NCBI GenBank assembly: GCA_041750275.1
Contig: JBGSZR010000301.1
Coordinates: 1 to 43,173, forward strand
Direction of reading: 5' to 3'
DNA length: 43,173 nucleotides
Source: Gemmataceae bacterium
GTDB taxonomy: Bacteria; Planctomycetota; Planctomycetia; Gemmatales; Gemmataceae
Shown: piece by piece, positions 1 through 43,173 of the stretch
How positions within the stretch are numbered: the first letter of the stretch is position 1
Layout: each line of letters starts with the position of its first letter
Program-made: the position numbers and the translations under genes
The notes under the pieces: model-generated
Databases searched by the model: none
What the model saw: only the letters and a program-made list of their open reading frames with translations
Told to the model about the DNA's origin: nothing

Positions 1-1
1 C

Positions 2-754
2 GGTGTTGCCGCGGCGTTCCTGCTCGGCGGCCGCACGCCCTTCGAACTCCTTCTGGGTGGAGCGGTCGCGGGCTGGCTTGCCATGGCCACCGTGAACCTC
101 GTGAAACGGCACTCCCGCATCCCCTTCGACGCCGCACTCGGCGGTGCCCTGGCCGTCTTCTTCGGCCTCGGCCTTGCCCTCATGACTTACGTGCAACGCA
201 ACATCCCGGACGCCTCCCAGCACCCGCTCGAACGCTACCTCTTCGGCCAGGCGGCTCTGCTGCGCGAACGCGATCTCTGGACCATTGGCGTCCTCGGCAC
301 GGTGGCACTGGTTCTGCTGATGGCGTTCTGGAAAGAGATGAAATTGCTGGCCTTCGACCCGGACTATGCCGCCAGCCTGGGAATGCCCGTGCGGCGGCTC
401 GAACTGTTGCTCACAACCCTCACCGTCGTCGCCGTGGTGGTGGGGCTCAAGGCCGTCGGCGTGGTGCTGATGACCGCTCTGCTTGTTGCACCCGCAGCCG
501 CGGCCCGGCAATGGACGAATCGGCTGGGTGTGCTCGTGCTGCTCGCCGGTCTCTTTGGGGCCCTGGCCGGAGCCGGCGGCACGGTGGCCAGCCATTTGCT
601 CAGCTACCTGCCCGGCATCTCGGCCGTCCCCACCGGCCCCACCATCGTGCTCGTGGCCACGGGCATTGTCCTCTTCTCACTCGCCTTCGGCACCGCCCGC
701 GGCCTCGTCTGGATCGTGGTAAACCGGAGGGCAATGGCTAAGCCTTCTCCGTGA
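2..754 (+). CDS. ABC-3 family metal (Mn/Zn/Fe-chelate) ABC transporter permease, 5'-truncated by the window edge (ZnuB/MntB/TroC-like)
   Basis: The reading frame is open from base 2 with no stop, so the gene begins upstream of the window. The product is a polytopic membrane protein. The segment 'LLAFDPDYAASLGMPVRRLELLLTTLTVVAVVVGLKAVGVVLMTALLVAPAAAAR' is typical of ABC-3 permeases. Confidence 0.8.
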   Translation, partial: GVAAAFLLGGRTPFELLLGGAVAGWLAMATVNLVKRHSRIPFDAALGGALAVFFGLGLALMTYVQRNIPDASQHPLERYLFGQAALLRERDLWTIGVLGTVALVLLMAFWKEMKLLAFDPDYAASLGMPVRRLELLLTTLTVVAVVVGLKAVGVVLMTALLVAPAAAARQWTNRLGVLVLLAGLFGALAGAGGTVASHLLSYLPGISAVPTGPTIVLVATGIVLFSLAFGTARGLVWIVVNRRAMAKPSP

Positions 755-2435
755 CGGCGGCCCCGTTATTGCTGGGTTCCTTGATCGGTGTGTCCGGTTG
801 GAGTTTGGCGACAAACTCGGGCACCTCGACGCCGCCGATATCGCGCATCACCTGCATCATGGGTGGCATGAGGCGGGCCATGTCCTGCAGGAAGGCGGCG
901 GTCTTCGACATCTCGCCATTGCCACCACCTTCCCAGACCACGACCTTGTCGAACTTGATGTTCGAGATTGCTTTCGCGGAAGCCTCGGCGAGTGCGTCCA
1001 TGTGTTCCAGCATCAGTAACTGGAAGGCTGCCTGGGATGAACCGCAAGCCTCGATGACCTTCTTGAGGCCATCGCCCTTCTTGGCCAGAATCTCGTACTG
1101 CCCGCGGGCCTCGGCTTCGAGCCTGGCATAGATGGTCGCGGCGGCGGCCTGGGCTTCGAGTTTCACACGTTCCGCGGCTGCTTCCGCATCCACAATCATC
1201 TTGGCCTTCTCGGCCTTCGCGGGTGCCTCGAGTGCGGCCCGCTGCTCAGCCTCGATCTTCTCGGCTTCCGCCAGCGCGGCCTTCGCCATGGCCCGGTTCT
1301 GCGCTTCGAGCACGGCGGCTTCTGCCTCGCGCTTCTTCGTCTCGGAAAGCTGGTACGCTTCGGCTTTCTTCACTGCAAGTATGGCCTGGGCATCCGCAAT
1401 GTCGGCCTGGGCCGTTGATTCGCCGCCGATAGCCTTGGCATTGGCTTCCGCAAGCCGCACGCGCTTGTCGCGGTCAGCCTCGGCGATGCGTGATTCGCGT
1501 TCGAACACGGCGGCCTGTTCGCCGATTTTCTGATCACGGTCGAGTTCGGCAATGCGAATGGCTTGTTGTCGCTGGGCTTCTTTCACCAGCGCATCCTGTT
1601 CGAGCTTGGCGGTCTGCTCACCGACTTCGCGTTCCTTGTCCAGTTGGGCCACGCGGATCGCCTGCTCGCGGGTCGCTTCGCGGGTGCCGATCTCGCGGAG
1701 CTTGGTCGCATTGGCCACGGCCACGTCCATCTCGCGCTCGGCCTCGGCGACACCGGTTTGCCCCTTCTTCTCCTGCTCCGCAACGTCGATCTTGGCCTGT
1801 TGAATCGCAATTGCCGCCGCCTTGCGGCCGATGGCCTCGATGTACCCAGATTCGTCCGTGAGGTCCGTGATGTTGACGTTGATCAGAATCAGCCCGATCT
1901 TCTTGAGTTCGGGTTCGAGCGAGCGCAACACGTTCTCCAGGAACTTGTCGCGATCGCGGTTGATGTCCTCGATTCGCATCGACGCGATGACTTGCCGCAA
2001 CTGACCGAAGATGATGTCGCCGGCCTGTTGCTTGACCTCGGCGGTATTAAGGCCGAGCAAACGAATCGCGGCGTTCTGCATCGTCTCGGGGTCGGTGCCG
2101 ATGGCGACAGTGAACACGCTTGGCACATTCACGCGGATGTTCTCGATCGAGAGTGCGCCCTTGAGTGGCACTTCGATCTGGATCGGTTCGAGGCTGAGAT
2201 AGTCGTAGTCCTGGATGAGCGGCATCACGAAGGCCGCGCCGCCGTGGACACACTTCGCGGCATTGCTGCCACCGGTCTTGCCGAAGATGACCAGCACGCG
2301 GTTCGAGGGGCAGCGCTTGTAACGCTTGACCAGCAACATGAAGAAGCTGAAGAGCACAACGCCCACGGCAAACGCCGCGATGATGTACCAGCTACTCGCA
2401 TCAAGCGGTTGCCCCGGCGCAGCGAGAATGAACAT
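738..2435 (-). CDS. floT: Flotillin (SPFH/band-7 family, FloT/YqiK-like)
   Basis: 565 aa. It has an N-terminal TM helix, an SPFH core ('VIFGKTGGSNAAKCVHGGAAFVMPLIQDYDYLSLEPIQIEV') and a long Ala/Glu-rich coiled coil with internal repeats (QAIRVAQLDKEREVGEQTA / QAIRIAELDRDQKIGEQAA). It sits immediately downstream of an NfeD-like gene on the same strand. Confidence 0.9.
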   Translation of the reverse strand: MFILAAPGQPLDASSWYIIAAFAVGVVLFSFFMLLVKRYKRCPSNRVLVIFGKTGGSNAAKCVHGGAAFVMPLIQDYDYLSLEPIQIEVPLKGALSIENIRVNVPSVFTVAIGTDPETMQNAAIRLLGLNTAEVKQQAGDIIFGQLRQVIASMRIEDINRDRDKFLENVLRSLEPELKKIGLILINVNITDLTDESGYIEAIGRKAAAIAIQQAKIDVAEQEKKGQTGVAEAEREMDVAVANATKLREIGTREATREQAIRVAQLDKEREVGEQTAKLEQDALVKEAQRQQAIRIAELDRDQKIGEQAAVFERESRIAEADRDKRVRLAEANAKAIGGESTAQADIADAQAILAVKKAEAYQLSETKKREAEAAVLEAQNRAMAKAALAEAEKIEAEQRAALEAPAKAEKAKMIVDAEAAAERVKLEAQAAAATIYARLEAEARGQYEILAKKGDGLKKVIEACGSSQAAFQLLMLEHMDALAEASAKAISNIKFDKVVVWEGGGNGEMSKTAAFLQDMARLMPPMMQVMRDIGGVEVPEFVAKLQPDTPIKEPSNNGAAVTEKA

Positions 2436-2539
2436 GGTGTGTTTCCAGTATGAGTGTTGACTGTCTGGTGTCGAGTGTTCTCGGTCTTCTGTTCCTTGTC
2501 TTCTCCCTGAATCCTGAATCTTGTCTCCCGCTTCCCGAA

Positions 2540-3142
2540 TTACACGGCGGCGACTTCAACTGTGTCTGCGTTCACGACGCTGATGACGCGGATGGGTGTG
2601 CCGGTCGGGAGTTCGTTCCCGGCGGTCACGGCCTGGTATTCGACCGTCCGGTTTTGCAGGCTCATGTGAATCTTGCCCGGGCCGCCTTTCGCAGCGGGCA
2701 CGCGTAGATAGACGGTGCCGGTGCGGCCCACGGCACGATCGACTCGGGCGGTGCCATCGGACTTGAGGCGATTCAGGGAGCGCATCATTTCGGCGACGAT
2801 CACCAGGGCCAGTGCTCCGGCTCCGAGAGCGATGCCGAGGGCGGGAAGTTCATCGATGCCGGAACTGATGGCGATCTTGCCGCCAATGCCGAAGAAGGCG
2901 AGTGCAGCGGCGACGGTGCGGACCGAGAGCAGCCCCACGAACCAGTTGCTGCCGTGGGCATCGTGGCCAGCCTCACCGCGTTCATGCTCTGTATCGTGGT
3001 CTGCACCATCGGCGTGGTCGACATCATCGCCGACGAAGCCGAGCATCCCGGCAAGCGTCTGCAACACCATGAGCGTGCCGCCGAGAACGGCGCAGATCAG
3101 GAACGCTGTATCCATGTGGAGCCTCCGCCTGGAGAAACGCAC
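2540..3142 (-). CDS. NfeD-like membrane protein (YqiJ/YuaF-like, DUF1449-type) partner of flotillin
   Basis: About 190–200 aa with two TM segments separated by an Asp/His-rich loop (GDDVDHADGADHDTEHERGEAGHDAHG), and a C-terminal OB-fold-like soluble domain. It lies directly upstream of flotillin as in yqiJ–yqiK and yuaF–floT. The start is uncertain: 3142 or the ATG at 3115. Confidence 0.72.
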   Translation of the reverse strand: MRFSRRRLHMDTAFLICAVLGGTLMVLQTLAGMLGFVGDDVDHADGADHDTEHERGEAGHDAHGSNWFVGLLSVRTVAAALAFFGIGGKIAISSGIDELPALGIALGAGALALVIVAEMMRSLNRLKSDGTARVDRAVGRTGTVYLRVPAAKGGPGKIHMSLQNRTVEYQAVTAGNELPTGTPIRVISVVNADTVEVAAV

Positions 3143-3269
3143 GAGTCGATTCTAACAGGACGCCGAGTGTCGTTGCTGTTACCGATCTATTCGCCGGGGG
3201 TGATTCGAGATTAACAATCGTGGCGGAAGTGTGGTTGTGCCGATTGCAGCGATTGAAGGGGAAGAAAAA

Positions 3270-3296
3270 GTGCTACCCTTCCCGGTGGGCGGAAGG
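3270..3296 (-). terminator. Candidate intrinsic terminator downstream of the TPR-like gene
   Basis: A 7-bp GC stem (CCCTTCC / GGAAGGG) is followed on the minus strand, a few nt later, by a TTTTT run. It lies about 30 nt past the stop of the 3327..4088 gene. Confidence 0.35.
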
Positions 3297-3326
3297 GCCA
3301 GGCGTGTGGCTGCTGCCGAACGCACA

Positions 3327-4088
3327 TCAGTTCTTGGGAGCCGCGGTCAGTTCATCGAGGCGCTTGCGCGCGGTCTTGATTCGGCCGGGATCGATGTCGT
3401 ATTCCACCACGGAGCGGTAGAGTTCGATCGCCTTGGAGCGTTCGTTCAACTGGCGATCGTACAGCACCGCAGCTCGCAGGCGGGCATCGGTGGTGGAGCC
3501 TTTCACCCACTGGAAGGAACGCTCGTAGTAGCGTGCTGCGCGATCGTACTGGCGGTAGGCCCGGCTCTCGTAGATGTCGCCGAGATTGTAAGCGACATCC
3601 GAAATCTTGTCCGAGTGCGGGTACTTCTCCAGCAGTTCGCGCAAGAGCATCTCGGCCCGGCGCTGGTTGAGCACATAATCGTCGCCGAAGCCCTTCCCTT
3701 TGAACTCCATGGCATATTTGTAGAGTTCGTTGGCTTCCTTCACGTTGAGCGTGGCTTCGAGTGTGGGCGGCGGCACATCGTTGACGTCCAGGTTATAGGA
3801 CGGCTTGAACATCAGGTGGAAAGCGAGCAACTCCTGCTCTGACCAGTCAGCCCGTTGCTTGTCGCCCACCTTGATGTAGTGGGCGCGCATCTCCTTGAGG
3901 CTTTCTTCGTATTCCTGTCGAGCCGCCAGATTGCGTTTCACGACGGCTACATCGGAGACGGGTGCAGGTGGAAGTTCGCTGCTGGCAGCCTTTTTGTCCT
4001 TCTTCTCCTGACCCGCCGAGGGGATCGCGGTGGTTCCAAGAACGGCCAGGCCTGCCATAAAGGCGATCGACATCAGCACAGGCCGCAT
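3327..4088 (-). CDS. Secreted hypothetical protein with TPR-like helical repeats
   Basis: It has an N-terminal Sec signal peptide (MRPVLMSIAFMAGLAVLGTTAIPSAG). Tyr/Arg-rich helical repeats (YNLGDIYESRAYRQYDRAARYYERSF) look TPR-like. No specific family was recognised. Confidence 0.6.
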   Translation of the reverse strand: MRPVLMSIAFMAGLAVLGTTAIPSAGQEKKDKKAASSELPPAPVSDVAVVKRNLAARQEYEESLKEMRAHYIKVGDKQRADWSEQELLAFHLMFKPSYNLDVNDVPPPTLEATLNVKEANELYKYAMEFKGKGFGDDYVLNQRRAEMLLRELLEKYPHSDKISDVAYNLGDIYESRAYRQYDRAARYYERSFQWVKGSTTDARLRAAVLYDRQLNERSKAIELYRSVVEYDIDPGRIKTARKRLDELTAAPKN

Positions 4089-4104
4089 GACTCACCTCGA
4101 ATGT

Positions 4105-5262
4105 TCAAGTCTTACTGGTATCGGGCCCGCCAGGGTTAGCCGGCAAACCGGGATTTTGCCCCGATAGCCCCGTGGAAGGCGGTGCCGTCTGCGTGGTGCT
4201 GCCCGGCCCGGAATACGGCGTGTGGCCGCTTCCCGAACGCTGTTCCGGTCGGCCGAAGATCATGCGGCCCGCCGGCGTCTGCAGCACACTCGTCACCACG
4301 ATGGGCACCTCCTGACCAATCAAGTTGCGTCCTGCTTCCACCACCACCATCGTGCCATCGTCCAGGTAGCCAATGCCCTGGCCGATCTGATCGCCTGCCT
4401 TCACGATGCGGATTTGCAGAATCTCACCTGGCAGCGCCACCGTCTTCATGGCATTGGCGAGTTCATTCAGATTGATGACATCCACACCCTGCAGCTGGGC
4501 GATCTTATTCAGATTGAAGTCGTTCGTGACGACGCGGGCACCGATGGCCTTGGCCAGGATCACGAGTCGTTCATCGACGCGAATACGCTCGCCCGTGCGA
4601 AGCTCGGGCACGTTGCCATCGTGCATTTGCAGTTCGATCTTCGCATTGGACTGCAACCGCTTGAGCACATCGAGCCCGCGGCGACCGCGGTTCCGCTTGA
4701 GCTTGTCCGAGCTATCCGCAATGGCCTGCAGTTCCTGGAGCACGAAGCGCGGCACGAGCAGTTTGCTATCCACTAATCGAGTATCGCACACATCTGCGAT
4801 GCGGCCATCGATGATCACGCTGGTGTCGAGAACAAGTGGCCGGCCACCCTTCACTTGTTTGGAAAATTCGACATAAGGGATAATGAAGCGAAACTCGTCC
4901 TTGGTCTGGAGCAGTGTTGAAATCGTCACGTAGCAACTAATCACGGTAATCAGCACGCGGCCGATCGGGATCATTCGCGGATCGTGGAAGGCATATGCCA
5001 TCAAGGGTTCGAGGGCCATGGAGAAGAGCCAGCCCAGGAGCAAGCCGAGCAACAGGCCGAAGTAGATGGCGGATATGGTGGTGATCTGCTTCTGCTTCTC
5101 GCGGATGTCCGTGAACATCACGATGCTGCCAAAGGCGAGGAACCCCAGGGCGATGAGGATGCCCGTGGTTTGTTCGTCCCGCTCGATGAAGATGCTGGCC
5201 GTGAAGATCGCGATACCGATGAGCAAGCCGACGTAGGCGACACGGAGAAGCCAAAGGAGCAT
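4105..5262 (-). CDS. PIN + TRAM domain membrane protein (YacL-like)
   Basis: N-terminal TM helices are followed by a PIN domain ('RPLVLDTSVIIDGRIADV…VVTNDFNLNKIAQLQGVDVINLNELA') and a C-terminal TRAM-like β-barrel ('GEILQIRIVKAGDQIGQGIGYLDDGTMVVVE'). The start is placed at ATG 5262 (MLLWLL…, with GAGG 6 nt upstream). The longer ORF running to 5463 would overlap dgt. Confidence 0.75.
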   Translation of the reverse strand: MLLWLLRVAYVGLLIGIAIFTASIFIERDEQTTGILIALGFLAFGSIVMFTDIREKQKQITTISAIYFGLLLGLLLGWLFSMALEPLMAYAFHDPRMIPIGRVLITVISCYVTISTLLQTKDEFRFIIPYVEFSKQVKGGRPLVLDTSVIIDGRIADVCDTRLVDSKLLVPRFVLQELQAIADSSDKLKRNRGRRGLDVLKRLQSNAKIELQMHDGNVPELRTGERIRVDERLVILAKAIGARVVTNDFNLNKIAQLQGVDVINLNELANAMKTVALPGEILQIRIVKAGDQIGQGIGYLDDGTMVVVEAGRNLIGQEVPIVVTSVLQTPAGRMIFGRPEQRSGSGHTPYSGPGSTTQTAPPSTGLSGQNPGLPANPGGPDTSKT

Positions 5263-5452
5263 GGCAGCCTCGGAGAGCGGGTGATCGATGCAGGCGATGG
5301 CACGACTTAAACGGCGGTCCTGTGCAACCGAACAGCACGGGCGGATGGTCTGTCGAGAATCCGCGGCAGTCGACGTGAATGGCCGGCACGCCGATATCAG
5401 TCTTCTGATCACTGTCATCTGATGTCTGACTTCTATTCTGCCATTACTGATC

Positions 5453-6688
5453 TTACAACTCAACCGAGGGTAAAAACAGACGGCGGTATTCCTGTTGGGC
5501 GAATCGATCGGTCATTCCTGCGAGATAATCCCCCACCACGCGGTGAAGTGAGTCCACAGGTCGGCGATTGGCCACCACCCAGCCCGGTGGCGTCGGCCCA
5601 GCAATGCGCTCCGCTTCTACCCAGCGGCGCAAGTGCTTCTCGGGCAGCAGCTCCGGGCTCTTTACATACTCCGTGAAGAGCATCTGCAGGATGCGCTTGC
5701 CATTGGCCGTCATGCGGAGCACACGATGATGCGTGTAGACCCGGCCACGCAGGAAGCGTTCGAGGCCCAACTTGCCAGCACGCACCGCGGGCGAGAAGCC
5801 GACCAGTGGTTCGGTCGCCGTGCGGACATCGTCCAATGACTTCACCATTGCGGTTTCAAGCCGGCGTGCGGTCTCTTCGAGCAAGTCGGTGACTTGCCAG
5901 GCAAGCAACTCACGGACCACGGCCGTGCGAAACGGATGGCCAGTTAATCCCGGTGTGTGAGCGCGAACGCGCTCGGAAGCCCGCACCCAGAACTCGACCT
6001 CGTTCAGTTCTTCCAGCGTGATGAGGCCGAGCCCGAGAGCATCATCGGTGTCGTGTGTGTCGTAAGCCAGGGAATCGACCACGTCGGCCACCTGAGCCTC
6101 GAGCAAGGGCGAACCGGAGCCCTGAAATTCCAGGCTTTCCGGAGCCGTTGATTTGCCGCTGTGCTGGGCGAAGGCTTCGCGCACCTCGAAGGAGAGATTG
6201 AGGCCCGGAAAATCGGGGTAGCGCTCCTCGAGTTCATCGACGCGGCGCAGGCCGAAGAGGTTGTGATCGAAGCCGCCGTGCTCCGCGAGGCAGCCGTTGA
6301 GCGCGGCTTCACCAGCATGGCCAAAGGGCGGATGGCCGATATCGTGGGCGAGCGCGATCGCCTCGGTGAGATCCTCATTGAGGCGAAGCCGGCGGGCAAC
6401 GGTGCGGGCCACCTGCGTCACTTCCAGCGTGTGCGTGAGGCGCGTGCGATGGTGGTCGTTCACCGAGGCCACGAGCACCTGCGTCTTGCCGGTCATGCGG
6501 CGAAAAGCCGTGCAATGCACGATGCGTTCGCGATCGCGCTGATAGAGCGAGCGAAACGGGTGTTCCGGCTCCGCATGCCTGCGGCCACGGCTCACGCTCG
6601 AACGCATGGCATAGGGCGCAAGCCAGGCGTCCTCGTGATCGAGCCAGTGGCGGGCGGATTGCGGAGCGAGAGCCATCGATTCACTCAT
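5453..6688 (-). CDS. dgt: dGTP triphosphohydrolase-like HD-domain protein
   Basis: The HD motif 'HDIGHPPFGHAGE' is present. The N-terminal part ('RDRERIVHCTAFRRMTGKTQV…HHRTRLTHTLEV') aligns in my reading with the Dgt family. Confidence 0.88.
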   Translation of the reverse strand: MSESMALAPQSARHWLDHEDAWLAPYAMRSSVSRGRRHAEPEHPFRSLYQRDRERIVHCTAFRRMTGKTQVLVASVNDHHRTRLTHTLEVTQVARTVARRLRLNEDLTEAIALAHDIGHPPFGHAGEAALNGCLAEHGGFDHNLFGLRRVDELEERYPDFPGLNLSFEVREAFAQHSGKSTAPESLEFQGSGSPLLEAQVADVVDSLAYDTHDTDDALGLGLITLEELNEVEFWVRASERVRAHTPGLTGHPFRTAVVRELLAWQVTDLLEETARRLETAMVKSLDDVRTATEPLVGFSPAVRAGKLGLERFLRGRVYTHHRVLRMTANGKRILQMLFTEYVKSPELLPEKHLRRWVEAERIAGPTPPGWVVANRRPVDSLHRVVGDYLAGMTDRFAQQEYRRLFLPSVEL

Positions 6689-6815
6689 TCGGTTCCAGAC
6701 TGTGTGAGGACCATTTTACGAATCATCACGAATTGCAGGCGAACCCTGTGCGAGTGTGCTCGTGATCGTTAAGCCGATGTCGTGAGATATTCGCCTTTCC
6801 CTGCAGGAGTTCACC

Positions 6816-7601
6816 ATGAAGAAGATCCTGTTCCTCGCACTGGCCTTCGTGCCATTCTCCGCCATGAGCACCACCGCTGACGACAAGAAGGCATCACCGG
6901 ACACGCGTGTATTCGAGATGCGAGTCTATTATGCCGCTCCGGGCAAGCTGGAGGCGCTGAACGCCCGCTTCCGCGATCACACCACGAAGCTGTTCGAGAA
7001 GCACGGCATGACCAACGTGGGCTACTTCACCCCGGTCGGCGACAACAAGGAAGGCAAGCTGGTGTACTTTCTCGCTTATCCGAGCAAGGACGCCCGTGCG
7101 GCCTCGTGGAAAGCGTTCGCGGCGGATCCGGACTGGAAGAAGGCCCAGGCCGATTCGGAGAAGGACGGCAGGCTGGTGACGAAGGTGGAACAGAAGTTCC
7201 TGAACACCACGGACTTTTCACCTGCTCTGAAGATCGAGGCCGGCAAGGGGCCACGCGTGTTCGAACTGCGGACGTACACCACCACGAAGGGCAACCTGCC
7301 GGCACTCGATTCTCGCTTCCGCGATCACACTATCAAGCTGTTCGAGAAGCACGGCATGACCAATCTCGTCTACTGGCACCTGACGCCGGATTCGAAGGGT
7401 GCGGAGAACACGCTGGTCTACCTGCTGGCCCACGACAGCCCCGAGGCCGCGAAGAAATCGTTTGATGGCTTCCGCATGGACCCCGCCTGGATCGAGGCCC
7501 GCAAGGCCAGCGAGGAGAAGGCCGGCGGCTCCCTCACCGAAGCCAAGGGCGGCGTGGTTTCCGAGTTCCTGACCCCGACCGATTACTCGGCTTTGAAGTA
7601 A
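6816..7601 (+). CDS. Secreted tandem NIPSNAP-domain protein
   Basis: It has a signal peptide (MKKILFLALAFVPFSAMS). Two internally duplicated NIPSNAP-like halves are present: 'RVFEMRVYYAAPGKLEALNARFRDHTTKLFEKHGMTNVGYF' and 'RVFELRTYTTTKGNLPALDSRFRDHTIKLFEKHGMTNLVYW'. Confidence 0.8.
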   Translation: MKKILFLALAFVPFSAMSTTADDKKASPDTRVFEMRVYYAAPGKLEALNARFRDHTTKLFEKHGMTNVGYFTPVGDNKEGKLVYFLAYPSKDARAASWKAFAADPDWKKAQADSEKDGRLVTKVEQKFLNTTDFSPALKIEAGKGPRVFELRTYTTTKGNLPALDSRFRDHTIKLFEKHGMTNLVYWHLTPDSKGAENTLVYLLAHDSPEAAKKSFDGFRMDPAWIEARKASEEKAGGSLTEAKGGVVSEFLTPTDYSALK

Positions 7602-7611
7602 GTGGTTGGTC

Positions 7612-7652
7612 GCGGAGTGGTTCGCGGCGAGCGGTCGGCGAAACCACTCCGC
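7612..7652. terminator. Candidate bidirectional terminator hairpin between convergent NIPSNAP and hemA genes
   Basis: A 9-bp stem (GCGGAGTGG / CCACTCCGC) lies in the 65-nt convergent gap. Only a weak T tract follows it. Confidence 0.3.
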
Positions 7653-7666
7653 AAGTTTCGGTGCTT

Positions 7667-8938
7667 TTATCCTTTGAGCCCGAACAGCTTCATCAGCGCA
7701 TCGCGAAGGCCGCCGCGGTGGTCTTCATGGGATTCCCGCAGTGCGGCGATGGGGCCATGCAGCAGCTTGTTCTGAAAGAGGCGGAAGGCGCCTTCGATAT
7801 AGGCCCGGTCCGCTTCGGTGAGTTGGCCGTTGAGCTTCTCAAGCAAGGGCGACACCACCGCTTCGCGAACGCGATCCACTTCCGCCGTGAGTTGCCCAAT
7901 CACCGGGCCATCCTTGCGGCGGTTCCAGTCCTTCACGAACTTCGCCACTTCTTCGGCCACGATGCTCTCGGCCTTCGGCACGTGCCGGCGGCGCTCGGTG
8001 AGTTGCTGATCGCGGACACTGTTCAGATCATCGACGTTGTAGAGGCAGACGCGGTCACCATCGTGGATGCGGGAATCGAAATCGCGCGGCACCGCCATGT
8101 CGAAGATCACCATGGCCCGCCGACCACGCCTGGAGCGAACCTTTTCATCGAAACGCCGCCGCGGCATGATCGGCTCGGCGGCCCCGGTGGTGCTCAGCAC
8201 AATATCCGATTGCACGAGTGCGTCATCGAGCTGCTCCCACGGCACAGCTTGACCACCGTACTCGGCCGCCGCCGCCGTAGCGCGTTCGGGGTTGCGGTTA
8301 GTCACGAGCACCCGGGCCGGTTCCAGTTCCTTCAAGTGTTGCAACGTCAGACGGGCCATCTCGCCGGCACCAATTACAAGCACGGTCTTGTCGTGATAGT
8401 GGTCGAACACGGGGCGCAAGAAATCAACGGCCGCGCTTGCCACCGAGACGTGCCCCTGCTCGATTCCCGTTTCCGTCCGGACGCGCTTGGAGACGCGAAG
8501 CGCACTGGCGAAGAGTGCGTTGAGCAATGGTCCCGTGGTTGGGAGCTTCTGGGCAATCTCGAAGGCTTCTTTGACCTGGGCGGCGATCTGCCCTTCCCCG
8601 ATGACGACACTATCAAGGCTGCAGGCAACGCGGAAGGCGTGCTCCACGGCGCGTTCATCGGCGCGCTCGTAGAGGTGCGGAAGGATGTAACTGGCCGGGA
8701 CGGCGTGAATCTCCGCCAGGAACTCCGCGATGAGCGGAGCATGAACGGGTGCACCATCCTCGGGGCGGGCGAGATAGAGCTCGACGCGATTGCAGGTGCC
8801 GAGCACGACCGCTTCCACGCCGTAGCGGGCATTCAATTCGGTGAGTGCGTAGCGAAGTTTCGCGTCGTTGAAGGCGAGTTTCTCCCGCACGGCGACATCC
8901 GCCGAGGCAACGTTGCAGCCGATGGCACGGAGGTTCAC
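7667..8938 (-). CDS. hemA: Glutamyl-tRNA reductase
   Basis: The full HemA signature is present: 'LGTCNRVELY', the NADPH-binding 'VLVIGAGEMA', and a C-terminal dimerisation helix. The start is assigned to GTG at 8938, which has a perfect AAGGAGG Shine-Dalgarno 6 nt upstream. The 710-aa ORF in the track is a read-through artefact across the upstream gene. Confidence 0.92.
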   Translation of the reverse strand: MNLRAIGCNVASADVAVREKLAFNDAKLRYALTELNARYGVEAVVLGTCNRVELYLARPEDGAPVHAPLIAEFLAEIHAVPASYILPHLYERADERAVEHAFRVACSLDSVVIGEGQIAAQVKEAFEIAQKLPTTGPLLNALFASALRVSKRVRTETGIEQGHVSVASAAVDFLRPVFDHYHDKTVLVIGAGEMARLTLQHLKELEPARVLVTNRNPERATAAAAEYGGQAVPWEQLDDALVQSDIVLSTTGAAEPIMPRRRFDEKVRSRRGRRAMVIFDMAVPRDFDSRIHDGDRVCLYNVDDLNSVRDQQLTERRRHVPKAESIVAEEVAKFVKDWNRRKDGPVIGQLTAEVDRVREAVVSPLLEKLNGQLTEADRAYIEGAFRLFQNKLLHGPIAALRESHEDHRGGLRDALMKLFGLKG

Positions 8939-9768
8939 TGGCTCCCTCCTTGCAAGAAGGGATGGGCAGCGGCCAGCGCGATCACAAGCAACGCAAAGGC
9001 GACAACCGAAAGCATCGCCAGCCGGCGGGGTGGCACGTAAGCGGCATAGCGCATGTACAGCAGCACGAGAAACACCACCCACAATCCGGCGGACGAAACC
9101 ACCTTGATCGAGAGCCAGTCCTCGGCCACGGCATTGTCGTGATTGAGCAGGAGCGCGCCCACGAGCAGTCCTGCGGTAAGGAGCGGGAAGGCGAGGTTCA
9201 GCGCCCGGCGATTCATCGCTTCGAGGCGTTCCAGGCTCAGCATCGGCACGACGCGGGCCGGGTTCACCTTGTTGCGCAAGCGGCGGGCCTGCACCAGGTA
9301 CATCAGGCTGGCCAGGAAGCTGACGCTCACGCCGACGGAAGCGAACAAAATCAGGATGCCATGGATGATGCCCCAGAAGCGGTCGCCACTGAGCCAGGCG
9401 GGGAGATCGAAGGCGGTCTCGGTGCTGCCGCCGGCAACGAGAGCGAGTGAAAGGCCAACGAGCCCGATAACCACCGGCAACACAAACACAGCCCAGGCCT
9501 GACGCGCGTAGTGGATGGTGCCGTACAGGTAAAAGAGCGCCAGCACCCAGGCGAGCAAGAGAAGTGAGCCGTAAGGGGCGGCGGGTGTCGGCTGGTTGTA
9601 GCTGATGTATGCGGTGTGGGCGATGAGCCCGGCAATGCCCACGGTCAACGCGGAGACGCGCCACACGGAGCGCGGCCGGGCCAGCCAGGCCAGTTCGAGC
9701 CCGAACGCGATCAGGTAGCTGAGGCCAAAGCAGGCGTGCGTGACACCTTGCAGGGGAGAAACCGTCAT
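8935..9768 (-). CDS. Cytochrome c assembly (CcsA/ResC) family membrane protein, HemX/YpjD-like
   Basis: 277 aa with about 8 predicted TM helices and a Trp-rich segment, typical of PF01578-type proteins. Its TGA stop overlaps the hemA GTG start (GTGA). Confidence 0.68.
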   Translation of the reverse strand: MTVSPLQGVTHACFGLSYLIAFGLELAWLARPRSVWRVSALTVGIAGLIAHTAYISYNQPTPAAPYGSLLLLAWVLALFYLYGTIHYARQAWAVFVLPVVIGLVGLSLALVAGGSTETAFDLPAWLSGDRFWGIIHGILILFASVGVSVSFLASLMYLVQARRLRNKVNPARVVPMLSLERLEAMNRRALNLAFPLLTAGLLVGALLLNHDNAVAEDWLSIKVVSSAGLWVVFLVLLYMRYAAYVPPRRLAMLSVVAFALLVIALAAAHPFLQGGSQ

Positions 9769-9933
9769 CGCACGGCAGACCTCGCGGAGGAGTTATCAAG
9801 ATATTGTAACAGTTTAGCCGCGATGGAAGAGTGGTGACGCAGAGTCGAAATTCAATACCGGAAATGGATGCGGCCGTGAACAGAGCAAGTCACAAGAATG
9901 GCTTCGCGGCTTTGGTGTTGGGATTTGCCACAC

Positions 9934-9966
9934 AAAAAAACTCGGGGAGCCTTGCGGCTCCCCGAG
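9934..9966 (-). terminator. Rho-independent terminator (minus strand)
   Basis: A perfect 11-bp stem (CTCGGGGAGCC-ttgc-GGCTCCCCGAG) is followed on the minus strand by TTTTTTT (plus-strand A7 at 9934–9940). Confidence 0.65.
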
Positions 9967-10377
9967 TTACCAAGCGTACTTACGGGTCCCGTCCATCCCT
10001 TCGGTAGCCTGGCAGCTAAATCCGTTCCCCCCTCGGAACGGTTAAAGCCCAAACAAATGCCTAACCTGAATCACGGACGTGCAGGCACGATCAGGTTGAG
10101 TCAGGCACTCCGAGTCGCACAAAAACTGCGGCTCAGTCGTCCACCGTGATGAGTCGTCGAAGGCTCATCACCGCGAACACTCCATTTCTAGATCACATCC
10201 AGGGGCCATGCAAATCGGACGAGCGAGAAATCCCAAAAAACCGTCATTTCAGTTGTGCGCGATTCCTACAGCCTGCAAGGTCGTTCCAGTCGCGCGAATC
10301 TCCAAGAAAAGCTCAAGGCCGGTGTTGTCGTGATCCGACAGCACCGGCCCTGGAGAAGATCGAAAGCTGTCATGTCT

Positions 10378-10872
10378 TCACGGCACGCTGCGGAAGCGGA
10401 TTTGCGAGGCCTTGGCATGATCCCAGTCGGCCGGGATGGGGCGGCGCATCTCTTCGCCGGCGTAGTGCCAGTGGCCGACACGTTCTTCGCCGAGCTTCCA
10501 GCTGAAGGCCGCCGGTCGGCCATTGATCTTGGTGGGGAAATCGACTTCGCCGACTTCCGCGTCGGTGATGTGCACGCCAAGGGAGTTCAGTTCCGCCAGG
10601 GCGGTGGTGATCGTCTTTTCCGCGGAGGCAATCTCTTCCGTGATCTGGTAGCGGCGCTGGCGTTCCTGCCAGACCAGTTCGCGGCGATTGCGTTCGAGAC
10701 GGGCCTGTTCCGGATTCAGTTGATTTAAGGCCGTGCGCGAATGGACAATTTCGGTGACGATGCTTCGAACGAGAGGAAGCATCTGACGGGCCGTGGGCAG
10801 ATCCAGGCTGATGTCTTTGCGGCGGGGCTTCCCGGCCGGGTTGCTGGCTCGATTCGGAGTATTGCTCATGTT
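10378..10872 (-). CDS. DUF2203-like hypothetical protein
   Basis: The N-terminal segment 'ISLDLPTARQMLPLVRSIVTEIV' resembles the DUF2203 signature (FTLEEAxxLLPxVRxIV). A coiled-coil region follows. The ORF in the track extends to 10902, but the ATG at 10872 (MSNTP…) is also possible. Confidence 0.5.
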   Translation of the reverse strand, partial: NMSNTPNRASNPAGKPRRKDISLDLPTARQMLPLVRSIVTEIVHSRTALNQLNPEQARLERNRRELVWQERQRRYQITEEIASAEKTITTALAELNSLGVHITDAEVGEVDFPTKINGRPAAFSWKLGEERVGHWHYAGEEMRRPIPADWDHAKASQIRFRSVP

Positions 10873-11304
10873 GGGCTCCCGTTTATGTGGGGGGTCGGGC
10901 ACTCCCTTGCTTCCCTATTCTAGGAGCGCCCATGCCGGTGTGATGCCGGACGGACGCGAAAAAAGGGGGAAAGGTTCGGCTCGCCGCCCTCCCTGTTGAT
11001 TCGATGGCCCCGAGGCAAGATTGGATGCGGAATCGCACCTGACTCGGTGATACCGTTCGTCCCCCATTAAATGAAGATCAGTCCCGCACCAAATTGCGCC
11101 ACTTCCTTGGAGATTCGCCGGACTCACTGGTGTTCGCGGCTCCGTTTGCCACGCTTGCCAGTCTTCACAACGCACCGGCCATTCCATCGTATGAACCGCA
11201 TCGATCGTCGTCGCCTATTCCATGCAACTTCCCGACCGATGGCGGACAAGGAATCAATTCTTCTCACATAGCCGATCGCAAGTGGCGGGCTCACTGGGAT
11301 GGCC

Positions 11305-13194
11305 TTAAGCATCCTTCCATTTCACGAAGGCTTCGAGTGCGAAGTATTCGGGCAGGCCCAGCGCGTCGTATGTTCGGGCGGTGCCCAAATTGCGGTCCTC
11401 GGCACGTTGCCAGAACTCGCGGCGATCCGTGCCGCCAGGGAACATGGCCCGATCCTTCTGGCTCTGATGGCGGAAGATCGCCTGCTTCTTGCGTTCGAGC
11501 ACTTCCGGCGAAAGCGGCACCGCCATTTCGATCTCGTGTGGTTCCCACTCTTCCCAGGCACCCTTGTAAAGCCAGACGTCAAAATCCTGGCCACCCGTGC
11601 GGACGTTGCGCACGGCCGAGAACACGGCCTCGGCACAGGTGCGGTGCGTGCCGTGCGGATCCGAAAGCTCGCCGGCGACGTAAATCTGGTGTGGCTTCAA
11701 ACGCGTCAGCAGTTCCGCAATGTCGTCGATGTCATTCGGGTGAATCGGATTTTTCGCGGCGGTGCCGGTGCGGTAAAAGCGCAGGTCCATGAATTCGAGT
11801 TGGGCAGGTGGGATGCCACACGCCAGCGCCGCGGCCCGGGCTTCCGTTGTGCGAATCAACTTCTTGATCTCGAGCAACTCCGGGCTGTCCGGCTCGGCGG
11901 GTTTCTTCGCATCCATGAACTGGACCACGCGTTCCTTGATGGTGCCCGCGCTCGATTTCTCGGACGCGTCGCCGAAGGTCGAGAGGAATTCATCCACGAA
12001 ATCGACGAATCGGCGAGCATCGTGGTCGAAAACCGCGATGTTGCCACTGGTCATATACGCCACATGAACCTTGTGCCCCTGCTCGACCAGGCGAATGATG
12101 GTGCCGCCCATCGAGATCACATCATCGTCCGGGTGCGGGCTGAAAACGAGTACCGCCTTCGGTGCATCCACACCCTGACTGATTCGTCCTGCAGGGTGGA
12201 GTTGAATCGTCTCCATGCGATCGTGGAACACGGCTTCGCCAATGCGCTCAGCGGGCCCTTTCTCACGCAGCAAATCGTACAGGTGATAATCGCGGAAGTC
12301 GTCGTCGTTGAGCTTCTGCAAGCCCTTCCGCACCGTGAGCGCGAGGTGCACCACGGCCTTGCGAACGAGTTCCGGCGTCCACTCGCACGGGCCCACTTCC
12401 CAGGGCCGCTTGATGGCCGTGAGTTCCGCCGCGGCCGCTTCATCCAGCGCCACCGTGGCATCCGGGTGTTCTTGCAGGAAGCTCGAAGAAATCGCCTCCG
12501 TTGGCGGTTGCTCCAGCGCCTTGTACACGATCGCGGCCTTGTGCTCACCGAACGCCATCATGAAGACGCGCCGGGCATCGAGGATGCTCGTCACACCCAT
12601 CGTAATGGCCTGGTTCGGCACGTTCTCCTCACCGAAGAAACTGCTCGCCGCATCGCGGCGGGTGATGCTATCGAGCGTCACCATGCGGGTGCGGCTCGTG
12701 CGTGGGCTGCCCGGTTCGTTGAAGCCGATGTGCCCCGTCCGGCCGACGCCGAGTATCTGGATATCGATGCCGCCGGCCGCCTTGATCTTCTTCTCGTAGT
12801 CCGCACAGAACGCGTCCACTTCCTCCGGTTGAAGGGTGCCATCGGGGATGTGAATGTTGCTCCACGGAATGTTCACGTGGTTGAAGAGCGTCTCGTGCAT
12901 CCACCGGAAATACGAGTGCGGGCTCTCCTTCGGCATCGGGAAGTATTCATCCAGGTTGAAGGTGATGACCCGCGACAGGTCGAGCCCTTCTTCTTTGTGG
13001 AGGCGAATCAGTTCGCGGTACATGCCGACGGGCGTGCTGCCGGTGGCGAGGCCGAGCACGGTGGGTTTGCCCGCGGCGTTGCGAGCCCGCACGAGTTTGT
13101 CGATCTCGCGAGCCACATATTTGGACGCCGCGGCAGCACTCGGAAATAGCAGCGTCGGGGTGCGAGTGTGGGCAATCGGATAGTGAGAAGCCAT
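11305..13194 (-). CDS. nagB: Glucosamine-6-phosphate deaminase fused to a PIG-L/LmbE-family deacetylase domain (long-form NagB)
   Basis: The N-terminal half has the NagB core ('VLGLATGSTPVGMYRELI…ITFNLDEYF…ILGVGRTGHIGFNEPGS'). The C-terminal half has the LmbE motif 'VFSPHPDDDVISMGGTI…HVAYMTSG' and a later 'HGTHR'. Confidence 0.9.
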   Translation of the reverse strand: MASHYPIAHTRTPTLLFPSAAAASKYVAREIDKLVRARNAAGKPTVLGLATGSTPVGMYRELIRLHKEEGLDLSRVITFNLDEYFPMPKESPHSYFRWMHETLFNHVNIPWSNIHIPDGTLQPEEVDAFCADYEKKIKAAGGIDIQILGVGRTGHIGFNEPGSPRTSRTRMVTLDSITRRDAASSFFGEENVPNQAITMGVTSILDARRVFMMAFGEHKAAIVYKALEQPPTEAISSSFLQEHPDATVALDEAAAAELTAIKRPWEVGPCEWTPELVRKAVVHLALTVRKGLQKLNDDDFRDYHLYDLLREKGPAERIGEAVFHDRMETIQLHPAGRISQGVDAPKAVLVFSPHPDDDVISMGGTIIRLVEQGHKVHVAYMTSGNIAVFDHDARRFVDFVDEFLSTFGDASEKSSAGTIKERVVQFMDAKKPAEPDSPELLEIKKLIRTTEARAAALACGIPPAQLEFMDLRFYRTGTAAKNPIHPNDIDDIAELLTRLKPHQIYVAGELSDPHGTHRTCAEAVFSAVRNVRTGGQDFDVWLYKGAWEEWEPHEIEMAVPLSPEVLERKKQAIFRHQSQKDRAMFPGGTDRREFWQRAEDRNLGTARTYDALGLPEYFALEAFVKWKDA

Positions 13195-13371
13195 GTGCAG
13201 GGTCCTGGCGAGGCGCGGCGGTGAAAGGCTGTTCTAGCGGAGCCTGCGTGGAAGGGGAGTGCGAAGCCAGTCGCCGCCTGAACGGATCGCGATTCGGCTT
13301 GCTCCGCTCCGCGGTGCCGTGCCATACTCTCCGCGCGATTAACACGATTCTCCCGAGGAAAGGAGTTCCCC

Positions 13372-14235
13372 GTGCGTTTCCGATTCACGCTGATTGCTCT
13401 GTTCGCCCTGGTGGCCGCCAACTGGGCCGCGTTTGCACGCCCCGAACTGGCCATGCAGGAACCACCCCAGCCACAACCGATTGATTCACTCAATGGCACG
13501 TGGGATCTCGTGTCGCTGATCGAGAATGGCCAGCCGATCCCGTCCACCATCGTGAAGCAGACGATGATTGCCAATGGCCGCGTCGTGATCAGCGGGCAGT
13601 TGCTTGCCTTCGACAAGCCCGATGGCACGGTGAAGACGCTCGCGTTCGTCGCCGATCCCACGGTCTCGCCCAAACACATCGACCTGGCTGGCGCCGTGAA
13701 CCTCGGCAGCAAAGGAATCTACATGCGTGATGGCGACACGCTCCTGATTTGCTTCTCCACATCCGAGTCCGCATCGCGGCCCACGGAATTCGTGTCGCTG
13801 CCCGGCAAGAACACCGTGATGATGACCTTCACGAAAACGGTCAACCCACCGCCGGCTCCTGCGATCAAGCCCGCCCCGCCGCCGCCGGCCCCGGTCTTCA
13901 AGTCAACGGATGCCGACCTCACGGCCGCGTTGATCGGCACCTGGGGCCATCAGACGGACGACAAGATTGTGAAGTTCACGCTCAATCCCGGTGGTTCATT
14001 CTCCTCAGTCGTTACGTACAAGAAGGGCTTCAAGAAGGTGTTCGACGACGAGGAACGTGCCAGCGGCACCTGGAAAGTGCTCGATGGCACCACCATCTTC
14101 ACGACCACAGCATCCAGCGTCCGCGGCCAGGTGGGCCAAGTCGCCTCGTACCGCGTTACTACCATCAACTCGGGCGAAGTGATTTACGTCGATAACCAGA
14201 CCGGCGGCCGCCGCATCGAATGGAAGCTGCGATAA
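13372..14235 (+). CDS. Secreted protein with an N-terminal TIGR03067 (planctomycete lipocalin-like) domain and a C-terminal β-rich domain
   Basis: A signal peptide is present. 'LNGTWDLVSLIENGQPIP…KHIDL…GIYMRDGDTLLICFS…RPTEFVS' matches my recollection of the TIGR03067 consensus. A Pro-rich linker (PPPAPAIKPAPPPPAP) precedes the second domain, which opens with GTW. Confidence 0.72.
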   Translation: MRFRFTLIALFALVAANWAAFARPELAMQEPPQPQPIDSLNGTWDLVSLIENGQPIPSTIVKQTMIANGRVVISGQLLAFDKPDGTVKTLAFVADPTVSPKHIDLAGAVNLGSKGIYMRDGDTLLICFSTSESASRPTEFVSLPGKNTVMMTFTKTVNPPPAPAIKPAPPPPAPVFKSTDADLTAALIGTWGHQTDDKIVKFTLNPGGSFSSVVTYKKGFKKVFDDEERASGTWKVLDGTTIFTTTASSVRGQVGQVASYRVTTINSGEVIYVDNQTGGRRIEWKLR

Positions 14236-14242
14236 AATCACA

Positions 14243-14317
14243 GACTCCGGGCGAACCGGCCGGAGTCCACACAAATGAGCAACGCACACCCGGAGGCCGG
14301 CCACTCACGTGGCCGGC
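14243..14317. terminator. Two GC-rich hairpins in the convergent gap (candidate bidirectional terminators)
   Basis: Hairpin 14243–14267 has an 8-bp stem (GACTCCGG / CCGGAGTC). Hairpin 14296–14317 has a 9-bp stem (GCCGGCCAC-tcac-GTGGCCGGC). Neither is followed by a U-run, which is common in high-GC genomes. Confidence 0.35.
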
Positions 14318-14347
14318 TCGCCATGCCACTGGCATCTCGCTTCATGC

Positions 14348-17300
14348 TTAACGGAACTCGATCCCATCGATCAGTGCCACGGAATCGAAGATGCCATCTC
14401 CGGCGTCTGCGATGCGGATGCGCAGGTTGTACGTGGCACCATCGGTGAGCGGGACCACCAGTTCCTTCCGCCGCCAGCCCGTGGTGCCCGCCGAGCTATC
14501 GCCGCCGGGGAACTGGTAGCGGTCGTCGCGCGTGAAGGCCGAGCCGTTCACGGATTCAGTGGCAAGGGTGCCGCCGCCGGGCCCTTCTACCTCGATGATC
14601 AGCACATCGTTGAACTTCGTCCCCACGAACTCGGGGAACTCCTCCGTGATGAACTGATACCACAGGCTGATGGTGACAGTGGAAGCCGCGGCGCTGGGAG
14701 TGAACTGGTATTCCAGTGAGGCATTGGTGACGGCTCCGGCCGGCCCCGTGCTGACATAACCCATGAATGAACCGGTGATGGGACTCGCGGGCCCCAGGGC
14801 GGTGAGCGAACCGGTGGTGCCCGAAGTGGTCCAGCCCGTGAGACCGTTCTCGAAACTGCCGTTGACGATGGCCTCGAACACATCGAGCCGACCCGCGTTG
14901 GGGAAATCTGCAGCGGTCTGGCTGAACGGGTCGAAGGGCTTTGCCGAACGCACCAGCCGCTCTTGCACTTCCACCGCGGTCAGTTCCGGATAGGTGTTCC
15001 ACACCAGCGCGGCGGCACCGCTCACGATGGGTGTTGACATCGATGTGCCGGTGAGTTCGCGATAGCCCGTGGGATCCAGGCTGTTCGTTTTGAGATTCGG
15101 ACCCAGTGGCACCGTCGAGCGAATCATCTCTCCAGGAGCCGTGATTCGGACCCAGTCGCCATAGTTGCTACTCGGGCTCCGGACATCTGCACTATTCGTG
15201 TTGCCGACAGAGAGCACACCCTCGAATGCCGCTGGATATCGCTTCTCGAGCGTGCTCAGATTTCCGGCTGATGCCACGACCAATCGGCCCGCAGCCTGGG
15301 CCTGTGCCACGGCATCTCCCACTATGGAATCAGGTGGGAAGCCACCGAGGCTCATGCTGATGATCTTGGCCCCACGAGCAACGGCGTACTCGATTCCTGC
15401 TGACACACCGGTCTCGGCTTGTCGCAGACTCGTTGATCCATCGCCAAACACTTTCACGGCGAGCACCGGCGAGCCCGAGATTCCCGTAGTGCCGCCATCA
15501 CCCCGGCTCGCAGCAATCAACCCCGCTACGTGTGTTCCGTGTCCATCGATATCGGCTGGATCATCGTCGCCCATTCCGAAGTCGGGCCCCTTGGTGATGA
15601 AGGGTGCCAGCTCGGAGTGATTGTAATCCACGCCGGTGTCAAGCACGGCGACCAGGGTGCGGAACCCCTCGGCGACGACTCTCGCTTCATCGGCGCGAAT
15701 GAGGTCATACCAGTACCCGCCGGATGTGGTGTCGTCTCCTGCAATCGTGGTGTCTGCTTCACCCACCGAGTTCGCACTGGCCTTCACCACTTCGGCATGC
15801 GTCTGCCACTGCACGATGGCCGCGTTCACCGTGGCGGCCGTCGCGGCTCCGGGAATTGTGAACTGGTAGAAGCCCAGCGCGGGGCTCGCTCCGATGAGCG
15901 TGCCGCCCTCGGCCGTAGCGACCGCCTGGATCTCGGTGAACGTCGTGCCCTCCGCGAACTTCACCAGCAACTGATTCGGGATGAGTGAATAACCCGTGGC
16001 CGGATCCGTGACGGCTGTGCTGGTATCCGGGATGGCGAAGCTCGTGGGTGCATCCGTTGCCAGCAGTGAGCCAGAGGCCGAGGTAACGGTTGTGCTGCCG
16101 ATCGTTTGCCGGGTGCGGAAGAACTGCAGCGTGTCCGATCCGCCGGAGAGATTAAAGAACGCACCGCTGTAAACGTTGTCCCCGGCCACGAGGTCGCCGT
16201 TGGTGCCGTCGTCCCTCAAGCTGCCCACGGTATCCAGCACATTGCCCGCAACATCGACTTCTTCCAGCGTGACACTTGCTGGAGCCGTGTTCGTGCCCGT
16301 CAACACGGTCGTGAACAGCACATTCGCAATGCTGTTCGGTGGTATAGCGGACGGGAACGTGGTGGGTGCAGTCAGTGCTGGAACAGGCTGGGTCGTGGTC
16401 ACCACACGCACCGTGAGATCGCGGCTCACGGAGATAGCGGTGCCTTCAATGGTGGCTGTCGTTCGCACGGTGTATGTGCCGAGGGTAATACCCTTGAAGG
16501 TCTGGCTCACCGTGAAGCTCGTGTCGGCCGCGGTCGTCGTCCAGCCGCTGCCAGGGTGATCGCTGTTGATTGTGAGCCCGGTGGAGGGCGTGATCGTCTG
16601 CGAGAAGCGGATGCGCGAACCGGCACTGGGGTTCTTCACGCTCACGATCACGGGGAGGAAGCTATCGGTGCCGGGCACCACGGAGAGCGAATTGCTGCCG
16701 TATTGCAGGGCCAGTTGCGGCTCCGCTCGCGTGGCGAACCCTCCAGGCGGCGGGCCGTCGAAGGCCGAAAAGCTGGTGAACGAACTGCCTGTGCTGAGCG
16801 TGCCCAGCACGAGTGAGTTGTTGCCAGGACCGGAACCGGCGATGATATCCTCCTTGCCATCGCCGTTCACATCGCCACCGGCAACGTTCACGCCGCCACG
16901 GAAGCTGCCATCGAAGGCGAGGTACGAAAGGACGGGTGCCGCATCGCTGAGGCCGAACGCCTTGACGACGGGCCCGCCTCCGACGCCGCTGCCCGCGAGG
17001 ATTTCGTCCCGGCCATCGCCATCGAGATCGGCCGCGGCTGCGCTGACACCACCGCGGAAGCTGTCTTCATAGGCGAAGAAGTTGCGGATCATCGTGCCAT
17101 CGCGGCCATCGAAGGCGATGATGCGCGGGCCGCCGCCCACGCCGGTGCCGCAGAGCACATCATCGAAGCCGTCGCCGTTCACATCGGCACCACCGGCGTT
17201 GACGCCTCCGCGGAAGCTGCTCTCATAGGCGAAGAAATCCATCAATTTCGTGCCGTCCTGTCCGCTGTAGACAACGACGCGCGGCCCGCCGCCCACGCCA

Positions 17301-17779
17301 GTGCCGCAGATGAGATCTTCGAAGCCATCGCGGTTCACGTCGCCGAGGCCGATGTTCACACCGCCACGGAAGGAATCTTCGTACGGGAAGAAGCTCTGGA
17401 CCTCGTCGCCACTCACGCCGTCGTAGAGTTTCACCTGGGGCCCGCCGCCGTTGCCGGCACCCACGGCGATATCGGCTCGCCCATCACCGGTGACATCACC
17501 GACCGCCACGAAGACACCGCCCGTGAATGATTCGTCGAACGCCAGGAAATCGCGAATGACGGAGCCATCCTTGCCGCTGAACACCTTGATTTGCGGTGTG
17601 TGTCCCGCACCGGCCCCGGCGACGATGTCCGTGTAGCCATCGCCGTTGATGTCGCCGAGCCCGACGGAGACGCCGACCCCGGCCGGGGTGAGGCGATCTT
17701 CCAGGCGTTCGAACGCCAGTGGTTTGGGTCGGCGGGAAATAGGGGAAGACGTGCGCACGCGGCGCGTGAACCAGGTCAT
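14348..17779 (-). CDS. Large secreted FG-GAP repeat / subtilisin-like (peptidase S8) protein
   Basis: 1143 aa. The N-terminus carries a 'LAFERLEDRLTP' motif. About 7 FG-GAP repeats follow (GDxNGDGxxD…GGPxVK). Central Ig-like regions lead to an S8 catalytic triad: 'VAVLDTGVD' (Asp), 'DGHGTHVAG' (His) and 'GTSMSTPIVSGAAAL' (Ser). A C-terminal domain of about 180 aa is of unknown fold. Confidence 0.85.
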   Translation of the reverse strand: MTWFTRRVRTSSPISRRPKPLAFERLEDRLTPAGVGVSVGLGDINGDGYTDIVAGAGAGHTPQIKVFSGKDGSVIRDFLAFDESFTGGVFVAVGDVTGDGRADIAVGAGNGGGPQVKLYDGVSGDEVQSFFPYEDSFRGGVNIGLGDVNRDGFEDLICGTGVGGGPRVVVYSGQDGTKLMDFFAYESSFRGGVNAGGADVNGDGFDDVLCGTGVGGGPRIIAFDGRDGTMIRNFFAYEDSFRGGVSAAAADLDGDGRDEILAGSGVGGGPVVKAFGLSDAAPVLSYLAFDGSFRGGVNVAGGDVNGDGKEDIIAGSGPGNNSLVLGTLSTGSSFTSFSAFDGPPPGGFATRAEPQLALQYGSNSLSVVPGTDSFLPVIVSVKNPSAGSRIRFSQTITPSTGLTINSDHPGSGWTTTAADTSFTVSQTFKGITLGTYTVRTTATIEGTAISVSRDLTVRVVTTTQPVPALTAPTTFPSAIPPNSIANVLFTTVLTGTNTAPASVTLEEVDVAGNVLDTVGSLRDDGTNGDLVAGDNVYSGAFFNLSGGSDTLQFFRTRQTIGSTTVTSASGSLLATDAPTSFAIPDTSTAVTDPATGYSLIPNQLLVKFAEGTTFTEIQAVATAEGGTLIGASPALGFYQFTIPGAATAATVNAAIVQWQTHAEVVKASANSVGEADTTIAGDDTTSGGYWYDLIRADEARVVAEGFRTLVAVLDTGVDYNHSELAPFITKGPDFGMGDDDPADIDGHGTHVAGLIAASRGDGGTTGISGSPVLAVKVFGDGSTSLRQAETGVSAGIEYAVARGAKIISMSLGGFPPDSIVGDAVAQAQAAGRLVVASAGNLSTLEKRYPAAFEGVLSVGNTNSADVRSPSSNYGDWVRITAPGEMIRSTVPLGPNLKTNSLDPTGYRELTGTSMSTPIVSGAAALVWNTYPELTAVEVQERLVRSAKPFDPFSQTAADFPNAGRLDVFEAIVNGSFENGLTGWTTSGTTGSLTALGPASPITGSFMGYVSTGPAGAVTNASLEYQFTPSAAASTVTISLWYQFITEEFPEFVGTKFNDVLIIEVEGPGGGTLATESVNGSAFTRDDRYQFPGGDSSAGTTGWRRKELVVPLTDGATYNLRIRIADAGDGIFDSVALIDGIEFR

Positions 17780-17954
17780 GGCAGCACTCGTTTCAGGGGT
17801 TTCCGTCCGTTAGGACGGCGGGGGTAAGTTGAAGCCTGGATTAGGTAACGCAGTGCCGCGGACAAAGAGGACACGAATCGGAAAATAATTATGGCCTGCC
17901 CGTCATCGCTGATGGGCAGGCCATATGTGTTGCGTGTGTTTCCGAGAAATGTGC

Positions 17955-19340
17955 CTACTTCTTCTTCGGCATCACGATCGGGAATGCTTTCGATTCCGTG
18001 CGGGCCGTCTTCAAGTACTCTTCAATCTTCGCCACCACGTCGGGATGCTCCTTGGCTATGTTGGCTTTTTCACCGGGATCCGCAACCACATCGTAAAGCT
18101 GCAGCGGGGCACCGGGCGCGAGGCGGATCGCTTTCCACTTGTCGTGCCGCACCGCCTGCTTCGTGCCGCCTTCGTGGAATTCCCAGTAGAGGAATTCATG
18201 TGTCTTCTGTTCGCCCTTGCCTGTGAGGGTGGGCACGATCGAGATGCCATCGAGCCCGGCCGGTGTGGCAATCCCGGCGAGGTCGCATGCGGTGGGGAGG
18301 AAGTCCCAGAATGCCCAGACGTGATCGTTCACACTGCCCGCTTTCACGTGGCCCGGCCAGCGCACGATCATCGGCATGCGAATGCCGCCATCCGTCAGGG
18401 CCCTCTTGATGCCGCGAAATGGCCCGGAACTCGCGAAGAATTCCGGCTTGTTGCCACCTTCCTGGTGCGGTCCATTATCGCTGGTGAAGAAGACGATGGT
18501 GTTGTCGTCCAGCTTCAACTCCTTCAGCTTTGCCATCAACGTGCCGACGTCGCGATCGAGCCGCGTGATCATCGCGGCCTTGTTCTTCTCCGCCTGTGGC
18601 CACTTCTCATTGCTGTACGGCTCATCGCTCGGCACCTCGTTCCCTTCACCGGTGGCCCGCGTCTTCTCGTTATTGGCGTGCGGCACCGTGGTGGCGAAGT
18701 ACAGGAAGAATGGCTGCTCCTTGTTGGCGTCGATGAACTTCAGGGCTTCATCTAGCACGAGGTCCGGCGAATAGGTGATGAACTTCTCGGCAACGCCCTC
18801 GTTCTTCGATTGCGGGTTCGCCAGCTCCACGCGCGATTCGTTCCGCCAGAGGTAGTCGGGGTAATAGTTGTGGGCGTGGTGCTGATTGAGGTAGCCGAAG
18901 AAGAGGTCGAAGCCTTTCTTCGTGGGGATGCCGGTGGAGCCATCCTCGCCGAGGCCCCACTTGCCGGTGAGGGCATTGCGGTAGCCGGCTTTCTTGAGCA
19001 ATTCCGCGACGCAGATATCGTCCGGTGCGAGCGGGACGTTGCCGCGGGGCACTCCGCCGCCGCCGTTGCCGCGTGTGCGGCAATGCCCCGTGTGCAGCCC
19101 GGTCATCAGGGCACAGCGCGAGGGAGCGCAGACGGTGCTGCCCGCATAGCACTGGGTGAACTTCATCCCCTCGGCGGCAAGCCTGTCGATGTTGGGCGTC
19201 TTGATGAGCTTCTGGCCATAACAACCCAGGTCGCCATAACCGAGATCATCCGCGAGTATGAAAACGATGTTGGGTGGTGCCGCAAGAGCAGGTGATGCCG
19301 TCAGCAATGCCGCTGCAAGCGTGAGTACACAAGCCTTCAT
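17955..19340 (-). CDS. Formylglycine-dependent sulfatase (arylsulfatase family)
   Basis: A signal peptide is followed by 'NIVFILADDLGYGDLGCYG' and the C-x-P-x-R motif 'CAPSRCALMTG'. The alkaline-phosphatase-superfamily core is present. Confidence 0.92.
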   Translation of the reverse strand: MKACVLTLAAALLTASPALAAPPNIVFILADDLGYGDLGCYGQKLIKTPNIDRLAAEGMKFTQCYAGSTVCAPSRCALMTGLHTGHCRTRGNGGGGVPRGNVPLAPDDICVAELLKKAGYRNALTGKWGLGEDGSTGIPTKKGFDLFFGYLNQHHAHNYYPDYLWRNESRVELANPQSKNEGVAEKFITYSPDLVLDEALKFIDANKEQPFFLYFATTVPHANNEKTRATGEGNEVPSDEPYSNEKWPQAEKNKAAMITRLDRDVGTLMAKLKELKLDDNTIVFFTSDNGPHQEGGNKPEFFASSGPFRGIKRALTDGGIRMPMIVRWPGHVKAGSVNDHVWAFWDFLPTACDLAGIATPAGLDGISIVPTLTGKGEQKTHEFLYWEFHEGGTKQAVRHDKWKAIRLAPGAPLQLYDVVADPGEKANIAKEHPDVVAKIEEYLKTARTESKAFPIVMPKKK

Positions 19341-19938
19341 GGAAATCCCCCGGAGAGTGATGAGGCGTATTATGCTCTCATTGAGGTATGGAATCCCTTG
19401 GGGAGCATTTGGTTCCTCAATGCGGAATTCGGAATGCGGAGTGCGGCGTGAAATCCTGAGCTCATGGCTGCATTTGTCGCCGTTCTCCCCCCAGAGACTT
19501 GGTTGTCCTTCGAACAGGTTAGCGGCTCATTCTCAGGACGAATCATGAGGGGTTAATAAGGACGGGCATCGGCGCGAAGGGCGTGAAATAAAGCGAGCCG
19601 TCCGGCTGGGGGGCCGGACGGCTCGCGGGGGAAGGAGTTCCAGAGGGCCGTGCGACGCTTTCCGACTGGGGGTGCGGCAAGTCGCCGGTGGGTTCGGCCC
19701 GGCGGTGCTGGCTGATTCAGGGGAAGCCAGTCACCCGTTGTCGTAGTTCTGGGGGAGAACCGTGTCGACGGAATAAATAAAAGCAGCCACCGTGCCAATT
19801 CGTGAGCCGATGTGCCTGAATTGGGACAAGTTGTTTAATAGTATGTCTTTAAAAATTCGATGGCTAATTGTGGATCAGCCCATTCTGGTCAAACTTGTAA
19901 TTTCGCCTTACCGATTTGCAAGGATTACACGGTAAGCT

Positions 19939-20337
19939 TTACCCAACGAGCGTGCCCGGGCGATATTCCGAATCCCGCACCGGGGGCGGGGCACCCACAC
20001 CCAGAACGGCCAGCGGTTCGGCTCCGTCAAATTCGAAGCCCACCACGTGACGCACATCCACCACGGTGAGCCGTTGCTTCACACGCATCTGCCCCATGCC
20101 GTCCTTCTGGTGATGCTGTTCGATCGCCAGTATCACGCCTTCGTCCTTCAAGAGCAGCACGGTATCGGCTTCCAGCCGGCCCGTGGGCACACGCGGGGCG
20201 TAGGCTTTTTGCCCGCCCGTCACGATGCTATCGGGTCCGGTCGAATCAACGTTGAAGGCCGCATCCAGAATCACGACGCACGGCCCGGTCCAGAGCCGGC
20301 TGCCGCCGAGCAATCGTTCGAGGAACCCGGCATCCAC
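19939..20337 (-). CDS. Hypothetical protein, with weak resemblance to Mth938-like (DUF498) domains
   Basis: This 132-aa ORF matches the local codon-usage pattern. 'DSIVTGGQ…RVPTGRLEADTVLLLKDEGVILAIEQHH' is loosely similar to Mth938-like proteins, but the family was not confirmed. Confidence 0.35.
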   Translation of the reverse strand: MDAGFLERLLGGSRLWTGPCVVILDAAFNVDSTGPDSIVTGGQKAYAPRVPTGRLEADTVLLLKDEGVILAIEQHHQKDGMGQMRVKQRLTVVDVRHVVGFEFDGAEPLAVLGVGAPPPVRDSEYRPGTLVG

Positions 20338-20786
20338 GGCAGGGCCTCCAACCGCGAGTGAGGAGTGGGCGAATCGGCCTGAAGTCTAGTTCACGATTGG
20401 GCAAACGCAACCAGTCGGATGATGCCGACTTCAGTCTGGGAGTGTCCTGTTCGATTTTTCCAGCCCCTGAACTCTCTCGGCGGGCTGTTCGAGTGAGGTG
20501 CTTCTCACTCTCCACTCTGACGTTTACCCCGTGGCGATGAGGAGAGTGAGACCCACAACCTGGCCAACCGGGTTGGAGACTGAGCGAAGTCTGCGCTTCC
20601 GCACGACTACAAGTGGACTGCAACGGGATCTGCCTTATCGAATAGCCCTGAGATCAGCGGGCTTCGAGGGAGCCGAAATTCCTTGTTGCGACCCTCGAAC
20701 GCGTACGATAAAGTATTGTTTACACACCTGCGCTCGCCGCATCCGTGTTCGCTTTCCTGCCTGCTTCTCCCTTCCGGAGTCTGACC

Positions 20787-22250
<1,464 letters not shown>

Positions 22251-22282
22251 GCGGAGGCGGAGAACGAAACGCAATCGAATCC

Positions 22283-22317
22283 TGCCCATCCTGCAATCCG
22301 GATGGGCAATTTTATTC
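22283..22317 (+). terminator. Candidate intrinsic terminator after the DUF1501 gene
   Basis: An 8-bp hairpin (GCCCATCC…GGATGGGC) is immediately followed by AATTTTATT. Confidence 0.45.
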
Positions 22318-22876
22318 ACACTTCCGCTGAGCGAGTCCAGGAGTCATAGCGTTCCTCCGCAAGGCCTATTACTCAGCAAGACTGTGAATCCTCTTGCGGA
22401 GCTTGTCCGAAGGAGAGCGTGAACCGCCGCCGGTCCGTTCCCATGTACTGAGAGAAGCATTGATCCAGGATATCCCGGCCGAGATGGCGGACGCTGGTCC
22501 AACTCGTGCATGCCGAGCTTCTTGACGAGAAACGAATCGAGTTCGAACAGGGTATACCCCGCATCCCAAGTTCGGATAAATCTCTGACACCGTATTGCCG
22601 TGGATCAGCACATCCTTGCCGCGATTAGCGGGATCCGACAGCAACTCGGGGATCACACGGCGAAATGTGACCATCTCATTCGCGTGTGCACTGCTCGGTC
22701 AGACATTGCTGTCGACTCCTCGCGATGCGTCCATCCAGAATCCGATCGAATCAGCGCATTCACTGTGGTTCAGCAACTCGGGCTCTGATGCACCTATCAT
22801 TCACGCTTCGGCCTTCCCTTCGTGATACAATCCTGATGCCTCGGTCGCTCACCTCTTCCTCGTTCGGAGCGATGTC

Positions 22877-24388
22877 ATGTCCGCTTCTCCCGATCGTCGA
22901 TCGTTTCTGCAGTCCTCCGCCGTGTTGGGTGCGGGGAGTCTCGCGTTCCTGGACCATTTGCCGTCCGTCTCCGCCGATGATGCGAAGCTGGATTCGAAGC
23001 TCGTGCGTCTGGAGCCGGATATCGAGCCGCTCGTGCGCATTCTCGAAGAGACACCGCGGGATCGGGTGCTAGACGAGGTCGGTCAGCGCGTGAAGAGCGG
23101 CACTTCGTATCGCGAGGTGCTGGCGGCGCTCTTCCTGGCGGGCGTGCGGAACGTGCAACCGCGGCCGAGTGTGGGCTTCAAGTTCCATGCCGTGCTCGTG
23201 GTGAATTCTGCCCATCAATCGAGCCTGGCCGGACCGGACCGCGAACGCTGGCTACCCATCTTCTGGGCCATCGACAACTTCAAGAATGCCGAGGCTCAGA
23301 ATCTCAAGGAGAGCGGTTGGCGGATGAAGCCCGTGGAGGAGATGAAACTCCCCGCAGCCCACCGGGCCCGTGAAGCGTTCACCGAGGCGATGCAGAACTG
23401 GGATGTGGAGGCCGCCGATGTGGCTGTGGCTGCGTATGCCCGCTCGGCGACTTCGCATGAACTCTTCGACACCTTTGCACGGTTCGGGTGCCGCGATTTC
23501 CGCGACATCGGCCACAAGGCGATCTTCGTGGCCAACGCCTTCCGCTGCCTGGACACCATCGGCTGGCGTTATTCGGAACCCGTGCTCCGTTCACTCGCCT
23601 ATGCCCTGCTCGCACATGAAGGGGATAACCCTGCGAAGCGCGATGGCAAGCCGGACCAGAGCGGGCGGCGCAACGCGGAACTGGCTCGCAAGTTCACCGC
23701 GGAGTGGCAGAACGGCAAGCCCAGCCCGGAAGCGAGCGGCGAAGTGCTGGCCGCCACACGCACCGCATCCGATGCGGAACTCAGTGACAGGGCACTGTCA
23801 CTCGTGAACGGCGGCGTCGCTCCGGCCAGCGTGTGGGATGGGCTCTTCTGCGGTGCCGGCGAATTACTCATGCGGCAGCCGGGCATCGTCGGCCTGCACA
23901 CACTCACCACACTTAACGCCCTGCACTTCAGCTATGGCACCTGCACCGATGACCACACCCGCAAACTGCTACTCCTGCAGGCGGCCGCATTCGTGCCGCA
24001 GTTCCGCGAAGCGATGAAGTCGCGCGGCAAACTCGGTGAAGCGCGCATCGACGCGCTCGGCACCGAGGGCAAGGCCGCTCCCGTGAAGTTCGAATCCATC
24101 CTGCAGACACTCTCGAAGGATAAGCCCGCGGCCGCGCGACTGGCGGCAGATTATCTTCGCACGAATCCGCACGGTGCCCGCGAGTTGGTGGACGCCGCGC
24201 GGTTGCTCATCTTTTTGAAGGGCACCGATTCCCACGACTACAAGTTCAGCGCAGCGGTGATGGAGGACCACACGCACATCGCCGCTCCCTGGCGCGACCG
24301 CTTCTTGGCCGCGAGCCTCTTCTGGCTCAAGGGAGCCAGCGGGCCCGACTCACCAGTGGTGCAGCGCACCCGGGCCGCGCTCGCGTGA
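22877..24388 (+). CDS. Tat-secreted hypothetical protein (503 aa), possibly DUF1800-like
   Basis: It has a twin-arginine signal ('DRRSFLQSSAVLGAGSLAF') and is α-helical rich. No family was confidently recognised. DUF1800 is suggested only because DUF1800/DUF1501 pairs are common, not from any recognised motif. Confidence 0.6.
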   Translation: MSASPDRRSFLQSSAVLGAGSLAFLDHLPSVSADDAKLDSKLVRLEPDIEPLVRILEETPRDRVLDEVGQRVKSGTSYREVLAALFLAGVRNVQPRPSVGFKFHAVLVVNSAHQSSLAGPDRERWLPIFWAIDNFKNAEAQNLKESGWRMKPVEEMKLPAAHRAREAFTEAMQNWDVEAADVAVAAYARSATSHELFDTFARFGCRDFRDIGHKAIFVANAFRCLDTIGWRYSEPVLRSLAYALLAHEGDNPAKRDGKPDQSGRRNAELARKFTAEWQNGKPSPEASGEVLAATRTASDAELSDRALSLVNGGVAPASVWDGLFCGAGELLMRQPGIVGLHTLTTLNALHFSYGTCTDDHTRKLLLLQAAAFVPQFREAMKSRGKLGEARIDALGTEGKAAPVKFESILQTLSKDKPAAARLAADYLRTNPHGARELVDAARLLIFLKGTDSHDYKFSAAVMEDHTHIAAPWRDRFLAASLFWLKGASGPDSPVVQRTRAALA

Positions 24389-24441
24389 GTGGGGAAACGA
24401 GGCCGTGCGAGGAATCCGAAAGCCGAGTGAGATTCACTTTC

Positions 24442-25422
24442 TCACGCCTCCTCTCCGTTCTGAAGCGATGCTTCCCAGGCTTGAAGCACCCGTTCCACTG
24501 CGTGGGATGCCTGGGCCGGGATGGGTGCCAGTGTGGGGAGATGGCGGAACCAGGTGAGTTGTCGCTTGGCGAATTGCCGCGTGCGGATGCGGATGGTGTC
24601 GATGAGTTCGGCCCAGGGCATGCCGTTGCCTTCGAGGTGGTCGAGCAGTTCGCGATAGCCCAGAGCCTGGCGTGCTTCACGGCTCAGTGGAAGCGGTTGG
24701 GTTCGCAGATGTTGCACTTCCTCCAGCCAGCCGCTTTCGAGCATCTCGCTCACACGCTGGTCAATCCGCTGATAAAGCTCTTCACGGGGGAGTTCGAGCA
24801 CAACAGCGGGAATGCGACGGGGTGGCGGCACCACCGTCGCATTATTTGCGAACGCAGGAGTATCCCACGATTGCTGCCAGGCCGAGATCGGCCGACCCGT
24901 CAGTTCGAATACTTCCAGCGCCCGCACGACACGGCGCACGTCGTTCGGATGCAAGCGAGTCGCAGAGCGTGAATCGATGATCGCCAGGCGGGCGTGCAGT
25001 GCATCCTTGCCGAGGTGCTCCGCCTCTGCCTCCAAACGTTCACGCAGCTCCGCGTTCCCTGGTGGGCCTGGGAAAAGGCCATGAAGCAGCGCTTTCAAAT
25101 AGAACGGTGTGCCACCCACAATGAGGGGAACCTTGCCCCGGTTTGTGATATCGGCACACGCGGCTTCCGCACGGGCCAACCAGCTGGCGACTGTCGCCGA
25201 TTCCCACGGTTCGAGCACATCGATGAGATGATGGGGGATGCGTTCTCGCTGTGATGCCCCGGGCTTGGCGGTGCCGATATTCATGCCGCGGTACAGCGTC
25301 ATGGAATCCATGGCGATGATCTCACCACCGATTCGGTCGGCTATTTCCAGTGCCAGTGCCGATTTGCCACTGGCGGTGGGGCCGGTCAAGATGCGGGCAG
25401 TCGCAAGCATGGAATGGTTCAA
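24442..25422 (-). CDS. miaA: tRNA dimethylallyltransferase
   Basis: The P-loop 'LTGPTASGKSALAL' is present, followed by 'MDSMTLYRGMNIGTAKP' and 'HHLIDV', all typical of MiaA. Confidence 0.92.
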   Translation of the reverse strand: MNHSMLATARILTGPTASGKSALALEIADRIGGEIIAMDSMTLYRGMNIGTAKPGASQRERIPHHLIDVLEPWESATVASWLARAEAACADITNRGKVPLIVGGTPFYLKALLHGLFPGPPGNAELRERLEAEAEHLGKDALHARLAIIDSRSATRLHPNDVRRVVRALEVFELTGRPISAWQQSWDTPAFANNATVVPPPRRIPAVVLELPREELYQRIDQRVSEMLESGWLEEVQHLRTQPLPLSREARQALGYRELLDHLEGNGMPWAELIDTIRIRTRQFAKRQLTWFRHLPTLAPIPAQASHAVERVLQAWEASLQNGEEA

Positions 25423-26129
25423 GGTGCCAGGTCAATCGGTTCCGCTTCCGGCTCGCGCGGCGGTTCCGTGCGGAGGATCGGTTCGCCCCCTGCATCCAGG
25501 TACATTTGATAATGCTGCATGCGCAGATGCAACCCGGCCATGACCACGAGTGCCGCGGCGGGATAGACACCCACGAAGCAGGCCAGCAAACCGAGCAAGC
25601 AGATGCCGAAGCCGATCAGTTGATAAATGATAATTGAAATCGCCGTCGATTTGCCGAGCCGCTGCCAGAAGTCCAGGACGAAGGCCTTGCATTCGGCGAA
25701 CTCGAGCTTCCGAGTCAGCTCGGCGTGGATCACAGCCGGCCACATGACACTGATGCCGAGCAGGATGATGATCAAGTACGCAAGGCCTGCCAGCCCAAAG
25801 CCGACCTCCGGCACCTTGATCAGGAAGCCAAAACCGATCGCAAGTCCACCGAACACCAGCACGAACAGCATGATCACAAGCTGCAAGATCAACTGCACCA
25901 CGAACGGCCAGATGCCCCAGTTCAAGTAGTCCCCGAAGCGATCGAAGGTGAACTCCGGGTGCTCTTCCATCTGGGGATCACGCAGCAAGCGTCGACCGAC
26001 GCTGGACTGATAGCCAAGCAGCACGATCGGCCCCACGACCGGAATGATCATGCAGAGTGTGATGAGGAGCAGGTTATTCCAGCCGCCCGCACGGTGAATG
26101 ATGAACTTGAAGGCAAGATCGTAATTCAT
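25419..26129 (-). CDS. DUF4013-family membrane protein
   Basis: 'MNYDLAFKFIIHRAGGWNNLLLITLCMIIPVVGPIVLLGYQ' matches the DUF4013 N-terminus as I recall it. There are about 6 TM helices. A 4-nt ATGA overlap joins it to miaA. Confidence 0.6.
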   Translation of the reverse strand: MNYDLAFKFIIHRAGGWNNLLLITLCMIIPVVGPIVLLGYQSSVGRRLLRDPQMEEHPEFTFDRFGDYLNWGIWPFVVQLILQLVIMLFVLVFGGLAIGFGFLIKVPEVGFGLAGLAYLIIILLGISVMWPAVIHAELTRKLEFAECKAFVLDFWQRLGKSTAISIIIYQLIGFGICLLGLLACFVGVYPAAALVVMAGLHLRMQHYQMYLDAGGEPILRTEPPREPEAEPIDLAP

Positions 26130-26333
26130 GTCGGTCTCATGTAGCCGGAAGTAGCGGGAGCGTGTTTCACAGCAAGTTAACCGAACTCCGAGCCAGACTC
26201 CCAGGTAATTCGCACAGTGCGACAGAGCATTTAGGCGAACGAACGCATTTCACCTTGCGACGTGCCCGGTCGAGGATGCGGGGGGTTCAAGACACCATCT
26301 CGCACGCACAGGTGCCAGCGCGAATCAAACCAT

Positions 26334-27989
26334 TTACGCCAGCGGGCGGCCAGAGCGGCGGTTCTTCTCCACCTTCGCGGCCGTTTCAAGGGCAATCTGC
26401 TGCCACCAGCTTTTCCAGCCCGGATGAAGCCGAGACCCCGCGGCCAGGTAGCTTCGCAGAAAGCGGAGTCGCTGCGATCGCGTGACCTGGCCCGGCGTGA
26501 GGAAACTGGCGTTCAGGCGGGCAAGTTCACGGCAGCGCTGGCGGAAGCCAACAACACGCCCCACTCGCACACCGACGAGGTCGATGAACACGGGTGAACC
26601 CTCACGCAGCAGAATGTTCGCCGCCTTCAAATCGCGGTGCGAAACAGCGCGATCGTGCATCGCCCGAATGAGCCGCGGAAGTTCTTCGACAGGCACGGCC
26701 GCATCGAGATCACACGCCGCCGGCACCAGTTCCGTCAGCAAATAGCCCTCGGCCGGCAAGCCACGGCGATAGCGGTGAAACGCCGCGAGCGGTCGCGGTG
26801 TCGGCAACCAGCGGTCGCGCAGGGTGTGGCCATTCATCCAGGAACGCAGCACGGGCGAACGCCGCAACCGATTCTTGAGCGGCTCATGCCATTTGCGGAT
26901 GTTGACCCGCTTGAGCACAACCTCAAGCGGGCCCGTAGGTGTGATCAACGTGAACGCGGCCACCGTCGAGGTGCGCGAATCCTTCAGCAACTTCACATCA
27001 CTGTGGTTAAAAATAGCGTCCGGGTCCGGCAAGAGTGCTTGCAGGGCCGCCTCTGGCAGATCACGCACGACGTGTCCCCGAAGCGAGTTCCGCTTCACCT
27101 GGCGGAAATAGCGATTGGTGCCGAGGCAGCGCGATTGCCGGCCAGCCCAGAAGCCGAGATTCGAGCGAAGCGTTGCACACTCTACTTCGCGGGCGAGCTT
27201 CGCCGAGGAAGCCTGACGCAGTGCGAAGCGATGGGCGAAATAGCTGCACCAGAAGCGATGGCGGTCGCTGCGGGTGACACGCATCTGGAACCAGCGGTTG
27301 AAGAGTGTGAGGTTGGCCCGGCTTTCGCGCCACGAAAGCACTGAGCCAATGCGTACGGCGTGCAGGTCGATGAGCACGAATCGTGGAATGCCATCGGCCG
27401 GCCATTCGACCAGAAGATTGCCGGCGTGTGGGTCCGGGTGGGCGACACCAGCCTCGTGCATCGCGGCCAGGAACTCGCCGAGCCCATGGGCGAGTTGCCG
27501 GCGCATGGCGGGTTGGGCGTCGAGCGGAGCCGTGGGCAGCACGCGTTCGGCGAACTCGAGGAAGGAAATTGCCCGCTCCTCGGCGCGGGTGATGAGGAAG
27601 CTTTCGCCCGGCCATACGGAATCGATGTGTCCCCAGGCCAGCGGTTCCACGGCCGCGATGCCACGCTCGGCCAGCAGGCGTGCGTTCTCGAATTCGAGCT
27701 TCGCTTTCGCGGGCCGAAGCACCTCTCGTGCCCAGGCCCGTGGACCCGTGATGCGGCAATGTTTCACGAAGATGGTGGCCGTGGGGAGCGTCACGCGGTA
27801 AACGATGCGGGCGGGGTTCGACTTCACGATGATCGCCGAGCCATCCGCGATCCAGCGGGCGAGATCGGGCGCGTCGAATACGAACTTCGCCGCGGGTGTG
27901 AGGTGCCAGACGCGGCCCTGTTGTGTCACACGCCGCTCGACGCGGCGCGACCCGAAAGGCGAGAGTTTGCGGAGGAAGTGGCTGAACAT
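26334..27989 (-). CDS. Lipopolysaccharide kinase (Kdo/WaaP/InaA, PF06293) family protein with two kinase-like halves
   Basis: The first half has the catalytic-loop-like 'HPDPHAGNLLVEW' and 'VLIDLHAV'. The second half has the canonical 'SHRDLKAANILLREG' and 'FIDLVGV'. The start is placed at ATG 27989, 12 nt past the stop of the upstream GT4 gene. The longer ORF running to 28163 would overlap it. Confidence 0.72.
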   Translation of the reverse strand: MFSHFLRKLSPFGSRRVERRVTQQGRVWHLTPAAKFVFDAPDLARWIADGSAIIVKSNPARIVYRVTLPTATIFVKHCRITGPRAWAREVLRPAKAKLEFENARLLAERGIAAVEPLAWGHIDSVWPGESFLITRAEERAISFLEFAERVLPTAPLDAQPAMRRQLAHGLGEFLAAMHEAGVAHPDPHAGNLLVEWPADGIPRFVLIDLHAVRIGSVLSWRESRANLTLFNRWFQMRVTRSDRHRFWCSYFAHRFALRQASSAKLAREVECATLRSNLGFWAGRQSRCLGTNRYFRQVKRNSLRGHVVRDLPEAALQALLPDPDAIFNHSDVKLLKDSRTSTVAAFTLITPTGPLEVVLKRVNIRKWHEPLKNRLRRSPVLRSWMNGHTLRDRWLPTPRPLAAFHRYRRGLPAEGYLLTELVPAACDLDAAVPVEELPRLIRAMHDRAVSHRDLKAANILLREGSPVFIDLVGVRVGRVVGFRQRCRELARLNASFLTPGQVTRSQRLRFLRSYLAAGSRLHPGWKSWWQQIALETAAKVEKNRRSGRPLA

Positions 27990-28000
27990 GGGTGTGCCGG

Positions 28001-29014
28001 TTAACCCGCCCTCCGCGTTGGTTCGTTCAATCGCGGTAGCGCTGCGAGCCATAGCTGGCTGCCGGCGGTGGTGCTGTAAGCTTGTTTCACCTGCTCGCGA
28101 CCATTCCGGCCGAGGCGTTGCCGCAAGCTTGCCTCGGTGAGTTGCCGCACGGCGTTCACCCATTGCTCGGTGGTGCTGGCCTGGAAGCCGGTGACACCTT
28201 CACGCACGAACGCTGCCTGCACGCCGACGGGGTTGGCAATCACCGGTAGGCCCGCAGCCTGATATTGCAGCACCTTCAGCCCGCACTTGCCCCGGCTCCA
28301 GGGGTCGTCCGGCACCCAGCCGATGCCGATATCCGCGCTCGTAATCTCGGCAGCCTCGGTGGCATCATTCCAGGGGCAACGATCGACGGGCATATCCGGG
28401 ATGTCGATAAAACGATCGCAGATAAGCTTGAGCCGCGTGCCGGGCACGGCCCGACCGATGGCGGACAGCGTGGGTGTGAACTGCTCCAGGCCGCGCAGTG
28501 TGCTGGATGAACCGACCCAGACGAGTTGCAGCCCCGCTCGCGCAGGCCGTTCGCTGTGCGGATACTTCACCATGTCGATGCAGGTGGGCACCACAATAAC
28601 GCGCTCGGATGTGGTGTACCTTCGTGCCGCCTCGGCGAGGTACCCGTTGCCCGCGAGAACCAGGTCGCACGCTTCAATGATGCGGCGAAAGCGGTGTGTG
28701 CGTTTCGGCGATTCGAAGCCCTTCGCGGCATAAGAATCACGCAGCCACACGGCGTCGTCGAAATCGAACAGAAGTTTCTTCACACGGCGGCGGAGCAGAG
28801 TGAGTGCGACACGCGGGAGCAACTTGCGTTGCACAATCACCGCATCGGCAGCGGCAAGGTCGCGGCCGAGGGTCAGTCGAGCGAACCACGAAGAGGGCAG
28901 TGCTTGAATCGTCAGGGAATGCCCCACAGCTTCGAGCGCAGGGCGAAATGCTGCCAGCCGATAGCGGGCACAGACATGATTCTCAGACTCGGCCAACGCA
29001 ACCAGCTGCACCAC
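28001..29014 (-). CDS. Glycosyltransferase family 4 (GT-B fold)
   Basis: C-terminal 'GWVPDDPWSRGKCGLKVLQYQAAGLPVIANPVGV…VREGVTGF' is the EX7E-type GT4 nucleotide-sugar-binding region. Confidence 0.82.
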   Translation of the reverse strand: MVQLVALAESENHVCARYRLAAFRPALEAVGHSLTIQALPSSWFARLTLGRDLAAADAVIVQRKLLPRVALTLLRRRVKKLLFDFDDAVWLRDSYAAKGFESPKRTHRFRRIIEACDLVLAGNGYLAEAARRYTTSERVIVVPTCIDMVKYPHSERPARAGLQLVWVGSSSTLRGLEQFTPTLSAIGRAVPGTRLKLICDRFIDIPDMPVDRCPWNDATEAAEITSADIGIGWVPDDPWSRGKCGLKVLQYQAAGLPVIANPVGVQAAFVREGVTGFQASTTEQWVNAVRQLTEASLRQRLGRNGREQVKQAYSTTAGSQLWLAALPRLNEPTRRAG

Positions 29015-29047
29015 AACCCTCCCTGGTTCAGGTGCGAATGATTCGTG

Positions 29048-29539
29048 TTATCGCTTTCTTCGGGCGGACATCACGCGGTCGATCTCGCGTTTGGCGTCGG
29101 CCTTCTTCACCGATTCGCGCTTGTCGTGGGCTTGTTTGCCCTTGCCAATCGCAAGTTCGAGCTTGGCCTTGCCTGCCTTGAAGTACATCCGCAACGGAAT
29201 CAGCGTGAAGCCCTTCTGGTCCGCCTTCTCCGCGAAGCGGGCAATCTCACGGCGATGCAGCAGCAGCTTCCGCGGCCGCTTCGGCTTGTGGTTCAGGCGA
29301 TTGCCGAAGACGTATTCCGGAATCTCGGCACCGATCAGCCACACCTCGCCGTCGTCGATGCGGCCATAGGAATCTTCGAGGTTCGCGTGTCCCTCACGCA
29401 GGCTCTTCACCTCGGTGCCCACGAGCATGAGGCCGCATTCGATCTTGTCGATGATTTCGTAGTCGTGCGTGGCCCGGCGATTGCGGCATATGTTGGTCTC
29501 GCCATCGCCGGCGTGGTCTTTGTTGCCGCTCTTCGCCAT
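29048..29539 (-). CDS. smpB: SsrA-binding protein
   Basis: 'NRRATHDYEIIDKIECGLMLVGTEVKSLREGHANLEDSYGRIDDGEVWLIGAEIPEY…KLLLHRREIARF…IPLRMYFK' is a full-length SmpB match. Confidence 0.93.
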   Translation of the reverse strand: MAKSGNKDHAGDGETNICRNRRATHDYEIIDKIECGLMLVGTEVKSLREGHANLEDSYGRIDDGEVWLIGAEIPEYVFGNRLNHKPKRPRKLLLHRREIARFAEKADQKGFTLIPLRMYFKAGKAKLELAIGKGKQAHDKRESVKKADAKREIDRVMSARRKR

Positions 29540-29903
29540 GATGCCGTGAGCCCAGGTGGTGTATTCGCGCGGTGTTGCGGCATCTTATCAGCGGCCCGCA
29601 CCGCGTCGTAGCCCAATCTGGCGAGACTCCAACGAACGAAGCGCGGAATGGTTCAATAACAGCCTCGCCCTAACCTCAATCGCATCAGCGACGTTCCACG
29701 ATCTGAGCCTGATTCCGAAAAGTGTGCATGATTCCTGGCTGGGGTTGCTGGGTCGTTGGAATCATCACGCAGAGTGCATCGAGTTTCTCGGGAAGTCAAC
29801 ACGAAGCGGAATTCTTGTGTACGCTGTAGCTTTCATTCCACACGGCAGAGCCGCCAGCGGACGGCATCGCTGCACCACCTTACGTGATCCGGTACCCAGA
29901 GCC

Positions 29904-30236
29904 ATGCCCCGATTCGTGATTCTCGAACACAACTGGCCGACGACTCACTGGGATTTCCTGCTCGAAGCCGGTGAAGTGCTCCGCGCCTGGCGGCTCGCAG
30001 AGGAACCCGCCATCGGCAGGAGCATTGCCGCGGACCGCAACTTCGACCACCGGACGCGGTACCTTGAATATGAAGGGCCGCTCTCAGAGAACCGCGGCAC
30101 CGTGCGGCGCTGGGAGGCCGGGCAATTCGAGTGGCTTGCAAATGCCGAGGATGAGGTCGCCGTGATGCTTCACGGCTCGCGGTTGGCGTGTCGCGTGATC
30201 ATCGCACACGGTGTCGCGCGATTCACTTCAGAGTGA
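29904..30236 (+). CDS. Stand-alone LigD 3'-phosphoesterase (PE)-like domain protein
   Basis: 'MPRFVILEHNWPTTHWDFLLEAGEVLRAWRL…RYLEYEGPLSENRGTVRRWEAGQFEW' follows the LigD-PE pattern (FVIQxHxAxxLHYDxRLE…W…EDHPLEYxxFEGxIP…GGTVxxWDxGTY). The start is at ATG 29904. The upstream part of the track ORF lies in a lower-GC non-coding stretch. Confidence 0.5.
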   Translation: MPRFVILEHNWPTTHWDFLLEAGEVLRAWRLAEEPAIGRSIAADRNFDHRTRYLEYEGPLSENRGTVRRWEAGQFEWLANAEDEVAVMLHGSRLACRVIIAHGVARFTSE

Positions 30237-31919
30237 CTGCAAATCGTAGATGAAGAACTGTGGCGTGCGGCCCACGGGCATGGCGGTGCGCAGCAAGTGC
30301 AGCGCGGCCAGGTGGCCGGGGAGTTTGGTCTCCTGGCCATACAGCACACTCATCGACACGGCCAGGTAACGCGTGCCAGAGAGGGAACGCAATTCGTCCG
30401 CGGTGCCGGTCTGCATGTCGAAGACGTGAATGGGCTTGAAGGGTGCATACAGGATGGCCGGGTCCGTGCCGAAGTACCAGATGGCAAGGGGTTGCCCGGC
30501 GTGCTCCTCGGCGTTCCATCGTTTGAGTGCCGGCAACCCCTGGCCCCAGTCGTAGTTCGAGTCGCTCAGATGGCGGTAGCCGTGCTCCACGCCGCCCCAG
30601 AGTTGATTGGTGTAGCTCAGGCCATGCGGCCAGACCCACGCTGCCGTGCCTGCCATGATGGCCAGCAGCGTGCCAACGAACCAGCGCGGCACGAAGCGTC
30701 CTTGCTCGCCCTCCACCCAGGTGCGCGCGACGGCAACAGCCAGTGCGATGTCCATGGTCGCCATCAGGGTGAACATGAAGCGGATGCCGATCTGGACCCG
30801 GCAATTCAAACTGAAGAGAAATAGCACCAGCGCGATGCCACCGATGGGCGTGAGCAGATTCCGCGGGCGAATCATCAGCACCATCAGCAGCAGTGCCAGC
30901 ATCGGGGCTGGCGTCTTGATCGAGAGCGCGACGGGGAAGTATTCAGGTGTCGAACGCGGGTAGTAGCGGCCCAGCAGGAAGGTGCCATGGCCGCGCATGT
31001 TGTGTTTGATCTGTTGGATCAGTGCTTCGCCGGCATTCGGGAAAATGGTCAGGCGTTCGCTTAGCGGCAACATCACGCTTTTCACGGTGCTATCGGGCAA
31101 GCCTTCGGCCCAGGTCACGAATGTGGGCTCCGTGCCCCAGTCCGAACCGGTGTACGCAAAGACGAGCGCGAAGCCGATGCACATGATGGCGAGGAGATCG
31201 AGCCGCATCGCGAAGCCGGCGTGCCAGATGTGCACGAGCTGTTCACGCAGTCTGGCACCGGCTCGCGGCGCGAGCGTGCCCTGTTGATGCAGGTGAATGA
31301 GCCCGAGCACGAGCATGGCTTGCACGCCGAAGACCATGCCCGAGGCCTTGGCGAGTGTGGCAATGCCAAAGAGCAATCCGGGCACGAGCACACGCGGCAC
31401 CCAGTTTTTGCCCTGGCCGTGGTGATAGTGATAGATCAGGGCCAGCATCGCCGCGACGATGCCGATATCCGAGGTGGCGAGCGAAGCATGGCCAAGGAAG
31501 TTGGGATCGCAGGCAAGGAAGCCGACCGCCAACCGCCCGGCCCAGGGTCCACCAAAGGTGCGGCCGAGCAACAGCGCATAGCCGAGCAGCGCCCACCAGA
31601 AGAGCAGGTTCGCGGCACGGGCCACGGGCAGGATGGTGGCGATGTCCTGATAGGCGTGGAATTCGCTGCCTCGGTGGCATTCCCAGAGGTAAAGTGGCAG
31701 CGTTTGCGCGTCGATGGTCAACGGCATGGCCCCGGCGGACATCAACGGCTTGTTGCTGCCGGTTCGCCACGAGTTCAGCCCGGCATTCAGATAGAAGGGT
31801 TCATCGAAGGTCGCGCCGATTTGCCCGGCCGCGGTCAGGCACCACGCCGAGGAGGCCAGGCCGAAGGCAAGCAGCCAGATCACATCGAGCCGCCAGCCGA
31901 AACCACACGACCGGATCAT
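30228..31919 (-). CDS. Polytopic membrane glycosyltransferase, PMT/ArnT-like (GT39/GT83 superfamily)
   Basis: 563 aa with about 12 TM helices. A conserved 'DEPFY' acidic motif sits in the first extracytoplasmic loop, as in ArnT/PMT-type enzymes. Long periplasmic loops are present. Confidence 0.55.
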   Translation of the reverse strand: MIRSCGFGWRLDVIWLLAFGLASSAWCLTAAGQIGATFDEPFYLNAGLNSWRTGSNKPLMSAGAMPLTIDAQTLPLYLWECHRGSEFHAYQDIATILPVARAANLLFWWALLGYALLLGRTFGGPWAGRLAVGFLACDPNFLGHASLATSDIGIVAAMLALIYHYHHGQGKNWVPRVLVPGLLFGIATLAKASGMVFGVQAMLVLGLIHLHQQGTLAPRAGARLREQLVHIWHAGFAMRLDLLAIMCIGFALVFAYTGSDWGTEPTFVTWAEGLPDSTVKSVMLPLSERLTIFPNAGEALIQQIKHNMRGHGTFLLGRYYPRSTPEYFPVALSIKTPAPMLALLLMVLMIRPRNLLTPIGGIALVLFLFSLNCRVQIGIRFMFTLMATMDIALAVAVARTWVEGEQGRFVPRWFVGTLLAIMAGTAAWVWPHGLSYTNQLWGGVEHGYRHLSDSNYDWGQGLPALKRWNAEEHAGQPLAIWYFGTDPAILYAPFKPIHVFDMQTGTADELRSLSGTRYLAVSMSVLYGQETKLPGHLAALHLLRTAMPVGRTPQFFIYDLQSL

Positions 31920-32013
31920 TGCTATCTCACCCCGTTCGATTCAATCGACGGGGTGAGATAACGAAAGCGGGCAGCCCACGCAAGCCGAACGGCTCGATCA
32001 TCGTAGAGTGCGC

Positions 32014-35000
32014 TCAGCGTTTCACGATGGCGAATTTCGGCGGCTGGCGTGGGAAGCAGATGGGTGTCTGAGTGTTGCCCGGATTCAGAGCGTCCATGAG
32101 TTCGGGCACACGGTTGGAGACGTAGCGGTAAAGTTCCTCTGCGCTGAGCACGCCATCCGTGTTGCGGTCTGCGGTGCGGTACTTGTCGCCGAGAGCATCG
32201 AGGATGGCATAGGTGAAGAGCCCGTGACCGAGCTGCGGGTCTTCATAGGAAAGCTCGCTCTGGTCGCAGGCGGCGATCACGAACGGACCCTGGCCATTGG
32301 GGATGAGCCTTCGCAACAGGTTGGCATCAGCGGCACCACCCGCGTGGCAGGCATCGAGCAGCACCAGCTTCCGGCAATTGATCCCGGCCAAGGTCTTGAA
32401 CAGATCCTCGGCCGAAACGGACGTCTGCGCCACATTATTGTCCGAGTAGTCCGGGCAGCAGAAGACGAACGGTCCAGGTTCGATGACCGCGCCGCGGCTA
32501 CCCCCAGGCCCGGCCGGGCCGCGCTTGGCACCGGGCAAGTCACCGTGACCCGCGAAGAAGACCACAAGCAAATCGTCCGGCTTCACGCGCCCCTTCATCG
32601 CGGCAAGGTCTTCCAGCACTTGTTGACGCTCGGCTTCCCGATTCAGGAGTGTCTCGATTTTGCCTTCGGGGTAGTGCCGGCCTTTGCCGAGATAAGCCTT
32701 GAAGCTGGCCTGCAAATCGGTGGCGTCCTTCACGGCGTTGCGGAGATCCTGGAAACCCTTGCGGGGCGCGATGGCCGCGGCGGCAACCTGGCTATTCGCA
32801 TAGTCGTTCACACCGACCACCAGCCCGTGCAAGCTGGGCGAACCGGCCGTGTTGGGGTTACGCACCTGTTCCGTGCCCTCACCACGCCCACCGCGTGCGT
32901 TGAACGTGAGCACGGTGAACTTATTCTCCCCTTCGCGAAATGCCGAAGCGGGGATGGGCAATGCCGCGGTGAAGACCATGCGCGGATCGAGCGGCGCACC
33001 GCCCGGTTGTGGCCAGGTGGCAATGCGGTAGTCGTTCAACCACAACTCCACATGCTCGGGAAGCAAATCCGGGTTGGAACCGCGAGGCTTCACCTCGATG
33101 GTTGCAGTGACAGGGCCCTGACCCACCACCAGCGAGTCCAGGAAGACCCTGGGCGGCGCGGGTTCGAACTTGCTGAACGTGCCCGGTCGCGGATCTTCCT
33201 CGGCGAGCAATTGCAAGGCGTCGGCGACACTGCGGCTGGTCACGAGCTTTTGCAACACCGCGTACTTGTGGTAGTGGTCCTCGAACTGGTTGAACTGGTA
33301 GAAGACAGGTCGGCCATCAGCCTCGGGTGCGTTCACGTGCCAGCCGATGATGCGATCGCCGTTGGCACTCTCGGTGTGGTAATAGGAACCCTTCCACATC
33401 CAGATGACCCAGTCGGTCATGCGGCCCGCGTCGTCGAATCCGGGGAACCACTTCCAAAGTGGCCGCTGCCGCACCGTGGTGAGCGTCTCGCGGCGCGGTT
33501 TCCCGGCCGCTTCCAGGCCGAAGTACAGTTCCTTCCCAGGAATGGGGCTCTTCACCGCGGCCACGACATCACGGGCGGTGCCAAGCGGAGACTGCCCGGG
33601 GCGATGATCGAAGATGATGGTGCCACCATCGACCACGAGCAGGTCGATCACTTCACCGGCAGAGAGCCCAGCTTCCCAGGCCGGGGAACCAACGTCCACC
33701 GCGAGCACCGTGGGCTTGCCATTGGCGACCTCGATCTTCGCTCCGAGCCCGGCATTGCTCGGCCAGTCCTCCAGGCTGTATGAGGCAACGGTGTGGTCGG
33801 CACCTCCACTCACGAACCACGTCTGATCGGCTGCCGCCACGAGCGAGAGCACCGGGCCGCTGTGACCGGTGAAGAGTTTTGTGCGAGTGACGCCATCGGG
33901 CTGCAGTTCGAAGAGCGAGCAACCATAGTCGTGGCCGACCAGCAACCGTGTCGGCTTGCCATTCTTCGCGGGGATGAAGGTGAAGCAGGTGGGTGCCTGA
34001 TCGCGGCCGCGGTCGAGCGCGAGTGCGAAGCCATCGGCGGGGCCATCCTTGTGCACCGCACGCCAGACGAAGCGGCTGTGCTTATCCGGAATCACCGTCC
34101 AGCCATCGGCCGAGGCAAGCGGATCGACCCACTTCTGCCCCTCGGGGTTGCCCTTCCCCATGCGGGGAACGTTGAACGCGGTCCAGTTGCCGGTGCCGCG
34201 GGCGTTCGGGTGGTTCGCCTCGGGGTTGCGGCCGGTCTGGATGCCGAGCATGTTGCCGTTGGTCGAGAGGTTCACCGCCCAGGGCCGACGCCCGGCACCG
34301 CGCACCACGGTCAGCGGCTCCTTTGGCTTGGCGAGATCGAGCAGCGTGACCTCATCGGCATCGCCACCCGCGATGGCCAGGCGATTCTCACTGGGGTGAA
34401 AGGCGAGCGCCTCGGCCGGGCCGGTGTGGGAAAGCTTTGAGACCGGTTCGAAGGCCCCTGTCGCCGGCGGTGCCTTCGTGAGCCAGATCGTGTCGTTGCC
34501 TTCAAGGTAAAACTGGGGCTTGATGTCGCGAGCACCACCGACGCCGATGGCAAGTTCACCGTTCGCGGGGTTCACGGCGATGGCACGTGGAAAGTGGCCC
34601 TCAGGCAGGGCGAGGCGGGCGGCATTCTTGCCATCGAGCGAACGTATCAGCACGAGTGGGTCAAGGCAACCGAGCACCACGGACTGGCGGTCCGCCGTGA
34701 GTTCGGCCCGATAAACCCAGTGAGTGGCTTCCCCCGGCTGGTTCTGGTCATTGATGTCGAAGGTGCGAACGGCCGCAGGGATTGGCTTCGCGGGGTCATC
34801 GCTCAGCGGACCGGCGAGGCTCCAGAAGCCGACCTTGCCATCGAGCGAGACCGCACCGAGCGAGTCCGCGTCCGGGAAGAAGAGGAGGCGGGGATAGTTG
34901 AATTCCTCGGCAGTTTCGCCGCGTTTTGCGGGTGCGAACTTGCCCACACGCGCAGGAGAATTCCAGGTGTGGCCATCTCGTTTGGGTTCGAGCAGTTTGG

Positions 35001-35523
35001 CTGGGTCCCAGAGCCAGAGGCTGCCATCCGCTGTGCCGAAGGCGAGTCGCCGGCCATCGGGGTGGAAGGCGATGGCCATCACGGAGAAGTAGTTGTCGAT
35101 GCCGTTGCGACCGTTGGGCCAGGTCTGGGCGATGGTGTCGCCGGTCTCACGATCGACGATGGCAACCGTGGCGGGCTTCATGCCATAGCCGCCGATGGCG
35201 ACACGCTTGCCATCGGCACGGATGTCGATGGCTTTTACGCCTCCGCGCTGTTCACGCCAGGCACGCCAGCGCAAGGTCTTTGCCTGATCGAGATCGAGCC
35301 CGGCCGCGGCGTGGGGCCAGGCACGCACGACCTTGTCGTCGCCGCCTGCGAACAGGAACGCACCATCCCGGCTGAAACGCAGCACATCGCACGTGCCGAA
35401 CCGTCCGCCCGCCTCGACCACCACTTCAGGCTCATCGCGATTGCGACGATCCAGTTGCTGGGCATCCGTGAGTGGAGCGAAGCCGGCAAAGGCGATGGCA
35501 GTGAGAATCAACCGGGCAGACAT
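32014..35523 (-). CDS. Secreted WD40 β-propeller / PDZ / caspase-like (peptidase C14) multidomain protein
   Basis: 1169 aa. It has a Sec signal peptide (MSARLILTAIAFAGFAPLTDAQQ). The N-terminal roughly 500 aa are WD40-like repeats. A PDZ-like segment ('KPTVLAVDVGSPAWEAGLSAGEVIDLLV') follows. The C-terminal C14 domain retains the catalytic dyad 'VVFFAGHGD' (32541–32567) and 'LLDACHAGG' (32334–32366). Confidence 0.85.
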   Translation of the reverse strand: MSARLILTAIAFAGFAPLTDAQQLDRRNRDEPEVVVEAGGRFGTCDVLRFSRDGAFLFAGGDDKVVRAWPHAAAGLDLDQAKTLRWRAWREQRGGVKAIDIRADGKRVAIGGYGMKPATVAIVDRETGDTIAQTWPNGRNGIDNYFSVMAIAFHPDGRRLAFGTADGSLWLWDPAKLLEPKRDGHTWNSPARVGKFAPAKRGETAEEFNYPRLLFFPDADSLGAVSLDGKVGFWSLAGPLSDDPAKPIPAAVRTFDINDQNQPGEATHWVYRAELTADRQSVVLGCLDPLVLIRSLDGKNAARLALPEGHFPRAIAVNPANGELAIGVGGARDIKPQFYLEGNDTIWLTKAPPATGAFEPVSKLSHTGPAEALAFHPSENRLAIAGGDADEVTLLDLAKPKEPLTVVRGAGRRPWAVNLSTNGNMLGIQTGRNPEANHPNARGTGNWTAFNVPRMGKGNPEGQKWVDPLASADGWTVIPDKHSRFVWRAVHKDGPADGFALALDRGRDQAPTCFTFIPAKNGKPTRLLVGHDYGCSLFELQPDGVTRTKLFTGHSGPVLSLVAAADQTWFVSGGADHTVASYSLEDWPSNAGLGAKIEVANGKPTVLAVDVGSPAWEAGLSAGEVIDLLVVDGGTIIFDHRPGQSPLGTARDVVAAVKSPIPGKELYFGLEAAGKPRRETLTTVRQRPLWKWFPGFDDAGRMTDWVIWMWKGSYYHTESANGDRIIGWHVNAPEADGRPVFYQFNQFEDHYHKYAVLQKLVTSRSVADALQLLAEEDPRPGTFSKFEPAPPRVFLDSLVVGQGPVTATIEVKPRGSNPDLLPEHVELWLNDYRIATWPQPGGAPLDPRMVFTAALPIPASAFREGENKFTVLTFNARGGRGEGTEQVRNPNTAGSPSLHGLVVGVNDYANSQVAAAAIAPRKGFQDLRNAVKDATDLQASFKAYLGKGRHYPEGKIETLLNREAERQQVLEDLAAMKGRVKPDDLLVVFFAGHGDLPGAKRGPAGPGGSRGAVIEPGPFVFCCPDYSDNNVAQTSVSAEDLFKTLAGINCRKLVLLDACHAGGAADANLLRRLIPNGQGPFVIAACDQSELSYEDPQLGHGLFTYAILDALGDKYRTADRNTDGVLSAEELYRYVSNRVPELMDALNPGNTQTPICFPRQPPKFAIVKR

Positions 35524-35736
35524 GGCAACTCCAGGGAATTAAGTCAAAGAGCTACCCGGACATGCAATTCCGTCTGAGGCCGCGGACAACCTGAAGACAA
35601 GTCTGCCGCCGATCGGAAAATCAGAACGCGGATCAGCCAGCTTTAATCCAGAACCGATCCACTGTGAACGATGGACGATATCGTCTGACTCTGATCGCAA
35701 GTCGTGCTTATTCAATCGGCAGCGGCTCATCTGAGT

Positions 35737-36351
35737 TCATCGCTCATCCTGGCGTCGTTCGGCGGCAGCGGTCTCGTGGGCCAGTTCCTCGATGCGTTCG
35801 ATGACCCGGCGAATCTTGCGATCGTAGCTCTTCAGCTCCGCGGCAATCTCCGTCGTCGAGTATCCCTGCAGTCGCATCTCCAGCACCCTTCGATCAAACT
35901 CGGGCAATTGCTTCATGAAGCGTTCGAACTCATCGAGCAGCGTCACTTCCACATCGGGAGCCTGTTCGCCGGTCGAGAGTTGCTGCAGCATCTCCTGGGC
36001 GGTGGAGCCGTGGCCGCATTCCAGTTCCGGGTTGCGCTTGGCGGCCCGGTGAAAGGCGACTTGCCGGAGAGTCTTGTGCACCGTTAGCCGCACCAGCAGC
36101 TTGAAGAGATCGTTCTCGCCTTCGAAGGTGAATTCGTCGTTCTTCACACGCACAAAGAATGTGCGGAATGCCGACTGGATCACATCCTCGGGGTCCACAC
36201 GGCTCGTCATGCGCTGGCCGATGCGACGGCGAGCCAGCTTCATCAGCCGTTCGCAATATCGGTCGAAGAGCTCCGTGGCCGCGGATTCGCTCCCCTCCTT
36301 GAACATCTGGATGAGGTCGCGGTCGTCGGTCGGGTCGGGTGGTTCGGGCAT
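35737..36351 (-). CDS. ECF-type sigma-70 family sigma factor
   Basis: It is 204 aa when started at ATG 36351 (MPEPPDPTDDRDL). Region 2 is 'DPEDVIQSAFRTFFVR'. Region 4 is a helix-turn-helix, 'DRRVLEMRLQGYSTTEIAAELKSYDRKIRRV'. The longer ORF running to 36708 would overlap the divergent gene's upstream region. Confidence 0.85.
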   Translation of the reverse strand: MPEPPDPTDDRDLIQMFKEGSESAATELFDRYCERLMKLARRRIGQRMTSRVDPEDVIQSAFRTFFVRVKNDEFTFEGENDLFKLLVRLTVHKTLRQVAFHRAAKRNPELECGHGSTAQEMLQQLSTGEQAPDVEVTLLDEFERFMKQLPEFDRRVLEMRLQGYSTTEIAAELKSYDRKIRRVIERIEELAHETAAAERRQDER

Positions 36352-36505
36352 GGGTTTGGCTCGTGTGCGGGAAGGCGGCCCTGCCACAACCGCTACGATA
36401 CTCGTTGTTCCAAGCGGGGTCAAAGGGTGTTCGCACTCTGTGTGCTGCAACGACACCTGCTTCGGTATATCATGCGCAGATCGCACCCGGCAGCGGAGAG
36501 GCCTT

Positions 36506-39500
36506 ATGTCCAGCGGAACCCCCGGCGGGAACTGGCGCAATGCAGGCGGCAATCGCCCCGCCTCCAGCAGCAGCACCTCACGCCGCTCCTGGCAGCCCGG
36601 AAGCTCCACAAACAAGCCCGTGATCGGCAAGCGCCGATCACGCCTGGGCCGCTTCCTCTTCGCGGGCCTGCTTACCGGGGTCATCCTCGCCCTGATCGTG
36701 GTCGTCATTTACTACTGGCAGCCGGCGAAGTACCCCACGCTGGTCGTCGTTGGCCCGGCTGGTGGAAGTTCGCTCTCCACGATCGATAATTCCGCCGGTG
36801 TCAATGCGGCCTCGCGCCTGGCCGACTGGGCGAAAGAGGGTGATAGTCGCCCCAAACTTGCCGCCCCGGCCGCCGACACCGCGGACAAGAACGCCTGGCA
36901 AGGCAAACTCGACGGCGATGCGAAGTCGCTGGTGCTCTACTTCAGCGCACCCGGCGGCGCAGACGCCACAGGGCCGTTCCTCTGGTTCATCCCCGAGGGC
37001 GTTCGCACACCCACCGCCGACCACAAGATCTACATTCGCGACATCCTCACCCGCCTCGAAGGACTGCCGAAAGGGAAGTCGAAATTGCTCATCTTCGATG
37101 CAGCACGCCTGCGAGCGAGCGACCCGCACGGAATGCTCTTCAACGACTTCGCCCGTGCTCTCAAGGAACTCGATGCGAAGATCGATAGCATTGAGGGCCT
37201 GGTGGTCATCTGCTCTTCGGACGAGGATCAGCGTGCCTGGGATTCGGAAGAATGGCGTTCTTCCGTGTTCGGTCATTTCTTCCTGGAGGGGCTGAAGGGT
37301 GCAGGTGGCAAGCAGGCCGGTGAGCGCATTACGGCGGCCGAGTTGTTCGACTATAGCAGCGCCGAGACGGCGAAGTGGGCACTCGCGAACCGCGATGAAA
37401 AGCAGACGCCCATCCTGCTGCCTCTGGGGAAAGGCCGGGAACGAGCTGCAAAGCTCGAACTCGCCTCCGTGCCGAGCAGTGGCTTCACGGCAGCCTCACG
37501 CCCCGAAGTTCCTGCCAAGATGCCCGCCGATCTCGAGGCCGCGTGGGGCACGGCCTTCCAGCTTTCGCAGCGCGTGCCGGCACCGGACACGCTCGACCCA
37601 CTGAAGTGGCGTGAATACCTCGATCTGGTGCTGCGTTGGGAACGACTGGTGCGATTCGGCGAGAACCCGGAAGGCGTGCGGGCCAAGGCACAGTTGCTCG
37701 CGGGGCAATTGGAATTGACACATGGTGCCGCGGATCCGCCCTGCCTGCCCGTGGCGTTCCCCGCAGGCCGGGCGCTCGGTGTGCCGCTCATCAAGAGCGA
37801 TCTCGCTGCCTTCAACAAGCTCTGGGCCTCTCCGGCGGGTGCCGCCCGTGGCGATGAGTGGCTGAAACAACTCGGGCCAACTCGCGCGAACGAGACCGCC
37901 CGGCGCATCGCTGTTGCCGAGATGGTCGTCGAACGCGTGGTCAACGACGGCCCGACTTCCGAGACGCTGGCGACCGCCGACGATGTGCTGGGAACCGTGG
38001 ATGGCCCGCGTGTCGGCACGGCAGAAGCGCACTTCATCCGCATCCTGCACCGCCGGCTCGATCCCCACCCCGAATCGCGGCCCGGTGTCGACGTACTAAT
38101 CGAAGCCATCAAGCTTCGCCGCGAGGCCGAGGAGACAGCGTGGGTCTTCGGTGCGGATACAAACCAGTACCCGCATGGTGAGTCGCTGTTCCGCTGGGTC
38201 GGCCGCACGGTGCTGTCGGGTGATGCCGCACGCCGCTCGGGCGAGGATTTGCTGTTCGATGGCAATGCCGATTCCTGGAAGAAGGCGGCTGAGGTTTATT
38301 TCCCCGAAGCCCGCACCCAGTACAAGCAAGCTCGCGACCAGGCTCGCATCATCACGGCCGCGTTCACGGCCCGCGACAAGGTGCTGGCTCGCCTGCCATA
38401 CTATGCACGCTGGCTCGCCGCTTACCGCGGCCCGATTCCCCCGTCCGAAGTCGAACGGCTTCTCGGCAAGTGCGAATCGGCCGCACGCGGAGCCCACACC
38501 TTGCACGGTTTCTTCCTCGAAGACCGAGCGGATGAAGCGATTCTTGGCCAACTGGGCAACATCGATAAGCTCACGAAGAGTGTGAACGCGGACTTCGACG
38601 AAGTGGTCAAGGCCTTCGATGCCGAGGTCGGCAGCTTCGCCAACACCGTGCATCCCTCGAACTGGCACGCACTGGACAATGCATTACGTGTGCCCTTTAT
38701 CCCCGCCCGCGAACGGGCCAAGCTGCTTGGCTATGTGCGCGACATCTCGTTCCAGCTTGCCACGAAATCCGAACAACCTGGTGGTGCCGCCGCACCCGAT
38801 TTTCCCGCGCGTGATTTCGCCCAGCGCCAGGGTCGCGTTTCACTCGCACTTTTTGGCGATGATGCACCGGATCGACTTCGTGCCCTGGTGCTCACACCGA
38901 ACCCCGATGCGTGGTGGAAATCACTCCGCGAGGCCGGCGACCTTGTGGGTGGGAAGTATCAGAACCTGGCCCTCGAGATTCGCACGGAAACCACCAACGC
39001 CTCGGCGAAGCCCGAGTACCTGGATGGCGGTGCCGGCCTTCAAAAAGCAGCGTATCTCGCCCGGTTGGTCGATCCAGCCGCGGCACTTCCCATCGGTGAA
39101 GATCCGCCCGCAGCCGAGCGCCGCTTTCGCCAGCATGCCTTCCTCCTCTGGCATGCACGACGCACGGTAAACGATGGCTGGGCCAACTTGAACAGTACCG
39201 CTGCCGCCCCCTCGTGGTACTGCATGGACGCGGCGAAACTCTGCCTGGACACGGCCCGACCGCTCGCGCTTGGCACCGAGCCGAACCTGCCGCCGCTGGA
39301 GATCGAGCGCCGACTCAAAAGCCTCAACCAGGTGCAGGCACTCGGCCCAGTGATCCTTGATTTGCAGGGACCGGAGGAAAGCACCATCACCGATGCCCCG
39401 GTGTGGAATGTCGACTTCACACTCTCCCGGGCTGCGAAGGATGTGGTCGGTTTCCCGGTGTTCTGGGTGACACCGCCCGGTCCGGAACTGCTCAAAGCAG

Positions 39501-41488
39501 ACCCCACGCACCTGGGCCGCAAGTCTGAGCCGCGGCTTAGCACGCAAGAATCCGTCACGCATCGCTTGCAGTTCGCCGCGGTGCCGCAAAAAGCAGATTC
39601 CGGTGCCTCTGGGCAGTTCACCACGCGCGTGCTCTACCGTGGCCACATCTACGAGCGCACGACGGAGCTGCGGCCCACCGGCAGCCCTTCACGCACGCTC
39701 GTCTATTCGCCACCGAAGGGTGATGCGGCCTTCTATGTGATCGCGGATCGCAAGGACGTGGCCGGTGCCGTCACCATCCTGATCGACCGCAGCGACAGCA
39801 TGAAGTTGACCCCGGCGGGTGCCACGGAATCGAAGTACACCCAGGTGTGCGAGGCACTGCGCGAAATCCTCGACGACTTGCCCGAGAACACGGAGCTCAC
39901 CATCGCCGGTTTTTATGGTGAGAACCGCATCGTGCATGTGGCACCCGCAAACGGTCAAATGCCGATCACCTGGAAAGGCGGGGTGGAGCAGAAGAAGCGT
40001 GTCATGGCGGCGGTCGAAAGCATGACGCCCATCGACAACGGCATCACACCCATCGGCCTGAGTATTGAGCGGATTCTCTCGAAGGAAGGCGGAGCCGCGT
40101 TCTGGCCCAGGAATGCTTCCGGTGTGCGAACGCTCATCGTGCTGACGGATGGTGAAGACATCTCCACCGCGGCCAAGCCCGGGCACGTCGCTTTGAATGC
40201 CCTGCTCGATACCAGCGAGGACACGTCGCTGCACCTGGTGCTGTTCGCGCTGAATGCGGACCAACAAACGAAGGCCATCGATCAGTTTGACGTCACGACG
40301 CACCTGCCCACGTTCCGGGAACGCGGTCGCACGCCGGCCGTGATTTACCCGAACGTGAAGAATGCGGCAGGCATTGCCGAAAAGATTCGCGAGGCAATGC
40401 GGCCGCGCGTGAAGTATTGCCGGGAAGAGACCGCAAATGATTCGCGGGCCTGGCGAAACCTGATCGTGACACTGCCAGGCGAACCGACACGCCGTCCGTC
40501 GATCGGTGTCCCCGCTGGTGATTACTACCTCCGCGGATTGCGTGATCCCCAGAAGCTCCGACTCGAACCGGGCGACCGCGTCATCCTCACCAGCGTGGCC
40601 AGCGGCAACAAGTTCAACCTCACAGTGCCCTCATTCGCTTACGATCTCGCCGGCGATCCCAACACCGGCTGGCCACGGGCCCAGTCGAATGCCGTGCGCA
40701 TGACTCTGGAAACCACGCGATTGCGTGCTCCAGGCGGCTTCACCGATCTCGATGCCGTGGTCACGCTTGAATCCAACAGCACCCAGGCAGGTGAATATCT
40801 CCGCTTGCCGCGCCCTGCCTTCGCCTGGTTCGATGTGACTGGCCCCGATGGCAAGCCAGGCGATCCCGAGCTGCGCACCGCACTCCGCATCGAGAATCGC
40901 ACTGGCCTCGTGGCACCCGCCTGGAACCTGCAACTCACACGCTGGGATCGCAGCGTGGCCCAGGATCGCATTCGCCGCCCGACGGTCACGGGCTTCTGGA
41001 TCGAAGGCTTCCCTGCACCAGCGTACAAGTACTCGTTCGACTTGCGGGCACTCCCCACCAAGACCACGCGCATTCTTGTCGATGGCCTGCCGGTGGATGT
41101 TGCCCCGCCCACGATCGAACATGCGGGCGGCCCCGGCCTGGAAGAAGGCGATTATCTCACCCTGCGTGCCAGCTACAGTGACCCCACCCGGCCCATTCTC
41201 ATTCGCCCCGGCAAGCTGAAGGGCGTGAACCAGCGGTTCGATCTCTGCGAGCAACACCTGTACTTCGACGCTTCAGGCCGATACACGGCAAGGTTTGGCC
41301 CCATCACGGAACTCGACAAGAAGATCGGCACCGTGGAAGCCGATTTCTTCTCGGTTTCCGATCTGCGTGAGCGTGCCCGTGGGCGGGATAACGAGCCCGT
41401 GCGAGCCGTGAGCGTGAGCTACCCCGGCACGCGCCCTCTCAAAACCGGCAACCTCTCCGCACTGCTGGAGTTCGAACCCGAGAAGTGA
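36506..41488 (+). CDS. Giant single-pass membrane protein: short cytoplasmic N-terminus, TM helix, catalytically degenerate caspase-like domain, long helical region, vWA domain, C-terminal β-rich region
   Basis: It is 1660 aa from ATG 36506, with GGAGAG 6 nt upstream. The ORF in the track starting at 36074 would overlap the sigma-factor gene. The TM helix is 'LGRFLFAGLLTGVILALIVVVIYYW'. The caspase-fold strands are 'LVLYFSAPGG' and 'LLIFDAARL', then 'VVICSSDED…FGHFFLEGLKG'. The vWA MIDAS motif is 'ILIDRSDSM', followed by 'TPIGLSIE…LIVLTDGED' (about 39765–40300). Confidence 0.8.
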   Translation: MSSGTPGGNWRNAGGNRPASSSSTSRRSWQPGSSTNKPVIGKRRSRLGRFLFAGLLTGVILALIVVVIYYWQPAKYPTLVVVGPAGGSSLSTIDNSAGVNAASRLADWAKEGDSRPKLAAPAADTADKNAWQGKLDGDAKSLVLYFSAPGGADATGPFLWFIPEGVRTPTADHKIYIRDILTRLEGLPKGKSKLLIFDAARLRASDPHGMLFNDFARALKELDAKIDSIEGLVVICSSDEDQRAWDSEEWRSSVFGHFFLEGLKGAGGKQAGERITAAELFDYSSAETAKWALANRDEKQTPILLPLGKGRERAAKLELASVPSSGFTAASRPEVPAKMPADLEAAWGTAFQLSQRVPAPDTLDPLKWREYLDLVLRWERLVRFGENPEGVRAKAQLLAGQLELTHGAADPPCLPVAFPAGRALGVPLIKSDLAAFNKLWASPAGAARGDEWLKQLGPTRANETARRIAVAEMVVERVVNDGPTSETLATADDVLGTVDGPRVGTAEAHFIRILHRRLDPHPESRPGVDVLIEAIKLRREAEETAWVFGADTNQYPHGESLFRWVGRTVLSGDAARRSGEDLLFDGNADSWKKAAEVYFPEARTQYKQARDQARIITAAFTARDKVLARLPYYARWLAAYRGPIPPSEVERLLGKCESAARGAHTLHGFFLEDRADEAILGQLGNIDKLTKSVNADFDEVVKAFDAEVGSFANTVHPSNWHALDNALRVPFIPARERAKLLGYVRDISFQLATKSEQPGGAAAPDFPARDFAQRQGRVSLALFGDDAPDRLRALVLTPNPDAWWKSLREAGDLVGGKYQNLALEIRTETTNASAKPEYLDGGAGLQKAAYLARLVDPAAALPIGEDPPAAERRFRQHAFLLWHARRTVNDGWANLNSTAAAPSWYCMDAAKLCLDTARPLALGTEPNLPPLEIERRLKSLNQVQALGPVILDLQGPEESTITDAPVWNVDFTLSRAAKDVVGFPVFWVTPPGPELLKADPTHLGRKSEPRLSTQESVTHRLQFAAVPQKADSGASGQFTTRVLYRGHIYERTTELRPTGSPSRTLVYSPPKGDAAFYVIADRKDVAGAVTILIDRSDSMKLTPAGATESKYTQVCEALREILDDLPENTELTIAGFYGENRIVHVAPANGQMPITWKGGVEQKKRVMAAVESMTPIDNGITPIGLSIERILSKEGGAAFWPRNASGVRTLIVLTDGEDISTAAKPGHVALNALLDTSEDTSLHLVLFALNADQQTKAIDQFDVTTHLPTFRERGRTPAVIYPNVKNAAGIAEKIREAMRPRVKYCREETANDSRAWRNLIVTLPGEPTRRPSIGVPAGDYYLRGLRDPQKLRLEPGDRVILTSVASGNKFNLTVPSFAYDLAGDPNTGWPRAQSNAVRMTLETTRLRAPGGFTDLDAVVTLESNSTQAGEYLRLPRPAFAWFDVTGPDGKPGDPELRTALRIENRTGLVAPAWNLQLTRWDRSVAQDRIRRPTVTGFWIEGFPAPAYKYSFDLRALPTKTTRILVDGLPVDVAPPTIEHAGGPGLEEGDYLTLRASYSDPTRPILIRPGKLKGVNQRFDLCEQHLYFDASGRYTARFGPITELDKKIGTVEADFFSVSDLRERARGRDNEPVRAVSVSYPGTRPLKTGNLSALLEFEPEK

Positions 41489-41619
41489 TTGAGGAGAGGG
41501 AGTGGGCTGATGTGGCCCACTTTCAGACAACACGAAGCGGATAGCTTACCGAGCGTGGTATACAGAGTGACCAGGAACCACGGCGAGGTTCGCAGGCAAA
41601 CCCACGTGGCATGCATCGT

Positions 41620-42141
41620 TCATCCAAAGAGGAGCAGCACATTCCAGGGTGGTGTCTTCTCGAATTCACAACCCAGGATGAAATTGTCCCCTTCCTTCTT
41701 GCAACTGCGGACGATCACGGTCACGAAACCGATGTTGTCCGGAGCATTCGCAGCACGGACCTGGATGACGCTGCCGGACACCATGGCGGACGTCATGACG
41801 ATGCGGAGCCCGCCGGTGGAGCGATCGACCACCAGACCATCATTCACGCCGTTGCGAAAACTGTTCGACGAGAGCAACACACGCACCGGAGCCCCATCGC
41901 GGCGCACGGCGCCACGCCGATCCGCGTACGATTGCTCGGGCGGGGCCCAGTTCAGGGCTTTCTCTTCCTTCGAGGCGTTGGCCGCCCCCAGCGAAATCGC
42001 TGCCGCATCCAGCCCATCCCGGCGGCGACGGTTCAGGAAAAAAAGCCCAGTGAGCACGACAATGGCCACCAAGCCACCGATAGTGACGGGCAGATTGTGA
42101 AGGGCAAAAGCACGAATCGCATCGAGGTACTGCGCGAACAT
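41620..42141 (-). CDS. PilZ-domain protein with N-terminal TM helix (putative c-di-GMP receptor)
   Basis: An N-terminal TM helix (PVTIGGLVAIVVLTGLFF) is present. The two PilZ motifs, 'RRGAVRR' (RxxxR) and 'DRSTGGL' (DxSxGG), are correctly spaced. Confidence 0.68.
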   Translation of the reverse strand: MFAQYLDAIRAFALHNLPVTIGGLVAIVVLTGLFFLNRRRRDGLDAAAISLGAANASKEEKALNWAPPEQSYADRRGAVRRDGAPVRVLLSSNSFRNGVNDGLVVDRSTGGLRIVMTSAMVSGSVIQVRAANAPDNIGFVTVIVRSCKKEGDNFILGCEFEKTPPWNVLLLFG

Positions 42142-42356
42142 GGATGACCTCTGCCACCGGAATGAGTCGGATCAGGCTGGAAGCAACTGCCTCGGCAGCC
42201 CACATCCGGACGAACCGGAGGAAAACGTACAGCCAACCTAGCACACGTCTGACGCGATGGGAGAAATCTCGCTCAAGAGAATGAACTTCAGGCTAGAAAC
42301 GAACGTGGCCCACCCAGGCCGGGTGAGCCACTAAACACAGACGATTCACAGGCAAT

Positions 42357-43173
42357 TTACGGCTTCAGCACACCTGGCAGGGCGGAGGCGTCCAGCTTGT
42401 ACTTGATCGTTTCTGTGGTGAGCTCGGATTCGACGCGGCCCAGTTTGTCCTTCACCTGAATTTTCACGGCTCCGTTCATCGACACTTCACCGGTGCCCGC
42501 GAGGAACGAAAGGCTTTCGCAAGTGCCTTCCGCACCGAAGCCCACGAAACGAACCTTGCCGGACGCGGTCACGGCGGAAAGGCTCTGGCCTTTCTCAGGC
42601 GATTTGATGTCCACCTTCTCGCAAACCACCTTCATCACGAGATCATCGCCGCTGCGGACTTCGAACATCGGCTCGCCTTCACCGACTCGCAGGATGATGC
42701 GAAACTTGGTCGCGGCCGTCGCGATGGCCACGGGCGGTGCCACGTTCGCGCTGATGGGCTGAATGGTCGCGGCGGGCGGTGTCACCGGGCCAGGCGTGCT
42801 TGGTTCGACCACCATCGGTGGCGTGCTCGGTGTCACGGCGACAGGCGGAGCAGCTGGCGCGACCACCAACGGAGGGGTCGGCTGCGGGGTCGGCTTCGTG
42901 AACTCGATCGGCGGAGCAACCACCGGCGGATTCGTCGAAGGAAGTGTCGGTTCTGGCCCGGTCGGCAGCACCACGGGTGGGGGCACCTGGGGTGCGAATT
43001 CGGGAACCTGTGTCGTGGTGCCACTCACCGGGATCACCGGCAAGGCCGGGGCCGAAACTGGCAGTTTCATTTCGACCGGCTTGCTTTCGTTCACCACCGG
43101 CAGCACCGGCACCGAGGCTGGCGGCGGCACGCTCGGCAACAGCAGCGGATCGGCCGGTTGAGTCGTCGGTGCG
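42357..43173 (-). CDS. Proline-rich protein with a C-terminal β-rich domain, 5'-truncated by the window edge
   Basis: The frame stays open to the window edge with no in-frame stop upstream. The N-terminal part is a P/V/T/A-rich low-complexity region. The C-terminal roughly 110 aa are β-strand-like ('FRIILRVGEGEPMFEVRSGDDLVMKVVCEKVDIKSPEKG…'), perhaps LptC/OstA-like. A possible terminator hairpin lies at 42305–42331. Confidence 0.5.
   Translation of the reverse strand, partial: APTTQPADPLLLPSVPPPASVPVLPVVNESKPVEMKLPVSAPALPVIPVSGTTTQVPEFAPQVPPPVVLPTGPEPTLPSTNPPVVAPPIEFTKPTPQPTPPLVVAPAAPPVAVTPSTPPMVVEPSTPGPVTPPAATIQPISANVAPPVAIATAATKFRIILRVGEGEPMFEVRSGDDLVMKVVCEKVDIKSPEKGQSLSAVTASGKVRFVGFGAEGTCESLSFLAGTGEVSMNGAVKIQVKDKLGRVESELTTETIKYKLDASALPGVLKP

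Follow-up and report, generated by a model that had tools for sequence, protein, structure and literature searches.

A secreted caspase gene with its ECF sigma factor and a giant pseudo-caspase membrane protein gene on a Gemmataceae contig are probably rearranged parts of a T6SS-associated regulon

RpoE–RseA–DegS/RseP is an example of the classical pairing of an ECF sigma factor to a membrane anti-sigma factor with regulated proteolysis. Pseudo-caspase and paracaspase scaffolds include cFLIP, which is paired with caspase-8, and MALT1. So far only Xanthomonas is known to control a T6SS by a kinase together with an ECF sigma factor, and it does so through an intermediate regulator. In Xanthomonas citri the Hanks kinase PknS and the ECF43 sigma factor EcfK form the controlling pair (PMC13147305, PMC13584744). 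Kinase-associated ECF groups have been described (PMC7826278), and the PknT–EcfP pair of Vibrio parahaemolyticus, also of group ECF43, is cited in PMC13147305 and PMC7826278 as a case in which the sigma factor is activated by phosphorylation. As a hallmark, ECF43 members have lost the acidic DxxD from region 2.2 and carry uncharged residues that include a conserved Thr (QTTA) in its place (PMC13147305). Non-canonical T6SS membrane complexes are described for the TssN-R proteins of Bacteroidota (PMC10781749) and for Acinetobacter (PMC10564176). Searches of the literature collection used here returned no description of the three-gene arrangement analysed here, of its proteins, of the promoter motif reported below or of planctomycete T6SS membrane parts.

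The window analysed was a whole contig of a Gemmataceae bacterium (43,173 bp, 62% GC). Three adjacent genes were studied: a gene for a secreted WD40–PDZ–caspase protein (32014..35523, minus strand, 1169 aa), an ECF sigma gene (35737..36351, minus strand, 204 aa, start at 36351; the public gene call likewise gives 204 aa) and a gene for a giant membrane protein (36506..41488, plus strand, 1660 aa). The caspase and sigma genes are separated by 213 nt and the sigma and giant genes by 154 nt, in agreement with a preliminary description of the region, which had read the three genes as an envelope signalling module with a dedicated sigma factor and had proposed the giant as a possible anti-sigma factor. 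A weak terminator-like hairpin (31967..31979, minus strand) is located just past the caspase stop codon. The gene after the caspase gene encodes an unrelated PMT_2-like membrane protein, and the remaining genes of the window are housekeeping genes. The region is read here, with a probability of roughly 0.58, as the lead genes of two T6SS-associated modules that belong to one kinase-activated sigma-factor regulon and are rearranged in this contig. The analysis provides a concrete promoter motif and a candidate regulon for Gemmataceae, and brings together several large, uncharacterised envelope proteins that accompany T6SS clusters of truncated TssM: two predicted pseudo-caspase membrane proteins, one of them with a vWA domain, and a putatively active periplasmic caspase. 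A plausible anti-sigma reading of the giant is corrected; what the analysis yields in practice for the window is modest.

The window sigma factor matched PF07638 (Sigma70_ECF) in a Pfam search with 53.1 bits (cut-off 21.1), and scored 39.1 bits against TIGR02937, slightly under the cut-off of 42.9. On these profile matches it is assigned to the ECF (group IV) sigma-70 factors of the PF07638 type, and the identity given in the preliminary description was confirmed. The DPED motif of region 2.2 is kept; in the window protein and 18 orthologs this region reads R(V/F/L/I)D(P/A)(E/D)D, followed by V/I/L-Q-S in nearly all of them. Membership of ECF43 was rejected, the region 2.2 DxxD being intact in the window protein and in the 18 orthologs. 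Unlike EcfK of X. citri, the window sigma factor thus retains the acidic residues that ECF43 members have lost, and unlike EcfP of Vibrio it has no QTTA motif with a phospho-Thr in their place, so that the known phospho-switch site is not evident. Because the hallmark fails, the claim made here is that the protein may work like an ECF43 sigma factor, and not that it is one. No gene encoding an anti-sigma domain was found by domain searches beside the window sigma gene, as had been noted before for classical anti-sigma factors.

The secreted protein starts with a Sec-type signal peptide (aa 1-21), read from the N-terminus MSARLILTAIAFAGFAPLTDA|QQ. This is followed by a WD40 propeller region (about aa 34-600; Pfam WD40, E=1e-17, over threshold), a PDZ-like region (about aa 600-680) and a C14 caspase domain that carries His993 and Cys1059 (about aa 896-1161, nt 32041-32838). 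The Peptidase_C14 match (PF00656, aa 901-1156) reached 45.9 bits with a cut-off of 21.4, and H993 and C1059 are invariant across 14 homologs; judged by these features, the protein qualifies as a peptidase C14 with a His-Cys dyad. The PDZ-like region gave a weak partial match (PF17820, E=0.003). The same family is among the precomputed Pfam matches of many homologs, and the GSPAWEAGL motif of this region is invariant. The proposal of a secreted WD40/PDZ/C14 protein with intact catalytic residues therefore held for the signal peptide, the WD40 region and the caspase domain, and for the PDZ domain only as a weak match that recurs in homologs.

More than 260 full-length homologs of the caspase protein were found in Gemmataceae, and the family is a conserved ortholog set of a single architecture. 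Variable architectures are typical of conflict systems, and the uniformity of this family argues against a caspase-based conflict or defence system akin to caspase systems of the EACC type, in which an ECF sigma factor is coupled. Such a system was considered because neighbourhoods of caspase and ECF sigma genes are described in conflict systems (PMC8195603), and because the NCBIfam model caspase_w_EACC1 gave a sub-threshold match to the caspase protein. This match reached 65 bits and left the model cut-off of 140 unmet. PADLOC, run on the window, returned a generic caspase match alone and no specific defence system, and the signal peptide makes the protein extracytoplasmic. A conflict function is regarded as highly improbable.

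A Pfam search of the giant yielded almost no matches, and its domains were therefore checked by structure. Two AF2 models were used, one of aa 1-480 (pLDDT 80.7) and a second of aa 481-1660 (pLDDT 74.9). They give a cytoplasmic tail (aa 1-46, with aa 1-43 disordered), one TM helix (aa 47-71), an alpha/beta domain (aa 75-320, nt 36728-37465), a long helical region (aa 330-945) with a beta domain next to it, a vWA domain (aa 1088-1300, nt 39767-40405) with a DxSxS…T…D metal site, and C-terminal beta domains. This is the layout of a single-pass membrane protein with a large ectodomain, as proposed earlier. Best PDB matches of the alpha/beta domain in Foldseek were the MALT1 paracaspase (top), legumain, metacaspase 9 and caspases (E 3.5e-7 to 3e-5), and in hhalign aa 140-309 aligned with the C14 domain of the caspase family encoded next door (97.3%, E=2e-11). 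With this domain matching caspase folds and the C14 domain of the secreted protein above its cut-off, the possibility that the caspase-like regions are unrelated folds was not borne out.

Homologs of the giant (37 full-length relatives) were compared at the catalytic positions. The His column holds Pro in the window protein and His in 19/37 homologs, and the Cys column holds Cys in none (0/37). A caspase fold that lacks the catalytic dyad points to a pseudo-enzyme, and the same was concluded before from the window protein. The MIDAS residues are conserved in the homologs and the domain has the features of a vWA domain with MIDAS, which likewise agrees with the preliminary description. Fold searches of the giant found nothing TssM- or TssJ-like, and gave no functional clue besides the caspase and vWA domains.

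Gene neighbourhoods were compared in relatives. A genome scan with a 13-sequence giant alignment gave 39 giant loci, which rose to 43 after contig look-ups. Caspase loci were taken from a metagenome scan (50 loci) and from look-ups (4 loci), and 44 of them were non-redundant. No sigma factor or caspase homolog was detected by tblastn in the giant loci (0/43), and no giant was present in the non-redundant caspase loci (0/44). The three genes do not form a conserved neighbourhood, and of the sampled loci this contig is the only one that has them side by side. This is the outcome that the preliminary description had itself named as telling against its reading.

Two separate modules were found instead. 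In the first (module A), a divergent Hanks Ser/Thr kinase gene is followed by the sigma gene, the caspase gene, a gene for a protein of ~460 aa (d459) and a gene for a protein of ~510 aa (d516). The kinase gene is located alongside the sigma gene in many orthologous loci; the sigma gene is directly upstream of the caspase gene in 16/32 non-redundant loci, and genes like d459 and d516 are downstream of it in 22/29. The module runs into TssA and TssK in the closest caspase homologs with context (54-56% identity), and in the closest relatives it extends into a T6SS with TssA, TssK, TssL and a short TssM without periplasmic domains. Of 19 loci in which 5 kb or more of sequence follows the caspase gene, only 3 have T6SS genes there (L044, L062, L098); L059, with 4.6 kb of downstream sequence, is a fourth caspase locus with such genes. 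In the second module (module B), the giant gene is followed by a gene for a protein of ~880 aa (p888), which is a paralog of the TM and pseudo-caspase region of the giant (hhalign 98.2%), and by a gene for a protein of ~640 aa (p633). This order is near-universal where downstream DNA exists. Module B is frequently divergent from vgrG and placed inside T6SS clusters; vgrG or TssM/TssL/TssK are near the giant in 17/43 loci, and several giant loci have no T6SS genes within 10 kb. In the clusters, vgrG is divergent upstream of the giant, and a 550-aa TssM, TssL, TssK, TssA and TssB are nearby, this TssM consisting of the N-terminal cytoplasmic domain alone. Both modules flank one T6SS cluster in one related genome, in which TssK, TssL and TssM are identical in loci L041 and L044 and the distance from caspase stop to giant stop is ~15 kb. 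Location in a T6SS gene cluster was thus seen for giant orthologs and for the closest caspase orthologs, and is absent in the window.

An ECF-type promoter (TGTCCG-N17-GCAT) was located at 35562..35588 on the minus strand, at −65 from the start codon of the caspase gene. In 16 distinct loci the motif TGTCCG-N16/17-GCAT was present at the same distance 5' of the caspase gene. Across genomes it was found 50-200 nt 5' of four genes: those of the caspase, the ~460-aa protein and the giant, and vgrG. At the giant it occupies the correct strand 66-200 nt upstream in many loci, including that of Zavarzinella formosa, where it is at −105; at vgrG it is at times one of a back-to-back pair within the vgrG–giant spacer. 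In 2.8 Mb of sequence, 39 distinct strict sites were counted, and 32 of these lie 20-250 nt 5' of target genes on the same strand (caspase 16, giant 10, vgrG 3, d459 3). Upstream windows of the targets make up 0.9% of the sequence (binomial P=9e-59 for 32/39 sites). Positions flanking the motif, which were not used in site selection, also carry information.

A promoter shared by vgrG and the genes of the caspase, the ~460-aa protein and the giant suggests one regulon. It would be associated with the T6SS and comprise vgrG and the operons of the caspase and the giant. The sigma factor encoded beside the caspase is the candidate that would recognise TGTCCG-N16/17-GCAT, a link drawn from its position; half of the caspase loci are without an adjacent sigma factor, which counts against it. 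In X. citri the sigma factor acts via the AraC regulator TagK, whereas here the candidate promoter is directly 5' of vgrG and the giant. As one T6SS cluster is flanked by both modules and the motif is common to them, the three genes are taken to be functionally connected in this lineage. It is fair to speak of envelope proteins with a dedicated sigma factor, and to this extent the envelope module of the preliminary description is retained. It does not carry over to the window giant, which is without the shared promoter: neither a strict nor a degenerate ECF motif was found 5' of it (best −0.5 bits), nor a sigma-70-type site on its strand.

The sigma gene itself is preceded by a sigma-70-type promoter (TTGACC-17-TATCGT, 36395..36423, minus strand), which is the sole sigma-70-like site across 31800-42400. 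The same architecture is found 5' of sigma orthologs in ~10 other loci. The gene is thus provided with a promoter of the housekeeping type and not of the autoregulated ECF type. Like PknS–EcfK of X. citri, the orthologous loci pair the ECF sigma factor with a divergent transmembrane Ser/Thr kinase near or within a T6SS locus, and have no anti-sigma factor; unlike X. citri, the kinase is missing here, no ortholog being found by tblastn in the window. A constitutive-type promoter, a kinase neighbour and the absence of an anti-sigma domain fit the kinase-activated ECF model, and the promoter accords with activation by phosphorylation as in PknT–EcfP of Vibrio. The sigma protein would then be made constitutively and activated post-translationally by its partner kinase, with no release from an anti-sigma factor.

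The alternative is a self-contained envelope-stress module, in which the tail of the giant holds the sigma factor until the periplasmic caspase cleaves the giant and frees it. The adjacency of the three genes, the divergence of the sigma and giant genes, the conserved motifs in the tail and the homology of the giant ectodomain to the active caspase next door all speak for it, as does the fact that caspase folds commonly dimerise. That adjacency is, however, unique to this contig, and the recurrent neighbour of the sigma factor is the kinase. The 46-aa tail is predicted to be disordered and shows no sign of a folded anti-sigma domain, and its motifs are equally conserved in homologs without a nearby sigma factor. 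One of them, W-[KR], is common to the giant and the ~880-aa paralog, which points to a shared partner in the cytoplasm that is not the sigma factor. RpoE–RseA–DegS/RseP also differs in several respects from the arrangement here, in which no anti-sigma domain was found, the genes are not conserved as neighbours, autoregulation of the sigma gene is lacking, and the protease is a caspase and not an HtrA-type or site-2 protease. An envelope-stress module of this kind is considered improbable, and the assignment of the giant as anti-sigma factor was abandoned in view of the tail, the kinase neighbour and the sigma gene promoter. On the present analysis kinase control appears the better model for this sigma factor than anti-sigma release, and, in the T6SS neighbourhood, the giant may be a scaffold or adhesion-type protein that faces the periplasm.

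In the window, the giant occupies the kinase's usual place beside the sigma gene. The 43-kb contig has neither the kinase nor either of the downstream partner pairs (d459 and d516; p888 and p633), and it carries no T6SS gene. The ECF promoter is retained at the caspase gene and absent at the giant, so the sigma factor may drive the caspase gene here and the giant may be transcribed from some other signal. The trio is probably a rearranged, stripped-down copy or piece of the T6SS-associated regulon. Direct or inverted repeats and traces of mobile elements were searched for at the module borders in the window, and none were found. A chimeric metagenomic assembly is a possible source of the juxtaposition in the window.

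Loss of the shared promoter at the giant and of the partner genes of both modules could also mean that two unrelated modules were joined by chance in a rearrangement and that the three genes are functionally unlinked, which the lack of conservation of the trio favours as well. Elsewhere, however, the motif is found 5' of both gene families, both modules lie within one T6SS supercluster, and the closest caspase homologs run into TssA and TssK; a chance juxtaposition is judged unlikely. The same losses, with those of the kinase and the T6SS core, could be the mark of a decaying remnant, in which the lineage has lost its T6SS and the left-over genes or spare paralogs have little present function. 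Against such decay, all three ORFs (sigma, caspase, giant) are intact and of full length, the MIDAS residues persist in the giant, and the caspase gene keeps both its dyad and its promoter; the absences, moreover, refer to the contig. A decaying remnant is likewise given a low probability. The rearranged piece of a T6SS-associated regulon is preferred to both.

The T6SS loci of relatives are visibly without TssJ and the periplasmic part of TssM, and lineage-specific envelope proteins are present instead. In this they resemble the T6SS of Bacteroidota (TssN-R) and Acinetobacter; no homology to the proteins of those systems was found. A tentative and rather unlikely extension of the preferred reading is that the giant builds, together with its ~880-aa paralog and the ~640-aa protein, a portion of the T6SS that spans the envelope, is specific to Planctomycetota and replaces TssJ and the periplasmic half of TssM. 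In this extension the secreted caspase would process or gate the structure, perhaps as a partner of the dead caspase domains, and the kinase-activated ECF sigma factor would directly turn on all of these genes via TGTCCG-N17-GCAT. Unlike cFLIP and MALT1, the proteins concerned are bacterial, extracytoplasmic and membrane-anchored; like these scaffolds, the dyad-less caspase fold is encoded together with paralogs and, in this window, beside an active caspase.

The ~880-aa gene p888, which lies 3' of the gene for the giant (the 1660-aa membrane protein with pseudo-caspase and vWA domains) in loci of related genomes (L041 14999-17665, with counterparts in L043 and L040), was identified as a paralog of the giant's transmembrane segment, pseudo-caspase and first helical part. 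A short W-[KR] motif in the cytoplasmic tail is common to p888 and the giant. The position held by this paralog in the relatives is taken in the window by a gene for a small PilZ-domain protein (41620-42141, minus strand), convergent with the giant. On the other side of the giant in related loci, the intergenic spacer that separates it from vgrG carries copies of the ECF-type promoter back-to-back and facing both ways, at 9852 (minus) and 9857 (plus) in L041 and at 9760 (minus) and 9790 (plus) in L014.

TssM of the relatives' type VI secretion (T6SS) clusters is just ~550 aa long (L041 19948-21618, L043 19730-21376 and L044 21574-23244), with IcmF-related_N as its sole domain. Neither TssM periplasmic domains nor TssJ were found among the genes listed within ±10 kb at these three clusters.

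The Ser/Thr kinases paired with the sigma/caspase module were found to vary, carrying either an FGE-sulfatase-type domain (L098 265-2820, L099 340-2811 and L047 7533-9899) or a long TPR array (L044 5802-8762). The ~510-aa gene 3' of the caspase gene (L044 15046-16596) gave a weak N-terminal match to planctomycete cytochrome c (PSCyt1). In the window, the ORF of the sigma gene at its maximum length (35737-36708, minus strand) adds 119 codons 5' of the real start and runs into the 5' end of the giant. Homologs, gene call and promoter position all gave this N-terminal extension no support.

Other window genes include one for a 1143-aa protein with FG-GAP repeats, a subtilase (S8) domain and a fervidolysin-like prodomain (14348-17779, minus strand). 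A 609-aa protein (26334-28163, minus strand) contains two stretches resembling Kdo/WaaP-type lipopolysaccharide kinases, and also gave APH and Pkinase matches, both weak; it was ruled out as an ortholog of the sigma-linked kinases.

Strict matches to TGTCCG-N17-GCAT are expected by chance at ~0.35 per window, and two extra ones were recorded, at 11222-11248 (minus strand, 24 bits) and 11886-11912 (plus strand, 20.6 bits). The former is 320 nt upstream of a DUF2203 gene (10378-10902), in the gap that separates this gene from the end of a NagB/PIG-L-type gene (11305). The plus-strand site lies inside the NagB/PIG-L gene, in antisense orientation.

Follow-up and report, generated by a model that had tools for sequence, protein, structure and literature searches.

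A caspase-fold domain without its catalytic dyad in a giant planctomycete membrane protein, probably a non-catalytic module of a T6SS-linked family

Analysis of a 43,173-nt stretch of Gemmataceae DNA (contig JBGSZR010000301.1, hereafter the window) led to a giant gene whose product, P0272, carries a caspase-fold domain with both catalytic residues replaced. The dead domain probably serves as a scaffold or for binding, without catalysis, in an envelope protein linked to T6SS. The fold, the residue assignments, the family residue statistics and the gene neighborhoods are direct observations, while the scaffold role and the T6SS function are our inference. The features of the giant gene and of the gene that follows it are:

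36506–41488, + strand: giant gene, 1660-aa single-pass membrane protein P0272 (ORF, start choice, family comparison)
36506–36652, + strand: predicted cytoplasmic N-tail, short and basic, with the family motif W10 ... SRRSW29QPG (alignment, positive-inside rule)
36653–36718, + strand: single transmembrane (TM) helix, FLFAGLLTGVILALIVVVIYYW (hydropathy scan)
36719–37471, + strand: pseudo-protease domain of caspase fold, predicted to be periplasmic (from residue 72 to about residue 322)
36950–36952, + strand: P149 at the catalytic His position, occupied by His in 76% of the family (hhalign, residue counts)
37097–37105, + strand: D198-A199-A200, with A200 at the catalytic Cys position and D198 invariant (hhalign, residue counts, invariant columns)
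37121–37174, + strand: loop and helix after the former Cys, with the family signature HGMLFNDFARALKELD and a window-specific change of W206 to D
37472–39766, + strand: long, mostly helical middle region (~750 aa), conserved in the family
39767–40285, + strand: von Willebrand A (vWA) domain with intact MIDAS (DRSDS at 39785–39799, TDG at 40145–40153)
40286–41485, + strand: C-terminal region without a recognized domain, conserved across the family
41620–42141, − strand: PilZ-domain gene, convergent with the giant gene (PF07238, E-value = 2e-4)

The true start of the giant ORF is the ATG at 36506 on the + strand; in the ORF that opens at 36074, the part upstream of 36506 is antisense to a gene for an ECF sigma factor. 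The N-tail is about 48 aa long and of low complexity, its W10 and W29 are invariant in the family alignment, and no anti-sigma domain was found in it with Pfam and NCBIfam. The closest relatives of P0272, namely P0001 and P0002, have a Ser/Thr kinase in place of the N-tail, on the cytoplasmic side before the TM helix, joined to the same TM helix and dead caspase domain. P0272 itself has no kinase domain and no kinase remnant was seen upstream of its gene. A metagenome scan with the kinase-fused P0002 as query returned only ordinary kinases. Concerning topology, we infer that the N-tail lies inside and the dead caspase domain outside the cytoplasm, in agreement with the periplasmic location originally predicted: the tail is basic, there is one TM helix, and the relatives place a cytoplasmic kinase before it. 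Pseudogene decay was considered and ruled out by the intact ORF and by the retention of 110 of the 116 family-conserved columns (family median 108).

The domain is a genuine caspase fold, far above chance, as had been proposed from the motifs. An AF2 model built on a 29-sequence alignment reached a pLDDT of 90 and a pTM of 0.90 (with a 4-sequence alignment only, the pLDDT was 52 and the model too poor for use), and its top Foldseek matches in the PDB all belong to clan CD, such as MALT1 (E-value = 1e-7). Additionally, when the family profile was aligned by hhalign with 80 diverse PF00656 proteins, the match had a probability of 99.8% (E-value = 9.6e-28) over 213 columns, and a custom-built C14 HMM matches P0272 at an E-value of 2.9e-14. 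Pfam PF00656 scores the isolated domain at 17.7 bits, below its gathering score of 21.4; full-length P0272 against Pfam and NCBIfam yielded only weak vWA matches and no caspase match above threshold; and sequence-profile searches of the PDB recovered the vWA domain but not the caspase. Assignment of the vWA domain is based on the family profile against the PDB (BatB, 3ibs, E-value = 6e-7), the Pfam VWA match being weak. The middle region matched no recognized domain in Pfam or in the PDB sequence search.

The motifs on which the prediction of a dead dyad was based are all present in the giant ORF, with corrections to two of their positions. LVLYFSAPGG comprises residues 142–151 and is located at 36929–36958, so that the 36954–36968 first assigned to it was about 25 nt too far downstream, and LLIFDAARL (residues 194–202) spans 37085–37111, of which the 37097–37111 first given covers DAARL only. 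VVICSSDED is located at 37202–37228 and FGHFFLEGLKG at 37268–37300. In the hhalign alignment the family string 'aaHGgaD' pairs with FAGHG and 'lDaTq' with DAChSG of the C14 peptidases, and therefore P149 replaces the His and A200 (37103–37105) replaces the Cys, which bears out the claimed loss of both catalytic residues. A misassignment of the two positions, or a dyad elsewhere in the domain, would have undone that claim; the positions are correct and, since D198, F215, Q300 and P302 are the invariant residues of the domain and the family alignments contain no other invariant Cys, Ser, Thr or His within it, no alternative dyad was seen.

P0272 belongs to a planctomycete family of at least 389 clusters at 50% identity (E-value < 1e-30), nearly all of 1600–1750 aa, for which no curated Pfam or NCBIfam model and, in literature searches, no paper was found. 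The usual gene order is the giant gene, then a paralogue of ~880 aa, then a secreted beta-sandwich protein of ~630 aa, and this three-gene set is usually located between vgrG on one side and a short tssM, tssL and tssK on the other. The set together with tssM/tssL/tssK and vgrG occurs at loci L001, L002, L007, L010, L016, L017 and L024 and on the contig of P0280, and a partial version of the arrangement at L003, L008, L009, L011 and L013–L015; a related-locus search with a closer alignment returned 14 loci. The ~880-aa paralogue contains a second, homologous dead caspase domain (hhalign probability 97.9%, E-value = 5e-13), and the His/Cys dyad is absent from all 11 of its readable copies. The local TssM-like protein is of 556 aa and ends 12 residues past its last (third) TM helix. 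In Zavarzinella formosa the three-gene module has no T6SS core genes within 10 kb, hence it may not be strictly T6SS-dependent. Neither a tblastn match to the ~880-aa and ~630-aa partners nor T6SS genes, including vgrG and tssM/L/K, were found in the 43-kb window, in which 1.7 kb of contig lie downstream (3') of the giant gene; the PilZ gene is at the spot held by the ~880-aa paralogue in other genomes. The T6SS role for the window copy is an extrapolation from homologues that are 44–52% identical to it.

The explanation that we favor, that of a non-catalytic module in a T6SS-linked envelope protein, would run as follows. The dead caspase domain would be the periplasmic, membrane-proximal part of a 1660-aa inner-membrane protein that is laid out, from the N-terminus, as cytoplasmic tail, TM helix, dead caspase domain, ~750 mostly helical residues, vWA domain and conserved C-terminal region. 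The domain would derive from bacterial C14 peptidases and would have lost its nucleophile when the family arose; P0272 would additionally have lost the His and the conserved Trp of the following loop, and a domain lacking nucleophile, His and loop Trp should be unable to cleave peptides. It is most likely a fixed structural or binding module that offers an oligomerization or peptide-docking surface. In most genomes the giant protein would be co-produced with the ~880-aa paralogue and the secreted beta-sandwich protein, and the family is probably responsible for constructing or controlling the periplasmic portion of the T6SS apparatus, because its genes are located inside T6SS clusters whose TssM has no periplasmic part. 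The window copy is an intact orphan and lies divergent from an apparent operon for an ECF sigma factor and a WD40-caspase protein. The features of that operon are:

35737–36351, − strand: ECF sigma factor gene (PF07638, E-value = 5e-14)
32014–35523, − strand: gene for P0302, a secreted WD40-PDZ-caspase protein, which seems to share an operon with the sigma gene
32056–32823, − strand: intact Peptidase_C14 domain of P0302, with His993 at 32545–32547 and Cys1059 at 32347–32349 (Pfam E-value = 7e-12)

The sigma and giant genes are divergent, with a spacer of 154 bp between them, and the sigma gene is 72–75% identical to the sigma genes of loci L018 and L019. Its upstream region harbors a conserved, housekeeping-like TTGACC-N17-TAnnnT element, and an ECF-type promoter shared within the sigma/giant intergenic region was not found. 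P0302, of 1169 aa, has a signal peptide and WD40 propellers, matches PDZ weakly and carries a C-terminal Peptidase_C14 domain (E-value = 7e-12). Its His993 lies within FFAGHGD and its Cys1059 within LLDACHAGG, and thus the description of the neighbor as secreted, with its dyad intact, was accurate. The order of sigma gene and WD40-C14 gene is kept in L018–L022; of L018 and L020, only L018 yielded the sigma gene itself. In L018 and L019 the orthologous module borders a T6SS cluster at tssA, whereas in L020–L022 it is outside any T6SS cluster and has no giant gene. In the related genome that carries L016 and L018, the module and a giant gene flank one T6SS cluster at a distance of about 14 kb from each other, and there may be a looser link between them. 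The gene divergent from the orthologous module in L018 and L020 encodes a transmembrane Ser/Thr kinase.

These elements can be joined into one larger picture, which we consider speculative and rather doubtful as a whole. The giant, ~880-aa and ~630-aa proteins would constitute a planctomycete-specific, periplasm-spanning module of the T6SS membrane complex, replacing the periplasmic domain that is missing from the 556-aa TssM and, perhaps, also TssJ. Close to the inner membrane, the two dead caspase domains would associate with each other in the manner of caspase protomers, and contact with the outer layers would be made by the vWA domain. The window copy, released from the apparatus, would have been recruited as envelope sensor of an ECF sigma-WD40-caspase circuit that controls the system. 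Another reading, which we hold to be unlikely, has the giant protein relay signals across the membrane to the divergent ECF sigma factor, or act as its anti-sigma factor. Site-1 cleavage would fall to the secreted WD40-PDZ-caspase protein, with the dead domain or its linker as substrate or decoy, and intramembrane cleavage and sigma release would follow, as in DegS/RseA or in a DdvA-like system with the protease in trans. The divergent arrangement fits this reading, as does a sigma operon without a recognizable anti-sigma gene whose WD40-C14 protein has a signal peptide only. P0272, single-pass with its N-terminus in and a conserved cytoplasmic tail, has a suitable shape, and the transmembrane kinase that diverges from the module in L018 and L020 recurs, as a fused domain of that kind, in P0001 and P0002. 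However, the short, low-complexity tail matches no anti-sigma domain, and its motif is equally invariant in T6SS-linked orthologues with no sigma gene nearby. Moreover, L020–L022 keep the sigma and WD40-C14 module without a giant gene, and the sigma promoter is conserved and of housekeeping type, with no obvious shared ECF promoter.

The original prediction had seen in the two neighboring genes a bacterial counterpart of cFLIP and caspase-8, that is, a dedicated periplasmic pair in which the dead domain heterodimerizes with P0302 at the C14 domain of the latter and tunes its activity. This reading is quite unlikely, as the pairing is not conserved: a C14 HMM detected no intact C14 gene at any of the 19 other giant loci, with flanks of up to 10 kb, and the adjacency of giant and active caspase was seen only in the window. 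The two genes are indeed 1 kb apart with only the sigma gene between them, both products should be extracytoplasmic, the two domains are homologous (BLASTP E-value = 3e-4; hhalign E-value = 2e-12), and in the L016/L018 genome both genes flank one T6SS region. Against this, the modules of L020–L022 do without a giant gene, the family of the dead domain is far larger and older than the pairing, and the better-conserved partner with a caspase fold is the ~880-aa paralogue. The two domains share 21% identity, and by profile the dead domain matches the neighbor's caspase clade at an E-value of 3e-17 and other bacterial C14 proteins at 1e-27, the alignments compared being of different depth. On these scores the neighbor's clade is not the nearest to the dead domain, and a recent duplication of the neighbor's caspase domain is therefore not indicated as its origin. 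Judging from the family alignment, the Cys was lost at the base of a very large family and not locally beside this caspase. The conserved caspase-fold companion of the giant protein is the ~880-aa paralogue, which is missing from the window, and the comparison of gene neighborhoods presents the adjacency to an active caspase as a lineage-specific rearrangement and not as a conserved pair of enzyme and pseudo-enzyme.

Finally, the states of the dyad were taken from the alignment columns of 176 family members. The Cys position is occupied by Thr in 72% and by Ala in 18% of them, with a single Cys (1/176), and the His position by His in 76%. As pairs of His and Cys positions (n = 176) we counted (H,T) in 111 members, (H,A) in 16, (P,A) in nine, (P,T) in eight, (Y,T) in two and (H,C) in one, which leaves the Pro/Ala state of P0272 in a 5% minority. 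T6SS-linked orthologues also vary at both positions (H/T in P0273 and P0297, H/A in P0280) and therefore neither residue is required. Retention of His in 76% and Thr in 72% is above the expectation of neutral drift; for this reason most family members may retain a function related to the active site, such as ligand binding or, conceivably, catalysis. That the domain is still an enzyme through other residues, for instance a Thr or Ser nucleophile with the His, could draw on these frequencies and on the invariant Asp two residues ahead of the former Cys, but is very improbable, as P0272 lacks both the Thr and the His (Pro/Ala), as Ala in place of Thr and Pro, Ser, Asn or Gln in place of His turn up in a scattered fashion among well-conserved full-length members, T6SS-linked ones included, and as no Ser, Cys, Thr or His elsewhere in the domain is invariant; moreover, a Thr nucleophile is not known to us from any enzyme of clan CD.

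Caspase-fold pseudo-proteases are well known in eukaryotes, with cFLIP and Raptor as examples. To the bacterial pseudo-orthocaspases, our analysis adds a dead caspase domain, predicted to be periplasmic and membrane-anchored, that defines hundreds of giant proteins of the Planctomycetota. The gene neighborhoods of the homologues suggest a so far undescribed set of envelope proteins associated with T6SS, in a phylum whose cell envelope is unusual and whose TssM is short. If confirmed, this would illustrate the adaptation of a contractile secretion system to the planctomycete envelope and would provide a bacterial case in which domains of the caspase fold have been put to new use as structural modules for pairing. 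The outcome is mainly corrective for the 'bacterial cFLIP' idea, as the pairing has no conservation behind it.

Among known systems, cFLIP(L) is a recent paralogue of caspase-8 that works by heterodimerization. P0272 shares with it an inactive protease-like domain, but it has no active caspase as a conserved companion, nor any special kinship to its neighbor. Raptor (Kog1) is a eukaryotic, cytosolic pseudo-caspase scaffold in TORC1, with the fold in common with P0272 and no sequence relationship beyond it. DdvA comes closer in plan, since both proteins would be single-pass with the N-terminus in and a large periplasmic region of helical repeats and caspase fold, and both have an ECF sigma gene adjoining. 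DdvA has a zinc-binding anti-sigma domain, an intact His-Cys dyad and a caspase module C-terminal to its TPR, whereas in P0272 the anti-sigma domain and the dyad are both absent and the caspase module comes straight after the TM helix. Adjacency to an ECF sigma gene is also what P0272 shares with single-pass anti-sigma factors, but it is not conserved at the other loci. The pseudo-orthocaspases, according to Klemencic et al. (2019; PMC6426788), have Tyr and Ser in place of His and Cys. P0272 resembles them as a prokaryotic, C14-derived, p20-like domain with a substituted dyad and presumed loss of proteolysis. It differs from that account in its residues, which are His/Thr in most of the giant family and Pro/Ala in P0272, and in its setting, as a presumably periplasmic domain fused to a TM helix, ~750 aa of helical sequence and a vWA domain, with homologues in T6SS clusters. 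PpkA of the Pseudomonas aeruginosa H1-T6SS combines a Ser/Thr kinase, a TM helix and a periplasmic vWA domain (PMC3224232). The giant family is likewise encoded in T6SS clusters and predicted to be single-pass with a periplasmic vWA domain, and P0001 and P0002 even share the N-terminal Ser/Thr kinase. Unlike PpkA, P0272 has no kinase and carries a dead caspase domain within a periplasmic part of about 1600 aa, and homology to PpkA was seen only in the generic vWA and kinase folds. With TssM (IcmF), no sequence similarity of P0272 to the periplasmic domain was detected in Pfam and PDB profile searches; the homologues of P0272 adjoin tssM and tssL and would supply the large periplasmic mass that is missing from the 556-aa TssM, and our hypothesis is that the giant family substitutes for the TssM periplasmic domain.

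The giant gene lies on the plus strand within an ORF listed from 36074, the first 430 nt of which overlap an ECF sigma factor gene on the opposite strand; its true start is the ATG at 36506, giving a protein of 1660 aa (P0272).

Features of the window around the giant gene
32014-35523, minus strand, neighbouring caspase gene (1169 aa): signal peptide, WD40 propellers, weak PDZ match, C-terminal Peptidase_C14 (E-value = 7e-12)
35737-36351, minus strand, ECF sigma factor gene (PF07638, E-value = 5e-14)
36395-36423, minus strand, TTGACC-N17-TATCGT upstream of the ECF sigma gene
36506-41488, plus strand, giant gene
36533-36535 and 36590-36592, plus strand, W10 and W29 of the N-tail, invariant in the family
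36929-36958, plus strand, LVLYFSAPGG, His strand
36950-36952, plus strand, P149, catalytic His position
37085-37111, plus strand, LLIFDAARL, Cys strand
37103-37105, plus strand, A200, catalytic Cys position
37121-37123, plus strand, Asp in place of W206
41620-42141, minus strand, small PilZ-domain protein with N-terminal TM segment, convergent with the giant gene

The protein begins with a basic tail of 48 aa and a single hydrophobic helix (residues 50-71), immediately followed by the dead caspase domain (residues 75-321), a helical region of ~750 aa without recognised domain, a vWA domain (family profile against BatB 3ibs, E-value = 6e-7) with its MIDAS intact (DRSDS and TDG motifs), and a further conserved C-terminal region. 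The two invariant Trp of the tail belong to a W10 ... SRRSW29QPG motif, the conservation of which suggests a conserved cytoplasmic binding partner. P0001 and P0002, to which the giant protein is most closely related (64% identity by BLASTP, 67-71% in alignments), have a Ser/Thr kinase fused N-terminal of the TM helix and dead caspase domain that they share with it, which places the N-terminus inside and the caspase domain outside.

Concerning the fold, Pfam C14 scored the isolated domain at 17.7 bits (cut-off 21.4) and profile searches of PDB sequences found no caspase match. Library models alone are not decisive, and the family was therefore collected. Given an alignment of 29 domain sequences (A4), AlphaFold2 reached a pLDDT of 90 and a pTM of 0.90, while a 4-sequence alignment gave a pLDDT of just 52; the top Foldseek matches all belong to clan CD (MALT1, metacaspase-9, procaspase-7, legumain and GSU0716). 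By hhalign, A4 matched the C14 domain of the neighbour (97.7%, E-value = 2e-12) and 80 diverse PF00656 proteins (99.8%, E-value = 1e-27, 213 columns). In all alignments the family motif aaHGgaD falls on FAGHG and lDaTq on DAChSG, which puts P149 in place of the catalytic His and A200 in place of the catalytic Cys. Invariance within the domain is limited to D198, F215, Q300 and P302, so there is no substitute dyad. The domain is unable to act as a cysteine protease. Structure prediction, Foldseek, hhalign and column assignment thus bear out the original prediction of a caspase fold that has lost His and Cys alike; neither misassigned His/Cys positions nor a non-caspase fold was found, and every motif it quoted is present, its His-strand coordinates being ~25 nt off.

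Scanning 1.84 billion cluster representatives with HMMER recovered at least 389 family proteins at E<1e-30, almost all of 1600-1750 aa, and the catalytic columns were read in 176 members.

Residues at the His/Cys positions in 176 family members
His, Thr: 111/176
His, Ala: 16/176
Pro, Ala (window type): 9/176
Pro, Thr: 8/176
His, Cys: 1/176
other states: 31/176

These counts place the loss of the nucleophile at the base of the family, which is large and old; His is kept in 76% and Thr occupies the Cys position in 72%. Both residues are sporadically replaced in full-length, otherwise well-conserved members, and the family can do without either. The window protein represents a minority state: three residues of its former active site differ (H to P, T to A and, six residues past the former Cys, W206 to D, where Trp is conserved in 123 of 147 aligned members), and the remainder is well conserved. 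It retains 110 of 116 family-conserved columns (family median 108) and hence is not decaying.

Synteny connects the family with type VI secretion. Orthologues P0297, P0280 and P0273 (44-52% identity) sit inside T6SS clusters, divergent from vgrG (with PAAR or DUF2169) and followed by genes for ~880-aa, ~630-aa and TssM-like proteins, tssL (DotU) and tssK (VasE); tssA, tssB and a Ser/Thr kinase gene lie close by. By tblastn, the giant-880-630 order recurs in L001-L003, L007-L011 and L013-L017, loci from species genomes and metagenomes, with tssM/L/K and/or vgrG seen wherever the flank reaches, as also in L024; the three-gene module usually lies between vgrG and tssM/tssL/tssK.

Arrangements in the window and the reference loci
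L016 10001-19783; L017 10001-19600; also L001-L003, L007-L011, L013-L015, L023 and L024: three-gene module
L008 14921-19561; L009 14740-19287; L013 14667-19277; L015 14529-18875; also L007, L010, L011 and L014: stop-free 880+630 frame
L017 19948-21618, minus strand: TssM-like protein; homologues in L001, L002, L007, L010, L016 and L018
Window 32014-36351, minus strand; L018 4979-11080; L019 7047-11308; L021 6538-10705; L022 6740-10891: ECF sigma and WD40-C14 module
L020 8002-11491: WD40-C14 only, no sigma gene detected

L001, L016, L018 and L019 are long-read metagenome assemblies with many frameshift-split genes (the giant gene in pieces, WD40-C14 in two or three calls, P0004 a frame-shifted chimera), and their gene calls should not be taken as real truncations. 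The cultured species Zavarzinella formosa (L023, JH636441.1, 184709-209667) carries the module; its giant (WP_020470993.1, 'vWA domain-containing protein') has Pro/Ala like the window, and no T6SS core genes occur within 10 kb.

The 880-aa protein is single-pass: an N-terminal TM helix of its own leads into a dead caspase domain that is homologous to that of the giant (hhalign 97.9%, E-value = 5e-13) and more degenerate, and the His/Cys dyad is missing from all 11 copies that could be read. In the 630-aa protein, a signal peptide is combined with a C-terminal CarboxypepD_reg-type beta-sandwich, and the shared stop-free frame in several loci suggests that both are fused there into a single ~1500-aa protein. 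Of the 1168 positions of the TssM model, the TssM-like protein (~556 aa) matches just 200-365; it stops 12 residues past its last TM helix and lacks the entire periplasmic domain of canonical TssM. No NCBIfam model reached its cut-off against any of these three proteins or the giant of the module. In the window, no T6SS, 880-aa or 630-aa gene was found; a PilZ gene converges on the giant gene, past which the contig ends within 1.7 kb. The locus is thus apparently a rearranged piece of a region of this kind, or else it holds a paralogous giant copy divergent from the sigma gene, at the place taken by a receptor kinase in related genomes.

The neighbour does have an intact dyad (His993 and Cys1059), as predicted. 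An ECF sigma gene and a secreted WD40-(PDZ)-caspase gene form a conserved pair: orthologues of the neighbour follow the sigma gene wherever the assembly is readable (L018, L019, L021 and L022), and no giant gene was found in L020-L022, which makes the pair a module in its own right. This agrees with the known link between ECF sigma factors and WD40 proteins in Gemmataceae (PMC8567305, citing Jogler 2012). In L018, where the sigma is 72% identical to that of the window, the module borders the tssA end of the T6SS cluster containing the L016 giant gene, ~14 kb away; in L019 it is followed by tssA. The TTGACC-N17-TAnnnT arrangement is shared with L018 and L019, where it likewise precedes the orthologous sigma gene, and it resembles a housekeeping-type rather than an autoregulated ECF promoter. 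In L018 and L020, a transmembrane Ser/Thr kinase with FGE-sulfatase domain diverges from the module. A circuit of anti-sigma control or regulated proteolysis, in which the WD40-PDZ-caspase would cleave the giant much as in DdvA or DegS/RseA (PMC11506125), would suit the divergent sigma gene and the outside position of the domain; we regard it as unlikely, the short N-tail matching no anti-sigma domain and the module occurring without a giant gene in L020-L022. Heterodimerization of the dead domain with the neighbour's caspase, likened originally to cFLIP/caspase-8, would draw on their adjacency and homology and appears quite improbable: when all ORFs of all loci were searched with a C14 HMM (from 80 diverse proteins of the caspase family), the dead domains of the giant and the 880-aa protein were detected everywhere, and no intact C14 gene in the flanks covered (up to 10 kb) around the giant gene in 19 other loci. 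Residual catalysis, despite the His kept in most members, is highly improbable with both positions replaced here.

With moderate confidence, we favour the window copy as a non-catalytic scaffold or sensor module of an envelope family, its caspase adjacency not being a dedicated pair. The dead domain probably serves as a structural or docking module beside the inner membrane, and the family, together with its 880-aa paralogue and the 630-aa secreted protein, probably contributes mass or sensing in the periplasm to a T6SS with a TssM devoid of a periplasmic domain; these functional proposals are based on homology and gene order. Pseudo-orthocaspases with Tyr/Ser substitutions are described for bacteria in the abstract of PMC6426788, and by that description they differ from the present family. 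In the literature on T6SS in Planctomycetes, ECF/WD40 and pseudo-caspases, we found no description of the family or its T6SS linkage; pseudo-caspases as a kind are already known, and the context of T6SS-associated envelope proteins is potentially more novel. For P0001 and P0002, the variants with a fused kinase, the closest parallel in function is PpkA (PMC3224232), in which a kinase and a TM helix are joined to a periplasmic vWA domain.
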